Shown one piece after another: positions 1-64,000 of a DNA stretch of 64,000 nt. The stretch is from Patescibacteria group bacterium (GTDB taxonomy: Bacteria; Patescibacteriota; Patescibacteriia; JAHIZJ01). Position 1 is the first letter of the stretch, and each line of letters begins with the position of its first letter. Under the pieces are notes generated by a model. The model was not told the DNA's origin. It saw only the letters and a program-made list of their open reading frames with translations, and searched no databases. The stretch covers positions 245,036 through 309,035 of the forward strand of contig JAQTMH010000001.1 in the NCBI GenBank assembly GCA_028714495.1, read 5' to 3'. The translations under genes were made by a program, and so were the position numbers.

Positions 1-38
1 AACGCCTCATCTAAATAGCTCCTAGCTATTGGGGCGTT

Positions 39-848
39 TTATTGGCTCAGAAGTCTATCAATAATTTGCCGAAATGTGTCTTCCGGAATCACGCCGGGGA
101 TGACGTAGCCGTTGATAACAAAGGTGGGCGTCCCAGTTACGCCAATGGCTAAACCAGCCTCGACGTCTTCTTCAATGTCAGCGGCGTATTTGTCCGATTC
201 AAGGCATTTTTTGAATCGGTCCGTGTCCAGTCCGGACTGCAGGGCGTAGTATTCCAAATCAACCGCTGCTAGTTTAGCTTGATTTTGGAACAGCCGGTCG
301 TGAAATTCCCAAAATTTGTCCTGCTCATTGGCGCAAGCCGCCGCTTCAGCCGCCCTCTCGGCGTCAGGATGAATATCCGTACCTGGATAATCCCGATAGA
401 CAAAATAAATCCGGTCGCCATATTCACTCATCATTTTCCTCACTGTGGGAAAGGCTTCGCCGGAGAACGGGCATTGAAAATCAACAAACTCGACAATCTC
501 CACTTTTGCTTTGGTCGAACCAAAACCCGGATCATCGGCCGTTAGCAGTTTGTTCATATCAACAATCGTGACCTGTTCAGTCGTATCCTGGGCGCGCTGG
601 CCGAGAACGCTTAGGGCATACCAGGAAACACTGACGATAAATAAAACAATTAAAACGCCAAAAATTATCAGGGAGATGCCCCACCAGGTGCGCCACCAAC
701 GGCGTTGAGGTAAGGGTTGAGGCGCCGGTATTTTTGTCTTATTTGTAATTGGCAAGTTAGCCATATCTTTATCATAACCCGAATTCAAAAATAGTAAAAG
801 TTTTCCGAACCAAAAAACCGTCTCTCTTAAACTCGAGACGGTTTTCAA
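39..848 (-). CDS. DsbA-like thiol:disulfide oxidoreductase (thioredoxin fold), membrane-anchored; true start probably the internal Met (MANLPIT..., ~764)
   Basis: Translation contains CPFS (CxxC-type) motif in 'FVDFQCPFSGEAF' and a C-terminal 'GTPTFVINGY' DsbA-like cis-Pro region. An N-terminal hydrophobic helix precedes the domain. A hairpin terminator-like palindrome lies downstream at 1-40. Confidence 0.7.
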   Translation of the reverse strand: MKTVSSLRETVFWFGKLLLFLNSGYDKDMANLPITNKTKIPAPQPLPQRRWWRTWWGISLIIFGVLIVLFIVSVSWYALSVLGQRAQDTTEQVTIVDMNKLLTADDPGFGSTKAKVEIVEFVDFQCPFSGEAFPTVRKMMSEYGDRIYFVYRDYPGTDIHPDAERAAEAAACANEQDKFWEFHDRLFQNQAKLAAVDLEYYALQSGLDTDRFKKCLESDKYAADIEEDVEAGLAIGVTGTPTFVINGYVIPGVIPEDTFRQIIDRLLSQ

Positions 849-1115
849 ATATCCCCTCTCTGGGCCGGCAAAGGCACACGGGGTTATACCAACTGCGGGA
901 CCCGAAACGCCTGAGGAGAGAGCAACAAGCGCTCAAATCGCTGCAATCGGATCCGTAGACACTTTGCCGGCTTAGAGAAAGGACCTTTTCTGAATCAACC
1001 AGTATAATACTAATAAATTCGGAAAAGGTCCCCTGTACCGGAAGCGCAAAGCGCGACTGGTACAGGGGGTTATGGCTTCTCCTCAAAAGCCATCAGACTT
1101 GACGAACCAGCCTCA

Positions 1116-1745
1116 TCAGCACGCGACCCAGGCAACACCTGAATCGCCTTGTTCACGTTTCGTTCTGACCAGAAAGTTCTTGATCGCTTGGGCCTGCTTC
1201 AGCGAAGCTTGGTTAACGGCTACCACCTTCAGGCAATAGCCAAACGACTCGTGGGGTATAATCTGGCTGGTTACTTCGATGTACCAGCCACAGCCCCAGA
1301 TGCGGAAATTCCGCGGATCAGCCAGCGACAGCCTAATGCTGACACAGCTATCACTCAAACTCACGGTTTCGGACGCATCAGCCGTCAGCTCATCCAATGT
1401 CTGAAACGCAACCTGATCAGCTAGAGGATCTTTCGTCGGTACACGGCCCTGGGTCAGAAACTCAGCGGTGGCCTGAAGCGAGTAGCGCTCTCCAAAGAGC
1501 ATCGTTACATCGCCGCCACGTGTGGGCGCGATGTAGGCCCGCCTGCTGTAGCTGGTCGCCGGCAAACCAAGTTGTCTCGCCTGCACATCAAAGAGCTGGT
1601 TTAGCAACTCGGTCGCCTCGCTGGTGTCCATTTCGGTCTGATACACGACCTGGATCTGGGTCGTCTCTGGCTCGCCAGAGCAACCGAAGATCAGCGAAAA
1701 GGCTAGAGCCAACACGACGCCGCCAAACAACCTCATTATCTTCAT
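1116..1745 (-). CDS. hypothetical lipoprotein
   Basis: N-terminus MKIMRLFGGVVLALAFSLIFGC has a signal peptide plus lipobox (IFGC). No recognisable domain. Confidence 0.5.
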   Translation of the reverse strand: MKIMRLFGGVVLALAFSLIFGCSGEPETTQIQVVYQTEMDTSEATELLNQLFDVQARQLGLPATSYSRRAYIAPTRGGDVTMLFGERYSLQATAEFLTQGRVPTKDPLADQVAFQTLDELTADASETVSLSDSCVSIRLSLADPRNFRIWGCGWYIEVTSQIIPHESFGYCLKVVAVNQASLKQAQAIKNFLVRTKREQGDSGVAWVAC

Positions 1746-1919
1746 CCAGAACCTCCTTGTCCACTGAGAAACGTTCCCGAGCTCTCCACATCTTGGAAAG
1801 CCCTAACCTTCATATTCAAAATCGGGTTATGAATGAGCTTTTTTCCCTTCTGAATCTACGAAGCTTTTCTTCCTAGACTCGGAAAGGTGAAGGTGTTTTA
1901 GCTAAAGCTAGGTACACCC

Positions 1920-2951
1920 TCAAGACCTGTTCAATGGAAAGTCAAGAGCTGAGAAGACCTCTCGCCACCGGGCAAGAAACGCCTCCCATTTGTCCAACGG
2001 CACCTGGACCCTTGTTCTCAACCGACCGCTCACACCATCCGGAAGATGGACGCGGAGATCAATCTTGCCCCACCAGTCCCTCGGCAATTCGACATAGACT
2101 TGCTCGCCCATGTGACCGATGCCAATGACGCAGAGCAAGACGTTTCCGTGACGGCGCAGAACCTCATATCTCCAGGTGGGGAGAGAAACCTTGATGCCCG
2201 AATGGGCGGCCGGCCGAAGGTCAGAGAGCACCACCCGACCTGGCAGTTCTATGGCTTCATCAGCCAGCTGATAAGCCGCCAGTTTGGCCACGTAACATGC
2301 GGCTGAGACCTCGTATTTCAACTGATGGATCGTATCGCTGGCCTGGCAACCGCTGGCTACCCAGTCAGCAATGGTCTGGTAGACCCTCTGTTTCTCCCGC
2401 AGATGTCCTTCGGGGTCCATACTGAAATACGGTATTGTGTTGAGGCTTTCAACCAGAAGTCTGCCTACCCGACTCAGCCTAGATATTCCGTTGCTGGATC
2501 TCTCGCTGATGTCGGCATCATCCTCCAGACCCAGATACCAGGCACCGCAAGCCTTGAGAAAACCCAGGAAGCCGTCGTTGTCGGCGTGAAAAAGCACCAC
2601 GCTGACACCAGACTTCCTCCATTCATCACGGGTAATCAGATGGGCACACGAAGGCGCCGCGATTCGGTCAACCAGGCGGATTGCTTCGCCGAATCTCTGA
2701 CGCAATCCTTCGGCATTCTCCTTTTCAACTTGAACCTGGTTCAAATGATGGTCAGCGAAACACGCTAGCCGATGACCAGCCGCGATCAGTTGATCAATCA
2801 ACGCGCACATTTCAGTTGACGGTGCCAAGTCAATGCAGGCGAACCGGCTGCTGGGAGGCAGAGAGGCGACTAACTCTAGGCGATCCTTTTCCGTGATATA
2901 CGGCTGGATCGCGATGCCACGCACGCCGTTCAAATTCACCACCAGAACCAT
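1920..2951 (-). CDS. hypothetical protein (343 aa)
   Basis: Long ORF in the same orientation as its neighbours. Contains 'FADHH' and 'HADNDG' strings but in an order unlike DHH phosphoesterases. Function unknown. Confidence 0.45.
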   Translation of the reverse strand: MVLVVNLNGVRGIAIQPYITEKDRLELVASLPPSSRFACIDLAPSTEMCALIDQLIAAGHRLACFADHHLNQVQVEKENAEGLRQRFGEAIRLVDRIAAPSCAHLITRDEWRKSGVSVVLFHADNDGFLGFLKACGAWYLGLEDDADISERSSNGISRLSRVGRLLVESLNTIPYFSMDPEGHLREKQRVYQTIADWVASGCQASDTIHQLKYEVSAACYVAKLAAYQLADEAIELPGRVVLSDLRPAAHSGIKVSLPTWRYEVLRRHGNVLLCVIGIGHMGEQVYVELPRDWWGKIDLRVHLPDGVSGRLRTRVQVPLDKWEAFLARWREVFSALDFPLNRS

Positions 2952-3108
2952 GCGATCCCTCCGTTTCTTCGGCTGATGCCTCTATGGTTTTTGACAATGA
3001 GCTATCTTCTTCTGAACCCGCGAATCGTTATGATTCCCAGATTCAGGGAAAGGGGCGAACACCAGACGATATTCGCCCAATGAACAGACCTTCGTATGGC
3101 CAGTGTTG

Positions 3109-3576
3109 CTAGTAGTTCGACAGCGTCAAGACGACGCCGTCACCAGCCGGGCCTGATGTGGCCGTCTCGCCATACGCCTCAATCGTGTAGACGCCGGCTA
3201 CAAGCTGGTAGCCGATGTTGCCCTGGCTGTAGCCGAGCGGCCCAATCGTCATCGGCGCCTTGGTGAATGGGTTGTTCGGCAACACACCGCCGGTCCATTG
3301 CGACACGTCATTGAGCTGTTCCAATGTCGGATAGACGTCATCGTTCCGGACCGCAAAGTCCTCGACCACGAGCTGCGTCGAGTGGCAGTTCGCCTTGACA
3401 CTGCCTTCCTTGGCGCGGTTCACCATCGCGATGTAGTCCGGGATGGCGATCGCCGCCAGAATCCCGATGATGAGGACCACAATCATCAGCCCGATCAGAC
3501 TGAAACCATGGGAATGAGAACTCTTCATGTCCAGCTCCTCCTCTTTGAAACCGACTCTTTCTTCCGCCACTCTCAT
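3109..3576 (-). CDS. type IV pilin / pseudopilin (prepilin-type N-terminal methylation domain); likely start at internal Met MKSSHSHG (~3528)
   Basis: Translation has 'GFSLIGLMIVVLIIGILAAIAIP', the class III prepilin leader/cleavage motif G|F(T/S)LIxLMIV. Position +5 is Gly instead of the usual Glu. Confidence 0.7.
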   Translation of the reverse strand: MRVAEERVGFKEEELDMKSSHSHGFSLIGLMIVVLIIGILAAIAIPDYIAMVNRAKEGSVKANCHSTQLVVEDFAVRNDDVYPTLEQLNDVSQWTGGVLPNNPFTKAPMTIGPLGYSQGNIGYQLVAGVYTIEAYGETATSGPAGDGVVLTLSNY

Positions 3577-3771
3577 CTATCAGCCAACAGCCAACTCCGC
3601 AGGCCAATGCCTGACAGATAAATCTGGCTTGTCAATCTTAACGCGTGACCCGATGTTTGATGCAAAGAGCAATTCTTCCTCTGAGCGCTCAATCGTTTAT
3701 TGCGCAATCAAGAACTCGGAGAAAGGGGGTATTGCCAGTCAAACCAGCAAAATACCCCACGACCAGGCGAA

Positions 3772-4050
3772 TCACTGCCCTTGGTTAGGCAATTGAAGGC
3801 GGGAGATCAGGTGGTTCCTGTTGATCAACCAGTAGAAGATCATGGGTATTGTCAGGCAGAGCGACACCCCCGCATAAAATAGGAATGGTGGTTTACCTGA
3901 CAGTAAGTATGACAGCATGCCGAGTGTTGCCACAATGCCAGCGCCGACAACCTCATTCCAGATGGGCTTGGGCCAGCGCCACGACGCGTAGAGCCAGCCA
4001 GCCACCGGAGCTGCCAGCAACGCAATGAGATGGTACAGAGTCATAGACAC
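3772..4050 (-). CDS. small integral membrane protein (92 aa), hypothetical
   Basis: Three hydrophobic segments. Same strand as the neighbouring genes. Confidence 0.35.
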   Translation of the reverse strand: MSMTLYHLIALLAAPVAGWLYASWRWPKPIWNEVVGAGIVATLGMLSYLLSGKPPFLFYAGVSLCLTIPMIFYWLINRNHLISRLQLPNQGQ

Positions 4051-4266
4051 CTCCTGGATCGAGCCTGTTGCGAAAAGAAACTGTCAAAAGAGCTATCCTT
4101 CTCTGAAGTTATTATGGTACCTCTCCATAAAGTCGAGGAATAATAAATTCAGAGAAAGAGGGCAGAACCAGTTAAGCTTGCGCTTTTCCAGTTCTGCCCA
4201 AGGGGCAGTACCGGAACCCTAGAACCATTACGGTTCAGGGGACTGGTACTGCCCTGTGTTGTGAAG

Positions 4267-4899
4267 CTAGGACTCGGCGATGAAGTGGGCGTGGCTGCAG
4301 CGCTGGCATTGGGCCTTGGCGAGTGCCGCGTCTACTGCCGGACGATACCGAATGAGCGACTCGGGGAAAGCCTCGAGTGAGCCCTGGTAGAGCGTCTTGG
4401 CCACGATTCTGGCCAGGCGCTCCGCCTCGTCCTTCACCACCTCGCGCGACTGCACCCGAACCCGCGACCCCGTAGAACTGAGCCTGAGCTCGATCACGAC
4501 GATTCCGCCGGGCACCGAGAAGAGCGCGTGCGGATCATCCTGCTCCCGGCCCACGAAGAATGGCCGAAGCGCCTTGCCGGAGAAACCGCAGATGATCGTA
4601 GCCTGGCCGATCTCGCCGAGACCGCCGCCCTCCTCCGCAATCTGGATGAGCGGCGGCTGTCCGTTGACGCAGGACGGCATCTGGAAGACGCCATCCTGCC
4701 CCTCGACCTGCGGCAGGTCCACGACGACACCGGTGCGAGTCTCGTGAACCTCCACATCCTCCGCCCCCTGGTCCCAGAGCTGCGCGAGAATGGCTTCCCG
4801 ATTGCCCTGGGCGAGTTTCACGATGAGCTTCATCATGGCGATACCCCTTTCTGCTCGAACACCTAAACCCTTGGCAACAATTCCTTGTTGCCAGTTCAC
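4267..4899 (-). CDS. hypothetical protein (probable start at MKLIVKLAQGN...)
   Basis: GC-rich ORF of 210 aa. No recognisable motif. Confidence 0.4.
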   Translation of the reverse strand: MNWQQGIVAKGLGVRAERGIAMMKLIVKLAQGNREAILAQLWDQGAEDVEVHETRTGVVVDLPQVEGQDGVFQMPSCVNGQPPLIQIAEEGGGLGEIGQATIICGFSGKALRPFFVGREQDDPHALFSVPGGIVVIELRLSSTGSRVRVQSREVVKDEAERLARIVAKTLYQGSLEAFPESLIRYRPAVDAALAKAQCQRCSHAHFIAES

Positions 4900-5109
4900 A
4901 CCTGTCTGGGGCTGCTAGCTTCACTAATTGTAAAGAACCAACCCCCACACCAAATTCTTCAGAATAATTATTGAAAAATTTGGTGTGGGGGAACAAACTA
5001 TTCTACCTCAACTCTCGAAAAAAATCAAGGGCTGGAGTAGAACGGGGAAGAAGTGATTGGCTGCTTCCCCGTCAATGTGTCTCACTGTACGAGTAGGTCA
5101 TTTCACCTC

Positions 5110-5406
5110 CTAGGCCACCAGCAACAAAGGGTCGCCGGAAAAGGCCTGGTTGATGAGTGCGCGGATAGCGTGCTCATGGTGAATTCGACAAACATCCAGG
5201 TGAAGTATTTCTGCCACCTGGGGCACAAGATTCTCGATCGGGTATCCCCGATACCAGACCCACCCGTCAAGGTAGGCCTTGAGGACCGTTGCCGCTTCAA
5301 GCTGCGACCTGATGCGCATATCAAGCCCCCCTTCTGTGGAAGAGCCTTCCTCTGAACCTTGGACCATGATTGGTTCAAAGCTCGGAAGAAGTGGGGGCTC
5401 ACACAC
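5110..5406 (-). CDS. small hypothetical protein (~98 aa)
   Basis: ORF fills a 530-bp gap between flanking genes on the same strand. No motif recognised. Confidence 0.3.
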   Translation of the reverse strand: MCEPPLLPSFEPIMVQGSEEGSSTEGGLDMRIRSQLEAATVLKAYLDGWVWYRGYPIENLVPQVAEILHLDVCRIHHEHAIRALINQAFSGDPLLLVA

Positions 5407-5427
5407 AGTGTAAGCCCCCTCAAAAGA

Positions 5428-5913
5428 TCACTGTCGGTACCAGAGCTTGACAGTCAACCCTGGACAGATCATGTTCAGCTTCCGCACAGAGTCCCGGAAG
5501 TTCATGGCCGCCTCCCTTGACGGCCGCGGCTTGAAGCCAATGACCGCGTAGACTTCCTGATCAGTCATCTTTGGACCGGCTATCTTGTTGATATCCGAGC
5601 CCCAGGCGTCGTGAACCCAGACTACCAGACCCATGAACTTGATCTGGAAGGTAGGGTCAACCTCGAGCTTCTTCATGTCCACGCTCGGGTCAGTGCCGAG
5701 CCGAACAATGTGTACGACTTCAAAGAAGTAATCGTACAGCTCATACTTGCATCCTTCGAAGACAAAGGACGCACAAGCCTGTGTCCAGTCATCGACTGGC
5801 ACATTGATGCTGTCCAGCTGTGACGCTGTCAGCTCGATAGTGACGGTTTCCGCTCCTGCGTACGCCTGGCAAAATGCCAAGGTCGCGACCACCAAGATCA
5901 CCAAACTCTTCAT
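5428..5913 (-). CDS. secreted hypothetical protein (161 aa)
   Basis: N-terminal signal peptide MKSLVILVVATLAFCQAYAGA. Confidence 0.5.
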   Translation of the reverse strand: MKSLVILVVATLAFCQAYAGAETVTIELTASQLDSINVPVDDWTQACASFVFEGCKYELYDYFFEVVHIVRLGTDPSVDMKKLEVDPTFQIKFMGLVVWVHDAWGSDINKIAGPKMTDQEVYAVIGFKPRPSREAAMNFRDSVRKLNMICPGLTVKLWYRQ

Positions 5914-6169
5914 TTTAGCCTTCCTCCGTTTGGTACGGGCTGGTCATCGTTGGCCACCAGCAAGCCAGTGTCAAAGAGCATTCCTTCCTCTGAACCCTCA
6001 ATCCGCTATTCCCGATTAATATCAGGAGTCTTGGGATTAAGAGTTCGGAAGAAGTTCCCAGCACCGGAAATCCCGAAGGATAACTAGTGCTGGGAGCCCC
6101 GAACCGGAACCCTGTAACGAAGCGCTTCGCGCCTGGTTCAGGGGACTGGTTCGTGGAAGAAAGAGCAGA

Positions 6170-6556
6170 TCACAGATGATAGGCAACCGCACCCTGCTGT
6201 GGAATGGCCCACCAGCAGTCAACCTCGAATCGGTGACCATCATAGTTCCAGGCAGGCACCCAGACCTTGTATCGCGAGTAAACCTTCCCTGAATCAGTCG
6301 TCAGGTGATGGCACGCCCGGATGATGATCCCCCGGGCTTCAGCATCTCGGCTGAAGGCGCTAGGAAGGATGTAATCATTCTTGTCCTTTGGGGTCGCCGC
6401 GTCGGCATTGAACACCCAGACCGTGTCGCCGACGGCGAATTCAGTCTTGGCGAAGTTGATGTAGCCGGGCTCACTCGGTTGAGCCAGTTGAAGAACATCA
6501 GCCGCCGAGGAAGAAACCACGGCCATCGCGACCAGAAGAACCACTAGCCACTTCAT
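6170..6556 (-). CDS. small secreted protein, paralog family (EPG...VGDxVWV motif)
   Basis: Start MKWLVVLLVAMAVVSSSAA has an RBS GGAGGG 6 nt upstream (reverse complement of 6557-6566). Shares 'EPGY...FAVGDTVWVFN' with the 7414..7827 product. Confidence 0.55.
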   Translation of the reverse strand: MKWLVVLLVAMAVVSSSAADVLQLAQPSEPGYINFAKTEFAVGDTVWVFNADAATPKDKNDYILPSAFSRDAEARGIIIRACHHLTTDSGKVYSRYKVWVPAWNYDGHRFEVDCWWAIPQQGAVAYHL

Positions 6557-6671
6557 GATACCCTCCTGACGCATAGCGTCTGTCTTGAACCAGGCTGATT
6601 GGATTGACTTCAATCCATACCAACCCAGTTACTAACTTGTAAAGAGCTCCGCTTGAACCTGTCTTTAGTGG

Positions 6672-6830
6672 GGAACCCCGAACCAATTGCGCTAAAGCGC
6701 TTCCGGTTCAGGGCAAGCCCCGAACCGGAGTCCCGTCGAATGACAGAACGACTGGTTTGGGGTAAAGACAGGCTCGAGTGAAGCCCTGACCCCATACCGA
6801 AGCTTTAGCGCCTGGTACGGGGTCAGGGGG
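6672..6830 (+). repeat. compound nested-hairpin element (three tandem units), family 1
   Basis: Units of outer stem CCCCGAACC/GGTT(C/T)GGGG or CCCTGACCCCATACCG/CTGGTACGGGGTCAGGG around central palindromes GCGCTAAAGCGC and AAGCTTTAGCGC. Related copies at 976-1070, 4095-4258, 6054-6160 and 22300-22440. Confidence 0.6.
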
Positions 6831-7010
6831 TGATTTCTTGGCAGCTACGAGAGTCGAACTCGTCATCCTTCCTTGGAAGGAGCCCGAACACCCGGACGGG
6901 CTGACCACCGGGCCACTTTACGTCGGGAAGCCGCCTGATTTATTTCGGCAAGGAGATATATCCTCTCCCGTAACCCGAAATCTTGTTTCGGGTGGTGTTA
7001 AAAGGACGTT

Positions 7011-7085
7011 TCTCTTCCGAACCCGCGAACCTAGATGATTTCCAGACTCGGAAAAGTGGAGGAAGGGCAGGACTTCCTCCGAAGA
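7011..7085 (+). repeat. repeat family 2 (TTC(T/C)GAACCCGCGAACC...GGAGGAAGGGCAGGACTTCCTCC)
   Basis: Second copy at 9100..9172. Partial copy at 3007..3050. 3' part forms hairpin GGAGGAA-gggcaggac-TTCCTCC. Confidence 0.7.
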
Positions 7086-7153
7086 TGTTCAAAATGTGCG
7101 TTGGAGCTCTCGCGCCTGCCTTGTTCCGAAGAACAACGCGAGAGGATGCGGGT

Positions 7154-7456
7154 TTAGAACCAGAAGGTGATGCACCACACGAAGCTGGCAAGCATAGCCA
7201 CCAATCCCGTGCTGGTCTGGAGCCTCTGATCAGGGGCTTCGTTCAAAGACCATGTCCAGAGCCGAGTCGCCAGCGCGACACCCCCGGCAGACCCGAGCGT
7301 GCAGAACCCGAGCAGAGCATTCCTGAACCACATCATGATTCCCTCCTCGCAGCACATTGCTGCATCAGTTTCCATAAACCCCTTGGCGGACTCGCTATGA
7401 GCCGCCGCGACAACTACCAATACAACGCAAGGAAGTAGCGAGAGTAGGCTGCCCAC
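7154..7456 (-). CDS. possible small membrane protein (100 aa)
   Basis: Hydrophobic N- and C-terminal segments. Weak call. Confidence 0.25.
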   Translation of the reverse strand: MGSLLSLLPCVVLVVVAAAHSESAKGFMETDAAMCCEEGIMMWFRNALLGFCTLGSAGGVALATRLWTWSLNEAPDQRLQTSTGLVAMLASFVWCITFWF

Positions 7457-7827
7457 CTTTGAGGCAGGTTATACGCCTCATAGAGGTTGCCAAACTCTGC
7501 TTCCTCCTCGAAGTCCTCTCCCGACAGGGAGACAGCAACCCTGTAGAACCAGTAATCACCATACTGGAAGATCGCCACAACCCTTGCCAACGCGTACTCC
7601 TGCATGCAGGAATCGTCCGCGCCAGGGTACAACCCGCCGTAGGCGCATTCAGTTTCACCTACGTTCACCCACACCGAGTCACCGACCTCCAGCGGCTTCG
7701 AGTTGAAGACGCCGTAGGGGTAAAAGCCGGGCTCTACGTTCTGACCAAACGCCAACGGCGCCAGGACAGCAAAGAGTGAGGCAACGGCCAGACAGATCAG
7801 CACCCAACAGTACGTTCGATGCTGCAT
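7414..7827 (-). CDS. small secreted protein, paralog of 6170..6556
   Basis: Start MQHRTYCWVLICLAVASLFAVLA is preceded by AAGGAGGT RBS (reverse complement of 7833-7840). Motif 'EPGFYPYGVF...EVGDSVWVNV' is shared with the 6170 gene. Confidence 0.55.
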   Translation of the reverse strand: MQHRTYCWVLICLAVASLFAVLAPLAFGQNVEPGFYPYGVFNSKPLEVGDSVWVNVGETECAYGGLYPGADDSCMQEYALARVVAIFQYGDYWFYRVAVSLSGEDFEEEAEFGNLYEAYNLPQRWAAYSRYFLALYW

Positions 7828-7979
7828 TTTGGTACCTCCTTGATGGTTCGAGACCTCTAGGAGAATGATATTATCAATGTAATGAGCCTTTCTCCTACCT
7901 GAGCGCTGCAGTACAGAAGTACTGAAACGCTCGGGTAGGACCCGATGCGCACCAGAGGTGGCACGCATCGGGATGAACG

Positions 7980-8819
7980 TTAGAATGAGTAGGAGAATGA
8001 AACTGAACACTCGGCATGCTTTTCACGCGTGTCATAGTACGCGCGAAGAAAGCACTTCGGCGCGTACTCCGCAGTTGCGCCGACAAGCCATCGCGAGCCG
8101 CGCGCATCGCCGCAGTCGTACTGGGCATAGAGACGCGCCCAAGGGCTAACCCTCACGTAGTTCTGCAGGAAGTACGGAGCGCGTCCCTCCTGCTCCGGAT
8201 CAAACCAGCTTGCGCCGATTGCCGGGTTGAAGAACCGCATGGGTTCCCAAGTCGCGATTGCCGCGTACCCGATGTTCCTCTCCCAGCATGCCTTGACGGA
8301 CGCTGGGGCTCCGGCGAGCGAATCGGTCACCGCCACGTACGCCGCCCAGTGCCGGTCGTCTTTGAAACTGACGACCGTAGTCGTGAACGAGCTAACGATG
8401 TGCGTCGCGGACACGCCGAACTGATTTGACGAGAACTTGCAGTTCGCGTCAGGGTTCCGTGTCAGACGAAGCTCCTGAGGACCAGGGAAGACGGACTGGA
8501 TTGGCAGAGCTTGCTGGCCAATGGCAACAGCAGTCCTGCCGAATTCAGTCACGAACGTCTTCATCGCATACGCCTTTGTCAGTCGCACGCTGGTGACGCC
8601 CGTGCCGTCGATTTCCGCACGGAAGAACAGGGCGTGTGCCTTGTCTTCCTGACAGAGACCCGCCCGCAGAATGCCGAGCGTGTAGGCATGATCGTTGCTC
8701 CGGTCCGGCATGGACACGGAGCCGTACACGTAGTTGCTCGCACCGGCGTTCGCAGCCAGTACCAACGCGAAGATGATCGCGAACAGCATGGCGACTTTGA
8801 ACCGACAACCGGAAATCAT
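7980..8819 (-). CDS. secreted beta-rich protein, outer-membrane-protein-like (C-terminal ...FSYSF)
   Basis: Signal peptide MISGCRFKVAMLFAIIFALVLAANAGAS. Alternating hydrophobic pattern. Terminal Phe is typical of beta-barrel OMPs. Confidence 0.5.
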   Translation of the reverse strand: MISGCRFKVAMLFAIIFALVLAANAGASNYVYGSVSMPDRSNDHAYTLGILRAGLCQEDKAHALFFRAEIDGTGVTSVRLTKAYAMKTFVTEFGRTAVAIGQQALPIQSVFPGPQELRLTRNPDANCKFSSNQFGVSATHIVSSFTTTVVSFKDDRHWAAYVAVTDSLAGAPASVKACWERNIGYAAIATWEPMRFFNPAIGASWFDPEQEGRAPYFLQNYVRVSPWARLYAQYDCGDARGSRWLVGATAEYAPKCFLRAYYDTREKHAECSVSFSYSF

Positions 8820-8885
8820 TGATCCCCCCTTGTTTCTGCCGTTTTGGTAGACCGTTAGCGCACTTCAAGGAAGCCGCCTAAATCT

Positions 8886-9031
8886 CTCCACACCGAACTG
8901 GAGGTGAGTTTGTCCATCTTTGAGCCGAAGCTCGATGGACCGGCTGAACTTAGTGAAGGCGTTGAGTTGTTCACCCGACGCGATCACCTCGTCTAGCCAC
9001 TCTCTTCTCCCCTCCATGTCGGTGCGGAGAA
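8886..9031 (+). repeat. 143-bp direct repeat, copy 1
   Basis: Near-identical (one internal mismatch) to 10311..10455. A diverged third copy lies at ~10625..10770, sharing the core TTTGAGCCGAAGCTCG. Confidence 0.85.
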
Positions 9032-9238
9032 ACGGTAGTCGTTCCCCGACTTGATCGGGGAACCTAGAAATTCTACTTAGTGTGTGTAATAAATAACTTC
9101 TCCTCTTCTGAACCCGCGAACCGAATTGATTCCCAGGTTCGGAAGATAGGAGGAAGGGCAGGACTTCCTCCAAGAACGAATGAGCATAGTAATTCTCACA
9201 CCTGCCTGCGAGCTAAGCTCGATTTGTGAGAGGCGAGA

Positions 9239-10069
9239 TCACCGAACGTAGCAGTGGTACTCCTTCCAGAGGAAATCCCTCTCCTTCTGGGTGAGCCCGA
9301 GCTCACGCCCGGCGATATTGTACTCGTTGATGGCCCAAGACAATCGCAGTATGGCCCAGCCATACTGTTCCATATCCTGAAGGGAACGGGCATAGACGAG
9401 CACGTCCCGGCAGTCCTGGACCAGCTTGGCCCTGAACTGTTCCGGACTCAGGCCATAGTCCTGGATGGTCGTCCCACTGGCGTTCACCAGGTGGACGATT
9501 TCGCGACCGACGTCCCAGGGGTCATCGAGCATGATGGTGCCCTCGCCCTGTCCGATGTCATGGCCGCGGCGGGCGGAAATCGGCTGGTCCAAGCACTGGA
9601 TCAATTCGGTCGCGATGGTACGTCCGAGCCGGTTGTGTGCGGAGTGCACTTCGCTTGCGTTGACCCCGACGTCTTCCCAGGTGACATTCCAGTCACCGAG
9701 ATTGCGCATCGCCGATCCGACTTTGCGATACTGATCGAAGCGCTGGTCGAGGACTCCGTAGGAATCCTGCGCCATCTTCACTTCCTGCTCCCAGCTCGGA
9801 GACAGGAAGCCAGTGAAGACCTGCCGCATCTGCTCGGCGTACTGCGTGCGCTGTTCGAAAGCCTGGCGAGCTTCGTTGAGGGACACCTGTGCGGCCTTCA
9901 GGTTCTCGGCCTGCTTGTTCAGCGTGGCCTCCTTGACCGCCAGCTCCTCGCTCCATGAGTTCAGGTTGGCCTTCTGGTCGCCGAGGTGATGGAACCCGAC
10001 CAGCGTGATGACCAGAAGCACCGCCCAGACGATCCCGACTGCTCCAACGATTCCGATCCGCTTCTTCAT
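9239..10069 (-). CDS. membrane-anchored coiled-coil protein, hypothetical
   Basis: Start MKKRIGIVGAVGIVWAVLLVITLVG with AGGAGG RBS. Long Q/E/A/K-rich coiled-coil segment follows. Flanked by 143-bp direct repeats. Confidence 0.5.
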   Translation of the reverse strand: MKKRIGIVGAVGIVWAVLLVITLVGFHHLGDQKANLNSWSEELAVKEATLNKQAENLKAAQVSLNEARQAFEQRTQYAEQMRQVFTGFLSPSWEQEVKMAQDSYGVLDQRFDQYRKVGSAMRNLGDWNVTWEDVGVNASEVHSAHNRLGRTIATELIQCLDQPISARRGHDIGQGEGTIMLDDPWDVGREIVHLVNASGTTIQDYGLSPEQFRAKLVQDCRDVLVYARSLQDMEQYGWAILRLSWAINEYNIAGRELGLTQKERDFLWKEYHCYVR

Positions 10070-10310
10070 GACCTTCGGTCCTCCTTTGACAGCTTGACCT
10101 GCCGTCTGACATACCCCCATGCTTCATATCCGAGACCGATCATCCCGACCTTTCGACTTCTCTCAAGATCAGGACGCTCCCGCAACCCAGCACCACGTAG
10201 GGCGCCGGGCTCTGGGAGTATTTAATTGTCAAAGTTCTGGTAGCGCTCTCATTTGCAGGAATAACCATCCTTCATCCTTCATTCTTCCTTCTGAATTCTT
10301 AATTCTAAAT

Positions 10311-10455
10311 TGGCTTCTCTCCACCGAACTGGAGGTGAGTTTGTCCATCTTTGAGCCGAAGCTCGATGGACCGGCTGAACTTAGTGAAGGCGTTGAGTTG
10401 TTCACCCGACGCGATCACCTCATCTAGCCACTCTCTTCTCCCCTCCATGTCGGTG
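10311..10455 (+). repeat. 143-bp direct repeat, copy 2
   Basis: See copy 1. The two copies flank the 9239..10069 gene. Confidence 0.85.
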
Positions 10456-11252
10456 CGGAGAACAATCCTATTGCGTATCCCGAAATCTTGTTTCGGGTTT
10501 GTTGTAAAGAACGTGGTCTCTCAATAAGCAGAATGCATTATTTCCCTGCCAGCTCGAGGCCGGTGGACTCGGCCCTTTTGCATGGTTTGTGACCGCCTCC
10601 GGTCCTCGAATTGGCAGGGAAACAATTTGTCTAAAAAGCACTGATCTGGAGGCGAGTCCAAACGCCCTTTGAGCCGAAGCTCGGGCGCTCAAACTGAATT
10701 GTGTTGAAGCCATCGAGGCATGGCCCGATGAGATCAACTCCTTCAGCCTCCTCCCTCCTCCATATCAGTGCTATTTAACGTCGTTCATGGTCCGCCTTGG
10801 GCGGACGGCAATTTAAAATGGGTGACAGTTTGCTGCTGTCAAACCCGAGAAGAGAGTTTTCGACAGAAACAAACCACCACCCATTGATTATGAATGCCGG
10901 TTTTCCAACCGCAATTTGAAGCGATTGGCTCTCTCCTCATTTATTTTATGTAATGTGCTCGCGAACTCTCCCCACAAGATTCTTGAGCATAACTGGAGAG
11001 TATAGCGTACCAAAAAAGACCTGTCAAGACCCCATGAGATGATATTGGCTAATGTAAGCCAAAATATTTTATCAATTAATTTATTTATTGGGTTTTTTAA
11101 CATATTACTACGTAGGCGAGGTTGATCAACCTCGCCTGCTTTGGAAGAGCTTATTTACTATGGAATAGTTGCGCCGGGGTGGTTCTACGCGTTTACTTAC
11201 AAAAAAAACTGTGATAAAGTGACCGCGAAAGTGTTGTTTCGCGACTTTCTTT

Positions 11253-11687
11253 ATGCCAAAAGCAAACAAAAATTTCCACGTCGGCCTGAAGGCTTTTCTT
11301 CAAAAAGACTCTTCATTCCTGGCGCTCAAAGATGCTTATAGCGATTACTGGGATGTTCCCGGCGGCCGGATTGAAGCCTCGGAAATCGATCAGCCGGTTA
11401 CCGAATGCCTGCGCCGCGAACTTTTAGAAGAGTTAGGTTTAAGTTTTCGCTATAAAATCAATAATCTTTTCGAGGTTTGCCAATTCCGCGTCGATGCCAA
11501 AAACAAACGTTCGCCCGGCGTTAATCTCTTCTTGGTTTTTTATGTCTGCCAATACTTAGGCGGCGATATTGTTATCAATAATGAATCGACGAAATACGAG
11601 TGGCTGACAAAAGAAAACTATCAACTTTACAATTTCGGTTCACAGCAAAAAGTGATTGAGCAATTTGTCCGGCAACGTCTTTCTTAA
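11253..11687 (+). CDS. NUDIX hydrolase
   Basis: Nudix box 'GGRIEASEIDQPVTECLRRELLEELGL' (GX5EX7REUXEEXGU). Confidence 0.7.
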   Translation: MPKANKNFHVGLKAFLQKDSSFLALKDAYSDYWDVPGGRIEASEIDQPVTECLRRELLEELGLSFRYKINNLFEVCQFRVDAKNKRSPGVNLFLVFYVCQYLGGDIVINNESTKYEWLTKENYQLYNFGSQQKVIEQFVRQRLS

Positions 11688-11693
11688 AGCGCG

Positions 11694-12155
11694 ATGAATA
11701 AAAAAGAGATTGTTCTAGTCCTGCACAATGTCCGGAGCCGTTTCAATGTCGGCGCGATTTTTCGAACCGCCGATGGCGCGGGTGTAGCCAAGATTTTTTT
11801 ATGCGGAATTACTCCGCGACCGCCCCACGATAAAATCGCCAAGGTCTCGCTCGGCGCCGAAAAATATATCCCATGGGAATATTACCTCCAAACCGTCCGG
11901 CTTCTAAAAAATCTCAAAAAGCTCGGCTATCAAGTAGTCGCCCTTGAACAATCCAGAAAAAGCCTTCATTATAATAAGTGTGGGTCCGTAAAGCCAGTGG
12001 CCCTGGTGGTTGGCAATGAAATTAGCGGTTTGCCTGCGACTATCCTGAACCTAGCCAACCAAGTAATAGAAATACCTATGCACGGTCAGAAGGAATCGCT
12101 CAACGTGGCTGTGGCAACTGGAATCGTTCTCTTTAATATGATAAATACAAGGTAA
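11694..12155 (+). CDS. SpoU/TrmH-family RNA 2'-O-methyltransferase, minimal TrmL-like
   Basis: 153 aa with a SPOUT core only. Motifs 'FNVGAIFRTADGAG' and 'LVVGNEISGLP...ESLNVAVATGIVLF'. Lies immediately upstream of tRNA-Leu(UAA). Confidence 0.65.
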   Translation: MNKKEIVLVLHNVRSRFNVGAIFRTADGAGVAKIFLCGITPRPPHDKIAKVSLGAEKYIPWEYYLQTVRLLKNLKKLGYQVVALEQSRKSLHYNKCGSVKPVALVVGNEISGLPATILNLANQVIEIPMHGQKESLNVAVATGIVLFNMINTR

Positions 12156-12206
12156 GCGAGCCTAACTAGTCCGCCTCTGGCGGAAGGCTCGCCTCCGAGA
12201 ATACAT

Positions 12207-12279
12207 GCCGCGGTGGTGGAACCCTGCACCATGTAAGGTGCAGGGCTCCGAACCTGGCATGGTTCGAGGCTGGGTAAAA
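12207..12279 (+). repeat. tRNA-Leu 5'-end-derived hairpin element A
   Basis: Begins GCCGCGGTGGtGGAAC, which is the first 16-17 nt of the downstream tRNA-Leu. Continues into the hairpin CCCTGCACCatgtaaGGTGCAGGG and a second stem. Ends GGGTAAAA. Confidence 0.6.
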
Positions 12280-12311
12280 TTTAATAACAAATATTCTTTA
12301 GAATAGTTGGT

Positions 12312-12413
12312 GCCGCGGTGGCGGAACTGTCCCGTACCACAATGGGTACGGGACACCCAGAACTCCACGCAGTTCTGGGTGGTATCCGGCACCCAACGTG
12401 GTGCCGGGTAAAA
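12312..12413 (+). repeat. tRNA-Leu 5'-end-derived hairpin element B
   Basis: Begins GCCGCGGTGGCGGAAC, identical to the tRNA-Leu 5' end. Followed by three perfect hairpins (GTCCCGTACC/GGTACGGGAC, ACCCAGAACT/AGTTCTGGGT, CCGGCACC/GGTGCCGG). Ends GGGTAAAA. Confidence 0.6.
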
Positions 12414-12445
12414 TCACAAACTGCAAATTATTCAGCCCAACTGGA

Positions 12446-12532
12446 GCCGCGGTGGCGGAACTGGTATACGCGACGGACTTAAAATCCGTTGGAGGAAACT
12501 CCATGAGAGTTCGATTCTCTCCCGCGGCACCA
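12446..12532 (+). tRNA. tRNA-Leu (anticodon UAA), type II with long variable arm, CCA encoded
   Basis: Cloverleaf checked by hand. Acceptor GCCGCGG pairs CCGCGGC. Anticodon stem ACGGA/TCCGT with loop CTTAAAA. Variable arm GGAGgaaaCTCC. T-loop TTCGATT. 3' end ACCA. Confidence 0.85.
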
Positions 12533-12573
12533 GCTGGGCTGAAAAAAGACAGCGGGGAGAACGTGGAGTTTAT

Positions 12574-12906
12574 ATGCATTATGTGTACTTTCTTCTTTCT
12601 CCATTTTCTAGTAAAACATACGTTGGCCGAACAAATTCTCTCGTCAGGAGAATTGCCGAACACCGAAATGGTAAATGCTGGACTACGGTTCGAATGGGAA
12701 AATTCATAGTAATTGGCTACGAGGCCTTTATGTCAAAAAGTGATTCTTTTAGACGCGAGAGGTACTTCAAAACATCAAAGGGCAGATCAACCCTACGATT
12801 AATGTTCCGAGATAGCATCGCCACGACACTTTTCCCTAACCACGCTGGGTTCGGGGTACCTAGTACCGGAACGAAGCGACTGGTGATGGGTAAAATCCCA
12901 AAATAA
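12574..12906 (+). CDS. GIY-YIG nuclease-domain protein (small, stand-alone)
   Basis: N-terminus 'HYVYFLLS...KTYVGRTNSLVRRIAEHRNG' matches the GIY...YIG...R...E...N signature. Confidence 0.55.
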   Translation: MHYVYFLLSPFSSKTYVGRTNSLVRRIAEHRNGKCWTTVRMGKFIVIGYEAFMSKSDSFRRERYFKTSKGRSTLRLMFRDSIATTLFPNHAGFGVPSTGTKRLVMGKIPK

Positions 12907-12946
12907 TAAACAGCTCAAGTTTAACCGAGCCATTTTTAAAATATCT

Positions 12947-13984
12947 TTAAGACTTTTTCTCTTCGGATGACTGGCCAGCTGAATCGGCGGCCGTGGTTGT
13001 CTCAGCCATGGCGATCGGCAAGACAATCTGCCGGGCAATGATGCCTAAAAGTATCTGGTTATTGTAGCTGAATTCTCGTCCCCTCTCTTTGTCGCCCAGG
13101 AGAATCGCACCGACTACCCGATTGCCAACCTGCATCGGCACTCCCAGCATGTTCTGGCTGGAATATCCGGTTGCTAGATTTTTCTGCTTGCGGTATTGCT
13201 CTTTGACTATTGAAATCTCGCGTCGCGTGCGGTAGATCTGCCCGAGAATCGGGTCTTTAAATAAATCGATCTTTAAATTTTTGACGCGCTGGTTATTGCC
13301 ATAACCCCGGGCGTCCTGGATTACCACTCGGCCCTCCGCCGGGTAATAAAGGGCAAAGATGGCTTTTTGAGCCTTGATGATTTTCAGAATCGTGGTAATT
13401 AATAGGTCGGTCAAATTATCCAAATCCGAGTAAGAGGAGGCGATTTTGCCAGTCGAATAAATAGTTACTAGCTTGTTATTAGCGTGGTGGAGCCGTTCAG
13501 TCAAATTTTCTATGATGTTTGAATAAATCTTATTGACTATTTGAGAATAGTCTTCAGCCAGCTTCAAAAAATCCTTGCCTAGTATTTCAATCATGTCGCC
13601 TGACTCAGTCACCTCGCAACTATGCGAGTGTTTTAATTTTGGGTTAGTCAGAGCGCTCTCCACCGCGAAACTGTGCTTACCTAGAATCGCCAAAGTCTGG
13701 ACTTCTTCATTGAAAATCCGGTAGATGTGCGCTTGGCCGCTTAAGACGATAAAAAAAGATTTGCGGGCTTCTCCGGCTTCAAAAAGTATTTCGCCTTTAT
13801 TATATTTCTTGACTGTGATAATTTTGGCGAGTACCTGAAGCTCGGGGTCGCTTAAGCCCTCAAGAACCGGAATGTTTTGGATAATTTTCGTGTCAATCAT
13901 TCTAGTTAAGATTATATCAAATCCGAACCAATTAAGCCACTTCCTTGTCTTAGCCACCGGTAGCGAGTGAATCAATCTTGGCAA
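12947..13984 (-). CDS. cyclic-nucleotide-binding (CAP-like) + GAF domain protein
   Basis: N-terminal half has a cNMP-binding pattern (GEILFEAGE...FFIVLSGQA). C-terminal half is GAF-like. Start possibly the internal Met MIDTK (~13900). Confidence 0.6.
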   Translation of the reverse strand: MPRLIHSLPVAKTRKWLNWFGFDIILTRMIDTKIIQNIPVLEGLSDPELQVLAKIITVKKYNKGEILFEAGEARKSFFIVLSGQAHIYRIFNEEVQTLAILGKHSFAVESALTNPKLKHSHSCEVTESGDMIEILGKDFLKLAEDYSQIVNKIYSNIIENLTERLHHANNKLVTIYSTGKIASSYSDLDNLTDLLITTILKIIKAQKAIFALYYPAEGRVVIQDARGYGNNQRVKNLKIDLFKDPILGQIYRTRREISIVKEQYRKQKNLATGYSSQNMLGVPMQVGNRVVGAILLGDKERGREFSYNNQILLGIIARQIVLPIAMAETTTAADSAGQSSEEKKS

Positions 13985-14525
13985 GCATCTTGGGAAGTTT
14001 TTTGAAATCTTGGATTAGCGTCTGGCGCAGTCCGCCGTGATAGAGGGCCGCGGCTGGATGGTAGAGCGGCGTTATAAACTTGCCCTGACGCCGGAAGATT
14101 TTGCCGTGTTCTTTTGAAATCCGAAAATCCGAAGGCAAGAATCGGTACATCGCGTGACGGCCAAGCAGGACAATCAGCTTTGGTTTAATCGCCTCGAGCT
14201 GGGCGTCGAGATACGGCCAGCAGGCGTCAATTTCTTCGGGCAGCGGATCGCGGTTTCCGGGCGGCCGGTGTTTCACGATATTTCCGATGAAAACATCCTC
14301 TCGTTTCCAGCCGATCAGTCCCAGCATTTCTTCAAGGAATTTACCAGCCTGTCCGACAAACGGCCGGCCTTGCTTGTCCTCTTCCTGGCCTGGCCCCTCG
14401 CCAATGAAAAAAACCCGGGCTTCTGGATTTCCCTCGCCGGGAACGCCCTGGATAGCGTTTTTGTATAACGCACAACGCTGGCAGGTTTTTACCTCACTGG
14501 CGATTTGATCGATTTTATTATTCAC
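13950..14525 (-). CDS. uracil-DNA glycosylase, family 4
   Basis: 'FFIGEGPGQEEDKQGRPFVGQAGKFL' is the GE(A/G)PG motif. 'LYHPAAAL' is an HPSPL-like motif. Four Cys (CQRCALY...) are near the N-terminus. Confidence 0.75.
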   Translation of the reverse strand: MNNKIDQIASEVKTCQRCALYKNAIQGVPGEGNPEARVFFIGEGPGQEEDKQGRPFVGQAGKFLEEMLGLIGWKREDVFIGNIVKHRPPGNRDPLPEEIDACWPYLDAQLEAIKPKLIVLLGRHAMYRFLPSDFRISKEHGKIFRRQGKFITPLYHPAAALYHGGLRQTLIQDFKKLPKMLAKIDSLATGG

Positions 14526-14567
14526 GTCAGAAACGATATCAATAAGTCTATTATAATTTCAGCCGAT

Positions 14568-15035
14568 CTAAGATTTTATTTTAGCTTTAAGTCTCGCCAT
14601 TTCCACAGCCGCCCAGCCGGCTTCGTAGCCTTTATTTGTTTCTCCGGTGGAACGGGCCATGGCCTGGGCTAAATTATCACATGTCAGAACGCCAAAAATC
14701 ACCGGTATGTTTGTTTGCCGGCCCACCTCGCTGATGCCGCGAGCGGTTTCAGTGGCAACATAATGATAATGGTCTGTTTCGCCTTTGATAATCGCCCCTA
14801 AACATATTACCGCGTCATACTTCCGGTTAATGGCCGCCGCTTTAGCCGCCCAGGGCAGTTCGAACGCTCCCGGTACTTCAATCTGGGCAATGCGCGATTT
14901 CTTAACGCCTGCTTCTTTCAACGCCTTGAGGCAGCCGTTTAAAAGACTACCGGTAATCTTTGGGTTGAAGCGCGCGGTAATGACCACGAAACGATAGGCC
15001 GCGCCTGAGATTTTTTTCAGAGTAGCTTGTTTCAC
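14568..15035 (-). CDS. ribH: 6,7-dimethyl-8-ribityllumazine synthase
   Basis: 155 aa. Lumazine synthase pattern 'RFVVITARFNPKITGSLL...GAFELPWAA'. Confidence 0.85.
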   Translation of the reverse strand: MKQATLKKISGAAYRFVVITARFNPKITGSLLNGCLKALKEAGVKKSRIAQIEVPGAFELPWAAKAAAINRKYDAVICLGAIIKGETDHYHYVATETARGISEVGRQTNIPVIFGVLTCDNLAQAMARSTGETNKGYEAGWAAVEMARLKAKIKS

Positions 15036-15622
15036 TTTTTTGGCAATAATCGTTCGAGATATTTGGCCATCATGTCTACCTCAACATTAACCGGATCGCC
15101 TTTCTTCTTATACTTAAATATGGTGTGTTGCCTGGTGTAAGGAATTATCGCTACTTGAAAATTCACGGTATCTGGATTTAAACCGGTTAGACTGATTCCA
15201 TCCAGGGCGATAAACCCCTTGTTAGCCACGTACTTCATCAGCTTGATTGGAAGCTCAACCGTGAAGATGACATCATGCTTGGTGTCAAAAATATCCTTGA
15301 TTATGCCGACTCCATCGATGTGTCCCTGAACCAGGTGGCCACCCAGTTCATCAAACGCCCGAATCGCTGGCTCGAGATTTACTTGTGAACCAACCTTAAG
15401 TTTGCCAAAATAGGTCCGGCGCATAGTTTCAGCCACGACATCCACCCAAAAGCCGCCCGGTACCTTTTTGGTAACTGTTAAACAGGCGCCATTGATCGCC
15501 ACGCTGCTCCCAGGCTTCAAACGGCCTAAAATTCTACCGGCTTTTATCTGAAACGACCAGGCTTTTTTTCGTTTTTTTATTTCTTTGATTGTCCCAATTT
15601 CGTAAACAATGCCGCTAAACAT
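15032..15622 (-). CDS. ribE: riboflavin synthase alpha subunit
   Basis: 'MFSGIVYEIGTIKEI' N-terminus. Duplicated lumazine-binding halves. 'GHIDGVG' motif. Confidence 0.8.
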   Translation of the reverse strand: MFSGIVYEIGTIKEIKKRKKAWSFQIKAGRILGRLKPGSSVAINGACLTVTKKVPGGFWVDVVAETMRRTYFGKLKVGSQVNLEPAIRAFDELGGHLVQGHIDGVGIIKDIFDTKHDVIFTVELPIKLMKYVANKGFIALDGISLTGLNPDTVNFQVAIIPYTRQHTIFKYKKKGDPVNVEVDMMAKYLERLLPKK

Positions 15623-15632
15623 AGGTTTATAT

Positions 15633-16004
15633 TTAGTCTTTTAATACATTTTTAGCCTGATAAATATCTTCCTGGATCTGGGCCACTAAGCGAGTCTCAT
15701 CGGGATAAGTCTGAAGCGAGCGTAACCGTTTAACTAATCGGGCTTCAAGTACCAGGCCTCTAAAATCCTCTCTCACGCCCAACACATGGATTTCAATTTT
15801 AAAATCTTTCTTTTTCTTTCGCGATGGCGCGCCGATAATCACCAAGCTGGGGTATTTTTTAGCACCCACTGCTGTCCAGGCCGCGTAAACTCCTTTGGGT
15901 ACGGGATGGAGTTTATAATAACGCCGATCGAGATTAGCGGTGGGATAACCCAGGCCCTCTCCCCGGCCCTCTCCCCGAATTACCTTGCCTTTGACAATAG
16001 ACAT
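15633..16004 (-). CDS. riboflavin kinase domain protein (RibF C-terminal-like)
   Basis: 'KGKVIRGEGRGEGLGYPTANL' and 'EIHVLGVREDFRG' are typical of a flavokinase domain. No FAD-synthetase N-domain is present. Confidence 0.6.
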   Translation of the reverse strand: MSIVKGKVIRGEGRGEGLGYPTANLDRRYYKLHPVPKGVYAAWTAVGAKKYPSLVIIGAPSRKKKKDFKIEIHVLGVREDFRGLVLEARLVKRLRSLQTYPDETRLVAQIQEDIYQAKNVLKD

Positions 16005-16064
16005 TTTTATCTGCTATTTAACTTCTGTGAATCGGGGGGTCGCCGTCCAGGGCAACTATTTTCT

Positions 16065-16712
16065 TCACACGGTAATGCTTTCCCGCTCTTCAAGAATTCG
16101 ATAAGGGATCTTGGCTTCTTCGAAAGCTTTGGCAAAAACCGCGGTATCAGTGATATAATTCTCATTGTGGTAATGCATCGGAATCGCCAATTGCGGCTTA
16201 ATCTTTTTAAGGTACTTAACCGCGTCTTTGGGCGAGAAGCAAACCTGGCCGCACATCGGAATCAGCACAATTTCCGCCGGCACCTTGTCGCTTTTGACCG
16301 TATCGCCTAAATGCAAAAGTTGTCGATCGATCAAGAAGCCGATTACCTCAGGTGGCTGGCCTCCACCAGGAAGCGGTCCGTGTTTGGATTTAACGCCCAT
16401 AAATTCGACGTTGTCCACGTTTGTCATTTCGCCCGGCTCGATGTCCAAACTTTCAATCCCGGCGTCTTTTAATTTTCCCTGGACCGCCTGGTTAGTAATG
16501 ATTTTCGGTTGATTGTTCCGCAGAATTATCTTCAGACTCTCCAAATCAAAATGGTCCGAGTGCTCATGGGTAAACAGAATTACGTCTATTTTCTGCCAAT
16601 TTTCAGGTTTTAACGGCAGGGCGCTGTAAACATAACTGCCCGGGTCAATCAGAATCCTTTTATCCTTTAGTTCGACCAGAAAACACGACTGGGGATACTT
16701 TGTAATTTTCAT
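16065..16712 (-). CDS. MBL-fold metal-dependent hydrolase
   Basis: 'ILFTHEHSDHFD' (HxHxDH) metallo-beta-lactamase motif. Confidence 0.7.
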   Translation of the reverse strand: MKITKYPQSCFLVELKDKRILIDPGSYVYSALPLKPENWQKIDVILFTHEHSDHFDLESLKIILRNNQPKIITNQAVQGKLKDAGIESLDIEPGEMTNVDNVEFMGVKSKHGPLPGGGQPPEVIGFLIDRQLLHLGDTVKSDKVPAEIVLIPMCGQVCFSPKDAVKYLKKIKPQLAIPMHYHNENYITDTAVFAKAFEEAKIPYRILEERESITV

Positions 16713-17376
16713 ATGGAATTTTTTTATTGATTGTTTGGTAGTTATTTTGAGTTTGCCGGCGCCAGGCTAAGAGATAGCAGAAGGGCGTGCCGATAAGCGA
16801 GAAAAAGGTTTTGACCATGAAATGAGAGCCGATGATTGTCCAGGCCGTAGCCGCTGGAATTACTCCAAACCACATAAGAAGAACTATCAAAATCACCGTG
16901 TCCAGCAGCTGGCCGATAATGGTTGCCGCGTTATTTCTTAACCAGAGATATTTGCCCTTGGTCCGCTCTTTCAAAAAACTGAAAATCCAAACGCCGTTGG
17001 ACTGGGCCACGAGGTAGGCAATGATGCTGGCCAGAATGACTTTCGGGGCGAAGTCCATTATCAAATTGAAGGCGGCGGTATTTTTCCAGAAATCAGCCGG
17101 GGTCAGCCAGATGGAAAACTTGATGAGCAGCAGAACAATCAGATTGGCGTAGAAACCGAGCCAGATAATCCGCTGGACAGCCTTTTTCCCGTAGAGCTCG
17201 CACAGAACGCCGGTAAAAAGAAAAGTCAGCGGGTAGAGCAATGTTCCGGCTGGCAAATTTAGCCACATAAACTTCACAAACTTGACTGACACGATATTCG
17301 CTATGACATAAGCGACGATAAAGCCCACAGTCAGCAGTTCACGGCGCGAGGGTAATTGATTGCGATTAAAAATCAT
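16660..17376 (-). CDS. polytopic membrane protein (possibly YhhQ/VUT-type precursor transporter)
   Basis: Six or more TM helices. The family assignment is tentative. Confidence 0.4.
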   Translation of the reverse strand: MIFNRNQLPSRRELLTVGFIVAYVIANIVSVKFVKFMWLNLPAGTLLYPLTFLFTGVLCELYGKKAVQRIIWLGFYANLIVLLLIKFSIWLTPADFWKNTAAFNLIMDFAPKVILASIIAYLVAQSNGVWIFSFLKERTKGKYLWLRNNAATIIGQLLDTVILIVLLMWFGVIPAATAWTIIGSHFMVKTFFSLIGTPFCYLLAWRRQTQNNYQTINKKIPYENYKVSPVVFSGRTKG

Positions 17377-17655
17377 ATGTGAATTCCTTTCTAATAATAA
17401 ATTAATGGTAAAGTCGGAGGTTAAAAAAATAATTATCTTAGGACTTACGCGTTTGAGCCAAGTTCGAGGAAAAATCGAGGATTATGGCCGAGACGTAGCA
17501 AAGCTACGGCGAGGTCAAACCGGAGATTTTGACAAAGAAATTGGCCAAACCGGGTTCCCAATCCGCCTCTTTGGCGGATTGGGTGGTAAAGCCGCTTGCT
17601 GACCCAGCTTCGCCGGGTCAAAAGCGGCAAGCGCGTAAGTCCTATATTTAATGTG

Positions 17656-19020
17656 TCATGTCTTTTGTTCCAGTTGATTATCATCCATCCGGTCCACTCG
17701 CTTCGAGGTTTTTGGCCGCAATAGCCTCAAGACCTCGCCAGCAAGATAGAAAGAGCCGGTTATTAAAATCATATCATTTTTTCCGCCTATTGTCTTGGCA
17801 AAAGCCAGAGCCTTGGGCAGAGAACTCTTTACCCGGCCGGCTGGATAAATTCTCTTTAGTTCTTGGGCGGAAACCATGTTCGGGATTGCTAGCTTCGGGA
17901 AAATGATTCTTTTTGAACGCCGGCCCAATAAACTAACCATTGGCCAATAGTTTTTCCGCTCTTTGACTCCAAAAACCGTGATTAAACGCTCTTTTGAATA
18001 ACCGAGCTCTTTGAGAGTTTTTAAAAGATGGCTGATTGCCGGCAGATTGTGCGCTCCGTCCAAAATGGTCAGCGGCTTTTTTCTGATAACCTCAAATCGG
18101 CCTTCCAGCCTGGTTCGCTTCAAGCCGGCTAAAACCGTCTTGACCGGCAAACGCAGAACCCGGCGCAGAATTTCAAAAACCGCCGCGGCATTTATTGCCT
18201 GGCGCGCTCCGACCAACGCAATTTCAGCCGGCAGTTCTTTCTTAGTTGATTTGATTGTAAAAAGAGTTTTACCAATTTCTAATTGTTCCAAGCTAATCTT
18301 CGGCATTTCAAGAAGACGCGCTCGCGTCTTTTGGCTACGTGATTGAATTACTTTAAGCGCTTTGCCGGAATTGGTGGTGATGACGATATCGCCCGGTTTG
18401 ATAATTCCGGCTTTTTCTTTGGCAATTCTTTTTATTGACCGTCCCAGGATATGGGCATGGTCCATTCCAATTTCAGTAATTACTTTATATTTCAAGCCCA
18501 AAGCCGTGGTCGCGTCCAGCCGGCCTCCCAAACCAACTTCAAAAACCACCCAGTCAACTTTCTCCCGGGCAAAATAGACCGCCGCGGCAGCGGTTAAAAC
18601 TTCAAACCAGGTCGGCTGGTCATGGAGCTGTTCAGTCACGTGGTCAATCGCCGGTTTAATCGCGGAAATTAATTGAGCCAACCGCGCCTGGCTGATCGGC
18701 TGGCCGTTCAATCGGAATCTTTCAGTGTAGGAAACCAAATGCGGCGAATAAAAAGCGCCGACCCGAAAGCCGGCTTGCCGCAGAACTGAATCGAGAAATG
18801 CCACGGTTGAGCCTTTGCCGTTTGTTCCGGCTATTTGGAAACCCTTAAGTTGGCGCTCGGGATGTCCTAATTCAGCCAGCAGGGCTTTGATCCGGTGCAA
18901 ACGCAAATATTCCTCGCTGCCAAATCGCGGAAATTTCCGCAAATATTCTACGTACTGGTCTAGGTCTTGGTATTTCATAGTCAACATTGTCAATATAACA
19001 AAAAAGAAAGAACCCCGCAC
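17656..19020 (-). CDS. folC: folylpolyglutamate synthase / dihydrofolate synthase
   Basis: Mur-ligase P-loop 'IAGTNGKGST'. ~450 aa FolC architecture. Confidence 0.85.
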   Translation of the reverse strand: MRGSFFFVILTMLTMKYQDLDQYVEYLRKFPRFGSEEYLRLHRIKALLAELGHPERQLKGFQIAGTNGKGSTVAFLDSVLRQAGFRVGAFYSPHLVSYTERFRLNGQPISQARLAQLISAIKPAIDHVTEQLHDQPTWFEVLTAAAAVYFAREKVDWVVFEVGLGGRLDATTALGLKYKVITEIGMDHAHILGRSIKRIAKEKAGIIKPGDIVITTNSGKALKVIQSRSQKTRARLLEMPKISLEQLEIGKTLFTIKSTKKELPAEIALVGARQAINAAAVFEILRRVLRLPVKTVLAGLKRTRLEGRFEVIRKKPLTILDGAHNLPAISHLLKTLKELGYSKERLITVFGVKERKNYWPMVSLLGRRSKRIIFPKLAIPNMVSAQELKRIYPAGRVKSSLPKALAFAKTIGGKNDMILITGSFYLAGEVLRLLRPKTSKRVDRMDDNQLEQKT

Positions 19021-19130
19021 CCATCATTCGCTTTGGTAAGCAATTGACAGATGCGGGGCCTGAAGATTCAGTCCAGAGGGCCGGAGATCAGAATCCATAG
19101 GAGGATCCAGGGGCTCACGGGTCCTAAGGA

Positions 19131-19718
19131 CTACGCTGACGCTTCGCTGGCTAGCGTAACGGACTCGCGAACGGCCAGAATGTAGACTCCACTCCCCCAC
19201 TCACAATCGAACGTTCGCCAGCTCATGTTGGTGGCGCCGTAGAAGTAGACGGTTGCGGTCTCGAACCTTGTGCCGTTGACTCGGGCGCGGCCGCAGAAAG
19301 CAGCCAGTTTGTTCTTGAAGTTTCCCCCGTTACACTCGATGAACGTTTCGGACTCGGCACGATCGGGTAACCTGAGCCCCTGGCCGCTGAACTTATCGAT
19401 GACGGCCTTCGGAGCGGTCGACCGAGGCAGTTCGATGATTTCGAAGACAACTTCGGCCGCCCCCTGTCTCTCGACAGGAAAGTCGGAAGCGACGATGTCT
19501 TCAGCAACGCATCCATCACGCCGCATCTTGCCCACGGTTTTCCAGCGCAGATCGCCGTAGTTCACCGTCAGCCTAAGCTTGATCTCGAAGGGATTTTCGC
19601 CCCTCAAGAAACAAGCGAGCTGCTCGGGAGTCCGAACCCCATGTTGCATTTTGAGAGCAAGGTCCGCAAACATGCCAAGGACATTCCCCGGCACTTCACC
19701 GATCATTTCGAGCTTCAT
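19131..19718 (-). CDS. hypothetical protein (in high-GC islet)
   Basis: 195-aa ORF. Local GC is clearly above that of the flanks. Confidence 0.4.
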   Translation of the reverse strand: MKLEMIGEVPGNVLGMFADLALKMQHGVRTPEQLACFLRGENPFEIKLRLTVNYGDLRWKTVGKMRRDGCVAEDIVASDFPVERQGAAEVVFEIIELPRSTAPKAVIDKFSGQGLRLPDRAESETFIECNGGNFKNKLAAFCGRARVNGTRFETATVYFYGATNMSWRTFDCEWGSGVYILAVRESVTLASEASA

Positions 19719-20057
19719 GATCAGTTTCTCCTCTCGGTCTCCTTCTCCCGATACCGTCGGGACGGTGCTGCTGTCTTAGCCGCAGCTTCAAAAATGCAAA
19801 ATTTTACACTCTTAAAGCTACGGCTTACATTCGCAAATCAATTGTCAAAGATATGCAATAATACACCTAAATAGCTAACTTGTCAAGCCAGTCATTCGCG
19901 AATGGCAAGATTAACAAGCCGTTAGCGAACGCCACCTCTTCTTCAAACCGACTTTCCCGCCACTCTACCTTCTAACTGACTTTAGTCAGGTAGAGAAAAA
20001 GGCGGGATAGTCGGATACGCCACTAAAGTGGCTAGGAAGGGGAGGGGGAAACTCTCT

Positions 20058-20888
20058 TTATGCCCTCAACCCTTTCAAGACCTCGACATCATTAACCCGC
20101 TGGCCGTCAGCCGGGGTTTCGAGAATCAAATTCAGATGCTTCAGCCGCGGCTCGTGGAGAATGGCTTTAAATCCTTCTTGGCCAATCTTGCCCAAGCCAA
20201 TATGGTCATGCCGATCCAGATGAGAATCAAATTCGGCCTTTGAATCGTTGGCGTGGATCAGCTTGAGCCGCTTTAAGCCAAGCGTTTTATCGAACTCGTC
20301 AAATGTTTTTTTTACCGCCATCTTGGTCCTCAAATCATAGCCCGAGGCAAAAGCATGGGCTGTATCAAAACAAACTCCGATTTCATTATGTCCGGAGAGT
20401 TTTATCAGCTTGGCAATTTCCTCAAAAGTATCGCCGATAATCAAACCCGAGCCGGCTGACATTTCAATCAAAAATTCCGTCGAGCCTTGGTAACCATCCA
20501 GTATCCTCTTTAATCCGTCAGCCACTTGCTCCTGGGCTTTTGCCTCGCCCAAATCCTTGGCTGAACCGAGATGCGTCATTACCGCGTCAATCCCGAGCAA
20601 GCTCCCACGTTCCAGCTCCTCCCTGATAACCTTGATCGAGCCGAAGCGAATCCGGTTGTTCGAAGACGCCAGATTAATATAGTAAGGCGTGTGAATATAG
20701 CTTCCGTTTTGGTGATAGCGTTCGATGTTGCTTCTGAATTCCTTGATCACCGGAGCGGTCAGGGCCGGAGCCGGACCACCGCGGGGCGAACGGCTGAATA
20801 TCTGAAAACATTCGCAGCCGGCTTTAGCCGCGCGCTTCGGTGCTTCGCTTATTTTTCCGGCGATGGAAATGTGTGCGCCGATTTTCAC
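20058..20888 (-). CDS. nfo: endonuclease IV (AP endonuclease family 2)
   Basis: 'MKIGAHISIAG' start. 'CFDTAHAFASGYD' and 'GLKRLKLIHANDSK' motifs. Confidence 0.85.
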   Translation of the reverse strand: MKIGAHISIAGKISEAPKRAAKAGCECFQIFSRSPRGGPAPALTAPVIKEFRSNIERYHQNGSYIHTPYYINLASSNNRIRFGSIKVIREELERGSLLGIDAVMTHLGSAKDLGEAKAQEQVADGLKRILDGYQGSTEFLIEMSAGSGLIIGDTFEEIAKLIKLSGHNEIGVCFDTAHAFASGYDLRTKMAVKKTFDEFDKTLGLKRLKLIHANDSKAEFDSHLDRHDHIGLGKIGQEGFKAILHEPRLKHLNLILETPADGQRVNDVEVLKGLRA

Positions 20889-22178
20889 TTATTTTGGCGG
20901 ATTAATGAGAGAGTCCAAATAATCGAAGACCTTTCGATTCAGCAGCATCTCTTCATACTGGTCGCGGTATTCCGGGGAGTCAATTTTATTATAGGTATCT
21001 AAGTCGTTTTTGTATACCTCCTTCTGTTTTTTGATTTCCGCTTCGAGTTGACTCGTGTCAACCGTGATGTTTTCCTTCAGACGTATGGCGCGCAATACCA
21101 GAGCGCTTTTAATCCGATTCACGGCTTGCGGCTGAAAATCTTTGGCAATCTCCGCTTCGCTTTTCTTGAGATGCTCGAGGTAGTCATCATATTTTATTCC
21201 CCGCTCTTCTATGCCTGATTTGAATTCCGCCATCATGCGCTGGCCCTCGGCTTCCAGCAAAATTTCGGGAATTTCCCCGAACTCGGTCCGGTCAATAATT
21301 TCTTTCAAAAGTTCCCGTTCAAACCGGTGCTCTTCTTCATGATCCGCTTCAGCCTTGAGATTGACCTCAATTTTTTCTTCAACCTCTTGGATATTCTTGA
21401 AGCTGCCTAATAACTTGGCGAAAGCGTCATCCCAGGCTGGTAGCTCTATCTGGTAGACAGTGTTAACCTTGGCCGAGCAATCTACTTTTCGGCCGGCCAG
21501 ATTTTTCTGAAAATACTCCTTCGGGTATTCGAGTTGAAAATCTTTTTTGGCTCCGGCCTTTAATCCGATAAGATTTTTTTCAAACCCCGGCACTAATCTA
21601 TTTTCACCGAGAACAACCGGAAACTTCTTATTTGAACCTCCGTCAACCGGCACGCCGTCAATCGACAATTCAAAATCTATCTCAACCTTATCTCCGGTCT
21701 GGGCCGGTCGGTTGGCTAATGTCTCTTTGGCCCGCATCTTTCTCAATTCCGCCATGGTTTTCTTCAGTTCTTCCGGTTTTACTTCAGCCTTCTTTTTTCG
21801 GGTTTTTAGTTTTTGATAGTCGCCCAATTTTACCTCGGGCATGAGCGCGACCGTGGCTGTATAAACCAGGAGGTTGCCTGGCGCCATTTTTTGGATTTGG
21901 ATTTGAGGCCGGCCGATCACTTCAAGTTTTTGTTCAAGCACTGCTTCGATATAAGTTTTTTTCACGACTTCCTCAGCCACTTCTTCATAAATCGCGGCTT
22001 CGCCAAAACGCTGTTTGACCAGATCATAAGGCGCTTTGCCCGGTCGGAAACCCGGGATCTCGGTTCTCTCGGATAAACGGCTTGCCGCGGAAAGCAAATA
22101 GGGTTTTATCTCGTCAGGATTCAGCTCAATCGTAAGTTTGATTAAATTCTTTGGTTGTTTTTCATTTACTACTTTCAT
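20889..22178 (-). CDS. tig: trigger factor
   Basis: Three-domain architecture: N-terminal ribosome-binding region, central PPIase-like 'FPVVLGENRLVPGFE', C-terminal arm. Confidence 0.85.
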   Translation of the reverse strand: MKVVNEKQPKNLIKLTIELNPDEIKPYLLSAASRLSERTEIPGFRPGKAPYDLVKQRFGEAAIYEEVAEEVVKKTYIEAVLEQKLEVIGRPQIQIQKMAPGNLLVYTATVALMPEVKLGDYQKLKTRKKKAEVKPEELKKTMAELRKMRAKETLANRPAQTGDKVEIDFELSIDGVPVDGGSNKKFPVVLGENRLVPGFEKNLIGLKAGAKKDFQLEYPKEYFQKNLAGRKVDCSAKVNTVYQIELPAWDDAFAKLLGSFKNIQEVEEKIEVNLKAEADHEEEHRFERELLKEIIDRTEFGEIPEILLEAEGQRMMAEFKSGIEERGIKYDDYLEHLKKSEAEIAKDFQPQAVNRIKSALVLRAIRLKENITVDTSQLEAEIKKQKEVYKNDLDTYNKIDSPEYRDQYEEMLLNRKVFDYLDSLINPPK

Positions 22179-22491
22179 TCTTATCTCCTTTTAAAAAATC
22201 ACGACTTTGCGTTTTTATATCGTATCTCATTGAATCGTTTTTGTAAACCCCCGGCTAATTGACAAAAAATTTCCATTATCCTAATATAAGACCGTCGTTT
22301 GAGGAGTTGTACCGAGTGGCGTGAGGGAACTGGACCGTTATTAGCGCCACAGCAACCTATCCGCCCAGGGCGGACAAGGTGCTCTCCAGCCCCCTGCACA
22401 GGAGTCCTGCGTAAGCTTACGACTGGTACAGGGGAACGACAACTTTCTCTCTGCCTTATGACCACAATGGTCTTTGGGAGGAGGGAGTTCG

Positions 22492-22686
22492 ATGAACATG
22501 GTGGATTATAACTTCCAAGGCGCTACCAAGCCCTGCGAGCAATCAACGCATCAGCCGACGGGACGACCCGAAGGTCCGCACTGCGCTGGGCGGGAAAACT
22601 GTTGCTGGTTCCCGATGTGCGATCTGTCGCACAAAAACCCGCCTGCTCCACCGACCCGGCCTAAGACCGGCCGCATACCTTGCTGA
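22492..22686 (+). CDS. small Cys-rich protein (64 aa), hypothetical
   Basis: ATG at 22492 is preceded by GGGAGGAGGGAG RBS. Sequence ...CEQSTH...HCAGRENCCWFPMCDLSH...PPAPPTRP. An intrinsic terminator follows at 22709-22737. Confidence 0.4.
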   Translation: MNMVDYNFQGATKPCEQSTHQPTGRPEGPHCAGRENCCWFPMCDLSHKNPPAPPTRPKTGRIPC

Positions 22687-22708
22687 GACAGCTCTTCGCA
22701 CGACACAA

Positions 22709-22737
22709 TCGGGGAAGTCAAATGGCTTCCCTTTTTT
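22709..22737 (+). terminator. intrinsic terminator
   Basis: GGGAAG-tcaaatgg-CTTCCC followed by TTTTTTT. Confidence 0.6.
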
Positions 22738-23009
22738 TATTATAACAACAGCTTGTATTTTCTTAATTTATGTGTTATAATTACTTTACCTTTAAATAGC
22801 CTCTTCTAATGGAGGATACTATAATTATGTTTGATAATAAGTATCTAGTCCAAATCTTGTCGGGTTGGTCTGGTATAATTCCTTCCGGAATTAAATTTAG
22901 ATTACATATTTTTGCGGCCAAATTCTCTGGCCGTTCTTTTGTTTCTATCATAACCCTAGGCTTATTCGAGTTCAGGACTCCATAATACGCGTGATAAAAT
23001 ATACTAATA

Positions 23010-26000
23010 ATGCTAAGAGTTCTTCACCGACAATATCGTAAAAATGTCACATGTGACCAAGGCGGCTCACGCATACGCTCTTCGCTTTATTTTGCTTTTG
23101 GTATCGGGGTGGCTATATCAGCGCTTGTGGCTATCGGATTAACGGTCTTTGTGCCTCACCCAGTAGTCGCTGACACGACTGCCACGCTCGAACAGAACGC
23201 GTTTCGTTTTTATGTCGATAATGATCTTGTCCAGCCAGCTGATCCCTGGCCAGCCGGCGCGACCGATCTGGCAGAAAATGCGGCGATCACCACAGCGGAC
23301 GTTCCGCCAGATGACGCTAATCTCATCCGTATGCGCATGTCTCTTGGTATCACTGGCGACACCCTGGCTGCTGGATCGCAAGATTTTAAATTACAATATG
23401 GCGAGGGAACGGACTGCGCGGCGATCGTGAGCTGGAATGATGTTGGCGCGGCCAGTTCGGCGACCATCTGGCGAGGTGAATCAGACACGAACCCAGCTGA
23501 TGGTACCACGATATCTTCAGCCTTACTCTCGACCGCTGGAACGCTACAGACATATGAAGAGCAGAATAATTCCGCTCTCAACCCAAATCAAGCGACTGCC
23601 GGGCAATCAGCCGAGTGGGATTGGCTCGTGGAAAACAACGGCGCTCTCCACGATACGACCTACTGCTTCCGCATGGTCAAAAGCGACGGTACCGCGCTCA
23701 ATACCTATACCCAGTATCCAAAAATCCAGACGGAAGCAACAGTTTTTGACAGCACCCTTGAGGGCGGCAATGGCGCGAGCTTCACCAAACCATACACTGG
23801 CGATGCCTCAAAAATCAGCTTTGCCAGTGAACTTGATGGTGGTGGACCCTTGGGGCCGTGCACTGACGCCCGTAGGCAGAACTGGTTTTATTTCTCAATG
23901 AGCAACGCCCTAAATCAGACACTCACAATAAAATTAATCAACGCCATGGCCGGCAGCAATGAAAATACTGATTGGGTTGATCATAAACCTGTCTATTCTT
24001 ACGATCAGGTAAATTGGTATCGGATCAGCAGTACCGGCACTGTGAGCGGCAGTGATATGATCTATACCTTTCCCGGCGCTGGAATTGAATTTACCTCCGA
24101 TACTGTCTATATCGCTCACGGCATTCCCTACACCTACACTGATTCCGAAAACGACCTTACGACCTGGTCAGCCTCTCCCTATGTAACCGTCACTGATATC
24201 GGCAATTCGGTTCAAAGTAGAATGATGCACCTGGTAACGATCCAGGACACGGCCTCGCCCATTACTGCGGCCAATAAAAAAGTGTATTGGTTTATTGCCA
24301 GGCAGCATGGCATGGAACCTATGGGAAGCTATGCCATCCAGGGAGTCATTAATTTCTTGATTGGCTCAAGTGACGAAGCCAAGCTTATGAGGCGAACTTC
24401 GATCTTTAAAATTATTCCGATGATGAATCCTGACGGTGCCTATCAGGGTTGGACCACTGCCAACGCTGAATATTGCAATGAGAATCGGGACTGGACTGAT
24501 TTAGTGCCGAACCCCGCCACCGAAACTGATGAAGTTTATAATGCCCACTATGCCATTCATGATTGGATGACGAATGGCACCCCAGCTGATGCTGAAGTAA
24601 TAACAGATGTTCATACCCGCTGCGCCAATCCGGGTGTTTACACGGGAGACGCAGTCTACGATGGCAACAGAGAAAATCCTTATGAAGTACTGTGGAAAAT
24701 TCTAGACGGCAATGATCATGATGATGAATTTACGTACTCAGGCACGGCCGGCCTCTTTAACGTGGAGATGTATGACCAATATTACCCCACCTGGGGAACC
24801 GAGGTCTTCAATACCGAGGGAACAACTTACGATTTTGTCGATCATACATACCCGACCGCGGCTACTGCGGCTGCCTATGAGGTTTCTTATTTAAAAACAA
24901 TTTGGGCTATGAGGGAGACCAGCTCAAGTGTTTTTCTGTTAACTCAAGTTGATCCGACCGGCGCCACTACTCCGCCCCAATATACCGTTGTCGGCTCACC
25001 CAGTCAGTATTTTGCCGTGTTCAATAATGACAAAGGCGGCGGAATATCGGATTGGTATGACCGGGAAAATGATCAGTATTTACTCAATAATCTTGTTGAC
25101 GCTGATTCAGTTCTTGACCCGATTGACTGGAACGACGGTTCGGCGGTGCGATCATTGATCAGTACTACCAACGCAACTTTTTCTGTAGCAAATAATTCTG
25201 GAAACCGAACTGAATTTAGCTATTCGGGCGAGTTGGCTGGAATCTCGGGCGAAGACTACATTCTCAATCGAGTAATCTGGGGTGATGGCCGGATTTGGAC
25301 AAAGTTTAGTCTAACTAATACAACCGGTTCAACTATCGACTGGGGTGAGATGAAAAACTCCGTGAATATTGATTTTGCCGAAGCGGCGAATTTCACCGCC
25401 AGTCGCGACAATTCCGATGATACCCCCACTCCTGGGACAGACAATTGGTGGGGGATGCTTGGCACTGGTGCCATGAAATCTTCGGCGATTGCCCATTATG
25501 TCGGACAGTCCGGCGGCTGGACCTACGATACCTACAATACTGCCTCTGACGCTACCTATGGAAAATCCAACTGGTATTCGGATGCTGACGGACCGACTTT
25601 AACTGATGGCAGCACAATCAGCACAACCGTGAGCTATCAGGTCAGGCCAGACACTGATGTCATGAGCAATGAAGCGGCTATTGACGTGTATCGAAACGAT
25701 ATTGCCAGTCCGGATACGCCGACCATGACCACTGGCACCTTTTCGAGCTTTGATAAACAAGAGGGTGGCCTCTCTTTTGCCGCCGACAATAACCGAGTCA
25801 TATTTACTTACACCAACGCGGACACGGTCACGAAAAAAAAGCCGACTTACACCATAACCGACTACGCTGCCTCAACCGCTCCGGTCTTAAGCGTCAATAA
25901 TGCCTTCCTCGATGGCGAGGATGGTTCGGCTCATACCGGAACTACCCATACGAGCACAACCTACACCTCGTCGGTTGATACGACAAACGATATCGCCTAT

Positions 26001-29000
26001 GTTCAATATCTCAGTGATATCTCAGCCAATCAAAAAATCCGAATTGGTGATCTCCTCTATCTCGACAATGTGACAGTTTCCGGAAATATCTACAGCGACG
26101 AGGGAACAACGCCGATTGATTGCTCACTTGGGAATAAAACTGTGGCTTTGCGAGTGGCCGGCGCTGGAACCTACACGGCTGAATGCACGCTGGACACGGG
26201 TGCGTTCAGCATTGGTTCGATCACCATTGATAACCCCAGCGATATCGTGACGGTCTTTCTCGACGGCGAGACGGAGAAAGCGGTGACTGTGACAAGAGCG
26301 GCTGACCTAATAACTACTATCGACGATATTGATCTGTACCAAAATAGAGTTGTTGTCCGCCATGAAGACGCTGGTCCAACCACCAACGCCAATCTTGATG
26401 CGTATGATAGCGGCAATGACGACGATATTCCATTCACTGTCACTGGCGGCGCTTTAACTGTGCCGACTGGAACCGAACTTCATGTATGGTCTGGTTCCAC
26501 TTATACGCCTGGCGGCTCTATAACAACGAATGCCACGGGTGGGGATCTCCACATCGATGATACTGCCACAGCGACACTCGGTTCTGGCACAGCCAGTATC
26601 GGCCGTGACATTTTAGTTGATACCGGAGCAACGCTCAATCTTAATGTTGATACATCAATAGGCGGAGGTGATATCACTACTGCTGGAACAGCCACTGTCA
26701 CCACCTCAAGCGGCACTCCAACAATAACGGTTTCTGGTAGCGGTTCGCTCGGTGGTGGCGCAAATGTTCTTACCTTCTATAACCTCACCCTCTCGGGCAC
26801 GCCGACCTTGGCCTCAAACATTACAGTAAACAATAACCTCACTCTGCCCAGCTCAGTCACGGCTGGCACTAAAGCCGTAACAATGGCCGGCACAGCCGGC
26901 GTTCTTACTGGCGGTGGAGCAACCCTCTATGACCTGACCATCAATCCAACCAGCGCTGGAACAATCACCCTCTCCACCTCTGACCTGACTGTTTCGCATA
27001 CTCTGGCCGTGGCCTCGGGTGATACTCTTTCGCTTGGCGCTTCACGAACGCTGACTTCAGGCACCGGCGGTTCCGTCTCTATCTCTGGTACGATCAGTGG
27101 CTCTGGCACGCTCGTTATTCAAAACTCTAGTCTGGGTACTGGGGGAACGCTTTCCGCTCCAGTAAGTTTTGATGCCACCAGTGGTGCTCTCACTCTACCG
27201 GTCCGAACCTACGGTGGAGCCGTGACAGTCACGAATACCGGGGCAACAGATCGGACTGTGACAGCTGGCAGCGGAACGCTCGCGCTGGCTTCAGACCTTA
27301 CCCTATCAATGAGCGGCGCTGGAACAACTACTTTAAATCTCGATACCAACGATCCAACTGCCACCGTGACTGGTGATACAACCATCGGAAGCGATACCAC
27401 TCTCATAGCAAGTTCAGACAGTACTCTTTCGCTCAAGGGCGATTATGCGAACAGTGGAACCTTCACCCATAGCAGCGGAACTGTGGCCGTGGCTGGAACG
27501 ACGCTTCAGACTTTCAGTGGGACAATGATTAGTACTTCGGCGTTTAATAATCTAACCTTGACCAATGCGTCTGGGAGCTCCACTGGCTGTTCTGACGCCT
27601 TCACTCCCGGGATCCGTTTCTCAGATCCGGCAACCGTGGCCAACACTTACACGATAACGACTGGCGATGTAAAGGTGGAATATGATTCAGGTTCAACCTA
27701 CACTTTGAATGATATCAATTGGAACGGACAAGCGGCTGGAACTCCGATAATCTTCCGCAATTCAACGCTGACTTCTGGAACCTGGCTACTGGCCATAAGT
27801 GGCAGTCAAAACGCCATTTCCTATGTTGATGTGGCGCGCTCTGATGCCAGTTCCGGCGATCTGATTCTGGCTGATGATGGAACAAATACTGACTGTAGTT
27901 CAAATACCAACTGGCAATTTGACACGCCGGCTGTATATTCGAACATTGAATCAGCGGCCGAACCCACCTCGCTGATCATCACCTGGACCAGCAACGAAGG
28001 AACAACCTCTCAAGTCCAGTATGGTTTAACTGACAGCTATGGCCTCGAAACAACCGAGGTTGTCGACTTGGAAACAAGCCACACGGTTGAGGTTTCTGGC
28101 TTAGATTCTGATACTCAATATCATTACCGGGTAACCGGAACCGACTCGTATGGGAACCGAACCACCTCAAGCGACCAGGTGGCCACTACGCTGTCGGCAA
28201 CTACCATCAGTGAAACAAGCGCGGATGAAATCACCGCCACTTCGGCTGTTATAAATTGGACAACCAGCCGAACTACCACCTCAATAGTCGATTATGGTCT
28301 AACCACTTCTTATGGAGATGAGGCAACCGACAGCGCTTCAACAATCGATCACAGCCTCGCCCTTACTGGTTTAACACCTGGCACGACTTATCACTACCAA
28401 ATTTCCGGCCTTGACAGCTATGGCCTCACGGCAAATTCCGGTGATCTTACTTTTACCACCTTACCCGCTACCACCCTATCAAATATCGAAGTAACCAACC
28501 TCACACTCACCTCGGCGACTATAACTTGGCAGACTAATCATGCGGCCACCGCCCATGTGGATTATGGTCTGACCGAAGAATACGACAAAAGCAGCGCGAC
28601 TGAGACGGGAACAACTGAACCAAGTTTTACCTTGACTGATTTGACCCCCGGTACTACCTATCATTACCGAGTAATTTCTGTCGGCAACACTGAAGCGATC
28701 AGTGCTGACGCGACCTTCACCACCCTGCCGACAACCGCGATCAGTGATATTCAAGTCGTTGGGATAACTACCAGCACCGCGACTCTAACCTGGAAGACGA
28801 ATCACGCGGCAAATTCGAAAGTTAAGTACGGCGAATCAACAACTTACGGCAGTGAAGTTTCGGATAGCGCCCTGACCGTGGACCACTCATTCACCCTCAC
28901 TGGTCTGAAATCAGGCGCGGTCTACCATTATTTTGTCACCAGCGTTGGAAATACCGAGACAAGTTCAGCTGACGCGACCTTCACCACCTACATCCCCACC

Positions 29001-29771
29001 CCCACCATTGTCTATCCGACAAACAACACGATTGTCGAAACGCCAAAACCGACTATCACCGGACTCTCCGTTTCAAACACCGACGTTTTCCTGATTCTCG
29101 ACGGTGAAATCCTGGAGGTGGTCAAAGCGTCAACCGGCCGCGGGGGCACTGGCAATTATCACTACTCCGTGAAACAGCCACTGGCCTATGGCTGGCATAC
29201 TCTGGCTGTCCGGGCCCGCAACGCTGATGCCAAGGTAAGCGCCGAGTCAACCGCCATCCGTTTCAAAATTGACCCGCCCTTTATCACCCCGACTATCTTT
29301 CCACCGATTATCGTGGATGCTAAAAACGCCAGTATCCGGTTAGTCGGCCTCTCAGCGGCTAATTCAACAATTCTCGTTTATCTGGACGGCATTGTCATTG
29401 ACACGTTTTCCGTTGGTAGCGGCCAAAAGGGCACGGCTTCATTTTGGCGGGATGTCAAAAATCTCAAACCCGGAAAACACACCATTCAGCTTCAAGCTCA
29501 AAATATCATTGGGAAACTCAGCCACAAAACTCCTGAATACACTTTTAGCATCATCCAGCCTGCCAATGATAAGTTTTTCCGGCCACAACTCTTCTTCCGC
29601 TACGTCGTGCGGCTAGGCGATTCACTCTGGAGGATCTCCAAGTTGATTTACGGCAAGGGCAGCTTTTGGGAATTGATTCTCGACGTAAATAAAGTAAAGT
29701 TTCCTTCAATTCTCAATCCCGATAGGATGCTCCAGCCCGGCTGGCTGCTGAACATTCCACGAATCGATTAA
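23010..29771 (+). CDS. giant (2253 aa) cell-surface protein: N-terminal TM, M14 carboxypeptidase-like domain, Gly/Thr-rich beta-helix-like repeats, 5x fibronectin-III repeats, Ig-like domains, C-terminal LysM
   Basis: M14-like motifs 'ARQHGMEPMGS', 'IIPMMNPDGAY' and 'TDVHTR'. Long TG(S/A)GT...L(T/S)L repeat tract. Five ~88-aa FN3-like repeats ('...TWxTN...YGLT..YG...HS..LTGL.PGT.YHY'). LysM at end ('YVVRLGDSLWRISKLIYG...LQPGWLLNIP'). Confidence 0.85.
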   Translation: MLRVLHRQYRKNVTCDQGGSRIRSSLYFAFGIGVAISALVAIGLTVFVPHPVVADTTATLEQNAFRFYVDNDLVQPADPWPAGATDLAENAAITTADVPPDDANLIRMRMSLGITGDTLAAGSQDFKLQYGEGTDCAAIVSWNDVGAASSATIWRGESDTNPADGTTISSALLSTAGTLQTYEEQNNSALNPNQATAGQSAEWDWLVENNGALHDTTYCFRMVKSDGTALNTYTQYPKIQTEATVFDSTLEGGNGASFTKPYTGDASKISFASELDGGGPLGPCTDARRQNWFYFSMSNALNQTLTIKLINAMAGSNENTDWVDHKPVYSYDQVNWYRISSTGTVSGSDMIYTFPGAGIEFTSDTVYIAHGIPYTYTDSENDLTTWSASPYVTVTDIGNSVQSRMMHLVTIQDTASPITAANKKVYWFIARQHGMEPMGSYAIQGVINFLIGSSDEAKLMRRTSIFKIIPMMNPDGAYQGWTTANAEYCNENRDWTDLVPNPATETDEVYNAHYAIHDWMTNGTPADAEVITDVHTRCANPGVYTGDAVYDGNRENPYEVLWKILDGNDHDDEFTYSGTAGLFNVEMYDQYYPTWGTEVFNTEGTTYDFVDHTYPTAATAAAYEVSYLKTIWAMRETSSSVFLLTQVDPTGATTPPQYTVVGSPSQYFAVFNNDKGGGISDWYDRENDQYLLNNLVDADSVLDPIDWNDGSAVRSLISTTNATFSVANNSGNRTEFSYSGELAGISGEDYILNRVIWGDGRIWTKFSLTNTTGSTIDWGEMKNSVNIDFAEAANFTASRDNSDDTPTPGTDNWWGMLGTGAMKSSAIAHYVGQSGGWTYDTYNTASDATYGKSNWYSDADGPTLTDGSTISTTVSYQVRPDTDVMSNEAAIDVYRNDIASPDTPTMTTGTFSSFDKQEGGLSFAADNNRVIFTYTNADTVTKKKPTYTITDYAASTAPVLSVNNAFLDGEDGSAHTGTTHTSTTYTSSVDTTNDIAYVQYLSDISANQKIRIGDLLYLDNVTVSGNIYSDEGTTPIDCSLGNKTVALRVAGAGTYTAECTLDTGAFSIGSITIDNPSDIVTVFLDGETEKAVTVTRAADLITTIDDIDLYQNRVVVRHEDAGPTTNANLDAYDSGNDDDIPFTVTGGALTVPTGTELHVWSGSTYTPGGSITTNATGGDLHIDDTATATLGSGTASIGRDILVDTGATLNLNVDTSIGGGDITTAGTATVTTSSGTPTITVSGSGSLGGGANVLTFYNLTLSGTPTLASNITVNNNLTLPSSVTAGTKAVTMAGTAGVLTGGGATLYDLTINPTSAGTITLSTSDLTVSHTLAVASGDTLSLGASRTLTSGTGGSVSISGTISGSGTLVIQNSSLGTGGTLSAPVSFDATSGALTLPVRTYGGAVTVTNTGATDRTVTAGSGTLALASDLTLSMSGAGTTTLNLDTNDPTATVTGDTTIGSDTTLIASSDSTLSLKGDYANSGTFTHSSGTVAVAGTTLQTFSGTMISTSAFNNLTLTNASGSSTGCSDAFTPGIRFSDPATVANTYTITTGDVKVEYDSGSTYTLNDINWNGQAAGTPIIFRNSTLTSGTWLLAISGSQNAISYVDVARSDASSGDLILADDGTNTDCSSNTNWQFDTPAVYSNIESAAEPTSLIITWTSNEGTTSQVQYGLTDSYGLETTEVVDLETSHTVEVSGLDSDTQYHYRVTGTDSYGNRTTSSDQVATTLSATTISETSADEITATSAVINWTTSRTTTSIVDYGLTTSYGDEATDSASTIDHSLALTGLTPGTTYHYQISGLDSYGLTANSGDLTFTTLPATTLSNIEVTNLTLTSATITWQTNHAATAHVDYGLTEEYDKSSATETGTTEPSFTLTDLTPGTTYHYRVISVGNTEAISADATFTTLPTTAISDIQVVGITTSTATLTWKTNHAANSKVKYGESTTYGSEVSDSALTVDHSFTLTGLKSGAVYHYFVTSVGNTETSSADATFTTYIPTPTIVYPTNNTIVETPKPTITGLSVSNTDVFLILDGEILEVVKASTGRGGTGNYHYSVKQPLAYGWHTLAVRARNADAKVSAESTAIRFKIDPPFITPTIFPPIIVDAKNASIRLVGLSAANSTILVYLDGIVIDTFSVGSGQKGTASFWRDVKNLKPGKHTIQLQAQNIIGKLSHKTPEYTFSIIQPANDKFFRPQLFFRYVVRLGDSLWRISKLIYGKGSFWELILDVNKVKFPSILNPDRMLQPGWLLNIPRID

Positions 29772-29902
29772 AGCTATATATAAAATCGTCCCTAGTGAAA
29801 AACGGGGGATGGTTTTTATTGTAAAAGCCTTAAACCTGCCCTCAATTCCTCATTCAACTAATTAACTAATCAACCAATAAACTAATTAACTAATTTTTGT
29901 AA

Positions 29903-31357
29903 TTACTTCGGCCTCGCGTCGACAATCCTCTTATCTTTCAATTCCGTCTCCATCCCGACCTTCTGAAGCAGCGCGGCTAAATCGCATGGCTGGACGGTTA
30001 CGCTAACTCCCACATCGCTGTAAATCATTTTTTCCAGGCGATGCTGAAATTGATCGAAATCAAGGCCGTCTTTGGTTGCTACCTCAACGATCAGTTCGTC
30101 AACTTCGAAAGGATCATTATTTTTCTTCTGAATTGTCACCTGCCACTCTTCGATTTCTTTAATACCCGAGAGCAATGGAAAGAAGTTATTTAAGTTGACC
30201 AGTTCGCCCTTGACCTTAGTTAAGTTAAATTCTTTGACCTCGGAATTTCTCTGAATATCCGGACGGATCCGGGGAACAGTCCGGCCGCAATTAGGACAGG
30301 GTTCATAATCAATGCCTTGGCACGTATCGCCAGTCTTATAGCGCAGAACCGCTGAACCGCGCCAGTCCAGGGCCGAGTAAATCAGCTCGCCTGGTTCGCC
30401 CTCCTTTACCGGCCGGCCCTCCTTATCAACTACTTCAAAATATTCGATATCCGGATATAGGTGATAGCCCGACTCTTCGCTACACTGAATCCAGGCGGTT
30501 TTACCTTCAGTCAGCGCGTAAGTAGCATAAATCCTTGGATTCTTCGCGCCCCGCTGCTGAAGCAGCTCGCGCACCTTTTCCCGCAAACCCGGACTGACCC
30601 GCTCGCCGCCGAAAACTACGTGCTGGACGCTCGATAAATCTCTTTTTTGATTGACTGCTTCGCGGATCACGTGATAGCAATAGCCGGGGATAAAAATTAA
30701 GATGCCGGCCTTTAATCTTTCAATCGCGTCTAAAATCTTCTGCGTACCCATTACCTTGCCACCGCCGGTCTGCAAACTGGTGATACCCAGCTTGACCAGA
30801 GCGTAATGAGCCAGCCAAAAAGCTAAGTGTGGCGAATAGGGAAACCCGTTTAGGGCAAAAAGGCTCCGATCAACATTTATTACATTGAACATCCGCTCGC
30901 CGCTTTCCTTCAATATTTCCAAATCGTAAGCCGAATAAACAAAGGGCGTGGGCAGAGCGGTCCGGCCGGTCGTAAAATGCATGTGGACGGGTTTGAATTC
31001 CCATTCCAATTTCCGCTGCACGTTTTGACCGGTGATCTTGCCCCAGATTATTTTTGCCAGCTGGCTTTTTGGAGCGTATTTTTTTATTAATTTTTCATCG
31101 GGCTGGAGAATAAATTGGCGCGGCTTGGCTCGATCATCTTCGGTCGGCGCCAAATCAGCCTTTGAAGTAAAAGGTAATTTTATTAAATCGCTGGTCGATC
31201 TGATATCCGAATAGCATAAATTGTTTTTCTTAAACAGCTCGCGGTAGTACGGGCTGTAGGGAATATAATGTCTGATAAAAGTCCGGAGTTTCTTGTTTTG
31301 AAGTGCCTGAATCTTTTCTTTCGGCAAATGCGATAATTTTGACCAAGATTCAACCAT
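29903..31357 (-). CDS. phenylacetate-CoA ligase / coenzyme F390 synthetase-family adenylate-forming enzyme (CapK-like)
   Basis: PaaK-family size and pattern ('YSPYYRELF', 'ATYALTEGKTAW', 'YKTGDT'). The ORF extends to 31444 but the start is more likely the internal Met MVESW, which avoids overlap with the upstream gene. Confidence 0.7.
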   Translation of the reverse strand: MVESWSKLSHLPKEKIQALQNKKLRTFIRHYIPYSPYYRELFKKNNLCYSDIRSTSDLIKLPFTSKADLAPTEDDRAKPRQFILQPDEKLIKKYAPKSQLAKIIWGKITGQNVQRKLEWEFKPVHMHFTTGRTALPTPFVYSAYDLEILKESGERMFNVINVDRSLFALNGFPYSPHLAFWLAHYALVKLGITSLQTGGGKVMGTQKILDAIERLKAGILIFIPGYCYHVIREAVNQKRDLSSVQHVVFGGERVSPGLREKVRELLQQRGAKNPRIYATYALTEGKTAWIQCSEESGYHLYPDIEYFEVVDKEGRPVKEGEPGELIYSALDWRGSAVLRYKTGDTCQGIDYEPCPNCGRTVPRIRPDIQRNSEVKEFNLTKVKGELVNLNNFFPLLSGIKEIEEWQVTIQKKNNDPFEVDELIVEVATKDGLDFDQFQHRLEKMIYSDVGVSVTVQPCDLAALLQKVGMETELKDKRIVDARPK

Positions 31358-31364
31358 ATTTTTA

Positions 31365-31976
31365 TTAAAATTTGTAAGTCTTTTGAGACAATCTGGCGAC
31401 CTCCTGCATGACTGCCCGCATAACTCGTTCCAAATTTTGGTCATTTATTTCTTCCGGGGGAAATCGCATTATCTGACCGACCCTCATTTCCACCTGGCCG
31501 CGCTTAAACAATAACAATTTTACTGAATGGAGGAAAGAGCGTCCGCTTGGTCCCCTTAAACCAATCGGCAAAACCGGCACCTGGCAGGTCAGGGCCAGCC
31601 GGGCCAGGCCCGATTTGCCACGCAAAAGTTCAGGTGAAGAATTTCTTATTCCCTCCGGAAAGATGGCGATTACCCAGCCGCTTTTTATTTTCTCGACAGC
31701 CTCGGCTAGAACACCGGCTTTGTTCTCGGGATTGATGGCAATTGTCGAGCCGGGAAACCAGCGTGCGTAATTATTGGTTTTTGAAATAAAACAGACTTCT
31801 CGACCGGTAATATCAGAAATTGCCAAAGCCAGCCGGATGCCGTCCAGGTAATCGATATGGTTCGCGGCGATTAAAAATGGCCCCTGCTTTGGAACGTTCT
31901 CGAGCCCGGCCACTAAACGAAAATTTCGTTTAAACAGACTCCCAGCAATGAACCGTGTTCTAAAATATGGCTTCAT
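31365..31976 (-). CDS. lysophospholipid (1-acyl-sn-glycerol-3-phosphate) acyltransferase family, paralog 1
   Basis: 'ANHIDYLD' (NHxxxxD) and 'IFPEGIRN' (FPEG) motifs. Confidence 0.7.
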   Translation of the reverse strand: MKPYFRTRFIAGSLFKRNFRLVAGLENVPKQGPFLIAANHIDYLDGIRLALAISDITGREVCFISKTNNYARWFPGSTIAINPENKAGVLAEAVEKIKSGWVIAIFPEGIRNSSPELLRGKSGLARLALTCQVPVLPIGLRGPSGRSFLHSVKLLLFKRGQVEMRVGQIMRFPPEEINDQNLERVMRAVMQEVARLSQKTYKF

Positions 31977-31977
31977 G

Positions 31978-32613
31978 TCAGTATGGATAAATTTTATGGC
32001 AGAGTTCGCCGATCGCGCCCATGATATCCCGGGTAATGGACTCCAATCTTTCCTTGGTAATTTCCTGGCCAGGCTCGCTTGAAAACTCTAAGGGCTTTCC
32101 CAAGACTATGCCTAGCGGCTGGCGGGTAAAGAAAAAGGTCTTGATGGCTCCTCCGATTGTCCGCAGAGGTGGAGCGATAACCCCGATTGGTACGACGGGC
32201 AAATCCGTAGCCAGAACTAAACGCGCCGCGCCGGTTTTGCCTTTTTTCAGCTGCTGGGTATCATAATTGCGACCGCCTTCCGGAAAAATCCCGATATTTT
32301 TACCTGCTTTAACCGCGGTCTTGGCAATCTCAATGACCTGAGCTTTATTATCTGGCGGGATCGAAATCATTCCCAAAAAGCGCTCGCCGATCAGCCGGCC
32401 AAACCACTTGGCTACACCTTTGTGTGTCAGATAATAGGCCCGAGCATTTCTCTCAACTGCCAAGACAATACCGATCATTGGGGCGTCAAGGTAGCTGACG
32501 TGATTAGCCACTAAAATATATGGCGTTTGGATGGGTAAATTCTCCAGCCCAGTGACATAAATCCTGCGCCGGAAAAGCCGCATCAAAGTTTGGCGTAAAA
32601 TTGGATAGGCCAT
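31978..32613 (-). CDS. lysophospholipid acyltransferase family, paralog 2
   Basis: 'ANHVSYLD' and 'IFPEGGRN' motifs. Confidence 0.7.
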   Translation of the reverse strand: MAYPILRQTLMRLFRRRIYVTGLENLPIQTPYILVANHVSYLDAPMIGIVLAVERNARAYYLTHKGVAKWFGRLIGERFLGMISIPPDNKAQVIEIAKTAVKAGKNIGIFPEGGRNYDTQQLKKGKTGAARLVLATDLPVVPIGVIAPPLRTIGGAIKTFFFTRQPLGIVLGKPLEFSSEPGQEITKERLESITRDIMGAIGELCHKIYPY

Positions 32614-32688
32614 AGACTTTTAGTATCAAATTTCGAAGCACGAAATCCTAAACTTTAAACTGTTTACTTCGATATCCGGATTTCGAAA

Positions 32689-33297
32689 TTAATGCTTATA
32701 GAGTTTGCCGCACAATCCGGCTATTTTCTCCATTACCACCGTAGTCCTGTTACAAAGCTCTTTATAGGTGGTAACTGTTTTGTCCTGACGCGGGAAGGTG
32801 ATGGGTTGACCAAAAATAATTTGAATATTGCGTTTCGGCGAAAAAAATTTCCAAATCGCCCTCAGTGGGTTGACTCCGCTGGTACCGATAATCCCGGCTG
32901 GAACAACCGGATAACCAGACCAAAGCGCTAATCGAGTCACGCCAGTTTTGCCCCGATTCAAAGTCCGTATGCCATTGGCTCGGCCCTCTGGAAAAATTCC
33001 GATAATCTGATTGCTCGCTAAAAGCTTTAAACCCGAATTAACCACTTTGGCTGGATTTTTTTTATCAACTGGCAAGGCGCCGAGACTTTTATATTTCTTT
33101 GTGGCCGCCACGAAAAAAACCTGCTTTTTCAAAAGACTGAAAATAACGCTGATCAGAATGGCCGAGTCGAGCCAGCTCGAGTGATTCGCCGCGACAATAA
33201 ACCCGCTTTGCTTCGGAAGATTTTCCGCCCCTTCGATCCGAGCCACGCCTTTCCGCAAAAGTGGAATAATGGTGTATCTCAGCGGGCCATAGGGCAT
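32689..33297 (-). CDS. lysophospholipid acyltransferase family, paralog 3
   Basis: 'ANHSSWLD' and 'IFPEGRAN' motifs. Confidence 0.7.
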   Translation of the reverse strand: MPYGPLRYTIIPLLRKGVARIEGAENLPKQSGFIVAANHSSWLDSAILISVIFSLLKKQVFFVAATKKYKSLGALPVDKKNPAKVVNSGLKLLASNQIIGIFPEGRANGIRTLNRGKTGVTRLALWSGYPVVPAGIIGTSGVNPLRAIWKFFSPKRNIQIIFGQPITFPRQDKTVTTYKELCNRTTVVMEKIAGLCGKLYKH

Positions 33298-33303
33298 TGG
33301 CTT

Positions 33304-35298
33304 TTAAACTATCAATGAAATTATTAGCAGCGCGACAATATTCAGAATTTTTATCATCGGGTTGATGGCTGGACCGGCCGTGTCTTTGTAAGGATCGCCG
33401 ACCGTGTCTCCGGTTACCGCCGCTTGATGGGCTAGCGAGCCCTTGCCGCCGTGGTGGCCTTCTTCAATATATTTCTTGGCATTGTCCCAGGCCGCTCCGC
33501 CAGTAGTCATTGAGATTGCCACAAATATCCCGGTAACGATACTGCCGACCAAAACTCCGCCTAAAACCACCGGCCCGAGCAGAAAACCCACGGCAATCGG
33601 TATAACCACCGGGATTAAGGCGGGCACAACCATTTGCTTGATAGCAGATCTGGTGACGATATCAACCGCCTGGCTGTAGTCGGCTTCGGCCTGGCCTTCC
33701 ATTAAGCCTTTGATTTCTTTGAATTGGCGTCTGACTTCAGTCACCACCGCGCCAGCTGCCCGGCCCACAGCTTCCATGGACAAAGCCGCGAAGAAATAAG
33801 GCAAGAGTCCGCCGATGAATAGTCCGACTAAGACTTTCGGGTCAGACAAAATAAAATTAAATACTTTATCGGACGCACCCAGCTCCTGAACGTATGAAGC
33901 GAAGAGGACTAAAGCCGCCAGACCGGCTGAACCAATCGCATAACCTTTGGTCACGGCCTTGGTAGTATTGCCGACAGCGTCCAATTGATCAGTCACGGTT
34001 CTGACCGAATCAGGAAGTTCGGACATCTCGGCAATTCCGCCAGCGTTGTCCGTAATCGGCCCGTAGGCGTCAATTGCCACGATTATGCCGGTCAGCGACA
34101 ACATAGCCACGACTGCCAGAGCCACTCCGTAGATTCCGGCCAAACCATGCGCCACTAAAATTCCAGCTACAATTACTAACACCGGCCAAGCCGTGGATTT
34201 CATCGAGATGGCCAAGCCGCTAATTATATTTGTGGCGTGGCCGGTTTCCGATGATTTGGCAATGTGCCGAACCGGCGGGTATTTTTTCGAGGTATAATAT
34301 TCCGTGATCATCACGATCGCCGCGGTCACCACCAAGCCAACCAGAAGCGACAAATAAATCCGCCAGACCGAATAATCAGCTAAATCGCTCATTAACCACC
34401 GCGTAATCGGGTAAAAAGCGGCCGCCGCCAATAATCCGCTTAAACCCAGGCCGCGATAAAGCGCGCCCATGACATTATTATTCTTCCCCAGCCTGACCAC
34501 GAGCGTTCCAATAATCGAGGCGACGATTGAAACCGCGCCGATAGCCAGCGGAAAAACCAAGCCATTGCTAAATCCTTTGAAAAGCAAAGAACTTAAGAGC
34601 ATCGCGGCTACTACTGTCACGGCGTAGGTTTCAAAAAGATCGGCAGCCATGCCCGCGCAATCGCCCACGTTATCTCCGACATTGTCGGCAATCACCGCCG
34701 GATTACGCGGATCGTCTTCAGGTATGCCGGCCTCAACCTTGCCCACCAGGTCAGCGCCGACATCGGCGGCTTTCGTATAAATGCCTCCGCCCAGACGGGC
34801 AAACACTGAAATCAAGCTGCCGCCGAAGCCCAGGCCGATCAGGGCTTTTAAATCATTGGTCAAAGCGAAAAATCCGGCCACTCCCAAAAGCGCCAGACCG
34901 ACTACCAAAAGTCCAGTTATTGATCCGCCGCGGAAAGCCACGGCCAAAGCCTGCTTTAAACCCTTCTGGGCTTGGTCAGCTGTTCGGACATTGGCCCGAA
35001 CCGAGATATTCATCCCGATATAACCGGCGGCTGCCGAAAAAACCGCTCCGACTAGAAAGCCCAGGGCAGTTTTATAACCGAGAAAACCCCAGAGCAGAGC
35101 AAATAAAATAACGGCGATAATGCCGACAGTCCGATACTGCCGGTTGAGGTAGGCTTGCGCGCCTTTCTGAATCGCCTGGGCAATTTTTTGCATTCGTTCA
35201 TTGCCCTTGGGCAGACGTAAAACTAAACGGATGAGGATGGCTCCGTAGGCAAGCGCTGCCAGGCTCGCCAGCAAGGCAAAAAGGGTTGCACTCGACAT
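33304..35298 (-). CDS. hppA: membrane-bound proton-translocating pyrophosphatase
   Basis: '[19 protein letters not shown]', 'DNVGDNVGD' and '[14 protein letters not shown]' motifs. ~16 TM helices. Confidence 0.9.
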
Positions 35299-35321
35299 AG
35301 TGTGTTTCGAAAATTAAAAAT

Positions 35322-36731
35322 TTATTCTTTATCTGGAGAAGGCTCTTCCTTCTCTGTTTTTTTCTTGCGTTTGGGCTTGACTGTCGGCTTCTCTTCCTTG
35401 ACTTTTTCCGCGGCTGGTTTTTCCTCGATCTTCTCCTCGACAACTGTTTCGTTCTTTGGTTCTTCCGCGACTGGCTCGGTCTTTGTTTCGTCAACATCCT
35501 TTTCAGCCTTTTCTTCAGTTTTGGGCGGGACCGTATCACCCTCTCTGATAATATCAATCTTCCAGCCAGTTAATCTGGCGGCGAGTCGGACGTTTTGTCC
35601 TCCCCGGCCGATGGCCAGTGATAATTGGTCTTCCTTGACCTCAGCCAGGGCGGTTTTTTCCGCCTCCTTGGTCTGGACGCTTAAAACCTTAGCCGGTGCC
35701 AGGGCATTGATGATAAATTTAACCGGGTCTTCTTCATATTCCACAATATCGATTTTTTCTCCGCCCAACTCCGAAATGACCGTTTGAACCCGGGTTCCGC
35801 GCTGACCCACGCACGAGCCGACCGGGTCAATGTTCGGCTCCAGGGAGGCGACGGCAATTTTCGTCCGCGAACCGGCCTCACGGGCGATTGATTTAATCTC
35901 CACCGCGCCCGAAGCGATTTCCGGCACCTCAAACTCGAAAAGTCTTTTCACCATTTCTGGGTGGGACCGCGACACAATAATCTCCGGTCCTTTTGGCGCC
36001 TGGCTGATGTTGACCAGGTAGAACTTCAGGCGCAGGCCTGGCTGGTAACTCTCACTCTCAACTCGTTCAGAGGGCGGCATGATTGCCGCGGTATCGCCTA
36101 AATCGACGAAAGTTAATTTACCCTCAACCCGCTGGATTGTCCCATTGATTATCTGGCCTTCTTTGTCCTTATAATGCTTAAAGACCGTTTCACGTTCAGC
36201 TTCGCGCAACCTCTGGATAATAACTTGCTTGGCTGTTTGGGCGGCCATCCGGCCATAGGCTTGGGGCGGGAATAATTCTGTTTTTATCACGTCGTCAACT
36301 TTTGCCTTAGGATTGTTTTTCTTGACTTCCTCAAGGGGTATCATGGTTTTCGGATCGTACGCCTTTTTTGCCTCAGCTTCGTCTTCAGCCGGTTCAGCGG
36401 TTTCTTTTTTATCCCCAACCTCTTTCTCTACCTCTTTCTTCTCGGTAATCGGAGCCAACTTGTTCTCTTGGAAAGCCTTTCTCCGCTCTTCCCGTTTTCG
36501 CTCTTCCTCTTCAATTTCTTCCTGCGTAATATCCACGACTGTTTTCACGTCGAAAACACGGCTTTGGGCCGTCTCAGTATTGAATTCAACCTTGATGTTC
36601 TGATTTTTTTCACCAAAATCCTTGCGGTAGGCCACCGCTAACGCCGCTTCGATCGTTTCAATAACCGACTCTACCGGAATATTCTTTTCCTCGCAGATTT
36701 GTTTGATTGCCTGGGTGATTGGGGAACTCAT
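35322..36731 (-). CDS. nusA: transcription termination/antitermination factor NusA with Lys/Glu-rich C-terminal tail
   Basis: NusA N-terminal domain, S1 and KH regions ('IVSRSHPEMVKRLFEFEVPEI', 'IGRGGQNVRLAARLTGWKIDI'). Confidence 0.85.
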   Translation of the reverse strand: MSSPITQAIKQICEEKNIPVESVIETIEAALAVAYRKDFGEKNQNIKVEFNTETAQSRVFDVKTVVDITQEEIEEEERKREERRKAFQENKLAPITEKKEVEKEVGDKKETAEPAEDEAEAKKAYDPKTMIPLEEVKKNNPKAKVDDVIKTELFPPQAYGRMAAQTAKQVIIQRLREAERETVFKHYKDKEGQIINGTIQRVEGKLTFVDLGDTAAIMPPSERVESESYQPGLRLKFYLVNISQAPKGPEIIVSRSHPEMVKRLFEFEVPEIASGAVEIKSIAREAGSRTKIAVASLEPNIDPVGSCVGQRGTRVQTVISELGGEKIDIVEYEEDPVKFIINALAPAKVLSVQTKEAEKTALAEVKEDQLSLAIGRGGQNVRLAARLTGWKIDIIREGDTVPPKTEEKAEKDVDETKTEPVAEEPKNETVVEEKIEEKPAAEKVKEEKPTVKPKRKKKTEKEEPSPDKE

Positions 36732-36954
36732 AGATCTATAGTCAATTTATAATTAATAATTCAGAAGGAAGAATGTTGGTTGTCCCGTTGCGGGATTTCC
36801 TAAATTGATAATTTTTAATTCTTAATTTTGAATTTCTTACTAAAATGGACCAGTTAATAAAGAACTAGTCCTAGCTTGAGTATAGCGGAACGGTAAAATC
36901 TTGGCAAGACTAAGTAGACGAGGATGGTCATCCTCGTCTACTTTATCTATTGTT

Positions 36955-38055
36955 CTATTTCATATCAGGCGGTGGCGGCGGGAAAAGCTGGTCGGTATGA
37001 TCCTCTTTTACTTCAGTCTTTTTTAATTCGGGGGGCGGTTCTTTATTCTCGGCAGGAGGCTTAAAGGGGTCAGGCGCCGGATTCTGGCGCGGTCGCCTCA
37101 CTAAGTTATCGATGAGTAGAATTAAGCCAACGGCCAAGATCATTAGGCCGACAACTAATAGCCAATTTGAATCCTCATCTTCATCAGTCTTTGCTGCCGT
37201 GGAATTTTCGGAGTTAGTATCGTCGGTTTTTTCTTCAGAGTTGGTCACCGGTGTTTTTTGGGTTTCCTGTCCGTCCGTTTTATCTGTTTCCTCGCCCTTC
37301 ACCTCGGTAGTTTTTTCACTTACTGCCTCTGGCGCCGGGTTCTGGGGAATAACAAATTCGATGATGGCCGAGGGTTGGCTGGCTTTGCCGTTTGGATCCT
37401 CGGCTAGCGCAAAAACCGTGTGCCGGCCTGGCGTCATTTCATAGTAAGTTTGATAGGAAAAGCTGGCCGCGCCAGATGGATGGTTTTTTACCATGAACTG
37501 GCCGTTTAATATCCCGTCGATATAAATCTTCACCAGCGAATCGTTAATCGCCAATCCGACAAACCATGGCTGGGTGGCTTTTGTCTGTTCATTTACCACC
37601 GGCTGAAACAGGGTCGGCGCCGACATTGGGTATTCCACGAAAAAGTTGAGCGTATTTGAGGATATACTCACTTGGCCCTTGGCGTCTGTAGCAGTTGTAA
37701 GCACCTTATGCCAGCCCGGCCGTAAATTTAAAAACGGCTCATAGCCAAAATTCGCCGTGCCAGAAGGGTCGTTTTTTACCATGAACTGGCCATTAAGCTC
37801 ATCATCAATAAACACCTTTATCAGCGAATCGTTCAAAGCCAACCCGGTGACAATGGGCTTGGTTTGGCTCGTGAAACTTCCGTCAGCCGGCGCGATTAGA
37901 GTTGGCGCGGGAAAAGCCGAGCCTTCGGCCACCGCGGCGGTAACTGAAGCTATCGGCCCGAATAAAACCGCGAAAATAATCAAAAAAACGAAAGCTATCT
38001 TCGTTTCTCGGTTTACCTTTTTCCCTCCTTTGGGCAAAAAGTTTATCTGTACCAT
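36955..38055 (-). CDS. surface protein with two Ig-like repeats, Thr/Glu-rich linker, C-terminal TM anchor and Pro-rich tail
   Basis: Two ~90-aa repeats ('...P.ITGLA.NDSL.K..ID..LNGQFMVKN.PSG...') resemble the Ig-like repeats at the C-terminal end of the giant protein. Confidence 0.55.
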   Translation of the reverse strand: MVQINFLPKGGKKVNRETKIAFVFLIIFAVLFGPIASVTAAVAEGSAFPAPTLIAPADGSFTSQTKPIVTGLALNDSLIKVFIDDELNGQFMVKNDPSGTANFGYEPFLNLRPGWHKVLTTATDAKGQVSISSNTLNFFVEYPMSAPTLFQPVVNEQTKATQPWFVGLAINDSLVKIYIDGILNGQFMVKNHPSGAASFSYQTYYEMTPGRHTVFALAEDPNGKASQPSAIIEFVIPQNPAPEAVSEKTTEVKGEETDKTDGQETQKTPVTNSEEKTDDTNSENSTAAKTDEDEDSNWLLVVGLMILAVGLILLIDNLVRRPRQNPAPDPFKPPAENKEPPPELKKTEVKEDHTDQLFPPPPPDMK

Positions 38056-38115
38056 CGCTCTGTTTATAAATTAGTTAATGTTTTTTCGGTCACTCCATCT
38101 TACAGTTTTATTACC

Positions 38116-38508
38116 TTAATCGTCAAGCGATTGATCGTCGAGATCGGAAATGGCGTTTTCTACATGTCTAATCTTGACCTTGTTTGATTGATTATCAAGT
38201 TCGACAACTATCAAATCGATCCGAAACCTTCTGTTTTCCAGCAAGTTTTTCATTAAATAATCTTGGGTTATTTTAGCTAAGGTTAGAGCCTTTTTATGTG
38301 TTATCGCTTCCTCTGCCAGTCCATATGTTTTACTTCTCCGGGTCTTTACTTCAACAAAAACAACCAGCTGGTTTTTCTGGCAGATTAAATCAAGTTCGCC
38401 TTTTTTAGTTCGGATGTTTTTCGCCAATACAATATAGCCCTGGTTTTCAAGATAACGCCGAGCCAGGGATTCGCCCAGCTGTCCAATTTTTATTTTTTCT
38501 TGGCCCAA
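38116..38508 (-). CDS. YraN-family (UPF0102) endonuclease
   Basis: 'LGESLARRYLENQGYIVLAKNIRTKKGELDLI...VVFVEVKTRRS' is the typical YraN pattern. Confidence 0.7.
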   Translation of the reverse strand: MGQEKIKIGQLGESLARRYLENQGYIVLAKNIRTKKGELDLICQKNQLVVFVEVKTRRSKTYGLAEEAITHKKALTLAKITQDYLMKNLLENRRFRIDLIVVELDNQSNKVKIRHVENAISDLDDQSLDD

Positions 38509-38563
38509 AATAGAAAAAGGCTTTCTCCCAAAAGCCGTCTTTTTGTCTAATTCTAGCTAAAAT

Positions 38564-39127
38564 CTATGGGTTAGGATTAACGAATAATAATCCGTAGTGG
38601 TAAGGACCAGCCTCAAAAGTCTCTAATAATTGAAGACCGAGGTCGCTGGCTATGGCCTTGATTTTCTCAGCTGGGACGCGGTCTTTTTCCAGCGGGCCAA
38701 ACGGCGCGCCCTGAGGCTTCCATTCAACCACCAACAGCATGCCTTCTCGCTTTAACATGCGCTTGGCTTCCTGCATCATTTCTTTATGCTTTTTCGTCTG
38801 GAACAAGGTATTAATCAGCAGAGCCCGATCTAAACCACCAGTCGGTATTTTAGTGGCGCCGTAGATCTCAAGATTTGACCAGACTGTTCTGACATTATTT
38901 ATTCCCTGCATCCGGGCCTTACTAATCACGCTGGCTAAAACGGACTTGAGAATATCAACCGCGTAAACTACGCCTTTTTCACCAACCGCTTTGGCTGACT
39001 GAAGGACAAAAACCCCGCTGCTCCCACAACCTAAATCAGCTACTGACATTCTGAAAGAAATGCCGGCTTTTTGGATCAGCTTCATTGGGTCGAGCAGCTC
39101 ATTGCCGCCCGGTATTCGTTCAACCAT
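38564..39127 (-). CDS. class I SAM-dependent methyltransferase
   Basis: 'VADLGCGSSGVFVL' motif I. 'VYAVDIL' motif II. Confidence 0.65.
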   Translation of the reverse strand: MVERIPGGNELLDPMKLIQKAGISFRMSVADLGCGSSGVFVLQSAKAVGEKGVVYAVDILKSVLASVISKARMQGINNVRTVWSNLEIYGATKIPTGGLDRALLINTLFQTKKHKEMMQEAKRMLKREGMLLVVEWKPQGAPFGPLEKDRVPAEKIKAIASDLGLQLLETFEAGPYHYGLLFVNPNP

Positions 39128-39168
39128 AGACTGTTTTAAGTAAATTCATTATACCAAAATATCAATGC

Positions 39169-39777
39169 CTAGACAATAAGATGCTTCATCGGTCGGTAGC
39201 TTTTGCGGTGGAACTGACTGACACCATGTTTTTTGATCAGGGCTAAATGGTGTTTCGTGCCATAGCCTTTGTGGAGATGGAAATCGTACTGGGGAAGTTT
39301 CTCGTGCTGGCCGATGAGAATTCGATCGCGCGTCACCTTGGCCAGAATCGAAGCGGCCGCGATGGAAAAAACTTTTTGGTCGCCGCGCACGATGGCTTGA
39401 CTCGGCAGTAAGTGATCAAACTTCAGCGCGTCGATTAAAAGATAGTCTGGTGCGACTGAAAGTTTTTTGATGGCCAGCACCATAGCCAAAATATTCGCCG
39501 GGCCGATTCCCTTTCGGTCAATTAACCGGTGGCTGACAATTCCGACGCTCCAGCTAATCGCCACCTTGGCAATCGCCGAAAACAATTTCTCCCGTTGGCC
39601 AGGCGAAAGCTGTTTTGAATCGCGCAAACCCTCTAAACGGATTCGCGGCGGCAAAATTACCGCGGCTGCCACAATCGGACCAGCCCAGGCTCCCCGGCCA
39701 GCCTCATCCAGGCCGGCGATATTCCGATACCCAAGCTTCCATAATTTTTTCTCCTCAAGCCGGCTTGGTTTTGTCAT
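39169..39777 (-). CDS. rnhB: ribonuclease HII
   Basis: 'AGLDEAGRGAWAGPIVAAAVIL' and 'DSKQLSPGQRE' motifs. Confidence 0.85.
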   Translation of the reverse strand: MTKPSRLEEKKLWKLGYRNIAGLDEAGRGAWAGPIVAAAVILPPRIRLEGLRDSKQLSPGQREKLFSAIAKVAISWSVGIVSHRLIDRKGIGPANILAMVLAIKKLSVAPDYLLIDALKFDHLLPSQAIVRGDQKVFSIAAASILAKVTRDRILIGQHEKLPQYDFHLHKGYGTKHHLALIKKHGVSQFHRKSYRPMKHLIV

Positions 39778-39946
39778 GGCTTAAGTATACTCTTCTTCAA
39801 GAAATACCGTAGGCGAGGTTGACCAACCTCGCCTATGTAGTATTTACATTACTATGTCCTAATAAACGACCTTTATCCAAAAAAATGCCCGACCGCATGG
39901 TGGGTCGGGCTCTAGTAAGAACTCTCAACAGTCTTGGATCAAGGTA

Positions 39947-41197
39947 CTACTGCCAGATCGTCGCGCTCGCATAAATTCCCTGGGCTGTTTCGTCGAATCG
40001 AAACGATGTCTCCAGCCGCAGATAGTCGACTTTCTTCCGCTGCATCGGGTCAGGCGTATTTGTCACGTGGATTTTGCATCCGAGAGTGATGGCTTTCCAG
40101 TCCTGGCCAGGGTCGTCGAGCGTGCGCGGACGAGAACCTGGGACCAAATCAGTGGCTGTCTGATAGACTAGACCGAGATAGGGGTTGTGAACCGGGCCGA
40201 AGACCCGGGGCCAAGTACCATATAGTGCGTACTGGGATTCCCGAAGCTCCGCTTCCATGCCCGCTTCGATATCGACGGTGGTAAAGGTAGCAGTCACCAG
40301 TCCAAAATCCACTGCGTCGTATCCCCGGCCCACGCCGAGCGTGCCAAAGTCTCGGTTTCGCACTACGCGTGATCGGCTGAGCGCGCCGTGAGCAAAGGAA
40401 TTAGCGATGGCGGAACTAACCGGCTGGTTCAAGGCACGCCCCCAGAGAGTGGCAATGCCTAGATAACAGGTTGCCTCGGGCTTCTTTCTCATGACAAAGA
40501 GCGCTGCTGGATTAGCGCCACGATTCTCAACATCGGCATAACGCGCGATCCCGCCGATCCACGTCGGCGAATCCTCCTGGTTCACCGCTGATCCAGCCAG
40601 AGCGAGTATTCGTGGGGCGCTTGCTTGCCAATCCAGGACAGAAATATACCGTTTTTCTTCGATCGGGCCGGCGTGTGATACTGCTTTCTCATTGGAGGCT
40701 CCCAAGTATAGTCCGAGGTTGCCATGCTGCACCCGCGCCGTACCGTCGAGATGCACAGTTTCATCAGCATCGCGTTCAGCCGAGAAACCGAGAGCGAAGT
40801 TCTTCCGCTCGTATGAAGGATACAGGCCAAACGCCCAGTAATCTTCGCCGAGCAAATACCGGGCGATCGAACCGGCCAGCTTGAGCTGAACCGGCGCGAG
40901 CGGCGCGCAGACCCCGAAATCAAGCGACTCTTCGTCAAGCTCGAGTCCGTATACTGGCGACACGCGGTTGTCGGCGTTCGAATACTCCAAAGCGAGTAGC
41001 CGCGTCCGATCCGGCGAATCCACATAGAATCGGAATCCGCCGTTCTTAATCGTCCCAACCTGTTCACTCCCGAGGTACCGATCCAGTTGACTGGCCTCGA
41101 CCGTGAATCGGTAGGGCACGATTGACTGGGCTGAAATCGGTTGGACAGCCAACACGCAGAAAAACGCGCACACCGCAAAAGCTAAACCGTATCGCAT
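39947..41197 (-). CDS. secreted beta-rich protein, possible outer-membrane barrel (in high-GC islet with fbaB)
   Basis: Signal peptide MRYGLAFAVCAFFCVLAVQPISAQS. Alternating hydrophobic strands. Aromatic residue near the C-terminus. Confidence 0.45.
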   Translation of the reverse strand: MRYGLAFAVCAFFCVLAVQPISAQSIVPYRFTVEASQLDRYLGSEQVGTIKNGGFRFYVDSPDRTRLLALEYSNADNRVSPVYGLELDEESLDFGVCAPLAPVQLKLAGSIARYLLGEDYWAFGLYPSYERKNFALGFSAERDADETVHLDGTARVQHGNLGLYLGASNEKAVSHAGPIEEKRYISVLDWQASAPRILALAGSAVNQEDSPTWIGGIARYADVENRGANPAALFVMRKKPEATCYLGIATLWGRALNQPVSSAIANSFAHGALSRSRVVRNRDFGTLGVGRGYDAVDFGLVTATFTTVDIEAGMEAELRESQYALYGTWPRVFGPVHNPYLGLVYQTATDLVPGSRPRTLDDPGQDWKAITLGCKIHVTNTPDPMQRKKVDYLRLETSFRFDETAQGIYASATIWQ

Positions 41198-41381
41198 TCG
41201 AGACCTCCTTGTGAACGTACTACTGCCGCAACTACCTCTAGCCAGGTTAACACAGCTTGTTTGCAGCCCTGCATATTATCACTTGTCAAATCAGATGGTC
41301 AAGTTACCAATGCCGCATTCAATAAATAAAAAGGGGCGTTTCTCGAAGGAGAAACCGCCCCAGGTCATTCAAAGGTTCAAA

Positions 41382-42458
41382 CTAGGCCACTGTGACCTCC
41401 GGACAGAGGTAGACGTCTTGAACCGCGTTCAGCAGCTCGACGCCTTCAGCCATCGGCCGCTGAAAAGCCTTCCGTCCAGTGATCAAGCCCATACCGCCAG
41501 CCCGCTTGTTGATGACTGCAGTACGGACTACCTGGGCAATGTCGTCCTTGCCAGAAGAAGCACCGCCTGAGTTGATAAGCCCGACACGGCCAAGGTAATT
41601 GTGAACTACTTGAACCCGACAGAGATCAATCGGATGAGGTGAAGACAATTTCGTGTACATCTCTTCCTTGAACTTGCCGAATCTCGCACCCCCCGCATTC
41701 ATCGCTTTGAACCCGCCATCGCAGGTCGGCAGCTTCTGCTTGATGATGTCAGCCTGAATCGTAGCGCCCAGATGATCGGCCTGGCCAGTCAGATCAGCGC
41801 TTTCTTCGTGGTTGACTCCTGCCACCTTGAAAGCCGGGTTGCGCAGATAGCACCAGAGGATGGTCGCCATGCCCAGCTGATGCGCCAGCTCAAACGCCTG
41901 GCTGACCTCAACGATCTGATGCCGCGACTCGGCTGAACCGAAATAGATCGTCGCGCCCACTGCCGCCGCACCCAGATCAAACGCCTGCTGAACGCTGGCA
42001 AACATGGTCATGTCCCAGATGTTGGGATGGCTTAGGAGCTCGTTGTGATTGAGCTTCACGATGAAAGGAATCTGATGCGCGTACTGACGTGCCATTGAAC
42101 CAAGCACGCCCAGCGTTGAGGCCACGCCGTTGCAGCCGCCTTCGATTGCGAGCTTCACAATGTTTTCGGGATCGAAGTATTCGGGGTTCGGCGCAAAGCT
42201 GGCTCCGGCCGAGTGCTCGATCCCCTGGTCAACCGGCAGAAACGAAAGATAGCCGGTCCCAGCCAAACGTCCATGATTGAACAGTCCGGCTAAGCTGGTC
42301 AAGACTCGACAGGAACGATCGCTCGCCGAACATACCCGATCAATGAAATCCGGTCCGGGCAGATGGAGCCGGCTGCTGGGCACTGTCTGACACTGATGCG
42401 TCAGCAGCTCCTCCGCCTCTTCACCAAGTAATTCGGCAATTCTGTCTCTGGTCAACAT
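41382..42458 (-). CDS. fbaB: class I fructose-bisphosphate aldolase, FbaB/DhnA type
   Basis: Near-colinear with E. coli FbaB as recalled ('[53 protein letters not shown]', '[18 protein letters not shown]'). Start [12 protein letters not shown] has AAAAGGAGG RBS. ORF track start at 42506 is an upstream extension. Confidence 0.85.
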
Positions 42459-42666
42459 CTGTTCCTCCTTTTGTTGACCGCCCTTGTTTGCGAAAGGACC
42501 TGCCAAAATCGGCTTTACTAGCTTAGCTCGTTTATTTCTTTTGTCAATTTTGATATTAACATTATATTAAAAACGCAGGCGCGCCTATATAACTTTTTTT
42601 AATAATCATAGGGTAAATTTCAGAGTATTATTATCGCCTCAACTCACGACACTGGGATAAACTAAA

Positions 42667-42686
42667 AGGCGGCTTCAGCCGCCTTC
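42667..42686 (-). terminator. intrinsic terminator downstream of gdhA
   Basis: Minus strand reads AAGGCGGC-tgaa-GCCGCCTT followed by TTTTAGTTT. Confidence 0.55.
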
Positions 42687-42725
42687 CTTCATTCTTACTT
42701 CTAAATTCTGAATTCTAAATTGCCC

Positions 42726-43970
42726 CTAGTACCCCCTTAACTTAATCGCCTCAGCCACCCGCGACACTGCCAAGATATACGCTCCCATGCGCAGGTCAAC
42801 CTGGTGGAGCTTGGCAGTTTCAAAAGTCTGCTTAAATGCTCGAGTCATTACCTTTCTTAATTGCGCCATGACCTCCTCTTCATCCCAATAATATTGCTGC
42901 ATGTTTTGGACCCACTCGAAATACGAGACTGTTACCCCGCCGGCATTTGAGAGAATGTCGGGAATGACCAGAATATTCTTTTTATTCAGTTTGTCGTCAG
43001 CCTCCGGGGTAATCGCGCCATTAGCCAATTCGAGAATGATCTTGGCTTTAATGCGGTTGGCGTTTTGACCCGTGATTTGATTGTCCAGGGCGGCTGGGAT
43101 GAGAATTTCGCACGGCTGTTCAAGCAATTTTGCATTAGTCAGTTTCTTGGTTCCGGGATAGCCCACCACTGATCCGGTTTTATCTTTGTATGTTTCAACT
43201 TTATTCGGATCCAAGCCCTTCAAATCCATAATCGCGCCTTTTGAATCTGACAAGCCGATAATTTTGAATTTCATCGAGTGGAGTATTTTGGCGGTATAGC
43301 TGCCGGCATTGCCAAATCCCTGGATTATCACCCGGCTGAAACGGTCGCACTTCACGCCCTTCATCCCGCAGACTTCCTGGAGCACGAAAATTCCACCCTG
43401 GGCTGTGGCGTACTGCCGGCCATGACTTCCGCCAATCTCCACTGGCTTACCAGTCACAATCCCCGGCACATTATAGCCAGTCAGACGGCTGGCCTCATCC
43501 ATGATCCAAGCCATAATCTGCGGGTTAGTATAAACGTCCGGCGCGGGAATGTCGCGATTCGGGCCGATGAAGCCGTTTAAGCCGCGCACATAGCCCCGGG
43601 TCAGCCGTTCTAATTCTCCGTGGCTCAGTTTTTTCGGGTCAACTACCACGCCGCCCTTAGCGCCGCCATAAGGAATGTCCATCAGGGCGCACTTCCAGGT
43701 CATCAGCATGGCTAGGGCTTTAACCTCGCTCAGATCGGCCTTTGGATGATAACGAACCCCGCCCTTGGTCGGACCGCGCGATTCATTATGCTGGACGCGA
43801 TAGCCGTGAAATACCTTCACCTTACCATCGTCCATCCGAACCGGAATATAAACTTGTAGGATCCGAATCGGATTGCGCAGGATGTTTAGAATGTCTTCAT
43901 TTAAATTTATTTTCTTCGCCGCCCGGTCAAGCTGGCGTAGGGCGTTTTGAAAGGGATTGGCTGCTGGCAT
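42726..43970 (-). CDS. gdhA: NAD(P)-dependent glutamate dehydrogenase
   Basis: '[11 protein letters not shown]' and '[15 protein letters not shown]' motifs. Confidence 0.85.
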
Positions 43971-43977
43971 GCTTGAT

Positions 43978-45195
43978 TTAATTTAATTGTTTAAGATACT
44001 GGGTTATTCCTTCTCGCAAAATGGTCAGGGCTTGATTTAGTTTATCATTTTCCAGGACAAAAGCCAGGCGGAATTCGAGCCGGCCATCTTCAGGCTTGAG
44101 ATAAAATCCGGTGCCCGGCGCCACCACCACGGTTTGGTTTCGATGAGCGAAGTCGCTGACCAGCCAGCGGCAGAACTTTTCGCTGTTGTCCAATTTCGGA
44201 ATCTTGATAAAGGCGTAAAAGGCTCCAGTCGGCTGAATATACTCAGCCCCGGGTAAATCGCCAAAGGCTCGAGTAACCATTTCGCGTCTGGCCCGGAACG
44301 TTTCTACGTAGGATTTGATATAATCTTGTCCATAAGCCAGAGCTGAAATAGCTGCGCGCTGGCTCGGCACCGGAGCTGAAAGCCGGCTTTGGCACATATG
44401 CCTGACCGCTGTCATAATCTCCTGGTCTCGGCTTACCAGGCAGCCGATCCGGCAACCGCATAGGCTGTAGCGTTTCGACACGCTGTCAAGCATTATTACC
44501 CGGCCCTTAAACTCTGGAAATTGGAGAATGCTTGTCGGCCTACCCTCATACACCAATTCGCGATATACTTCGTCAACAATCAATGCCAAGTTGTTTTCCG
44601 CTGCCAAGCGTCCGAGCGAGGCCAATTCCTCGCGCGAGTAAACATAGCCGCTGGGATTGGATGGATTGTCAAAAATAATCGCGCGGGTTTTGTCTGTCAC
44701 TTGCTGGCGCAGATTTTCAAATGGCGGCAAGCGAAAAGATTCCCTGCTTCTGACCAGGGACACGCTTCTCAATTTCAGACCCAGCAGCGTGGCAATGCTT
44801 AAATAGTTCGGATAGAAAGGCTCAAAAACCAAAACTTCGTCGCCGGGATCTGCCACCGCGGCCAGCGAAAAAAGTATCGCCTCGCTCGCCCCGGTGGTTA
44901 CGATAATTTCATCGGTGCTGATATTAACGCCGAAGTCATTATAATATTTTTGCCAGGCGGAAATCAGCTCGGGTTCACCAGACGATTGGCCGTATTTAAT
45001 TTTTCGCGAAGCAAAATCAGCCAAAGCCAAGCTGACTGACTGAGGCGGAAATTCATCCGGCTCGCCCAGATTCAGGTAATAAACTTGGCGGCCGGTTTTT
45101 TCGACCAATTGGGCGGTCGAAATCAGCAGGCGCAAGGGGGATTCTGGAATCTCCCGGCCGCGTTTTGAAATCCCGTTAGTCCTCATAAATCGCAA
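43978..45195 (-). CDS. class I/II pyridoxal-phosphate aminotransferase (aspartate aminotransferase-like)
   Basis: ~400 aa. '[14 protein letters not shown]' is a Lys-containing PLP region. 'GEPDEFPP' is near the N-terminus. Confidence 0.75.
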
Positions 45196-45253
45196 AGAGG
45201 TCTCGCGTCGCCTTCTTGATCGGCGGACGAACGAGACCTCGCTGGATAAATTA

Positions 45254-45580
45254 TTATTTTAAAATCTGATTAAGTTCGTCCGCGATCTTTTGCTTTGGCT
45301 GCGACCCGACCAATTGCTTGACCAGCTGGCCTTTTTGAAATATGACCAGGGTCGGGATGCTCATGACGTTGAATTTCCCGGCCGTGACTGGATTTTGGTC
45401 AACCTCGATCTTGCCAACCTTCACCTTGCCCTCAAATTCCTTGGCTAGCTCTTCGATTACCGGCGCGAGGGCCCGGCAGGGACCGCACCATGAAGCCCAG
45501 AAATCAACTAATACTGGTAATGATTCTTCTTTGACCACTTCTTGTTCGAAATTTTGATCAGTCAATGTTACTTCCGCCAT
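45254..45580 (-). CDS. trxA: thioredoxin
   Basis: 'WASWCGPCR' active site. ORF-track start at 45631 is probably an N-terminal extension. [11 protein letters not shown] is the likely start. Confidence 0.8.
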
Positions 45581-45704
45581 AATATTCTTTTTATTAATTA
45601 TTGGTTTATTAATTGTAAGCCAGTCAGTCAAAAAAGTCCAGAAAAGAAAAACGCCCTCCTCTATTCCTATTAGGAAGGCGCGAACCTCTATCAGTGGTAA
45701 TGGG

Positions 45705-45977
45705 CTAGACAGCCTGACCCGCAGGCTCTCTTTTGCCCAATTCCCGCTTCACACGATCAATGACTTGCTGAACCGTCCGGAAACACTCCACTTCGCCTTC
45801 TGGAATCTCGACCTTGAATTCCTCATTGAGAGCTGCGGCCAGATCGGGCACGTCATCGGGTCCGGCCCTCAGATCTTCAATGAGCCTCATCCCAGGCCCT
45901 ACCCTCTCCGACGATGTGTCCAATTGTCCTGCGATGACCTGTCTTGCCCGTTCCTCAACCGTACCTTGCCTTGGCAT
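45705..45977 (-). CDS. acyl-carrier-protein-like small protein lacking the phosphopantetheine Ser
   Basis: Alignable by eye to ACP ('IEDL.A..D.V.DL......EF..EI'). The DSL serine position reads 'GPDDV'. Confidence 0.4.
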
Positions 45978-46112
45978 ATTTTCCCTCCCATTTTCCGTAA
46001 AAGGTGAATGTGCTGACCGAATCTTAACAAAATCTTTAGAAAAGTCAAGTGCTTGTCTAGAAAAAAGTGCGCAAAAAAAGACCTCGAATCAAAGGTCATT
46101 TTTTCAATAATA

Positions 46113-47381
46113 TTATCGTCTGGCAGCTGGTCGGCGACGGCGCCTAGGAAAGTTCATGTGAAATGGCCGGCTGTTGCCATAAGGTGAGGTGGTCTGTATC
46201 CGAGTCGACGGTTGCGGCTGCTGAAAACGGGGTGGTTGGGGCCGGGCTGGCGGTAAATCAGGCAAGGCGGATATGCGTAGTGTCGTACGGATAAGCCGTT
46301 CAATCGCCCTTAAATCGCCGCGCTGGTCAGGCATGGCAAAGGAGATCGCCCGGCCTGGCTGTCCAGCTCGACCAGTGCGGCCGATCCGATGCACGTAGTC
46401 TTCTGCCTGTGACGGCAGGTCATAATTCACGACTAGTTCAATGCCGCGCACATCAATGCCTCGGGCAGCAATATCAGTGGCAACTAACACTCGGTATTTG
46501 CCGGACTTAAAACCGTCGAGCGCGTCCCGGCGCTGGTTCAGTGTTCGGTTCGAATGGATCTCAGCCGCTGGAATTCCCATTGACTTAACAGTACGAGTCA
46601 GTTTTTTTGCCGTATGCTTCGTGCGCATGAAAACGAGCACAGCGCCCCGAGTGTCTTGGAGCAATTTTTCAAGTAAACGAGTTTTTTCCGCTTTCGCCAC
46701 GACAAACACCTCTTGTTCGACAGTAGCCGGGGCAGTGCCTGATCGGGCTACCTCAATACGTACAGGCAGGCGCATTTGGCGCCGGGCTATCTGCATGATT
46801 GCGTCTGGAATTGTGGCTGAAAACAGCATGGTCTGTCGTTTAGCCGCCGGCGGTACAGACGCCAAAATCCGATTGATCTGGGGCGCGAAACCCATGTCGA
46901 GCATCCGGTCGGCCTCATCGAGGACGAGGATATGGACATCGTCGAGGCGAATATTTTTCTGCTCAAGGTGGTCGATCAGCCGACCAGGCGTGGCAATAAT
47001 AATATGGGGTTTTTTCCGAAGAGCCTCGAGTTGTTTGACTTGGGAAGCGCCGCCAATCAACACAGCGGTCCGCAAACCGACGCCGCGACCGATGTCGTGG
47101 AGCGCTTCATCCACTTGCATAGCCAGTTCGCGTGTCGGGAGAATAACCAAGCCACGGCCTTTTACCTGGGCCAGACGTTGAATCATCGGTATGCCAAAAG
47201 CAATCGTCTTGCCCGTGCCGGTTTGGGCCACTCCGACCACGTCTTTTCCCTCAATGGCCGGAGGAATTGATTGGTGCTGAATCGGCGTCGGCGTGGTAAA
47301 ACCCAGCCGCTCGAGCGTATCGAGAAGCTGCGGCGCGATGCCAAGACCGAGAAAGTTTTGTTGCTCTGTGTTAGTGTTCAT
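46113..47381 (-). CDS. DEAD-box ATP-dependent RNA helicase with Arg/Pro-rich C-terminal tail
   Basis: Q-motif, 'AQTGTGKT', 'PTRELA', 'DEAD', 'SAT', 'HRIGRTGR'. Confidence 0.85.
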   Translation of the reverse strand: MNTNTEQQNFLGLGIAPQLLDTLERLGFTTPTPIQHQSIPPAIEGKDVVGVAQTGTGKTIAFGIPMIQRLAQVKGRGLVILPTRELAMQVDEALHDIGRGVGLRTAVLIGGASQVKQLEALRKKPHIIIATPGRLIDHLEQKNIRLDDVHILVLDEADRMLDMGFAPQINRILASVPPAAKRQTMLFSATIPDAIMQIARRQMRLPVRIEVARSGTAPATVEQEVFVVAKAEKTRLLEKLLQDTRGAVLVFMRTKHTAKKLTRTVKSMGIPAAEIHSNRTLNQRRDALDGFKSGKYRVLVATDIAARGIDVRGIELVVNYDLPSQAEDYVHRIGRTGRAGQPGRAISFAMPDQRGDLRAIERLIRTTLRISALPDLPPARPQPPRFQQPQPSTRIQTTSPYGNSRPFHMNFPRRRRRPAARR

Positions 47382-47609
47382 AGAACGCGGAGAGTATAAC
47401 GTATTTTCACCGTTGCGTAAAGCACCCGAGACCGACGTGACGATTTAATCGGCGGCTGCTTCGATACGACGTTCAGTAGACAATGTCATTCTTGACTTTC
47501 TTAGATAATGGGCTAAGCTAGGCTCGACAGTTGATCTCTGACATCTCGCAATAGGCCGTATTTACACGGCGGTTGTGCACAACTACCTTTTATACCATGG
47601 AGGGAGGTC

Positions 47610-49436
47610 ATGAGGCCTAAGGAAATTACTTGGCAGTCTCTGGTCGGAGCATTCGTTGTCTCCACACTCATCGCAATGTCGTACCCCTACATCGTATTGA
47701 AGCTTGGCATGGGGCCAAATGTCTCCGTATTGGCCGCATTTCTCGGCGCGCTTTTCCTCATGGCTACGGCCAGGCGAACACGTGGTCAGAATGCAGTCCG
47801 CAACAACATCATCCAGACAGCCGCCACCAGCGCTACCTCGACCGCTTTCATGTGCGTGGTAGCCGCGGCCTTCGGCTACCTGAACATGAATGAGTCGGTC
47901 AGCCTCAAGGTACACATCACGCCCTGGCAGATGTTTTCGTGGCTATCTCTCTCGGGTACCATCGGCGTGCTGATTGCTGCGCTTTTCCGGCGCTACTTCA
48001 TCGACGACCCTGAGATGATCTTTGCCGACGGCGTGGCCGCAGCTGAGACCATCAATGTGCTTGACACAACGGGGTCGGAAGGCGGCCGGAAAATGCGTAC
48101 CCTGGGTTTTGGCGCCGTCGTCGGTGTCGCGGTTGCCTTTATCCGCGACGGGCTGCATAAGCTCGCGACCGTTCCGCTCATGATGCGATTCTCTATCGGC
48201 CTCGACTGGAGTCCGTTGTCCTTCGGCACGGGCCTACTCATCTCGCTCAACGTCGGACTCTCAATGTTGGCGGGAACGATTCTGGTCGCTTTGCTCGGCC
48301 CCCAGATCATGCACCTGGCGGGCCTGCAGATCGTACAGCAGGGCATCGCCCCGCAATATCTCAACCAGGTCATGGACTTTATTCGCTCTGGCGCGGTCCC
48401 GCTACCCGACTCACCGGAATGGCTTTTCCTGACGCAGCACGGCGGCATGGCCTTGAACTACCTGCGTGGCAACCACTACCCGATCATCATGCTCTGGTTC
48501 ATGTGGCCGGCGACCGCCATGATGATCACCGCTTCGCTCACGGCCGTGCTCCTGAAGTGGCGATCGATCACACGCATGTTCCAGTCTCTCTCCCTGAAGA
48601 AGAGTTCAACTACTGGCCGGCGCGAGGACGTCTCGCTCAAGACCATTGTCTGGCTGACCCTCGCCCTGACCGCATTCCTCGCTTATGTCCAGCACGAACA
48701 TTTCGGGATGCCGATCTGGCAAACTGTCATGTCCATTGTATTCAGCCTCCCGCTCATCCTCGTAGGCGTGCGGGTACTCGGCGAGACAAATCAGGGCCCA
48801 GTCAGTCTGATGGCCAACGCGCTCCAAGCCGTGTTCCGGCTGTTCTCGCCCCATGTCGGCCACAACCTTGTGGCCGCGGGCATGGCCGGAGACATCAACT
48901 CCCAGGGCGAGGGTACTATGCAGGTCTATCGCACCGGCCAACTTGTCGGCTCGACGCCACGCGTTCTGACCTGGATTCAGTTTAGCTTTATTCCGGTCGG
49001 AGCTGCCTCGGTGGCCATCATGTACCCGCTCTTAGTCCAGCGTTACGGTTTGGGTGAAGGTCTGGCCGCTCCGACCGGACTAAAACTCGCAAACATGGCC
49101 GTCCTGATGAGCAAAGGCCTTTCGGCTTTCCCGCCGGGCGCCCTCGCTTGGACGGTTGTGGCCGCGATTGCCGGCGTCTTCCTGACGCTTGGCAAAAGCA
49201 TCGGCAAACAGGCCTGGCTTCCGAGTGCGGCAGCGTTCGGCTTCGCCCTCATCCTCCCCGGTTTGCTCAATGTACCGATCGCTCTCGGCGCTGTTTGCGG
49301 CTGGTGGTGGAAGAAAGTGGCGCCCGAACACTATGATCGCCATCGCATCACGCTGGCTTCCGGTTTCATCGGCGGCGAAGCGCTGATCGCCGGCTTGCTC
49401 CTTCCGATTCTTTTCTACTTCGGCATCATTCGCTGA
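47610..49436 (+). CDS. OPT-family oligopeptide transporter (polytopic membrane protein)
   Basis: 608 aa with ~15-16 TM segments. Family call is based on size and topology only. Confidence 0.55.
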   Translation: MRPKEITWQSLVGAFVVSTLIAMSYPYIVLKLGMGPNVSVLAAFLGALFLMATARRTRGQNAVRNNIIQTAATSATSTAFMCVVAAAFGYLNMNESVSLKVHITPWQMFSWLSLSGTIGVLIAALFRRYFIDDPEMIFADGVAAAETINVLDTTGSEGGRKMRTLGFGAVVGVAVAFIRDGLHKLATVPLMMRFSIGLDWSPLSFGTGLLISLNVGLSMLAGTILVALLGPQIMHLAGLQIVQQGIAPQYLNQVMDFIRSGAVPLPDSPEWLFLTQHGGMALNYLRGNHYPIIMLWFMWPATAMMITASLTAVLLKWRSITRMFQSLSLKKSSTTGRREDVSLKTIVWLTLALTAFLAYVQHEHFGMPIWQTVMSIVFSLPLILVGVRVLGETNQGPVSLMANALQAVFRLFSPHVGHNLVAAGMAGDINSQGEGTMQVYRTGQLVGSTPRVLTWIQFSFIPVGAASVAIMYPLLVQRYGLGEGLAAPTGLKLANMAVLMSKGLSAFPPGALAWTVVAAIAGVFLTLGKSIGKQAWLPSAAAFGFALILPGLLNVPIALGAVCGWWWKKVAPEHYDRHRITLASGFIGGEALIAGLLLPILFYFGIIR

Positions 49437-49456
49437 TTTCCTCTTCGGAAATCGCA

Positions 49457-49486
49457 ACAGAGCCCGTCTCTAGGCTCTGTTTTTAT
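49457..49486 (+). terminator. intrinsic terminator after the transporter gene
   Basis: ACAGAGCC-cgtctcta-GGCTCTGT followed by TTTTAT. Confidence 0.65.
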
Positions 49487-49731
49487 ATTGTAATGAATGT
49501 TGATATGGTCCCATATTGCAAGACAATCATGCCCTTCATCAATGGGTGAATTCCACAATTATAGTCATATGTGCCCGAAGCCGAGAAAATGGATTTACTG
49601 ACTTAATTTTACATAGATGCTTGGCCAGTCAAATATATTCTAGCCGAACAAATACCGAACAGACAATTATTCCCTATTTTAAACCAAAAGGGTTGATTTT
49701 TATTTAATTTTTATTATAATCAAATGTACGT

Positions 49732-49807
49732 GGGCCTGTAGCTCATCTGGTAGAGCGCTTCCATGGCATGGAAGAGGTAAGGGGTTCGAGTCCCCTCAGG
49801 TCCACCA
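49732..49807 (+). tRNA. tRNA-Ala (anticodon GGC), CCA encoded
   Basis: GGGCCTG/CAGGTCC acceptor with G3:U70. Anticodon loop ATGGCAT. T-loop TTCGAGT. Confidence 0.9.
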
Positions 49808-49859
49808 AATTTAATTCCGATAACTACTTGCAATCAAAAATATATATCATGCCAATTAT

Positions 49860-50909
49860 ATGTTCAATGAAAATAAATTTTATTTGAATAAAGAGAGGAC
49901 TTCCCCAGACGCGGAAGAACAAGAAAGGATAAGAACGTCAAAAGAGGCTGTCAACGAAGTCATCGAGGAACGCGCACAATCTGTCCGCGAACGGTCAGTT
50001 GAATTTTCCCCAGAAATGGAAAGGTTTATTGCCGAAGCAAGGACCTGGCACGAAGAACGATTTCGTAAATTAGGCATAGATTGTATCACTTGGGGAAAGA
50101 ATTTTTTTAAAGTTCGTGAAGTCGAGGGTGGAACTTCCGGAAGTTCCGGATTAGGAATAAATCAGATTAAAGATTTAAGCACTGAAAGGCTTATGCCTAT
50201 TTCAATAGAGGAAGCAACGCGGCAAAACCAATTTCTTCCCATCGAAGTGCCGGATGAAATCCTTTCTGGAATTCCAAAAGGAGAGGCGGCAAGACAACTA
50301 CGCAATTACGTTGAGGCGTTGTTCATCGCTCACGAACTTTATCACGACGCGGCTCCAACATCAGTTTTATTCAAAACAGAAACCGATGAGACCACTGGGG
50401 AAAAATATCACGTAGCCGATTCGTTACCCTATGATCGGCATGGCGTACGTTATATTCGGCGCACTGAACACAGCGCTCCTCCGGCCGTTGAAGAGGGTTT
50501 AGCCATGACTATACAAAAACAAAGTGAGGGTTTTGCCGCTCAGCATTTTCCTGAAGGCGCCCGTATTTACCAGAAGCTATTGGATTATGTAGTAAGCAAT
50601 GATCCGAGGTTGAAAGATTATGACAGATCTCTTTTAAGTATCAGAAATTTTGATGGACATAATGTCAGGTATGGTCCGATGCAATACCTGGATGGATATA
50701 TTCTTACGACATTTTTATCTCGGCAAATTCCAAAATTTTTCGAAATAATTGAGCAAGCACGGATTAATGGAAAAGTCTTACCGCTTGCTCGCGCTGTTGA
50801 AAATAAATTTGGAAGAGGAAGTTATAAAAGGATTTTTACTGCTGGAGAAGATGAAGCACTCAATGTTTTAGAAGAGATAAGAGAGAAAGTAGACTCAAAG
50901 CAAAAATAA
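49860..50909 (+). CDS. hypothetical protein (349 aa, AT-rich)
   Basis: Long ORF followed by a hairpin/T-run at 50914-50946. Confidence 0.5.
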   Translation: MFNENKFYLNKERTSPDAEEQERIRTSKEAVNEVIEERAQSVRERSVEFSPEMERFIAEARTWHEERFRKLGIDCITWGKNFFKVREVEGGTSGSSGLGINQIKDLSTERLMPISIEEATRQNQFLPIEVPDEILSGIPKGEAARQLRNYVEALFIAHELYHDAAPTSVLFKTETDETTGEKYHVADSLPYDRHGVRYIRRTEHSAPPAVEEGLAMTIQKQSEGFAAQHFPEGARIYQKLLDYVVSNDPRLKDYDRSLLSIRNFDGHNVRYGPMQYLDGYILTTFLSRQIPKFFEIIEQARINGKVLPLARAVENKFGRGSYKRIFTAGEDEALNVLEEIREKVDSKQK

Positions 50910-50953
50910 CAAAAAACAGCCCTCTAAAAAGAAAGCTGTTTTTTTATTATTAG

Positions 50954-51664
50954 CTACATCTGCTGATTGTCTTTTCTATCAGTCACATCCCGGTGTATTT
51001 TTTCCAACACGTCTTTTGCCTTTTCCCGGCCGCCTAGACCAAAGGCCAATCCGCCAGCTAATGCCAGCATGGCGACTAAGCCGGTGAATAGGGTCTCCAG
51101 CAAGTTTGCCGCGACTTTTAATTGAACCAACGCTGCTAAAATGCTGAAAATCAGTATTGCCCATTTAGCCACACTAGCTAGGAAATTAGCTGATAATAGG
51201 CCAGCTGCTTCGACCGACTTTCTTACAATGCTTTGCGCAAAATTTGCGAAAACAACGCCTAAAAGCAGTATAATCACAGCCACAATAACATTTGGCAGAT
51301 AGGACACAACGCCATCTAGAAACTCAGTCACTTGCTGGAGATTTAATACTTCAGAAGCAGAAACAATAAAAACGATAAACAAGAACCATTTCACCAGAAA
51401 ACCGCCGCCTTTGGCTATGTTTAGCTTAATTCCTGCTTTTTCAAACCCATCTTTAATGCCTAGTTTTTTCAAGGCATTATCAATCCAAACAATCTTTAAA
51501 ATCCTGACAACCAGCTTCTCAACCAGAATCGCGATGTACCAGCCAATGATCAGAATTAATATTGCGCCGATTAAATTTGGGAGAAAATTAATGACCCCTC
51601 TCCAAATATCCTGAAGTGAAGACATTAATACATCCCCCCAATCATTTACTGTCATTTTTCTCAC
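50954..51664 (-). CDS. membrane protein with repeated TM-helix modules (mechanosensitive-channel-like), hypothetical
   Basis: Four or five TM helices. Ends in a charged tail. Function uncertain. Confidence 0.45.
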   Translation of the reverse strand: MRKMTVNDWGDVLMSSLQDIWRGVINFLPNLIGAILILIIGWYIAILVEKLVVRILKIVWIDNALKKLGIKDGFEKAGIKLNIAKGGGFLVKWFLFIVFIVSASEVLNLQQVTEFLDGVVSYLPNVIVAVIILLLGVVFANFAQSIVRKSVEAAGLLSANFLASVAKWAILIFSILAALVQLKVAANLLETLFTGLVAMLALAGGLAFGLGGREKAKDVLEKIHRDVTDRKDNQQM

Positions 51665-51769
51665 CTCCTTTCTTTTGGCTAATGTTAGCCATTTAAATTG
51701 TTTTTATAAACACAATATTCACATTATTTAAAGATCTAATTCTTGACAATAAACTACATTTTGCTAGTT

Positions 51770-52090
51770 TATATAGGCGAGATATTCCTTGTCCGGTGGT
51801 TCGTTCTTCCTTGTCAGGTGCCAACGAGTTACCTGACTAAGGTCCTTGGAATTGCGCGGCTACCCGGAAGATATGGGAGGGTGCACCTGGTCTTTCTGGG
51901 GAAACTAGTGCCAAGCACTCGAATGAGCTTGACGTTAATGGTCACTCCAACCTCTCTCGCTCAAGGTAAGTGCTCCAGGCGAAAAAAATCGGACGCAAGA
52001 ACCAACCAAATCGCAGGAAACTGCCACCACTGCCGCTCCTTAGACAAGGAGTCATTCTCGCACACGGGATAGAGCTCTGCTCGATTCCCG
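51770..52090 (+). ncRNA. candidate ~320-nt non-coding RNA of unknown family
   Basis: Exact -35 TTGACA at 51733-51738 with an AT-rich -10 region (TTTATA/TATATA) about 19-21 bp downstream. Strong intrinsic terminator at 52055-52090. Internal stems such as GTGCcaaGCAC. The overlapping 109-aa ORF has no RBS. Confidence 0.3.
52055..52090 (+). terminator. intrinsic terminator
   Basis: CGGGA-tagagctctgctcgat-TCCCG followed by TCTTTTTTTT. Confidence 0.6.
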
Positions 52091-52113
52091 TCTTTTTTTT
52101 GCTTATTTTAGCA

Positions 52114-52127
52114 ATTTTTCAATGTTC
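52114..52127. promoter_or_regulatory. perfect 14-bp palindrome GTTCCACGTGGAAC (copy 1 of 3)
   Basis: Exact dyad. Copies at 52825-52838 (one mismatch) and 53125-53138. Each lies 50-90 bp 5' (on the minus strand) of an RNA-gene cluster. Confidence 0.5.
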
Positions 52128-52181
52128 CACGTGGAACAACCGACCAATCAACCAATTTACCAATTAACTAGCTTTGGTGCC

Positions 52182-52770
52182 TTTCCGCAACCCGCCTGAC
52201 AAAGCGTGGTGGAGACACGGGGAGTCACCGCCATAGGCGCCTGCCCGACGGCTGGCGGGGGTCCGCCTTATCTATAATTTTTTATTTAGTTGTGGCGGAG
52301 AACTCTCCTAATCTCTTCCATTTCCCCGTATTCGAAGTGTAAGCATCAAGGCGTGCCAAGTAAAAATTATGGTTTTTTGGTCTGTACTTGGTGGGCCTAG
52401 GCGGCCCCGGACTCGGATCCGGGGGAACCGCTGTTTCCACAATGCGAATGCGGGGTCTCGCCTGCTTACCTATGCTTGGTGGAGATGGGGGGACTCGGAC
52501 CCCCTACCTCAGTCCCGCAACCGGGTGGAACCGTGCCCCGCCGCATGGCGGGGCGACCTCCGCAACCCGCCTGCCAAAGCGTGGTGGAGACAGGGGGAGT
52601 CGAACCCCCGACCTTCGCAATGCGAATGCGACGCTCTACCAACTGAGCTATGTCCCCACCACGCGGCGGGCAGGTGCGAATGCGGCGCTCTACCAACTGA
52701 GCTAACGGCCCACCCTGGTGCGGGACGAATGCTGCGCTCTACCAGATGAGCTACATCCCCATCAAGCATA
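52182..52770 (-). repeat. array of tRNA-Ala-derived fragments (5' halves and CCA-ended 3' pieces) surrounding the intact tRNA-Ala(CGC)
   Basis: On the minus strand: GGGGATGTAGCTCATCTGGTAGAGCGCAGCATTCG...CACCA; GGGCCGTTAGCTCAGTTGGTAGAGCGCCGCATTCGCA...; the intact tRNA; then GGTAGGGGGTCCGAGTCCCCCCATCTCCACCA, ...CCGAGTCCGGGGCCGCCTAGGCCCACCA and GACTCCCCGTGTCTCCACCA. The overlapping six-frame ORFs here are artefacts. Confidence 0.6.
52582..52657 (-). tRNA. tRNA-Ala (anticodon CGC), CCA encoded
   Basis: Minus strand GGGGACAtaGCTCagttggtaGAGCgTCGCAttcgcatTGCGAaggtcGGGGGttcgactCCCCCTGTCTCCacca. G3:U70 present. Confidence 0.85.
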
Positions 52771-52824
52771 GGCGGGCAGGTCTTACCGCTGGACCATAGG
52801 CCCTAATATTAGCTAATTTTCGAT

Positions 52825-52838
52825 GTTCCACATGGAAC
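52825..52838. promoter_or_regulatory. palindrome GTTCCACATGGAAC (copy 2)
   Basis: Lies 56 bp on the 5' side (minus strand) of the tRNA-Ala fragment array. Confidence 0.45.
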
Positions 52839-52980
52839 AAATATTCCGTCCAACAATTAACCAATCAACTTATAGGCCAATTTCTATAAACAATCTGCTG
52901 ACCTTTGAGGACCCGGACTCTGAACCGGGGGAACCACCATCTCAACCATAGAATAGGTTAGTCTTGCCTGCCCTTGCCCG

Positions 52981-53052
52981 TGCCCCCACCATGAATCGAA
53001 CATGGATCCAGGGCTTAGGAGTCCCTTGTTCTATCCGTTGAACTATGGGGGC
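52981..53052 (-). tRNA. tRNA-Arg (anticodon CCU), CCA not encoded
   Basis: Minus strand GCCCCCAtaGTTCaacggataGAACaAGGGActcctaaGCCCTggatCCATGttcgattCATGGTGGGGGCa. A31-G39 mismatch at the base of the anticodon stem. Confidence 0.75.
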
Positions 53053-53124
53053 ATAGGCTAGGGTAGGCATAATTAACCATTGCTAATCTGTTCTTTTATC
53101 TAATATTAGCAATATAACATATAT

Positions 53125-53138
53125 GTTCCACGTGGAAC
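53125..53138. promoter_or_regulatory. palindrome GTTCCACGTGGAAC (copy 3)
   Basis: Lies ~73 bp 5' (minus strand) of tRNA-Arg(CCU). TTGTTC-N17-TTATAT promoter-like spacing overlaps it on the minus strand. Confidence 0.45.
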
Positions 53139-53195
53139 AATATTTTCACTATTTATTATTTTTGCTTGTACTAGCATTAATTATGCGTCGTAAAA

Positions 53196-53414
53196 CTATA
53201 TAATAGCATTAAAAACATTTTCTGATAAATTAGTAATAAAGTCCTGTTTCACCTCAAAATAGTATAAAATACCCAAGCCAGCGAATATTATAATACAAAT
53301 AATTAATATTGTCAATAAATCCCTTTTCAAAATGTTTACCGGCTTTTTTTCTTTGGTTGGTTCATTGACTAATTCTGGCTGTTGAATAGGTTGGCTCTGA
53401 TCCTGGTTGCTCAT
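53196..53414 (-). CDS. small membrane protein (72 aa), hypothetical
   Basis: GGGAG RBS upstream. Single TM helix 'LLTILIICIIIFAGLGILYYF'. Confidence 0.35.
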   Translation of the reverse strand: MSNQDQSQPIQQPELVNEPTKEKKPVNILKRDLLTILIICIIIFAGLGILYYFEVKQDFITNLSENVFNAII

Positions 53415-53510
53415 AAATCTCCCATTAGTTAATTGTTACGAGTTCAGTGTATCTTATTTTTACCTTTTCTCAAAAGATTTCTTTGACAAAGTGAGCAAAA
53501 AAAACCTACT

Positions 53511-53954
53511 ATGGGAGTAGACTACCTATTAACTTATACAAACATGTTTACCAAAGACAACAAAACCGACTCCGAAACCGAAACCATCATCGGCCAATCA
53601 GTCCGGGTTGAGGGAAATTTCACCAGCCAAGGCAATATTGTAGTCGAGGGGGGCGTTGCCGGCACTCTTAAAACCAGCGGCAATTTGAGAATCGGGCCAA
53701 ACGCCAAACTCAAAGCCGACGTTCAGGCTAAGAGCATTTTTACCTCTGGTGAAATTCGCGGTAATAACATCATCGCCTCGGAAAAAATCGAAATGACAAA
53801 AACCGCGAAAATTTTCGGCAACGTGCAGGCCCCTACCATTTCCATGGAGGCGGGCGCCATTTTAAACGGTAAAGTCAATATGTCGGCGGCACCTGAAGTC
53901 GTCGACGCCAGTTTGCCCTTGCCGGAGAAAAAGGAGCGGAAGAACAATAAATAA
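53511..53954 (+). CDS. bactofilin-family cytoskeletal protein
   Basis: Repetitive beta-helix pattern 'VEGNFTSQGNIVVEGGVAGTLKTSGNLRIGPNAKLKADVQAKSIFTSGEIRGN', typical of DUF583/bactofilin. Confidence 0.7.
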   Translation: MGVDYLLTYTNMFTKDNKTDSETETIIGQSVRVEGNFTSQGNIVVEGGVAGTLKTSGNLRIGPNAKLKADVQAKSIFTSGEIRGNNIIASEKIEMTKTAKIFGNVQAPTISMEAGAILNGKVNMSAAPEVVDASLPLPEKKERKNNK

Positions 53955-53961
53955 TTTTTTC

Positions 53962-54735
53962 ATGTACGTTTATCTGTACGATACGTTTGTTGCTGAACCA
54001 AAATGGCAAAGCCAAATAGCCCGGATAGAAAATCGGCTGACTGATTTGGGTATTGCCGGAAGAATCTGCCGTCTCTCGATTTTGACCAGTCTCGAGGAAA
54101 TAATTACCGAAGCGATAAAAAAAGGCGCTGATACGATTGTGGCGGTCGGGAACGACAACACGGTCAGAAAAGTTATTCCGCTGGTGGCCAGCCAAACAGT
54201 CAGTTTCGGTATCATCCCGGTCGGGGGACCGAGCCGGCTGGCTGAACTTCTCGGAATACCCGAAGGTGAAAAAGCCTGCGACGTTCTTTCGGCCCGAGTA
54301 GTCGAGCGCCTCGATCTAGGCAAAGTAAACGAACAATATTTCTTAACTCAGCTGGAAATCCCCTTTGGCGATCTTGAGCTTTCACTCGACAACCAATACA
54401 CGGTGAGACCGTTAAACCCAGAACAGAGCATCACCATTTATAACCTGGGCATTTTTTCACCTAAAAATTCACCTGAAAATTATAAAAGCAACCCGCGCGA
54501 TGGTCTTCTGGAGCTGGTTGTTTCAGGCGGCGCTTCAGGCGGACTGGGACATTGGTTCAAAAAGGGCGAAGAGCACAACAGCGTTTTTTCCCTGCGGACC
54601 GCCCGAATCAACTGCCCGCAAACCAGCCAACAGTCGGTCATTGCCGACGGCTATACCGTAGTCAATACGCCAGTCAAGATCGCGGTGGCACCTAAAAGAT
54701 TGAAGGTGGTGGTAGGAAAAAACCGAGCTTTTTAA
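53962..54735 (+). CDS. YegS/DAGK-catalytic-domain lipid kinase-like protein
   Basis: 'DTIVAVGNDNTVRKV' is a GGDGT-like motif. ~260 aa size matches the family. Confidence 0.55.
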   Translation: MYVYLYDTFVAEPKWQSQIARIENRLTDLGIAGRICRLSILTSLEEIITEAIKKGADTIVAVGNDNTVRKVIPLVASQTVSFGIIPVGGPSRLAELLGIPEGEKACDVLSARVVERLDLGKVNEQYFLTQLEIPFGDLELSLDNQYTVRPLNPEQSITIYNLGIFSPKNSPENYKSNPRDGLLELVVSGGASGGLGHWFKKGEEHNSVFSLRTARINCPQTSQQSVIADGYTVVNTPVKIAVAPKRLKVVVGKNRAF

Positions 54736-54879
54736 ATGTGGGCGTCAATCAAGAACCTTTGAAAAGGTCTTTTTTATTGACAACTTTTACCAAAGTAGCT
54801 AAGGTTCAGTTGTTGAAATTACGCGTCAGTGGCCACTTCAGGAGGCAGTTAAAACGTTCGTTCACAAAGGGAGGGGGAA

Positions 54880-56001
54880 ATGGATTCACGCTACGAAAAG
54901 CTAGCCCAGGTGCTCGTTCGCCATTCCACGAAGGTGCGGAAGGGTGATCGGGTGTTACTCATGACAGATGTATCAACACCACATGACATGAATCTCGCGG
55001 TCATCCAGGCGGTGCGTGATGCGGGAGGCGTGTGTCTTGAGCCGTATATCATGGATCAGCGACTGCAAGCGGCCGCGCGAATCGGCTGCACTGCTAGGCA
55101 GCTTCGCGTGGACGCGGCCGCGCAGCTCGTCCGGTATCTCGGTGCCGCCGTGCGGATCGCTATTCGGGGGTACATGAATCCGCTTGAGATCGGAGATGTA
55201 CCACCTGAAGATTCCCAACGGTATAGTCGGGAATACCTCAACATCGTCATGGACGAAGGCGTCGAGGGGACACGGTGGGTTCTGACGGAATGGCCAACAC
55301 CAGGCTTTGCCGTTCTCGCGAACATGTCCACGACTGGAGCAGAGCAGTTCTTCTTCGAGGCTGTATTCGCGGACTATCCCGCGATGACTCGCGCTGCCCA
55401 ACCCCTTCGGCATCTCATGGAGCGGACCAAGCAGGTCCGCATTGTGGGGCCGAAGAGAACCGACCTCACCTTTAGCATCGAAGGTGTCCCGGTTGTTCCG
55501 TGCATTGGGAAGAAGAACATCCCGGACGGAGAGATGTACACGGCACCGGTTCTCAATTCCGTGAACGGTGTGATCGAGTTCAATACCGTTTCCATCACGC
55601 GCGAAGGAGAGCGTTTCAGCGGCATTGGGTTTGAGGTGAAAGATGGGGTGATCGTCCGCGAGTGGTGCGAAACCGGCGATTCCGACCGTCTTAGCAAGAG
55701 ACTCGATACTGATGAGGGTGCTCGTCGGTTTGGAGAGTTCTCTCTCGGGCTCAACTGGGATGTGACGCGGACGATTGGCGACACGCTTTTCGACGAAAAG
55801 GTCGGCGGGTCGTTCCATCTCACTCCGGGGAGATCATACGATGATGCCCCAAACGGGAACTCGAGCGCGACTCACTGGGATCTCGTCTGCGATCAGCGCG
55901 AGGGATTCGGCGGAGGTGATATCTACTTCGACGGCAGGCTCGTTCGCAAGAATGGCCTTTTCGTTCCCAAGGTCTTGGCAAACCTGAATCCCAGAGCATA
56001 G
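54880..56001 (+). CDS. aminopeptidase, M29 (AmpS/PepS) family (high-GC islet)
   Basis: Size and N-terminal pattern 'YEKLAQVLVRHSTKVRKGDRVLLMTD'. Call is by general resemblance. Confidence 0.55.
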   Translation: MDSRYEKLAQVLVRHSTKVRKGDRVLLMTDVSTPHDMNLAVIQAVRDAGGVCLEPYIMDQRLQAAARIGCTARQLRVDAAAQLVRYLGAAVRIAIRGYMNPLEIGDVPPEDSQRYSREYLNIVMDEGVEGTRWVLTEWPTPGFAVLANMSTTGAEQFFFEAVFADYPAMTRAAQPLRHLMERTKQVRIVGPKRTDLTFSIEGVPVVPCIGKKNIPDGEMYTAPVLNSVNGVIEFNTVSITREGERFSGIGFEVKDGVIVREWCETGDSDRLSKRLDTDEGARRFGEFSLGLNWDVTRTIGDTLFDEKVGGSFHLTPGRSYDDAPNGNSSATHWDLVCDQREGFGGGDIYFDGRLVRKNGLFVPKVLANLNPRA

Positions 56002-56052
56002 GGGGATCAATCGTTCACTTGACCCGGCGTTACTACGCGCCGGGCTTTTTTA

Positions 56053-57891
56053 TTGACAGAAAAGGTGATACTCTGTAGAATATATGGAAGCTCAATTGCT
56101 ATGACTGAACCTAAACTCAAAAAAATCGAAATACCGTCCAGGATAGTGGTGCGCGAGCTGGCTGAAAAACTTGGCCGGCCGGTGACTGACATTATCTCCC
56201 AGCTCATGCACAGCGGAGTAATGTCTTCGCTCAATGAACTGATTGATTTTGATACTGCCGCGATCGTGGCGGGTGATTTAGGTTTTGAGCTGGTGCTTAA
56301 AGAGGGTGAGGACGATGAAAAGACTAGCGTTGAAAGTCTGGTTAGTACTGAAGCTAAAGAGAATTTAAAGCCTCGGCCGCCGGTTGTAGTAGTGATGGGC
56401 CATGTCGATCATGGCAAAACCAAACTACTTGACGCCATCCGTCAGACAAACGTGGTTGACCAGGAAGCTGGCGGCATAACCCAGCACATCAGTTCATACC
56501 AGGTGACAGAACGAGACCGGATTATCACTTTCATCGACACCCCCGGCCACGAAGCCTTCACAGCGATGCGCTCGCGCGGCGCCCGAGTAGCTGATTTGGC
56601 GATTCTGGTTGTAGCGGCTGATGACGGGGTCAAGCCGCAAACCGTGGAAGCTATAAAAATTATCGAGGAGGCGCGGATTCCGATGATCGTGGCTATAAAT
56701 AAGGTTGACTTGCCAAGCGCGAATCCTGACCGGATCAAACAACAACTGGCTGAAAAAAACGTGCTGGTCGAGGATTGGAGTGGAAAGGTTCCGGTGATCA
56801 ATGTGTCAGCCAAGAATAAGACTGGCATAACCGAGCTTCTTGATCTGATTCTGCTGGTAACCGACATGCATCAAGGCGAAATCATGGCTAATCCAAACCG
56901 CGAGGCAATCGGTACCGTAATTGAATCCCACATTGATAAAGGCATTGGTCCGGTGGCCGTGGTGGTTATTCAAACCGGCACCTTGCGAATCGGCGACCTG
57001 ATAACCGTAGGCGGAACAGGCGGTGGCAAGGTCCGGGTGATGCACGACTTCCTCGGCCGGAATGTCCTCGAGGCAATTCCCTCCCAGCCGGTCGAAATAT
57101 GTGGTTTAAAAACCGCCTCAAAAGTTGGCGATATTCTCACGGTCATCGATAAAAAAGAGCTGGCTAAGATAAGAAAACAAAAAATCTACAAGCCCTCCAC
57201 GCCCACGGTTCATCTGATAAAAAAAGAGGTGGAAGAACAGAAAGCCGCCGGCGGTGAAAAGAAAGAAATAAAAAAATTCAACCTCGTGCTCAAAGCCGAT
57301 ACTCTGGGCTCGCTCGAGGCGATTATCAATTCCTTGCAAAAGATAAAATGCGAAGAGATTTCAGTGAACGTTGTGGCTAAAGGATTGGGTAATATTACCG
57401 AAGCTGACGTCTTGAGAGCCACGACTTCTCAAGCCGAGCTTTATGGATTTCACGTGGCCGTGACACCGTCAGCTGAAGAAGTGGCCAAGGGCCAAAAATT
57501 TACCATTCAGACTTTTACGATAATCTATGATCTAATAAATGCCGTGCTGGCCGAGCTGGAAAAGCTTCTGGAGCCGGAGATTATTCATACGACCCTGGGT
57601 GAATTGAAGGTTCTGGCTGTCTTCCGAGTCAAGCTTCCGACTATTATCTCTGGCGGCCGGATCACTTCCGGGAAATTTACGACTGGCGCCCGGGTAAAAA
57701 TAATCCGCCAGGGCCAGGAAGTGGGTTCGGGCAAAATCGAACAGCTTCAAATCAACAAGCAGGGGGTGGCTGAAGCGCCGGCCGGCCGCGAAATCGGGAT
57801 GAAAATAAACAGCCGGCAGCCTATTGAAGTCGGCGATACCATTCAGGCCTTTAGCGAAGAGGTGAAGCAAAAAAAACTTATTCTCGAATAA
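56053..57891 (+). CDS. infB: translation initiation factor IF-2 (short form)
   Basis: 'VVVMGHVDHGKTKLLD', 'DTPGHEAF' and 'NKVD' GTPase motifs. Likely start MTEPKLKK at ~56100. Confidence 0.9.
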   Translation: MTEKVILCRIYGSSIAMTEPKLKKIEIPSRIVVRELAEKLGRPVTDIISQLMHSGVMSSLNELIDFDTAAIVAGDLGFELVLKEGEDDEKTSVESLVSTEAKENLKPRPPVVVVMGHVDHGKTKLLDAIRQTNVVDQEAGGITQHISSYQVTERDRIITFIDTPGHEAFTAMRSRGARVADLAILVVAADDGVKPQTVEAIKIIEEARIPMIVAINKVDLPSANPDRIKQQLAEKNVLVEDWSGKVPVINVSAKNKTGITELLDLILLVTDMHQGEIMANPNREAIGTVIESHIDKGIGPVAVVVIQTGTLRIGDLITVGGTGGGKVRVMHDFLGRNVLEAIPSQPVEICGLKTASKVGDILTVIDKKELAKIRKQKIYKPSTPTVHLIKKEVEEQKAAGGEKKEIKKFNLVLKADTLGSLEAIINSLQKIKCEEISVNVVAKGLGNITEADVLRATTSQAELYGFHVAVTPSAEEVAKGQKFTIQTFTIIYDLINAVLAELEKLLEPEIIHTTLGELKVLAVFRVKLPTIISGGRITSGKFTTGARVKIIRQGQEVGSGKIEQLQINKQGVAEAPAGREIGMKINSRQPIEVGDTIQAFSEEVKQKKLILE

Positions 57892-57892
57892 C

Positions 57893-58240
57893 GTGTCCGC
57901 CAAACGCTTGGCTCAAGTTAATGAACTTATCCGGCAGGAGCTTTCACTAATCCTGAACCGCGAGCTTGATTTTCCAGCTGGCTGTCTGGTCACGGTTAGC
58001 GGGGTCAAAGTTTCGGTTGATCTCGAACACGCCAGCGTCTATGTAAAAATATATCCGACTGCCCATACCCAGGCAGCTTGGCATATCCTGATTCACCGGC
58101 TTAAGGAAATTCAAACTTTGCTTAATCGAAAGCTGGTCATGAGATTCGTGCCAAAAATTTTTTTTCGGCTTGACGCTTCGGAAGAAAAAGCGGACCACAT
58201 CGAAAGACTAATTGACCAACTCCACAAAAACAATGGTTGA
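57893..58240 (+). CDS. rbfA: ribosome-binding factor A
   Basis: 115 aa. Directly downstream of infB as in many bacteria. KH-like RbfA pattern. Confidence 0.75.
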   Translation: MSAKRLAQVNELIRQELSLILNRELDFPAGCLVTVSGVKVSVDLEHASVYVKIYPTAHTQAAWHILIHRLKEIQTLLNRKLVMRFVPKIFFRLDASEEKADHIERLIDQLHKNNG

Positions 58241-59198
58241 GAGAATGATTTGGGAAACAATTAACCAAAAAATTCAGGCGGCTGGCAATATATTGATTCT
58301 TAATCCCAAGGATTCGGACGGCGACAGCCTTGGTTCAAGCTTGGCTTTGGCTCACTACCTCAAATCTTTGGAAAAACCGCATTTGGTTTTTGCCGCCAAG
58401 CCGCCCTCCTCGCAATTGGATTACCTGCCCGGCTTTGAAGAAATCTCTTCTGACCTTGGATCACTCGATCTTAACAGCTTTGATCTAGTTATCGCCGTGG
58501 ATTTTGCCGATTTAAAAATGCTGGGTTTCGCCCCTGAATTAATCGGAAAACTGCTAAAAAAGACGATTATCAACATTGATCATCATCCGACTAATTTCCG
58601 TTACGGCCAGATTAATGTCGTTGAGCCGACGGCTGCGGCTACTTCTGAATTGCTTTTTTACTTTTTTGAAGATTTGAATTTGCCTTACGACAAATTAATC
58701 GCCACCTGTCTTTTATCTGGAATAATCCACGACACCGGCAGTTTCGCCCATTTGAATACCACACCGTCGGTGATAGAGATTTCAGCCCGCTTGCTGGTCA
58801 AGGGCGCGCGCCTGAAAACTATCACCGCTTATGCTCAAAACAAGTCATTGCCCACATTAAAACTATGGGGCGTCGCTCTCTCCCGGCTGACACATAACCA
58901 GCGCTATGGCCTATCAACAACAGTCATCACCCAAAAAGACCTGGCTGGCCTGAACACCAACGGCGAGGCAACCGAAGGAATCGCCAACTTTTTAAATAAC
59001 CTGACCGAGGCTAAAGCAATCATGGTTTTAAAGGAGGATTCTGACGGCCGGATCAGAGGCAGCCTGAGGACTACCACCTCGGGCGTGGACGTCTCGCGCC
59101 TGGCAGCGCTCTTGGGCGGCGGCGGCCACAAAAAAGCCTCAGGTTTCAACCTCAGGGGCAAACTCATCCACACCGGCAGGTATTGGCAAATTGTCTAA
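58212..59198 (+). CDS. DHH/DHHA1 phosphoesterase, NrnA-like oligoribonuclease/pAp phosphatase
   Basis: 'NPKDSDGDSLGS' (motif I), 'INIDHHPTN' (DHH), C-terminal 'GGGGHKKASGF' (DHHA1). Confidence 0.75.
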   Translation: MTNSTKTMVERMIWETINQKIQAAGNILILNPKDSDGDSLGSSLALAHYLKSLEKPHLVFAAKPPSSQLDYLPGFEEISSDLGSLDLNSFDLVIAVDFADLKMLGFAPELIGKLLKKTIINIDHHPTNFRYGQINVVEPTAAATSELLFYFFEDLNLPYDKLIATCLLSGIIHDTGSFAHLNTTPSVIEISARLLVKGARLKTITAYAQNKSLPTLKLWGVALSRLTHNQRYGLSTTVITQKDLAGLNTNGEATEGIANFLNNLTEAKAIMVLKEDSDGRIRGSLRTTTSGVDVSRLAALLGGGGHKKASGFNLRGKLIHTGRYWQIV

Positions 59199-59242
59199 TC
59201 TCTTCTATAATATCTATTACCAAACATTAACTTAAAAACCAT

Positions 59243-59821
59243 ATGTACTTAATACCCACTGTTATCGAAAAATCGTCTTTCGGCGAACGCGCCTATGACA
59301 TTTATTCCCGCTTGCTGAAAGAAAGGATTATTTTTCTCGGTTCACCCATTGACGATGGCGTGGCGAATACCGTCATTGCTCAATTTCTCTTTCTCGAAAG
59401 CGAAGACAAAAACAAAGAGATCAAACTGTATGTCAATACTCCGGGCGGCTCGGTTACGGCCGGCATGGCTATCTATGACACCATGCAATATGTGAAGCCG
59501 CCGGTTTCAACTATCTGCGTCGGCTTGGCTGGCAGCATGGGCGCGGTCTTGCTGTCTGCCGGCCAGAAAGGGAAGCGCTTTGCCTTGCCGAATTCCGAGA
59601 TTCTAATCCACCAAGTGATGGGCGGAGCCGAGGGGCAAGCCATTGACGTCGACATTCGGGCCCGGCACATCATTAAGATCAAGGACCGGCTGAATAAGAT
59701 TCTGGCTTTTCACACTGACCAGCCACTTAAGAAAATTGAGAAGGACACTGATCGCGATTATTTCATGTCCGCCGAGGAAGCCAGGCTCTATGGCATCATT
59801 GACCGGATTATCAAGAAATAG
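59243..59821 (+). CDS. clpP: ATP-dependent Clp protease proteolytic subunit
   Basis: '[14 protein letters not shown]' (catalytic Ser region) and 'ILIHQVMGG' (His). Confidence 0.9.
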
Positions 59822-59934
59822 GTCTAATCAACAATAATAATCCGTTTTTATTCTTGTCTAAATTTAGCCAATATGGTACGATGGCTAATGAATTTATAGT
59901 TCACTATCTAAACCGACCAATAACGTGATTCACT

Positions 59935-61461
59935 ATGTCAGTAACAACTTTGATCGTCTTGGTGGCAGCCGGTTTTGCGGTAGGCGGCTTACTTGGATTT
60001 CTGATTTACAAAATATTGATTTCCAAGCGGGCGGATTCGGCCGAAGCCAAGGCGCAGGAACTTATCAGGCAAGCTCAGAACAAACAAAAGGAAATACTCC
60101 TCTCGGCCAAGGACAAGGCGCTTAGAACCATTGAAGACGCCAAAAGAGAGGAAGGCCGCCGGCACGAGGAAGTCACTCACCTCCAGGAACGCCTGGAAAA
60201 ACGCGAGGGCATGTTCGATCAAAAGCTGATGGAACTTGAAAATCGTCAGCAGAAGCTCTATGAACGGGCTCAGCGCATCGAACACGTAAAAAAGGAAGTT
60301 GAAGGCATACGGGCTGAACAAGTCGCGCTTCTGGAAAAGGTTTCATCAATGAGCCGGGACGATGCCAAAAAATACCTCCTCGACCAAACCGAGAAACAGA
60401 TCAAGGACGATTTGGTCCAACGCATGAGAAAAATCAAGCAAGAGGGCCAGGAGGAAATTGAAAAAGAGGCGAAAAATCTTTTGAGTTTGGTTATCCAGCG
60501 CTGCGCTTCCTCCCACGCGGCTGAAACCACCACGACCACGGTGGCCCTGCCGTCAGATGAAATGAAAGGCCGGATTATCGGCCGCGAGGGTCGCAATATT
60601 CGAGTTATCGAGCAGCTGACCGGCGTTGAAATCGTGGTCGATGATACGCCGGAAGTCATCATTATTTCAGGCTTCAGCCCGATCCGCCGGCATCTGGCAA
60701 AACGGGCGCTCGAAAAGCTTATCCAGGACGGCCGGATTCATCCTTCACGCATTGAGGAGACGGTTGAAATAGCCAAAAAAGAATTAGCCAAGGATATCAA
60801 GGAAGCCGGCGAAGAAGCCGCCTATGAAGCTGGCGTAGCCGGTCTTGACCCGAAACTCGTCCAACTGCTCGGCCGGCTGAAATACCGGACCAGTTACGGC
60901 CAAAACGTTCTTAAACATTCGATTGAAGTCGGCCTCTTAGCCGGCATGCTGGCTGAAGAATTGAAAGCTAATGTCCCGGTTTGCAAAAAAGGCGGGCTAC
61001 TTCATGACATCGGCAAGGCTGTCGATCATGAAGTTCAGGGCGGCCACCCGCAAATCGGCTATGATATCATGAAAAAATTTCATCTGCCCGAAGAGGTTGC
61101 TTATTTGGCCGCCGCCCACCATGAAGACGCGCCCAAAACCCTAGAAGGCATTATTGTTAAAGTCGCCGATGCCATTTCCGGGGCCCGTTTCGGCGCCCGA
61201 AAAGACTCTTACGAGAATTATCTCCAGAGATTAAACGAGCTTGAAACTGTAGCCAATGGTTTCCCCGGCGTTGAAAAATCCTATGCCATCCAGGCCGGCC
61301 GCGAAGTCAGAATTTTCGTCAAGCCGGAGGAAATTGACGACCTCCAGGCCGAACGCCTGGCCCGAGATATCGCCAACCGGATTGAAGAAGAGCTCCGTTA
61401 TCCCGGTGAAATAAAAGTAAATCTCATCCGCGAAAAACGGGTGATCGAATATGCCCGTTAA
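59935..61461 (+). CDS. rny: ribonuclease Y
   Basis: N-terminal TM, coiled coil, KH ('GRIIGREGRNIRVIEQLTGVEIVVDD') and HD ('LLHDIGKAVDHE') domains. Confidence 0.9.
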   Translation: MSVTTLIVLVAAGFAVGGLLGFLIYKILISKRADSAEAKAQELIRQAQNKQKEILLSAKDKALRTIEDAKREEGRRHEEVTHLQERLEKREGMFDQKLMELENRQQKLYERAQRIEHVKKEVEGIRAEQVALLEKVSSMSRDDAKKYLLDQTEKQIKDDLVQRMRKIKQEGQEEIEKEAKNLLSLVIQRCASSHAAETTTTTVALPSDEMKGRIIGREGRNIRVIEQLTGVEIVVDDTPEVIIISGFSPIRRHLAKRALEKLIQDGRIHPSRIEETVEIAKKELAKDIKEAGEEAAYEAGVAGLDPKLVQLLGRLKYRTSYGQNVLKHSIEVGLLAGMLAEELKANVPVCKKGGLLHDIGKAVDHEVQGGHPQIGYDIMKKFHLPEEVAYLAAAHHEDAPKTLEGIIVKVADAISGARFGARKDSYENYLQRLNELETVANGFPGVEKSYAIQAGREVRIFVKPEEIDDLQAERLARDIANRIEEELRYPGEIKVNLIREKRVIEYAR

Positions 61462-62266
61462 ATCCCCGCTCACCTTTCTAATCTTCGGGGATGTGGTGGG
61501 CCGTCCCGGACGAACCGCCCTCTCAAAAATCGTACCCCGGCTCCGCGAGGAATTAAATCCTACGCTGGTTATCGCCAATGCTGAGAATCTGGCGCACGGC
61601 ACGGGAGTCACCAGAAAATCACTGGCCGAATGTCAGCAAGCGGGGATTGATTTCTTCACCTCGGGAAACCATATCTTCAGAAGAAAGGAGACAACCGAGC
61701 TGCTCACTGAAAGAGACTCCGTGCTCATCCGGCCGGCCAACTACCCGCCGAGTACTCCTGGTCAGGGAGCTAAACTTCTCACCCTTGGAACAAAAAAAGT
61801 TCTTATCATAAATCTGAACGGCCGGGTTTTTCTCAATGAAGACTTCGACTGCCCCTTCCGCAAACTGGATGAGATACTGAAAACCTACGAATCAGAAGAG
61901 CCCAACGCCATCCTCGTGGATTTCCACACTGAAGCCACTTCTGAAACCGTCGCTTTTGGCTGGTACGCCGACAGCCGCGTTTCCTTGGTTTTCGGCACGC
62001 ACACTCATGTTCCGACCGCTGATCAGAGAATCCTGCCTGGCGGCACCGGCTACATCACTGATGTCGGGATGGTCGGCGTAAGAGATTCAGTGCTGGGTGT
62101 TGATAAAGACGTGATTATCAGAAGATTTCTGACCCAGCAGCCTTTTAGCCACGACATCCCAGAGTCTGGCATTGTCCAAGTAAACGCCATCCTGGTAACC
62201 GTGAATCCTAAAACCATGAAAACAGAATCAATCGAACGTTTAGATCGCGAAGTATCCGTCGAATAA
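61451..62266 (+). CDS. ymdB: YmdB-family metallophosphoesterase (2',3'-cyclic-nucleotide phosphodiesterase-like)
   Basis: 'FLIFGDVVGRPGR', 'IANAENLAHGTG' and 'GNHIF' calcineurin-like motifs. Conserved position directly after rny. Confidence 0.75.
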   Translation: MPVKSPLTFLIFGDVVGRPGRTALSKIVPRLREELNPTLVIANAENLAHGTGVTRKSLAECQQAGIDFFTSGNHIFRRKETTELLTERDSVLIRPANYPPSTPGQGAKLLTLGTKKVLIINLNGRVFLNEDFDCPFRKLDEILKTYESEEPNAILVDFHTEATSETVAFGWYADSRVSLVFGTHTHVPTADQRILPGGTGYITDVGMVGVRDSVLGVDKDVIIRRFLTQQPFSHDIPESGIVQVNAILVTVNPKTMKTESIERLDREVSVE

Positions 62267-62303
62267 TTTTTTGAAAAATAATATACTAAAAAAGGAGGGT
62301 AAT

Positions 62304-62681
62304 ATGGAAAAATCAATGAGTAAAGCCGAATTAATGGAAAAAATCGGCGAACGCGCTCACGTTTCAAAAAAACAGGCCGAAGACGTGATGCAATCTTTTG
62401 AAGACATTGTCTATGAAACGCTTCGGTCTGGCGGTGAAGTCACGCTTACCGGCTTCGGTACGTTTCTGGCCAAAGAACGGCATTCGCGCATGGGCGTCAA
62501 TCCGCAAAAACCGACTGAGCGGATAAAAATCCCGGCCGTAACCGTGCCGAAATTCAAGGCCGGCAAAGCCCTGAAAGACGCCTTGAAGCAGGGTGGCGCG
62601 ACAGCCCCAGCTGAACCTGTCAGCCCGCCGCCAGCTGAACCAACGCCTCCAGTCGAACCAACACCCCCGCCCGCTTCTTAA
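62304..62681 (+). CDS. hup: HU-family DNA-binding protein with Pro/Ala-rich C-terminal extension
   Basis: AAAGGAGGG RBS then MEKSMSKAEL. 'GFGTF...R.GVNPQ' HU arm. Tail 'APAEPVSPPPAEPTPPVEPTPPPAS'. Confidence 0.85.
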   Translation: MEKSMSKAELMEKIGERAHVSKKQAEDVMQSFEDIVYETLRSGGEVTLTGFGTFLAKERHSRMGVNPQKPTERIKIPAVTVPKFKAGKALKDALKQGGATAPAEPVSPPPAEPTPPVEPTPPPAS

Positions 62682-62800
62682 AAGAAGGCCTTTTATCACT
62701 TGGGAAAAGAAGTGTCCATCCTGCCCATTTTCCTGACTGAAATTGATCGGGTGTTTCTTGCCTTTTTCATGATTGTTTATTATTCTAACGAATACTTCAT

Positions 62801-62875
62801 GCGCCCGTAGTTCAATGGATAGAATGCTTGGCTTCGGACCAAGAGGTTGGGGGTTCGAGTCCCTCCGGGCGCACT
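62801..62875 (+). tRNA. tRNA-Arg (anticodon UCG), CCA not encoded
   Basis: Acceptor GCGCCCG/CGGGCGC. Anticodon stem CTTGG/CCAAG with loop CTTCGGA. T-loop TTCGAGT. Confidence 0.85.
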
Positions 62876-62924
62876 TTAGAAACCACAATGCATCTTGAAT
62901 AAGTAAGCTTGTGTTTGATATAGA

Positions 62925-63052
62925 GTGGACTCGAAGGGCACCCTGCACCATGACGGTGCAGGGTAGAGCTAGAATCCGCGCCCCACACTCGATTCTGAAC
63001 CTGAGTGTAGCGACTGGTTCAGAGAGTGGTGCGGTGGCCTCCGGGCGCACCA
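62925..63052 (+). repeat. tRNA-Arg 3'-end-derived hairpin element
   Basis: Contains CCCTGCACCatgacgGGTGCAGGG, the same hairpin as element A near tRNA-Leu. A tRNA-like shell GCGCCCC...[TCTGAACC/GGTTCAGA stem]...CCTCCGGGCGCACCA reuses the acceptor ends of tRNA-Arg(UCG) and adds CCA. Confidence 0.55.
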
Positions 63053-63134
63053 TTGATACTAGTTCGAATCAATTCACAAAGTGGTAAAGTAGTTTTACCT
63101 GCTTTTTTATATAAAAGGGACTCCGAGCAGATGC

Positions 63135-63926
63135 TTACGGAGTCCTTAACTTTCCACTTTGGTCGGATTCGTGCCTTTCAATTAGACACTGCAGCGCGAA
63201 TTGAGCAGTCGAGATTTCGAGGTCACCTGGCTGGCGGGTAGTCAGATATCTCTGAAGCAAGTGATTGGTTTGTCTGGTTATAGGCAGTTTGCCCCAATCG
63301 ACTAGCTTGTCAATCCAGAGAACACACTCCATGCCGATCAGGGAGACTATCACCTGATCGATTTTCAACTGACTGGCGATTGACATTGCGGCGAAATCAG
63401 CCATGATCAACGGCAGAATCAAGCGCCCGCCGCAACGATCATTAATTCGGCTCTCTCGACTAATATTCTCGACTTCAGTGGTACCAGTGCGCTCGTAGGC
63501 GGCGATGGCCATGTGCTCGGCTGCGTGATATGAAGCAATGTAGCGACGCAGTATGTAGATGAAATAAACCAGGGCACCAACCGTCAATATCCAAAACTCG
63601 GCGATTTGCCAGTCGCTCATTAGTCGAGGCTGGGGCGTGGGGTGCATGATACGACTAATGTAGCCACAAGCCAGACCAATCACTATACCGGCCGCACAAA
63701 CCAGCATGCCTTTGGGAGGCATGCCATCCAGCAACAAAAGGCATAGACGAACCAACCTGGGAATCGGCCACCGGTCCAAACGTGCCAGCAGGCTCGATAT
63801 TCTCCGTGGCTTAACATCACAAGTTATCTTCCCATTTCTGTCTACCACGGCCGTGGCTGCGTATTTCACAGACATTATACTGATACGGTAAGGCCCTGAC
63901 ATGCCTCCGACGATTTTCACCTTCAT
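63135..63926 (-). CDS. polytopic membrane protein (DUF1385-like, 'YHAAEHM' motif), hypothetical
   Basis: 263-aa ORF with several TM helices and an AAEH motif reminiscent of the YqhQ/DUF1385 family. Tentative. Confidence 0.45.
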   Translation of the reverse strand: MKVKIVGGMSGPYRISIMSVKYAATAVVDRNGKITCDVKPRRISSLLARLDRWPIPRLVRLCLLLLDGMPPKGMLVCAAGIVIGLACGYISRIMHPTPQPRLMSDWQIAEFWILTVGALVYFIYILRRYIASYHAAEHMAIAAYERTGTTEVENISRESRINDRCGGRLILPLIMADFAAMSIASQLKIDQVIVSLIGMECVLWIDKLVDWGKLPITRQTNHLLQRYLTTRQPGDLEISTAQFALQCLIERHESDQSGKLRTP

Positions 63927-64000
63927 GATATTCCTCCAAAGAGAGAACCTCTAAATCTTGGTCTGCCAACTCGTTTGGCTGACAGACTCGAATCCGATCT

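Follow-up and report, generated by a model that had tools for sequence, protein, structure and literature searches.

Orphaned tRNA-Leu 5' halves and conserved hairpins beside a minimal GIY-YIG nuclease gene in Patescibacteria: probable remnants of a selfish cassette

Introduction

To our knowledge, no function has been assigned to the UPF0213 family of GIY-YIG proteins, for which structures have been solved (1zg2, 1ywl). In fungal mitochondria, free-standing GIY-YIG ORFs such as that at Allomyces atp6 are said, in work by Paquin, Laforest and Lang from 1994 and 2000, to be accompanied by 'double-hairpin elements'. ORFs of this type reportedly bring a replacement copy of the host gene end, and the old end stays behind as a pseudogene. 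Related duplications of host-gene fragments have been described (PMC7315562). In T4-like phages, SegB of the T4 tRNA gene cluster is a free-standing GIY-YIG homing endonuclease (PMC2330249; review PMC2988022). UPF0213 (YhbQ-like) and Slx1 proteins have been classified among the GIY-YIG nucleases (PMC1564403), with structures in PDB 1zg2, 1ywl, 6seh, 4xlg and 7cq2, and in Patescibacteria group I introns occur in the anticodon loops of tRNA genes (PMC13011429). A literature search that covered few subscription journals found no papers tying UPF0213 to tRNA genes, and within the same coverage no description of the arrangement reported here in the literature on GIY-YIG, UPF0213, YhbQ or COG2827 with tRNA genes or Patescibacteria.

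Here we analyze a tRNA-Leu(UAA) locus in a Patescibacteria contig. Two short elements, A and B, precede the tRNA gene and a small GIY-YIG ORF follows it. We refer to the whole 64-kb stretch of DNA analyzed as the window, and we compare the locus with syntenic relatives, with 80 metagenome loci selected by GIY-YIG protein similarity alone, and with 482 kb of control Patescibacteria DNA.

Results

Elements A and B

The locus fills the gap, 792 nt in total, between a SpoU methyltransferase gene and a cNMP/GAF gene. The same locus in an independent Logan assembly is identical, which excludes an assembly artefact. From the upstream gene to the end of the tRNA region, the features are:

11694-12155, + strand: minimal SpoU-domain RNA 2'-O-methyltransferase gene, TrmH/RlmB-like (Pfam SpoU_methylase, 1.3e-36), a flanking gene outside the element
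12207-12222, + strand: unit A orphan 5' stub of tRNA-Leu, positions 1-16, with T at position 11 as in the L070 allele
12221-12246, + strand: unit A hairpin 1, F type, ACCCTGCACC atgtaa GGTGCAGGGC, perfect 9-bp stem, member of the GIY-linked family; its first 13 nt are identical to a hairpin at 62940
12245-12270, + strand: unit A hairpin 2, R type, GCTCCGAACC tggcat GGTTCGAGGC, resembling the L070 T-loop hairpin CCCCCGAATC ttgcat GGTTCGGGG
12275-12280, + strand: TAAAAT, remnant of tRNA-Leu linear positions 35-40 (anticodon TAA and loop), by comparison with the tRNA (...GGACTTAAAATCC...)
12281-12311, + strand: leader-like spacer of unit A, homologous to the intact tRNA leader (repeat D1, 12269-12329 versus 12403-12463, 70% over 61 nt)
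12312-12329, + strand: unit B orphan 5' stub, tRNA-Leu positions 1-18, 100% identical to the intact gene
12328-12355, + strand: unit B hairpin 1, F type, TGTCCCGTACC acaatg GGTACGGGACA, perfect 11-bp stem; homologous to L070 ATCCCGAACC acgatg GGTTCGGGAT, with two compensated pair changes
12354-12381, + strand: unit B extra hairpin, near-R type, CACCCAGAACT ccacgc AGTTCTGGGTG, perfect 11-bp stem; missing from L070 in the alignment and resembling GCCCTGAACT ccgcgt AGTTCAGGGC of L096
12384-12409, + strand: unit B hairpin 3, R type, ATCCGGCACC caacgt GGTGCCGGGT; L070 has ATCCGGCACC tggcgt GGTGCCGGAT, with the same 5' arm and one base changed in the 3' arm
12409-12415, + strand: TAAAATC, remnant of tRNA-Leu linear positions 35-41, by comparison with the tRNA sequence
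12416-12445, + strand: cassette-borne tRNA leader, of which 12428-12445 pairs with the trailer and extends the acceptor stem
12446-12532, + strand: intact tRNA-Leu(UAA) with encoded CCA, the copy now in use (ARAGORN; Rfam 61.2 bits)
12533-12546, + strand: trailer strand of the extended acceptor stem (predicted fold; inverted repeat I1)

Both elements open with the 5' end of the tRNA-Leu gene, as the initial annotation of this stretch had stated: GCCGCGGTGG(T/C)GGAAC is found at 12207, at 12312 and at the tRNA-Leu(UAA) start, 12446, and the 16-mer GCCGCGGTGGYGGAAC has exact copies at the same three positions. This 16-mer is not common by chance, a possibility that the annotation had raised against itself, with 0.07 copies expected per window and the observed count reached in 0 of 100 shuffles. 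Matches with two mismatches at 9980, 37923 and 44847 lie within coding sequence and were set aside as chance matches. We defined a tRNA as a cloverleaf with matching acceptor strands and either at least 29 bits to Rfam RF00005 or an ARAGORN call. The only call by either program is tRNA-Leu(taa) at 12446-12532 (61 bits), in agreement with the earlier statement that A and B are not complete tRNAs; neither has a tRNA match in Rfam even at E<=10, and the region around them matches no Rfam family except the true tRNA.

The motif GGGTAAAA, which the annotation took as the end of each element, is indeed present but is not an element terminus, since it consists of the anticodon TAA and the loop and stem bases that follow it. 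A and B both finish with GGGTAAAAT, which occurs a third time at 12888, where it falls within the last part of the GIY-YIG ORF. We considered GGGTAAAAT as a -10 promoter box and rejected it: a scan for -35/-10 pairs with 16-18 nt spacing found no promoter-like site in 12150-12600, and the motif is tRNA positions 35-41, the anticodon and loop of the interrupted tRNA. TAAAATC spans the tRNA-Leu anticodon and the 3' strand of its arm; each element is therefore the 5' half of a tRNA-Leu gene, orphaned and interrupted at the anticodon by inserted hairpins. By alignment, the stubs evidently comprise tRNA positions 1-16 or 1-18 plus 35-40 or 35-41, and the layout around TAAAAT in unit A recurs in L070, L072, L074, L075 and L118. 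A and B are leftover front ends of earlier tRNA-Leu copies, each with a conserved DNA hairpin pair; the alignment shows them as two left-hand junctions in series, the middle of the stub being deleted in each.

Folding reproduces the perfect hairpins reported in the initial annotation, two in A and three in B, with stems of 9-11 bp and 6-nt loops (fold stability z = -3.5 for A and -6.9 for B). Around the intact tRNA, leader and trailer form the inverted repeat I1 (25 nt, 88% complementary), whose pairing is also present in the predicted fold; the extended acceptor stem is kept in L070 with different bases.

Stub, TAAAAT and leader recur at periods of 105 and 134 nt, as could arise if replication slippage had tandemly duplicated the promoter-proximal part of the tRNA gene, with later drift and no connection to the nuclease. 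We give this account scarcely any credence, as drift would not yield perfect palindromes of a family common to unrelated tRNA/GIY loci, and L070 keeps a matching displaced 3' half past its GIY gene. Stub A, moreover, has a different functional allele: it carries T11, the L070 tRNA has T11 paired with A24, and the present window tRNA has C11-G24. An orphan fragment in L072 likewise has a different acceptor strand. These two cases are suggestive of import of a tRNA allele by co-conversion, and drift or other histories might also account for them.

The upstream methyltransferase

The 153-aa methyltransferase, named 'TrmH family' by NCBI, was initially described as TrmL-like. The NCBIfam models do not bear this out, with scores of 109.7 bits for RlmB, 79.4 for TrmH, and 32.2 and 20.9 for TrmL (cut-offs 190.6 for TIGR00185 and 282 for NF007683), all below the cut-offs of the respective models. 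The functional link proposed between a TrmL enzyme and its tRNA-Leu fared no better: a tRNA-Leu(taa) lies within 4 kb in only 1 of 60 GTDB relatives of the methyltransferase, on the opposite strand, and the adjacency is kept only in the three closest relatives. On this distribution, the position of the methyltransferase next to the tRNA is apparently only local synteny. The GTDB SpoU relatives, at 59% identity or less, are too distant for comparison of non-coding sequence, and closer relatives were taken from a protein search.

The GIY-YIG nuclease

The right part of the locus holds the following features:

12574-12906, + strand: GIY-YIG nuclease ORF of the UPF0213/Slx1-like minimal type (Pfam GIY-YIG)
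12832-12857, + strand: right-end hairpin, F type, imperfect, TTCCCTAACC acgctg GGTTCGGGGT, homologous to L070 CCCCGAACC gcgatg GGTCCGGGG
12891-12898, + strand: TAAAATCC, remnant of tRNA-Leu positions 35-42 (repeat D4, 12399-12420 versus 12881-12902, 86%)
12908-12935, - strand: terminator-like hairpin belonging to the convergent cNMP/GAF gene, marking the right-hand limit of the insertion

Pfam upholds the earlier identification of a GIY-YIG protein downstream of the tRNA (3.9e-11; 43.5 bits to PF01541 over residues 1-71, against a gathering cut-off of 22.6). The domain occupies codons 1-83 (12574-12822), and the final ~27 codons run into the hairpin region. Homologues are 82-91 aa long, and every residue invariant in the family is present in the window protein, which has the motifs YVY at 3-5 and YVG at 16-18 and, in common with the rest of 24 sequences, R26, H30 and E62. 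The predicted model has an overall pLDDT of 84, exceeding 90 over most of residues 1-80, with a disordered tail; it has the beta-beta-alpha-alpha-beta-alpha fold, and its best Foldseek matches are UPF0213 1zg2, Slx1 and the I-TevI catalytic domain (probability 0.96-1.0 for the closest). The nearest sequence match is also 1zg2 (8e-10). Judging from a dN/dS of ~0.10 against L070, the family-invariant residues and the predicted fold, which is that of UPF0213/Slx1, the nuclease gene is evidently maintained. Searches of phage and plasmid collections found no homologues of the nuclease. The gene is uncalled among the gene calls of this NCBI assembly.

Empty and filled sites in syntenic relatives

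The gene order NUDIX-SpoU-gap-cNMP/GAF is syntenic in three relatives, which we designate L067, L069 and L070. L067 is an empty site, with only an intact tRNA-Leu in a 166-nt gap at the same position between SpoU and cNMP/GAF. L070 has a single unit, consisting of tRNA positions 1-36, two homologous hairpins, TAAAATC, leader, full tRNA, GIY ORF, a hairpin, and tRNA positions 47-87, this last 3' half having a hairpin inside its T loop. L069 has a 27-nt stub broken up by hairpins and no GIY gene. With the same flanking genes, the site is thus polymorphic for presence and absence, empty in L067 and filled in L070 and the window.

The cassettes of the window and L070 can be aligned over a stretch that starts with the last hairpin and includes the tRNA and the GIY ORF. 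Where L070 keeps tRNA-Leu positions 47-87, the window has only TAAAATCC at 12891-12898, apparently the sole residue of the displaced tRNA 3' part. The comparison thus shows that 12207-12898 (690 bp) is a composite insertion into a tRNA-Leu(UAA) gene that once stood uninterrupted in the gap from SpoU to cNMP/GAF. A weak repeat match to the left of it (D2, 12159-12185, 70% over 27 nt) is at most a doubtful candidate for a fourth stub of greater age; in L067 a comparable native hairpin directly follows the SpoU stop codon. Between the window and L070, amino-acid identity is 71% for the cassette and 72% for the flanking genes, a matching divergence that fits long vertical residence as well as recent mobility. 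Despite saturated synonymous divergence between the two, stem pairing is kept by compensatory changes.

The initial annotation had offered two alternatives: leftovers of site-specific integration that recurred at the tRNA 5' half, possibly with involvement of the GIY-YIG nuclease, or miniature elements targeting tRNA genes. The empty-site relative, the single-unit relative and dozens of unrelated GIY loci of the same kind speak for the former; the latter falls, since each element is an orphaned tRNA 5' half with cassette hairpins.

Integrative elements usually leave partial tRNA duplicates beside a complete tRNA gene (10.1101/2022.07.05.498093), and A and B could on that ground be att-site scars left by integrase-mediated integration and excision of a prophage or ICE. 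We regard this as very improbable. The ORF and gene lists contain no integrase or recombinase ORF in or beside the locus, from SpoU to cNMP/GAF; each unit measures 105-134 nt and the complete insertion ~690 bp, short of kilobase scale; the duplicated part is the 5' end; and the architecture accompanies an 83-aa nuclease gene in 80 loci, the nuclease being unmatched in the phage and plasmid collections. A group I intron at 35/36 was also considered and rejected, with no match to Rfam group I ribozyme models in the window at the gathering threshold or in 12100-13000 at E<=10, units that are too short, and no 3' exon.

GIY-YIG genes and tRNA genes across metagenomes

A tRNA lies within 300 nt of the GIY-YIG gene in 50 of the 80 metagenome loci, and all of these neighboring tRNAs are on the same strand as the nuclease (64, against 0 on the opposite strand). 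Near the GIY gene, tRNA density is 1.47 per kb, and the 482-kb control set has 0.033 per kb. Many loci, among them L074, L118, L086, L132, L103, L092, L131 and L072, have exact tRNA fragments on the flanks of the GIY gene, in the form of stubs of 12 to 71 nt that may be 5' or 3' fragments. Fragment breakpoints fall in or at tRNA loops in 21 of 25 cases (p = 1e-5), the loop being D, anticodon or T. L074 has two tandem units inserted at the same anticodon position, and a Phycisphaerales genome has a tRNA-Asn followed by two hairpins, the GIY gene and an orphan 3' part. The tRNA targets include more than 20 isoacceptors.

These loci show a recurrent cassette of three parts: a minimal GIY-YIG nuclease (~83 aa) of the UPF0213/Slx1-like type, two perfect hairpins arranged with dyad symmetry, and a tRNA copy, whole or partial. 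The cassettes lie within a tRNA gene or directly beside one, in the same orientation, with pieces of the displaced gene apparently left as orphan stubs.

The hairpin family

A search with the hairpin motif gave 53 matches in GIY loci and none in the control DNA; the window has four matches, all inside A and B. Most copies (42 of 53) lie within 150 nt of the GIY ORF, and adjacent pairs are always F then R (8 to 0), mostly just upstream of the ORF. The strict motif occurs in only 21 of the 80 GIY loci, the others having different or long-loop hairpins, or none. Covariation was found at 8 of 10 stem pairs, with 106 double-change cells versus 32.7 in shuffles and 0 of 500 shuffles as high. Fold-back (snap-back) repair was rejected as the origin of the hairpins: their arms are unlike the flanking tRNA sequence, and loop sequence is conserved from one locus to the next; the hairpins are thus inherited and not made anew.

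An alternative reading takes the hairpins as independent MITE- or REP-like palindromic elements that insert at TA or at tRNA-like loops, the GIY-YIG gene being only a frequent neighbor or one possible mobilizer, and A and B stubs colonized by chance. It accommodates the TA that brackets each hairpin in tRNA-Leu type loci (CTTA|F|TA|R|TAAAATC), the one hairpin that B has beyond those of L070, the hairpins within orphan T loops in L070 and L152, and the stubs and hairpins that lack a GIY gene, namely those of L069 and those following tRNA-Arg(tcg) in the window. Independent insertion is nevertheless unlikely in our judgment, given that motif copies are confined to GIY/tRNA loci, absent from the controls and from the rest of the window, and so regularly placed next to the GIY ORF. 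Outside the Leu type the TA bracket is missing, and the first hairpin begins at the discriminator base of tRNA-Asn or tRNA-Ser.

A and B might instead be functional structured RNAs derived from the tRNA-Leu precursor, such as tRNA-like decoys, processing or stability signals, or regulators. Their predicted folds are highly stable, their stems are preserved by the compensatory changes between the window and L070, and they lie on the same strand between SpoU and the tRNA and are therefore probably transcribed. We consider an RNA role quite improbable all the same. The loop of the second hairpin is the reverse complement of the first, so the pair is two-fold symmetric as duplex DNA, a symmetry that RNA function does not need; the stubs vary too widely in length and in the tRNA end that they retain; no Rfam family matches; and the close relative L067 lacks the elements. 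Mismatches in the stems (9 G-T/T-G and 5 other among 345 pairs) do not separate DNA-level from RNA-level hairpins.

Discussion

We conclude that A and B are probably the stubs left when a selfish GIY-YIG cassette carrying its own tRNA copy inserted repeatedly into the tRNA-Leu gene. The most likely mechanism, inferred from architecture alone, is homing-type invasion with tRNA replacement. The nuclease and tRNA would be co-transcribed, and the nuclease would cleave the DNA of tRNA genes where loops are exposed or where a hairpin or cruciform has formed. The break would be repaired off a cassette-bearing copy, with conserved tRNA sequence as the homology, and repair would copy the cassette into the site. 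Because the cassette supplies a working tRNA, the host would suffer no loss; since the tRNA, once restored, could be attacked anew, repeated invasion would stack stubs, A first and then B. The hairpins would be a cis element of the cassette, under selection, either as a substrate of the structure-specific nuclease or as a disruption of the old target or homology that prevents re-cutting or deletion of the cassette.

Several points count against this model. The strict hairpin motif is missing from most GIY loci, hairpins also occur where there is no GIY gene, and the divergence of the cassette fits vertical residence equally well. The restored tRNA is identical to the presumed target, so that a carrier would be exposed to continual self-cutting, and the A and B stubs are 16-18 nt long versus 35-36 nt elsewhere, so that an extra deletion has to be assumed.

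More tentatively, and with somewhat less than even confidence, we propose that the ~83-aa structure-specific UPF0213-type nuclease and its hairpin pair constitute a previously unrecognized bacterial selfish element that invades tRNA loops, substitutes its own tRNA and moves between distant lineages, with stub-and-hairpin units such as A and B as non-autonomous or fossil forms. Movement between distant lineages would be possible because the tRNA gives universal homology arms. If true, this would provide a concrete role for the widespread small protein family UPF0213, and would explain many of the orphan tRNA fragments and odd hairpin clusters beside tRNA genes in uncultivated bacteria, which confuse tRNA annotation. 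Imported copies could then replace resident tRNA genes with a nuclease as the driving activity and without any integrase, which would be a new cause of turnover among tRNA genes. Recognizing its targets by DNA structure or through a hairpin partner, such a bare 83-aa nuclease might also serve as a minimal model or reagent.

Several known systems share parts of this arrangement. The group I introns of Patescibacteria occur in the same phylum and at nearly the same site, anticodon loop position 35/36, but there is no ribozyme here and the units are only 105-134 nt; since the remainder of the tRNA is missing from the interrupted copies, they could not be restored by splicing. Prophages and ICEs that target tRNA genes also carry a gene-restoring part and leave a partial duplicate, but they rely on tyrosine or serine recombinases, measure kilobases and tend to duplicate the 3' end, and in all three respects they differ from the locus described here. 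REP/RAYT and IS200/IS605 systems resemble the cassette in combining short palindromic hairpins, conserved loops and covarying stems with a small nuclease gene; their nucleases belong to the HUH/Y1 class and not to GIY-YIG, tRNA genes are not associated with them, and the interaction of nuclease and hairpin is putative here. The UPF0213 and Slx1 proteins share the minimal GIY-YIG domain with no DNA-binding extension. Slx1 cuts branched and stem-loop DNA but requires Slx4 and a RING/PHD domain, the latter missing here.

SegB is alike in being encoded by an intronless GIY-YIG gene among tRNA genes, and is proposed to spread by cleaving alleles without the gene, after which it is copied in along with flanking tRNA sequence (co-conversion). 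It is larger and phage-encoded, whereas the protein described here is a bare ~83-aa catalytic domain encoded in bacterial chromosomes with no phage or plasmid match, and the cassette sits inside the tRNA gene, partly duplicates it and carries a conserved double hairpin. In the Allomyces-type elements, as in the cassette, an invading nuclease gene carries a substitute for the displaced part of its target, the displaced fragment persists alongside, and small double hairpins are found at insertion sites. The two differ in nuclease subfamily and in target, which is mitochondrial protein genes in the fungal elements and bacterial tRNA genes here.

Elements A and B are displaced halves of tRNA-Leu(UAA)

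The locus comprises the following features, with tRNA positions counted linearly:

11694-12155 (+), SpoU gene
from 12207, unit A: tRNA positions 1-16, two hairpins, tRNA positions 35-40
from 12312, unit B: tRNA positions 1-18, three hairpins, tRNA positions 35-41
12446-12532, intact tRNA-Leu(UAA)
12574-12906 (+), GIY-YIG ORF

The 16-mer GCCGCGGTGG(T/C)GGAAC, expected by chance 0.07 times per window, occurs exactly at 12207, 12312 and 12446, the last being the start of tRNA-Leu(UAA), which bears out the initial annotation that A and B share the 5' end of this tRNA. Allowing two mismatches adds three window matches, all inside coding sequence. A and B had also been described as hairpin-bearing elements other than tRNAs, and both points held: ARAGORN made no call, Rfam returned no tRNA match even at E<=10, and on folding A gave two and B three perfect hairpins, with stems of 9-11 bp and loops of 6 nt. 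The TAAAAT(C) that closes each element is the tRNA-Leu anticodon TAA followed by the rest of its loop and the start of the stem, as found in the gene's internal sequence ...GGACTTAAAATCCGTT..., and the spacer after A and after B shares homology with the intact tRNA's leader (61 nt, 70%). A and B are orphaned 5' halves of tRNA-Leu, carrying at the anticodon the hairpin pair of a cassette (GIY-YIG gene, hairpin pair, and whole or partial tRNA copy). Linear positions 35-42 of the tRNA recur as TAAAATCC within the GIY-YIG ORF tail (12891-12898). The entire stretch of the locus reads identically in an independent Logan assembly.

The upstream gene, previously taken for TrmL-like, reached 32 bits with the TrmL model, whose cut-off is 190; it encodes a bare SpoU domain nearest to RlmB/TrmH.

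Empty and filled sites in relatives

With the SpoU gene as query, a protein search located three relatives at ~72% identity, all with the gene order NUDIX, SpoU, gap, cNMP/GAF(-), UDG(-).

Content of the gap in the three relatives
L067: 166 nt, sole content an intact tRNA-Leu(UAA); the empty site
L069: 27-nt 5' stub (orphaned tRNA-gene piece) broken by two hairpins, then tRNA; no nuclease gene
L070, left part: tRNA positions 1-36, two hairpins, TAAAATC, leader, full tRNA-Leu
L070, right part: GIY-YIG ORF, hairpin, tRNA positions 47-87 with a further hairpin in the T loop

In L070 the cassette lies within an older tRNA-Leu gene, at its anticodon loop, and both displaced halves of that gene have been kept. 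The alignment of L070 with the window spans the last hairpin of B, the leader, the tRNA, the GIY-YIG ORF and the first downstream hairpin. The first hairpin of B corresponds to the first of L070 with two pair changes, both fully compensated, and the last hairpin of B matches the second of L070 in its 5' arm and differs by one base in its 3' arm; relative to L070, the window has in addition the middle hairpin of B and all of unit A. The window locus is the filled counterpart of the empty site in L067. Stub A and the L070 tRNA have T at position 11 (T11 pairs with A24), where the present gene has C11-G24, which suggests that stub A derives from another functional allele than the current gene.

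Leader and trailer of the cassette tRNA (12428-12452 and 12522-12546) pair with each other and with the ACCA end, extending the acceptor stem by ~12 bp. This extension is kept in L070 by different bases and absent from the native tRNA-Leu of L067 and L069; similar pairing surrounds window tRNAs near 53052-52980 and 52674-52565. The stub in L069 (4467-4548) is broken by GC-rich hairpins of another type, CCTGCCTG tcgg CAGGCAGG and one longer, which resemble CCTGCCCGCC motifs of the window's tRNA-Ala nest.

The GIY-YIG protein

The ORF downstream of tRNA-Leu was confirmed as a GIY-YIG protein, as first annotated, with every family-invariant residue present. Homologues are 82-91 aa long, so the 110-aa window ORF is the domain plus a read-through tail; in the predicted structure residues 1-90 are confident and the tail is disordered. 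Between the window and L070 genes dN/dS is ~0.10 (dS 2.4, saturated). Among solved structures, the closest are two uncharacterised UPF0213 proteins, BH0048 and EF2693; Slx1 and the I-TevI catalytic domain come next. Searches of phage and plasmid collections found no homologue of the nuclease. GGAG lies 7 nt ahead of the ATG. The ORF is missing from the available gene calls for the NCBI assembly, and some homologues in other assemblies carry false N-terminal extensions of translated tRNA sequence (e.g. WRNWQTR).

The same architecture at many tRNA genes

We examined 80 metagenome loci chosen by protein similarity alone from at least 468 relatives. A tRNA lay within 300 nt of the GIY-YIG gene in 50 of the 80; these tRNAs covered more than 20 isoacceptors and all were on the strand of the nuclease gene (64/64). 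tRNA density was 1.47/kb; control Patescibacteria DNA, over 482 kb, had 0.033/kb. The nuclease gene is bordered by exact partial copies of the neighbouring tRNA, in two layouts: 5' fragment, GIY-YIG gene, full tRNA (L074, L118, L086, L132, L103, L127), or full tRNA, GIY-YIG gene, 3' fragment (L092, L131). Of 25 breakpoints, 21 lay in or next to a D, anticodon or T loop (unpaired fraction 0.41, p = 1e-5). L074 has two tandem units (double hairpin, GIY-YIG gene, tRNA positions 1-35) at the identical anticodon position, the pattern that re-invasion of a restored gene would give, and in L072 a double hairpin stands on each side, and the acceptor strand of the orphan 3' part is unlike that of the functional copy. 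A complete Phycisphaerales genome carries tRNA-Asn, two hairpins, the GIY-YIG gene and an orphan tRNA-Asn 3' part, extending the family beyond Patescibacteria. This nuclease family is found with the same architecture at many tRNA genes.

Within 400 nt of GIY-YIG genes, the density of perfect hairpins is 6.5 times higher. Those of the family are closed by ACC/GGT or ACT/AGT and have a loop of 6 nt, which in the first hairpin (F) is A[CT][GA]NN[GA], typically ACGTAG, and in the second (R) its reverse complement, typically C.ACGT. Adjacent pairs run F then R in eight cases and the reverse in none, making the pair two-fold symmetric as duplex DNA. The motif matched 53 times at GIY-YIG loci (42 within 150 nt of a GIY-YIG ORF), four times in the window, all within A and B, and never in the 482 kb of control DNA. 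Among 52 distinct copies, chosen for partial pairing, 8 of 10 stem pairs showed changes on both sides; with the same selection, double-change cells numbered 106 against 32.7 in shuffles (0 of 500 as high). The strict motif occurs in only 21 of the 80 loci; others have long-loop or other mini-hairpins, also paired within a stub loop, or none.

Another type of double hairpin (6-bp stems, 3-nt loops; TGGGCC caa GGCCCA and TCAGCC tgg GGCTGA) interrupts the D loop in 5' stubs of tRNA-Ser and tRNA-Cys directly before the nuclease gene, ~30-70 nt upstream of its start (L104, L112, L129, L130, L133, L143, L144).

Other tRNA loci and repeats in the window

Nested tRNA-Ala fragments occupy 52803-52389 (-):

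52803-52779 (-), tRNA-Ala 5' piece
52760-52726 (-), tRNA-Ala 5' piece, break at anticodon 35/36
52711-52675 (-), tRNA-Ala 5' piece, break at 37/38
52657-52582 (-), intact tRNA-Ala(cgc)

The 3' partners follow the intact gene in reversed order, with ends at 52477 and 52389. Complementary leader and trailer bracket every level, and an 8-bp hairpin, GCCCCGCC atgc GGCGGGGC, replaces one T arm. The nest lacks a GIY-YIG gene and looks like serial tRNA displacement of the kind at the Leu locus. Nearby, 52184-52226 duplicates the tRNA-Ala 3' end and trailer at 52559-52601 (43 nt, 95%), and 52912-52935, a T-arm-like piece downstream of tRNA-Arg(cct), is a 24-nt copy (92%) of 52406-52429.

Downstream of tRNA-Arg(tcg) (62801-62874, +), the region 62875-63052 holds two hairpins and an orphan tRNA end, and would be a nuclease-less form of the same architecture:

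62940-62964 (+), hairpin ACCCTGCACC atgac GGTGCAGGGT, first 13 nt identical to hairpin 1 of A
within 62875-63052 (+), long-loop hairpin TCTGAACC...GGTTCAGA
63038-63052 (+), orphan tRNA 3' end with CCA

The 18-nt palindrome TTGTTCCACGTGGAACA occurs at 53123-53140, 52823-52840 and 52122-52139, upstream of tRNA-Arg(cct), the tRNA-Ala nest and an ORF-less stretch, each time followed after ~10 nt by a TTGCTAATATTAG-like sequence; it may be an operator and promoter common to small-RNA genes. The ORF-less stretch (52100-51780, -; ~320 nt) is GC-rich and apparently structured, had no Rfam match at E<=1, and is a candidate non-coding RNA, either undescribed or divergent. Another perfect palindrome, (T)AGGCGAGGT tga(t/c)ca ACCTCGCCT(A), is present at 11114-11137 and 39810-39835 and has no relation to the tRNA hairpins. 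GC content is 0.53-0.59 over the first 10 kb (1-10500) and 0.43-0.52 over most of the remaining sequence; the high-GC part could be of foreign origin, or result from a join made in binning or assembly.

Proposed mechanism and known systems

We favour homing-type invasion with tRNA replacement. The nuclease would be expressed from the tRNA transcript, as suggested by the uniform co-orientation of neighbouring tRNAs and by the GGAG before its ATG, and is predicted to cut tRNA-gene DNA at structured loops. Repair off a cassette-bearing copy, with the conserved tRNA as homology, would install the cassette, and the imported tRNA would keep the host viable while presenting a fresh target, which would yield serial stubs. 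Counted against this mechanism are that a carrier would have to escape self-cutting, that hairpins stand without a GIY-YIG gene in L069 and at the window's tRNA-Arg, that the window and L070 cassettes have diverged as much as their flanks, and that the stubs of A and B are shorter than stubs elsewhere. A structure-specific, Slx1-like nuclease may use the hairpins as its substrate or bind to them; another possibility is that they disrupt the old target and its homology.

A literature search of incomplete coverage found no description of this arrangement, and an earlier account is possible. GIY-YIG ORFs of fungal mitochondria bring a replacement gene end, with double-hairpin elements. Together with these, the closest known systems include free-standing GIY-YIG homing endonucleases of the type of T4 SegB, which lies among tRNA genes (PMC2330249), and integrase-type elements that duplicate part of a tRNA gene (10.1101/2022.07.05.498093). 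The present case differs from these systems in its bare UPF0213-type nuclease, its bacterial chromosomal tRNA targets, its breakpoints in tRNA loops and its conserved, dyad-symmetric hairpin pair.

Follow-up and report, generated by a model that had tools for sequence, protein, structure and literature searches.

Flexible genomic islands that are replaced by homologous recombination in the flanking core genes have been described for many free-living bacteria, and the classic ones typically carry surface-glycan genes. The stretch of DNA analysed here (64,000 nucleotides of a Patescibacteria (CPR) MAG, hereafter the window) holds GC-rich islets that likewise lie at fixed positions between conserved genes with sharp identity breakpoints, whose divergence is decoupled from that of the backbone (higher in the fbaB-barrel pair, lower in the OPT transporter gene), and that need neither integrase nor repeats. 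Unlike the classic islands, they are tiny, at 1-2 genes and 2-3 kb, belong to a reduced CPR genome and carry central-metabolism and uptake genes. As for the aldolase itself, fructose-bisphosphate aldolase (FBA) has been reported to be patchily distributed in CPR and to undergo lateral transfer, with a class I enzyme in some lineages and CPR sequences that are non-monophyletic (Jaffe et al. 2020, PMC7304191). The class I FBA of the window's genome likewise nests among non-CPR sequences, and our analysis adds a strain-level view, in which alleles of the fbaB cassette are exchanged between related CPR strains. We consider it probable that the GC-rich patches are accessory ("flexible") genes in a conserved CPR backbone, with histories decoupled from that backbone, that are swapped among related strains, fbaB and OPT having come earlier from high-GC non-CPR bacteria. 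Homologous replacement and exchange between related CPR strains are the events that the data reveal; no mobility genes or flanking repeats were found at any islet junction. Barrel protein apart, the islets are ordinary flexible islands, a case of ordinary bacterial genome plasticity.

The window represents authentic CPR chromosome and not a chimera, its GC boundaries being crossed by two independent assemblies and by a sister MAG. The abrupt GC change at gene boundaries and the proneness of MAGs to such errors could suggest a chimeric mis-assembly, or the mis-binning of a low-GC CPR genome together with higher-GC organisms. This explanation is scarcely credible, given that a contig of a separate Logan assembly (SRR22315509; L001) matches the window at 100% identity over 33,472-42,146 (8.7 kb, with the 39.8-kb boundary inside), that the sister MAG (L002) is colinear with it over 30.2-52.9 kb in blastn and keeps the same gene order through all GC boundaries except the OPT segment, and that a third assembly (SRR22315506) joins the DEAD-box helicase, OPT and tRNA-Ala. 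The exact FbaB, barrel and OPT proteins are all found on the same contig, of 343,867 bp and labelled Patescibacteria group bacterium. An earlier, sequence-only reading of this DNA, which had argued against a chimeric contig, is borne out on this point.

That reading had also singled out GC-rich patches, and the heterogeneity is real at those places, but it is not one phenomenon and is uneven at third codon positions. The backbone at 10.5-39.9 kb has a GC content of 0.482, compared with 0.561 at 39,947-42,506, 0.557 at 46,113-47,381, 0.565 at 47,409-49,643 (local peaks 0.64), 0.57 at 19.1-19.7 kb, 0.56-0.61 at 22.3-22.7 kb and 0.575 at 54.9-56.0 kb. As a correction to that reading, the patch at 22.3-22.7 kb is intergenic and not a gene. 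Third positions are largely independent of amino-acid composition, and GC3 is given below as z-scores against 30 backbone genes (mean GC 0.488, sd 0.028; mean GC3 0.542, sd 0.039).

47610..49436, plus strand: OPT-family oligopeptide transporter, 608 aa (PF03169 full length, 171 bits); GC3 0.741, z = 5.1, the strongest GC3 outlier among the genes singled out earlier
19,131-19,718: orf195; GC3 z = 3.9
54880..56001, plus strand: Peptidase_M29 (aminopeptidase, Pfam), a GC-rich islet; GC3 0.655, z = 2.9
41382..42458, minus strand: fbaB, class I (Schiff-base, DhnA-type) fructose-bisphosphate aldolase, 358 aa (NF006707, PF01791); GC3 0.65, z = 2.7
39947..41197, minus strand: secreted 416-aa protein with signal peptide, predicted OMP-type beta-barrel of 20 strands (AF2 model); GC3 z = 2.0
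46,113-47,381, minus strand: DEAD-box RNA helicase (DEAD and Helicase_C matches); GC3 0.560, z = 0.5; codon positions 1 and 2 z = 3.0
42726..47381, minus strand: block of backbone genes made up of gdh, an aminotransferase, a thioredoxin, one small ORF and the DEAD-box RNA helicase (Pfam)

The GC3 deviation is modest for FbaB and the barrel gene. The largest GC-rich block of the window (1.0-10.4 kb, GC 0.556, GC3 up to 0.79) and a low-GC islet (49.6-51.7 kb, GC 0.406) had been overlooked.

The DEAD-box helicase had been placed in a GC-rich islet, and both its identity as a gene and its high GC stand. Its status as an islet was rejected: its GC3 is that of the backbone and the sister copy matches it at 97.8% identity, within a region (42,727-47,408) that is 96.7% identical to the sister with dS of 0.08-0.19. 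Because the excess is confined to codon positions 1 and 2, its high GC reflects an Arg/Gly/Ala-rich protein composition. A GC raised by 2.5 sd through amino-acid composition alone, as in this helicase, would fit an explanation in which the GC-rich genes are native to CPR and owe their composition to expression-linked codon usage, to GC-biased gene conversion at recombination hotspots or to amino-acid composition, the fbaB-barrel cassette being a case of balancing or diversifying selection on old alleles. We judge this unlikely, the GC3 of OPT lying far beyond the backbone range and a Patescibacteria OPT (L018), compositionally native in its own genome, having no such GC3 excess.

Around fbaB we distinguished the following features.

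39710..42732: variable cassette of about 3 kb (fbaB and barrel gene), flanked by rnhB and gdh, its allele divergent from that of the sister MAG
40150..40400: patch of some 250 bp within the barrel gene where identity to the sister is 99-100%, on a background of 70-90%
39169..39777, minus strand: rnhB (RNase HII), backbone flank, with the right-hand recombination breakpoint at its 5' end
39887..39910, minus strand: intrinsic-terminator-like hairpin and T-run 3' of the barrel gene (8 pairs, 7 GC, then ATTTTTTT)
41275..41302, minus strand: promoter-like site between fbaB and the barrel gene (TTGACC-16-GATAAT, 10/12 matches)

In a sliding comparison with the sister, identity stays at 99-100% as far as about 39,700 and again from 42,733 on, and is 63-95% within the cassette, collapsing in both of its intergenic edges; in blastn the cassette as a whole is 83% identical and its flanks 96.7-97.7%. 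The breakpoints are less than 100 bp wide. At the 5' end of rnhB, identity drops from 100% to 83% at 39,660-39,760, and the RNase HII N-terminus is unlike that of the sister copy. Divergence at synonymous sites is approximately eight times that of the flanks (dS of 0.62 for fbaB and 0.55 for the barrel gene; median of the flanks about 0.07), and the dN/dS values of 0.145-0.15 show the cassette to be under purifying selection. The near-identical patch spans the region encoding an invariant SRVVRNRDF loop and indicates mosaic recombination or gene conversion. Deep synonymous divergence, purifying selection, narrow breakpoints and this internal patch of identity together indicate that, in one of the two sister genomes, the cassette copy was replaced by homologous recombination from a more distant relative with the same cassette. 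The islets coincide with breakpoints of recombination, at which GC-biased gene conversion would be at work, and this speaks for native CPR genes, but a dN/dS of 0.15 at a dS of 0.6 is the mark of old neutral divergence and not of diversifying selection. The promoter-like site suggests that fbaB and the barrel gene can be transcribed separately. A weak terminator-like hairpin also lies between them (41,355-41,338).

FbaB is, by its sequence, a bona fide class I aldolase, with 621 bits against NF006707 (cut-off 327) and catalytic Lys, Tyr and Asp that align with 1OJX. The 358-aa form corresponds to the database protein P0001; a longer ORF, to 42,506, begins at an upstream TTG that is unused in database annotations. 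Its near-colinearity with E. coli FbaB, noted in the sequence-only reading, was confirmed (64% identity, colinear except for one 5-residue gap). With the E. coli FbaB or DhnA-type group (NCBIfam PRK09250 group) it has in common this full-length match, the DeoC/LacD TIM-barrel fold family and the conserved Schiff-base lysine; it differs in falling in the sub-model NF006707 and under the cut-offs of NF006705 and NF006706, and in residues 256-260, the segment without E. coli counterpart, which is present in the 74-76% relatives. Such an enzyme would provide glycolysis/gluconeogenesis with its aldolase step, a step of patchy occurrence in CPR.

Outside CPR, the closest relatives of FbaB are found at 74-76% identity in high-GC bacteria such as Eisenbacteria. 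Identity to P0006 is 76%, and no non-CPR FbaB above 76% was found among the sampled proteins. Among the 120 matches listed, none besides the window's own MAG and its sister has a CPR label (118 closest non-self matches), the named ones being Eisenbacteria, Verrucomicrobia, Chloroflexi, Rhodothermaceae, Desulfobacca and others, with taxon labels of MAG proteins that are the depositors' own. A neighbour-joining tree rooted on E. coli nests the CPR pair among those non-CPR sequences, in a star-like neighbourhood. FbaB hence looks foreign in origin, yet not proteobacterial, and the absence of CPR labels among those 118 matches and this nesting among many other phyla argue against a native CPR gene.

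The sequence-only reading had taken the islets for recent acquisitions directly from a diderm, proteobacterial-like donor, on the strength of raised GC, of the colinearity of FbaB with its E. coli counterpart and of the OMP-like neighbour of fbaB. One barrel homologue in a MAG labelled Gammaproteobacteria and the diderm-type contexts of the nearest outside FbaB and OPT relatives would be in line with it: P0006 adjoins a lipid A acyltransferase (GC 0.685, FbaB GC3 0.84), and the OPT relative P0135 has a secretin, DUF1302/1329 and M16 peptidases as neighbours (GC 0.617, OPT GC3 0.88). We nevertheless find such an acquisition very improbable. No sequence in the tree is more distant than E. coli FbaB; the best non-CPR matches, 76% for FbaB and 71% for OPT, come from non-proteobacterial or unnamed sources, values that also fail to support a recent transfer from outside; the cassette lies at the same locus in the sister with deep allelic divergence and so predates both genomes; OPT also occurs in a CPR strain that is more distant; members of the barrel family come mainly from CPR; and the DEAD-box gene is backbone. 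The label "proteobacterial-type" does not match the nearest relatives of the islet genes.

The secreted beta-barrel-like protein reported beside fbaB is supported by its signal peptide and its AF2 model (pTM 0.73). No sequence match was found in Pfam, NCBIfam or PDB, and the top Foldseek matches are all outer-membrane barrels (TM 0.3-0.4, probability 1.0). It resembles outer-membrane barrels of 16-22 strands (AlgE, OccK/OprD porins, TonB-dependent receptor barrels, PelB) in the signal peptide, in its approximately 20 long antiparallel amphipathic strands and in the C-terminal ...W-F motif of its family; it differs from them in the low TM-scores and the lack of a sequence-family match, in its own C-terminus, W-Q, whose last residue is not aromatic, and in belonging to a lineage regarded as monoderm (PMC8871954; bioRxiv 10.1101/2021.05.31.446380). 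The family comprises 42 clusters whose named members are mostly Patescibacteria, so that it fails as a sign of a diderm donor; to judge from these members, it is a rare, unclassified, mostly CPR family and not a proteobacterial import. The presence of this family and of some OPTs in other CPR genomes is in keeping with native genes. A predicted barrel family in a supposedly monoderm lineage is the one real curiosity of the islets.

The second islet differs from the sister in gene content, and a further variable segment lies close to it.

47409..49643: strain-variable 2.2-kb segment with OPT, absent in the sister, which has about 75 unrelated bp there
49456..49481, plus strand: intrinsic-terminator-like hairpin directly 3' of OPT (9 pairs, then TTTATATT)
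49,693-49,720: promoter-like site for tRNA-Ala(GGC)
49732..49807, plus strand: tRNA-Ala(GGC), a conserved anchor between two variable segments, identical in the sister
49808..50909, plus strand: variable segment directly 3' of tRNA-Ala, a 349-aa orphan in the window and a YkuD gene in the sister

The OPT segment has no blastn match in the sister, the junction alignments being precise, and no flanking direct repeats were found. That OPT is a GC-rich transporter gene, as previously proposed, was upheld by the full-length PF03169 match and the GC3. Outside its own cluster, identity to the nearest relatives is 63-71%, with no non-CPR OPT above 71% among the sampled proteins. A more distant strain (L017) is colinear and has OPT at the same locus, with a dS of 0.22 for OPT and of 0.76 for the adjacent DEAD-box gene (0.10 between window and sister); the divergence of OPT is hence lower than that of its backbone neighbour by a factor of approximately 3.5, a ratio based on 735 nt of L017 backbone and in which codon bias may lower the OPT dS somewhat. 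This lower divergence implies that OPT passed from CPR to CPR, between strains whose backbones had already split, with a gain in the window or a loss in the sister.

In a rough neighbour-joining tree the window copy of OPT lies beside, and not inside, a clade of Zixibacteria and Polyangiaceae, other Patescibacteria OPTs being basal. This absence of nesting in a non-CPR clade would suit native genes, and OPT could be old in CPR, in which case its high GC3 needs another explanation. In our preferred explanation, high-GC bacteria outside CPR would have been the earlier source from which fbaB and OPT reached this CPR lineage; at 0.65 and 0.74, the GC3 of the two genes lies between that of the backbone (0.54) and that of the nearest outside relatives (0.84-0.88), as under partial amelioration. 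The earlier claim of foreign origin holds, in part, for fbaB and OPT, which look ultimately foreign by their nearest relatives other than the CPR copies, in high-GC genomes with diderm-type neighbours.

Homology to the sister, which includes about 90 bp 5' of the tRNA, ends right at the tRNA CCA end and resumes at about 50,910, and the DNA directly 3' of tRNA-Ala(GGC) is a third swapped segment. The orphan in it (orf349, 49,860-50,909; GC3 0.334, z = -5.3) has no match in Pfam, NCBIfam, PHROG or PADLOC. A low-GC orphan at the same tRNA as OPT indicates a hotspot that takes DNA of either composition, which counts against the explanation by native genes. As in tRNA-linked genomic islands, two variable segments abut the tRNA, one of them starting exactly at its 3' end, with deviant composition (z = +5.1 and -5.3) and a presence that differs between close relatives; unlike in those islands, there is no integrase, duplicated tRNA 3' fragment or direct repeat at the tRNA, and OPT lies on its 5' side.

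Peptide scavenging would be supported by OPT along with the M29 aminopeptidase and two backbone enzymes, the glutamate dehydrogenase and the aminotransferase. In L003/L004, a 56%-identical relative of the M29 peptidase adjoins a 56%-identical homologue of the barrel protein.

The sequence-only reading had described high-GC islets carrying fbaB, an outer-membrane-protein-like gene, a DEAD-box helicase and an OPT transporter, and had interpreted them as recent horizontal acquisitions from a diderm, proteobacterial-like donor, or else as the mark of a chimeric contig. The observation is largely correct and the interpretation only partly so, the part that fails being the fresh proteobacterial import. 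GC content per 1-kb window ranged between 0.39 and 0.60, and gene composition was compared with a backbone reference of 30 genes lying between 10.5 and 64 kb (GC3 = 0.542, sd = 0.039), to which all z-scores refer. The GC-rich patches described before are all real, with the one at 22.3-22.7 kb being intergenic and two compositional features having been overlooked.

Window genes and their GC3 z-scores relative to the 30-gene backbone
OPT transporter: z = 5.1
19,131-19,718, orf195: z = 3.9
54,880-56,001, M29 peptidase: z = 2.9
FbaB, class I aldolase: z = 2.7
39,947-41,197, minus strand, barrel gene (outer-membrane-protein-like, 416 aa): z = 2.0
DEAD-box helicase: z = 0.5 (codon positions 1 and 2, z = 3.0)

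Overlooked were the GC-rich block at 1.0-10.4 kb, the largest in the window (GC 0.556, GC3 0.62-0.79), and, at 49.6-51.7 kb, an islet of low GC that holds orf349 (GC3 0.334). The block at 1,000-10,400 comprises minus-strand pilin-like genes (N_methyl motif at 3,109-3,576) and orphans, and it is there that codon-usage distance from the backbone is highest. The patch at 22,300-22,700 (GC 0.56-0.61) lies upstream of the gene for a 2,253-aa probable surface protein and contains no ORF of at least 100 aa; an RNA-family search of this patch returned only a sub-threshold SAM riboswitch (22,304-22,425; 22.6 bits against a gathering threshold of 44.4; E = 0.024). The DEAD-box helicase, previously counted among the acquired high-GC genes, is ruled out as an islet by its backbone-like GC3 and by its 97.8% identity with the copy in a sister MAG (GCA_028717285.1), and because it is GC-rich at codon positions 1 and 2 only, its amino-acid composition accounts for its GC content. 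Its translation contains the DEAD (PF00270, 175.8 bits) and Helicase_C (PF00271, 106.5 bits) domains with the canonical Q, Walker A (AQTGTGKT), DEAD, SAT and HRIGRTGR motifs.

Chimerism of the contig, against which the sequence-only reading had rightly argued, is excluded for practical purposes because the GC boundaries are crossed by three independent sequences. These are a Logan contig from SRR22315509 that matches 33,472-42,146 at 100% identity, the sister MAG, which is colinear with the window from 30.2 to 52.9 kb, and a Logan contig from a more distant CPR strain (L017, SRR22315506) that carries the DEAD gene joined to OPT and on to the tRNA-Ala region. The FbaB, barrel and OPT proteins of the window are exact database entries, all on one 343,867-bp MAG contig labelled 'Patescibacteria group bacterium', and the rest of the window is CPR-like (NusA, trigger factor, H+-pyrophosphatase, a Mur ligase, pilin-like proteins, the 2,253-aa protein and many orphans).

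Comparison with the sister genome singled out the cassette formed by fbaB and the barrel gene, located between rnhB and gdh (39,710-42,732). Identity to the sister is 94-98% in the backbone and just 83% at 39,946-42,425. It remains at 99-100% as far as the start of rnhB (5' end, about 39,700), collapses at both intergenic edges of the cassette, where the sister has an additional 239-aa orphan, and returns to 99-100% from 42,733, at the gdh stop codon. The dS is 0.62 in fbaB and 0.55 in the barrel gene, against 0.02-0.19 (median about 0.07) in the flanking genes. Positive selection behind this divergence is ruled out by the dN/dS value of about 0.15 at a dS of 0.6; the divergence is old, neutral and under purifying selection, not the result of rapid adaptive change. 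Within the barrel gene, a patch of about 250 bp is 99-100% identical to the sister against a surrounding background of 70-90%. The simplest reading would be that in one of the two genomes the cassette was replaced through homologous recombination with a more distant relative carrying the same cassette at the same locus, with further conversion afterwards. Linkage of fbaB to the barrel gene in other lineages was not found at the barrel-family loci read, where the neighbours of the barrel gene vary by lineage, being M29 in L003 and L004, DUF2807 in L015, L016 and L021, and GH130 in L013, L014 and L022. Consensus scans suggest that the barrel gene of the window has its own promoter-like site and terminator.

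FbaB is identified by its score against the class I aldolase equivalog NF006707 (621.3 bits; cut-off 327), together with a match to the DeoC/LacD aldolase fold family (PF01791, 195.6 bits), and its true start is probably the Met that yields the 358-aa database form. The near-colinearity with E. coli FbaB that the sequence-only reading had stated is confirmed, with 64% identity and a single 5-residue gap. In the T. tenax enzyme we take Lys177 to be the Schiff-base lysine and Tyr146 and Asp24 to be catalytic residues. Alignment to this aldolase (1OJX) pairs ADIIK(240) of FbaB with ADAMK(177), WCY with WSY(146) and VDQG with YDHG, so that all three of these residues are conserved in FbaB. As judged from the sequence, the protein would supply the aldolase step of glycolysis and gluconeogenesis.

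Regarding its origin, the best 118 matches listed after the sister are 69-76% identical to FbaB, and none of them is labelled CPR. The named matches in this list belong to Eisenbacteria, Verrucomicrobia, Chloroflexi, Rhodothermaceae, Desulfobacca, Chlamydiota, Planctomycetota, Armatimonadetes and one Thermoplasmatales archaeon. The closest match with a long contig (P0006, 76% identical) has giant beta-helix proteins as neighbours along with a lipid A acyltransferase; the GC of this DNA is 0.685 and the GC3 of its fbaB 0.84. A neighbor-joining tree rooted on E. coli FbaB placed the CPR pair deep inside a star-like multi-phylum clade, beside a group containing Eisenbacteria, and with such branching it did not identify a donor lineage. 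Most likely, then, fbaB is foreign to CPR, and most likely it is neither proteobacterial nor recently gained from any sampled donor; the proposed proteobacterial origin finds no support in the named top matches, which come from Eisenbacteria and other phyla, with E. coli at only 64%. The GC3 of FbaB (0.65-0.69) lies between donor-like and backbone values, which is what partial amelioration would predict. A patchy distribution of fructose-bisphosphate aldolase across CPR has been described before: some lineages have class I enzymes, and there are indications of lateral transfer (Jaffe et al. 2020, PMC7304191).

The barrel protein starts with a Sec signal peptide (MRYGLAFAVCAFFCVLAVQPISA/QS), called by eye, which corresponds to a helix at residues 2-16 of the structural model, followed by strands. 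The AlphaFold2 model, built on a 9-sequence alignment (pTM 0.73), predicts 20 long antiparallel strands and one helix (258-271), after which comes a low-confidence loop with the family-invariant motif SRVVRNRDF. The strands are amphipathic, with mean hydropathies of +1.2 and -0.8 on alternating faces. When the model was compared with known structures using Foldseek, all top matches were outer-membrane barrels (AlgE, OccK/OprD, TonB-dependent receptors, PelB and CdiB), yet their TM-scores were 0.3-0.4. Sequence searches yielded no match in Pfam for 22 family members (E <= 1), none in NCBIfam for the barrel protein and none among PDB sequences (E <= 10). Assignment to a known family thus failed by sequence, and structure gave a likeness of fold class only. 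An exhaustive profile search recovered 42 clusters of the family among 1.84 billion representatives, a scan of genome contigs found one locus, and a metagenome scan with a narrow alignment found three. Most family members end in [S/T]-x-W-F/Y/L, resembling the BAM beta-signal; the window barrel and its clade end in T-I-W-Q, without the terminal aromatic residue of that signal. The named members are three Patescibacteria (one on a 697-kb contig), Kerfeldbacteria, one Edwardsbacteria MAG and a member with 42% identity in a MAG labelled 'Gammaproteobacteria'. Because the named members are mostly Patescibacteria and the readable contexts resemble small CPR genomes, the gene does not point to the diderm donor that had been proposed.

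CPR are regarded as monoderm (PMC8871954; bioRxiv 10.1101/2021.05.31.446380), and our literature search for outer-membrane or porin proteins in CPR found nothing specific. We consider it improbable, though worth stating, that the family, rare as it is, consists of genuine transmembrane barrels of the OMP type, maintained by purifying selection in Patescibacteria supposedly free of an outer membrane. Were it so, an outer layer able to hold barrels might exist unrecognised in some CPR bacteria; alternatively, these episymbionts might send the barrel to the outer membrane of the host cell in order to draw off metabolites. With its many Arg residues, the invariant SRVVRNRDF loop would be suited to anionic solutes, sugar phosphates for example, which would fit the linkage to fbaB seen here.

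At two of the barrel-family loci (L003 323-2,846 and L004 205-2,728; GC 0.58) the barrel homologue directly adjoins a Peptidase_M29 gene, the two being 56% identical to their respective counterparts among the islet genes of the window, at 39,947-41,197 and 54,880-56,001, which are 14 kb apart; therefore, these two islets may share a source lineage. A DUF2807 (GIN/toastrack-like) gene lies next to or near the barrel-family gene in two further lineages (L015 11,354-12,433; L016 5,155-6,234; L021 10,437-11,168), followed by Peptidase_C39_2 and TSP3-repeat genes, and this neighbourhood may be conserved and envelope-related.

The OPT protein matches PF03169 end to end (171 bits, cut-off 25.8; residues 5-593 on profile positions 1-615 of 623) and falls below the cut-off of TIGR00728 (107 against 128). 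Its relatives adjoin M16, C92 and Tricorn peptidases, and in combination with the M29 aminopeptidase and two adjacent backbone enzymes, glutamate dehydrogenase and an aminotransferase, OPT suggests, as far as gene content can tell, peptide uptake and catabolism. The consensus scan also suggests a strong terminator after OPT. In the sister, 47,409-49,643 is missing and its position is taken by about 75 bp of unrelated sequence; tRNA-Ala(GGC) is conserved together with some 90 bp on its upstream side. Homology ends exactly at the 3' end of this tRNA and resumes at about 50,910, the intervening segment being occupied by orf349 (49,860-50,909), a 349-aa low-GC orphan, where the sister has a YkuD-domain gene. 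We found no match to orf349 in Pfam, NCBIfam, PHROG or PADLOC. The locus resembles a tRNA-linked genomic island in the deviant composition of OPT (z = 5.1) and orf349 (z = -5.3) and in the lack of both from the sister, and it is unlike an integrase-mediated one in that no integrase or recombinase gene and no tRNA-3'-derived direct repeats were found in 47.3-51.0 kb; nor were IS elements, phage or defence signatures found at the OPT and tRNA-Ala junctions.

The more distant strain L017 has the same DEAD-OPT-tRNA order as the window. Between the two, dS is 0.76 for the DEAD part and 0.22 for OPT (window-sister DEAD, 0.10), which means that OPT passed from one CPR lineage to another when their backbones had already split. 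The most economical account would be a single import of OPT into the window lineage after its separation from the sister; a less economical alternative would be loss of OPT in the sister combined with homogenisation. The nearest relatives of OPT outside its own cluster are 63-71% identical. Those with names are Polyangiaceae and Zixibacteria (66-67%) and one Patescibacteria MAG (63%), not the Proteobacteria-like donor put forward earlier, and a relative at 69% lies amid secretin, DUF1302/1329, MMPL and M16 peptidase genes (GC 0.617). In a rough neighbor-joining tree the window OPT stands beside, not within, the large clade of outside relatives, with other CPR copies basal, an ambiguous placement that did not identify a donor; the Patescibacteria OPT at locus L018 is compositionally native there. 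The GC3 of the window OPT (0.74) is the strongest sign of foreign origin among the islets.

Taking these comparisons as a whole, the islets are best read as small flexible segments of a CPR chromosome exchanged among related strains through homologous recombination; fbaB at least most likely has an older source outside CPR, as OPT probably does too. They are a new example of an already known genome plasticity, and the rare barrel family is the sole element that could surprise. Under this reading, reduced and presumably host-attached bacteria still trade DNA within their own population, and the exchangeable pool includes a core glycolytic step, the class I aldolase, and a peptide importer. An exchangeable aldolase fits and sharpens the picture of a mosaic CPR metabolism (Jaffe et al. 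2020, PMC7304191), and a mainly CPR barrel family, if real, bears on the CPR cell envelope or on how these bacteria tap their hosts.

A second tRNA locus lies at 52,390-52,790, where tRNA-Ala(CGC) (52,657-52,582, minus strand) is preceded by two copies resembling tRNA 5' halves and followed by two resembling 3' halves, an arrangement that explains a spurious GC-rich 'ORF' at 52,369-52,749. The first 5' half (GGGGATG) pairs 7/7 with the first 3' half (CATCTCC), including G3:U70, and the 16-nt leader of the former forms 13 Watson-Crick pairs and one G-U pair out of 16 with the trailer of the latter. The sister (L002, 1-640) has the same layout with a central tRNA allele about 80% identical, an extra 22-nt hairpin in a D-loop and some 60 nt more, and identity to the sister over the whole region is 79%, compared with 97% in the backbone. 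Either nested att-site debris left at an integration hotspot or a tRNA gene that has been interrupted could account for this array. Elsewhere in the window, 23,010-29,771 encodes the secreted, repeat-rich 2,253-aa protein, whose end domain pattern recurs twice in a 366-aa protein (36,955-38,055) that has an internal repeat (37,453-37,558 and 37,741-37,846, about 75% identical). The two are likely to be surface proteins, and the sister has each of them in conserved form.

Follow-up and report, generated by a model that had tools for sequence, protein, structure and literature searches.

A single complete tRNA gene was found between positions 52182 and 52770 of the window, the 64,000-nucleotide stretch of DNA analysed here. 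Both ARAGORN and Rfam call it as a tRNA-Ala(CGC) on the minus strand (52582-52657), with a score of 72.9 bits for RF00005 against a gathering threshold of 29, and the covariance models call this one tRNA and no further complete copies. A tRNA-Arg(CCT) gene lies 320 nt upstream of it, also on the minus strand (52980-53052). Beyond these two tRNAs, an Rfam search of positions 51600-53300 at E <= 10 gave only sub-threshold chance matches, namely plastid UTR families that mirror the tRNAs, tRNA-Sec and a permuted tmRNA; no ribozyme or group I intron model matched in the same search. No tmRNA was called by ARAGORN, two-piece forms included, and the Rfam models for it reach only 9-15 bits against gathering scores of 47-84. 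The overlapping open reading frames that run across the locus matched no Pfam family, in agreement with the earlier note on this DNA, which had taken them for artefacts and had seen no integrase nearby; none is present in the 64-kb window (Pfam). The neighbouring genes encode MscS-like, bactofilin, DAGK and other proteins (Pfam). The source of the window was placed in Patescibacteria, as the best matches of its IF-2 are Patescibacteria MAGs. The best IF-2 identity to reference genomes is 66%, and no syntenic relative was found among the reference genomes from the IF-2 scan.

The intact tRNA-Ala(CGC) is part of one 415-nt block on the minus strand (52803-52389) that was parsed without a gap into nested parts. 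The features of the block and its surroundings are listed below in the 5' to 3' direction of the minus strand, where h0, h1 and h2 denote three split tRNA genes, or shells.

53085-52902, minus strand: tRNA-Arg(CCT) unit, with the tRNA (53052-52980) on a 40-nt leader/trailer stem
52839-52824, no strand assigned: palindrome TGTTCCATGTGGAACA, upstream of the nest
52815-52804, minus strand: promoter-like box AGCTAATATTAG, directly before h0 (putative function)
52803-52781, minus strand: 5' piece of shell h0, acceptor strand GGGCCTA and D-arm remnant
52780-52761, minus strand: terminus CCTGCCCGCC and leader of the unit inserted in h0, an inverted-repeat arm
52760-52726, minus strand: 5' half of shell h1, acceptor strand GGGGATG, D-arm and 5' anticodon-stem strand, ending in TTCG
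52725-52712, minus strand: leader TCCCGCACCAGGGT of the unit inserted in h1, pairing with the trailer at 52523-52513
52711-52675, minus strand: 5' half of shell h2, positions 1-37 of a tRNA-Ala(CGC), from GGGCCGT to CCGCA TTCGCA
52674-52658, minus strand: 5' terminus CCTGCCCGCC and leader GCGTGGT of the innermost cassette (from the repeat analysis)
52657-52582, minus strand: intact tRNA-Ala(CGC) with G3:U70 and encoded CCA (ARAGORN and RF00005)
52581-52566, minus strand: trailer CGCTTTG and inverted 3' terminus GCAGGCGGG of the innermost cassette
52565-52524, minus strand: 3' half of shell h2, with T38, TGCGG, AGGTC and a GC hairpin that replaces the T-arm
52523-52513, minus strand: trailer of the unit inserted in h1, forming an inverted repeat with its leader
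52512-52477, minus strand: 3' part of shell h1, variable loop, T-arm GGGGG TCCGAGT CCCCC, CATCTCC and ACCA
52476-52457, minus strand: trailer of the unit inserted in h0, with its degenerate inverted terminus AGCATAGGTAAGCAGGCGAG
52456-52389, minus strand: 3' part of shell h0, anticodon arm CCGCA TTCGCAT TGTGG, an aberrant T-arm-like hairpin, TAGGCCC and ACCA
52226-52184, minus strand: extra 43-nt copy of the tRNA 3' end and its flank, 95% identity

The block thus runs from the h0 5' piece through terminus and leader, h1 5' half, leader, h2 5' half, terminus and leader to the intact tRNA, and continues through trailer and inverted terminus, h2 3' half, trailer, h1 3' part, trailer and terminus to the h0 3' part. 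The unit that carries the intact tRNA-Ala(CGC) is placed exactly between positions 37 and 38 of h2, itself a tRNA-Ala(CGC), while h2 lies within the anticodon arm of h1 and h1 within h0. The earlier note had described a tandem array of tRNA halves. The two 5' halves that it reported upstream of the intact gene were recovered (52760-52726 and 52711-52675), three 3' pieces lie downstream (52565-52524, 52512-52477 and 52456-52389), and a third 5' piece (52803-52781) was found outside its interval, but both the parse and the fold give nested whole genes, each split by the next insertion, instead of a tandem arrangement.

The acceptor strand of every 5' piece can pair with the 3' piece placed at the mirror position, and the four stems formed in this way differ in sequence; the acceptor strand of h0, for example, pairs with TAGGCCC at 52399-52393 in the predicted fold. 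Every inner unit has a leader complementary to its own CCA end and trailer. The inverted repeat of the unit in h0 measures 27 nt with 81% complementarity and that of the unit in h1 17 nt with 88%. Compared to the intact gene, the 5' halves of h2 and h1 have 82% and 72% identity respectively, and the acceptor strand in the h2 3' half reads ACGGTTC with one extra T. With their inserts removed, h2, h1 and h0 of the window are not called as tRNAs by ARAGORN, and Rfam finds no further tRNA. The intact tRNA-Ala(CGC) at 52582-52657 is predicted to be the sole functional gene of the nest.

The AGCTAATATTAG box is the only promoter-like element for the whole nest. As the inner gene lacks a promoter-like box, a single precursor is probably transcribed from the whole nest. 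The locus may also be the processed multi-RNA locus that the earlier note had named as its alternative. The AGCTAATATTAG box is found within a 68-nt repeat common to the nest and the unit downstream, and the palindrome TGTTCCATGTGGAACA occurs in three copies in the window, each preceding an RNA unit, compared to 0.01 expected by chance. The outer architecture of the tRNA-Arg(CCT) unit is the same as that of the nest. Behind the tRNA-Arg(CCT) lies a 3' module that shows homology to the h0 one (48 nt, 75% identity) and corresponds to the pseudo-T-arm module already reported to recur there.

The minimum free energy fold of positions 52815-52370 (446 nt) is a four-level cloverleaf within a cloverleaf with -237 kcal/mol and z = -8.65, and none of 100 shuffled sequences folds as well. 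A predicted structure of such exceptional stability could belong to a functional composite RNA in which the shells serve as a scaffold, as a processing platform or as chargeable split tRNA-like molecules. The retention of G3:U70 and ACCA in h1 agrees with this explanation, as does the tRNA-Arg(CCT) unit with its homologous promoter, flanking stem and 3' module, as if the frame had been reused. No Rfam family matches the nest as a composite RNA, and the variation between related loci described below argues against this explanation, which we consider very unlikely.

The nest was also found in independent assemblies. A contig of the Logan assembly of run SRR22315509 matches 990 nt of the window (52636-51647) with 100% identity, from the middle of the inner tRNA through all of the 3' shell pieces, and the NCBI assembly GCA_028717285.1 of a sister genome (L081) has the same three shells h0, h1 and h2. 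The Logan contig breaks within the repeated D-arm sequence, which shows that such repeats do trouble the assembler and is the one point in favour of an assembly artefact of a multi-copy tRNA operon, an origin that the earlier note had also raised. Since the Logan contig is identical and the sister genome has the same shells, assembly collapse is excluded. Three independent assemblies agree, the same architecture occurs in unrelated metagenomes, and a chimera would not give complementary matched halves in nested order; the probability left to an artefact is negligible.

The sister genome L081, whose bactofilin and MscS-like proteins are identical to those of the window, differs in the content of its nest. 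Its innermost cassette is wholly different: the tRNA-Ala(CGC) is another allele (GGGCCAT...), the flanks are three times as long, and the cassette has a promoter-like GCTAATATTGG box to itself. In the alignment, this exchange of cassettes is bounded exactly by the shared ends CC...GGCGGG. The shells diverge by about 3-4% between the two genomes, like the surrounding spacer, and some of the changes are at invariant positions (T54 and the acceptor stem), whereas the tRNA-Arg(CCT) shows no difference in 73 nt. T54 of h1 is changed in the window, the T-loop in L081 being TTCGAGT; the extra T in the h2 acceptor of the window is missing from L081, which has a perfect stem with G3:U70; the 3' part of h0 has about seven differences, including uncompensated acceptor changes; and h1 of L081 carries a 22-nt GC hairpin in its D-loop. 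This divergence, a rate comparison that rests on about ten differences and thus on small numbers, points to shells that are without constraint. In a functional composite RNA, the shells would not be expected to show the changes seen here between close relatives, which affect structural positions and include large insertions.

The duplicated tRNA 3' end described in the earlier note was confirmed. The 43-nt copy at 52226-52184 contains the inner tRNA from the T-loop to the 3' end, the trailer, the terminus and the first 7 nt of the h2 3' half. This copy and the 300 nt downstream of it are absent from L081, and therefore the region has been rearranged at the DNA level; the copy is the scar of an earlier rearrangement. 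It also resembles a classical att-type repeat, as no other part of the locus does.

Other tRNA genes of the group show comparable features. In the window, tRNA-Leu(TAA) has two upstream 5' fragments with hairpins after each, one of these hairpins being absent from the sister genome, and tRNA-Arg(TCG) is followed by a decayed second copy of the gene. A hairpin (CCCTGCACC...GGTGCAGGG) is common to these two loci. Fragments of a like kind accompany the tRNA-Ala(GGC) of another Patescibacteria genome (L029), a locus that came from the IF-2 scan. The two sister genomes also differ in the genes that flank their tRNAs. The group as a whole seems to turn over its tRNA genes rapidly.

The junctions of the innermost unit with h2 read TTCGCA|CCTGCC and GGCGGG|TTGCGG, between A37 and T38. 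Neither in the window nor in the metagenome nests described below was a repeated core, a duplicated tRNA segment or a target duplication found at the junctions, and no central dinucleotide is common to both junctions in any of the six complete examples. The units do have terminal inverted repeats (CCTGCCCGCC ... GGCAGGCGGG), which also occur in a swapped form (CCCGCCTGC ... GGCGGGCAGG). Complete 10-nt terminus motifs are found only in the nest within the 64 kb, and a 9-nt form occurs also at 1538 and 22638. In the terminal helix, positions 3 and 7 are always a U.G pair and a C/A mismatch, and the two are swapped in the alternative arrangement. This pattern of pairs hints that a single strand, RNA or DNA, may be recognised in its folded form.

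The earlier note had explained the array as the scars of repeated integrase-mediated insertion and excision. Scars of DNA-level insertion at a tRNA gene are indeed what the locus contains, but the junctions expected of an integrase are not, as core and duplication are both missing. We therefore weighed a classical att origin, in which elements with a tyrosine or serine integrase went in and out, duplicated parts of the tRNA and later lost their bodies by deletion. The 43-nt copy starts in the T-loop like the att repeats of tRNA-targeting elements, and so do the 3' fragments behind the tRNA-Ala(GGC) of L029; a large serine recombinase, present as its C-terminal part, lies right next to the inner tRNA in one related contig (L085); and the different genes flanking tRNAs in the sister genomes would also be in line with such elements. 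However, integration of this type gives a rebuilt gene with displaced pieces in tandem and not matched halves around a complete gene, and the junctions are without a repeated core, even the 2 nt that serine integrases need. A compact trailer with inverted terminus recurs independently in at least five contexts, which random deletion of element bodies would not yield, and the window is without an integrase. An att origin is in our judgement improbable.

Among the known insertion classes, tyrosine-integrase insertion does not fit junctions without a core repeat, nor serine-integrase insertion junctions without 2-nt identity. A DDE transposase or MITE would account for the inverted repeats, but there is no target duplication and there are not many dispersed copies in the 64 kb. 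Neither an integron-type G|TT boundary nor a Helitron-like A|T insertion, both read by eye, fits both junctions. For the HUH/Y1 systems (IS200/IS605 and REP/RAYT), the lack of duplication and the signature of a folded strand would fit; separate subterminal hairpins are missing, and no transposase was found in the loci examined for this comparison. Viral contigs were searched with the 5' half plus terminus, with the joined termini as a putative attP and with the junction alone, and gave either no match or chance matches in coding regions of GC-rich phages without a tRNA. No recombinase, transposase or homing endonuclease adjoins the nest in the window and in seven of eight related loci, the exception being the recombinase part in L085, which lies at the contig end. 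The genes next to the nests have no mobility gene in common (Pfam), and the cassette was not found as a free or autonomous copy. As they stand, the junctions are unexplained by the well-known insertion chemistries.

Six metagenome contigs matched a scan pattern that consisted of the tRNA-Ala(CGC) from the D-arm to position 37 followed by CCYGCC. With the 37/38 junction and six terminus bases fixed in this pattern, the constancy of the site is partly imposed by the search. Four results are not imposed by it: a complete tRNA-Ala(CGC) follows within about 50 nt in all six contigs, conservation of the terminus reaches 10-15 bases, in two forms (CCTGCCCGCC and CCCGCCTGCC), the other end of the insert has an inverted partner, and the matching 3' half stands directly after the insert in four of the contigs. 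The insertion lies between positions 37 and 38 in h2 of the window and in L084, L086, L087 and L088. L085 and L089 have the outer 5' half only. The 5' terminus of the innermost cassette of the window is found also in L084, L087 and L088, and its 3' end matches the reverse complement of the L089 5' terminus at 15 of 16 nt. These 10-15 bases are common to unrelated contigs, whereas leaders and trailers are not conserved. The termini are predicted to be functional in some way because they are conserved far better than the adjoining leaders and trailers.

The outer genes differ widely in their state. In L086 and L088 they are flawless; both contigs fold in prediction as a cloverleaf within a cloverleaf, and both give a tRNA-Ala(CGC) by ARAGORN when the insert is removed. 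The L086 nest was reproduced independently in an ENA assembly (L112). The spliced shell of L084 is also called as tRNA-Ala by ARAGORN, and that of L087 is not; in the latter, a GC hairpin stands in place of the outer T-arm, and the pairing of the acceptor stem is impaired. In the outer D-loop, an additional GC hairpin of 40 nt is present in both L084 and L087, and L084 has two solo hairpins, made up of both termini without a tRNA, that flank the cassette on either side. Among the nests compared, GC hairpin insertions were found in shells only.

Inner and outer tRNAs of the same locus have 69-76% identity in L084, L085 and L088 and are mostly not each other's closest relatives, which may be taken as evidence for a foreign origin of the cassettes. 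A distinct type of tRNA (GGGCCTA...TAGGTCC) serves as the inner gene of four contigs, and in the window it forms the outermost shell. The nest interiors of L084 and L087 are nearly identical, while their downstream genes have 30% identity and their spacers are unalignable. This pattern suggests that the interior has either moved horizontally or been under selection, and near-identical interiors with unrelated flanks would also agree with a functional composite RNA, against which stands the variation of nest depth and content between loci.

The methyltransferase gene downstream of the L087 nest allowed further loci to be compared. L126, with a methyltransferase 88% identical to that of L087, has an orthologous shell that is more decayed and holds a different inner tRNA without these termini. 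L125 has a methyltransferase 55% identical and likewise a tRNA-Leu upstream. Its tRNA-Ala(CGC) is uninterrupted and agrees with the insert-free L084 shell at 73 of 76 positions (96%). All three differences are in the anticodon stem, where pairing is kept. This uninterrupted tRNA reads as an empty site. A search for a further one through the CYTH-domain neighbour of L086 returned only the identical nest of the other assembly and distant homologues that are not syntenic. The loci would form a series from an empty site through an occupied site with an intact shell and an occupied site with a decayed shell to a truncated one.

The three flawless shells (L086, L088 and L084) together with the 37/38 site also fit a spliced intron. 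The insert would then be a new kind of bacterial intron, with two cuts at 37/38 marked by the terminal helix and its wobble pair and the shell exons ligated, presumably by proteins, so that one precursor yields both the outer and the inner tRNA-Ala and the intact shells of L086 and L088 are still expressed. Because the insertion is at exactly the canonical position and without duplication, its removal restores a perfect tRNA in L086, L088 and L084. The helix begins directly at the A37:U38 pair in the predicted folds, the termini are conserved and the leaders and trailers are not, and the U.G and C/A pattern is as expected from selection on a folded strand. Patescibacteria are moreover already known to be rich in tRNA introns (PMC13011429). 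On the other side, the junctions lack bulge-helix-bulge (BHB) geometry, that is, two 3-nt bulges with a 4-bp helix between them; the predicted folds have a 5-nt bulge (positions 32-36) and then the A37:U38 pair running into the insert helix. The Rfam search gave neither a group I nor any other ribozyme match. Shells decay freely, with T-arms replaced, acceptor pairs lost, D-loop insertions and missing 3' halves. In the six pattern-matched contigs the terminal helix is never the sole insert without a substitute tRNA, which is expected only if the insert kills its host gene, and the promoter-like box in the L081 cassette indicates copied DNA. We regard an intron that delivers a second tRNA, or a homing element in its place, as an outside chance. 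A weaker version of the alternative is a self-propagating new element that homes to the anticodon loop of its own tRNA species via a folded single strand.

Nested genes, an exact insertion site, conserved termini, a cassette swap between close relatives, an uninterrupted relative of a shell and a decay series were observed. The likely explanation is serial insertion, at the DNA level, of replacement cassettes that carry a tRNA-Ala(CGC) and leave dead shells behind, four genes being stacked in the window. A cassette would consist of a GC-rich terminus, a leader, the tRNA, a trailer that together with the CCA end is complementary to the leader, and an inverted terminus. It would enter between nucleotides 37 and 38 of the resident tRNA-Ala(CGC), here h2, destroying the resident and supplying its replacement, and h1 and h0 would have been hit earlier in the same way. 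Every new cassette would present a fresh intact target, so that further rounds can follow and the nest grows deeper. The split shells, now dead, would drift, lose their T-arms and acceptor pairing and gain short GC hairpins; presumably they do nothing. Transcription would probably start at the promoter-like box in front of h0 and give a single precursor, from which normal end-processing would release the inner tRNA. The cassette may be a dedicated mobile unit moved in trans by some enzyme, or recombination between tRNA genes may spread it.

The genomes of Patescibacteria are tiny and their tRNA genes single-copy, and tRNA genes in general are regarded as some of the most stable genes. On the reading by serial cassette insertion, this locus shows the opposite, as the gene would have been overwritten at least three times with a record of every event kept in place. 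A similar process in several lineages would provide a testable system for the turnover of tRNA genes and their movement between genomes. It points to a duplication-free insertion chemistry at the site of archaeal and eukaryotic tRNA introns and bears on the origin of split and intron-containing tRNA genes. In practice, such nests mislead gene callers into spurious open reading frames, break assemblies and hide pseudogenes beside real tRNAs.

No description of nested tRNA genes was found in a full-text literature search of incomplete coverage, and the known systems resemble the nest in part. Rickettsia palindromic elements and the intervening sequences (IVS) of 23S rRNA that are excised by RNase III are inserts without a gene, and the host RNA stays functional. 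They share with the nest short GC-rich or palindromic inserts and a stem that extends a native helix, whereas in the nest the host gene appears to be sacrificed and replaced. Canonical tRNA introns of archaea and eukaryotes occupy exactly the same 37/38 position. The group I introns described in Patescibacteria tRNAs, in a report that does not mention nesting (PMC13011429), are like them and like the nest an insert in the anticodon loop whose removal restores a normal tRNA. The nest differs from both in having no BHB and no group I structure, a complete tRNA inside and host shells that decay.

The tRNA-targeting integrative elements, which include phages and islands with their att sites and the tycheposons of Prochlorococcus (bioRxiv 10.1101/2020.12.28.424599), also use a tRNA gene as a landing site. 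As in the nest, the incoming DNA restores the function of the tRNA, remnants pile up and the gene content of the neighbourhood varies. These elements rebuild the gene from a duplicated 3' segment and have tandem direct repeats, kilobases of cargo and an integrase, whereas the nest has a whole tRNA gene on 110-180 nt inside the anticodon loop, without a repeat and without an integrase. The disrupted tRNA-Thr(GGU) of Caldiarchaeum subterraneum, which its authors attribute to the integration of a mobile element (PMC3293823), differs from the nest in being archaeal and in having a 1.8-kb element, a recombinase, BHB introns and a tandem fragment. Like the nest, it has a gene that was replaced by another copy, an old 5' fragment left upstream and variants within the population.

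A 16-nt palindrome, TGTTCCACGTGGAACA, was found in three copies in the window against 0.01 expected. Every copy is followed after about 20 nt by a TAATAT or TAAAAT box, behind which an RNA unit begins. The palindrome may function as an operator or in recombination. In the sister genome (GCA_028717285.1), one palindrome copy lies before the MscS-like gene instead.

window 52123-52138, 52824-52839 and 53124-53139, copies of the palindrome
window 51790-52090, minus strand, stretch of about 300 nt behind the third palindrome, with a GC content above that of its surroundings

The GC-rich stretch gave no Rfam match at E <= 10, its ORFs gave no Pfam match and its predicted fold is weakly better than those of shuffled sequences (z = -2.5). 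The sister genome lacks this stretch and has a 92-aa cysteine-rich ORF in its place.

An outer frame is common to the tRNA-Arg(CCT) unit (window 52880-53140) and the nest around tRNA-Ala(CGC). The two promoter regions are homologous, the 40-nt flanking stem of the tRNA-Arg(CCT) unit has GC termini related to those of the nest, and its 3' module matches the one in h0, the outermost shell of the nest, at 75% identity. A hairpin resembling an anticodon arm and containing TCT also belongs to this frame. The shared frame may represent a landing pad that has been reused.

A recombinase part was found on L085, a metagenome contig where tRNA-Ala(CGC) follows the 5' half of an outer tRNA copy. It extends up to the inner tRNA, and the contig ends before the recombinase catalytic domain and any outer 3' half are reached.

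L085 63-1265, large serine recombinase represented by its C-terminal two thirds, with Recombinase and zinc-ribbon domains

Partial or decayed copies also accompany other tRNA genes, as does variable gene content.

window 12196-12445, pair of partial 5' copies upstream of the real tRNA-Leu(TAA) gene
window 62875-63052, tRNA-Arg(TCG) followed by a decayed second copy
window 47610-50909, OPT transporter gene (62% GC) and 349-aa ORF flanking tRNA-Ala(GGC)
L029 (Patescibacteria WFTA01000005.1) 15990-16390, tRNA-Ala(GGC) with fragments on both sides

Both tRNA-Leu(TAA) copies end in GGGTAAAAT and are followed by GC hairpins of 9-11 bp. A 29-nt hairpin of this locus is absent from the sister genome, so near-identical strains differ by the gain or loss of such hairpins. 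The decayed tRNA-Arg(TCG) copy retains its acceptor strands and ends in CCTCCGGGCGCACCA, with hairpins replacing its interior; one of these shares the stem CCCTGCACC/GGTGCAGGG with a hairpin at the tRNA-Leu locus. CCA is not encoded in tRNA-Arg(TCG) itself.

A GIY-YIG domain protein of 110 aa (PF01541, E = 3.9e-11; window 12574-12906) starts 42 nt past tRNA-Leu(TAA).

The genes adjoining tRNA-Ala(GGC) differ between the window and the sister genome, which lacks the OPT gene and carries a YkuD-domain gene in place of the 349-aa ORF (no Pfam match). In L029, the fragment upstream of tRNA-Ala(GGC) is a 5' piece that breaks off within the D-loop. Downstream of the gene lie two 3' fragments that begin within the T-loop, and a GC hairpin stands before each of them.

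Finally, unrelated Patescibacteria contigs have a small hairpin in common, with the sequence CCGCC TCT GGCGG or the complement of this, which lies within or close to dead tRNA copies. Among these contigs are L126, where a decayed tRNA-Ala shell surrounds an inner tRNA, and L123.

window 12170-12182, small hairpin
L126 145-156, 312-325 and 352-366, small hairpin
L123 1845-1860, small hairpin
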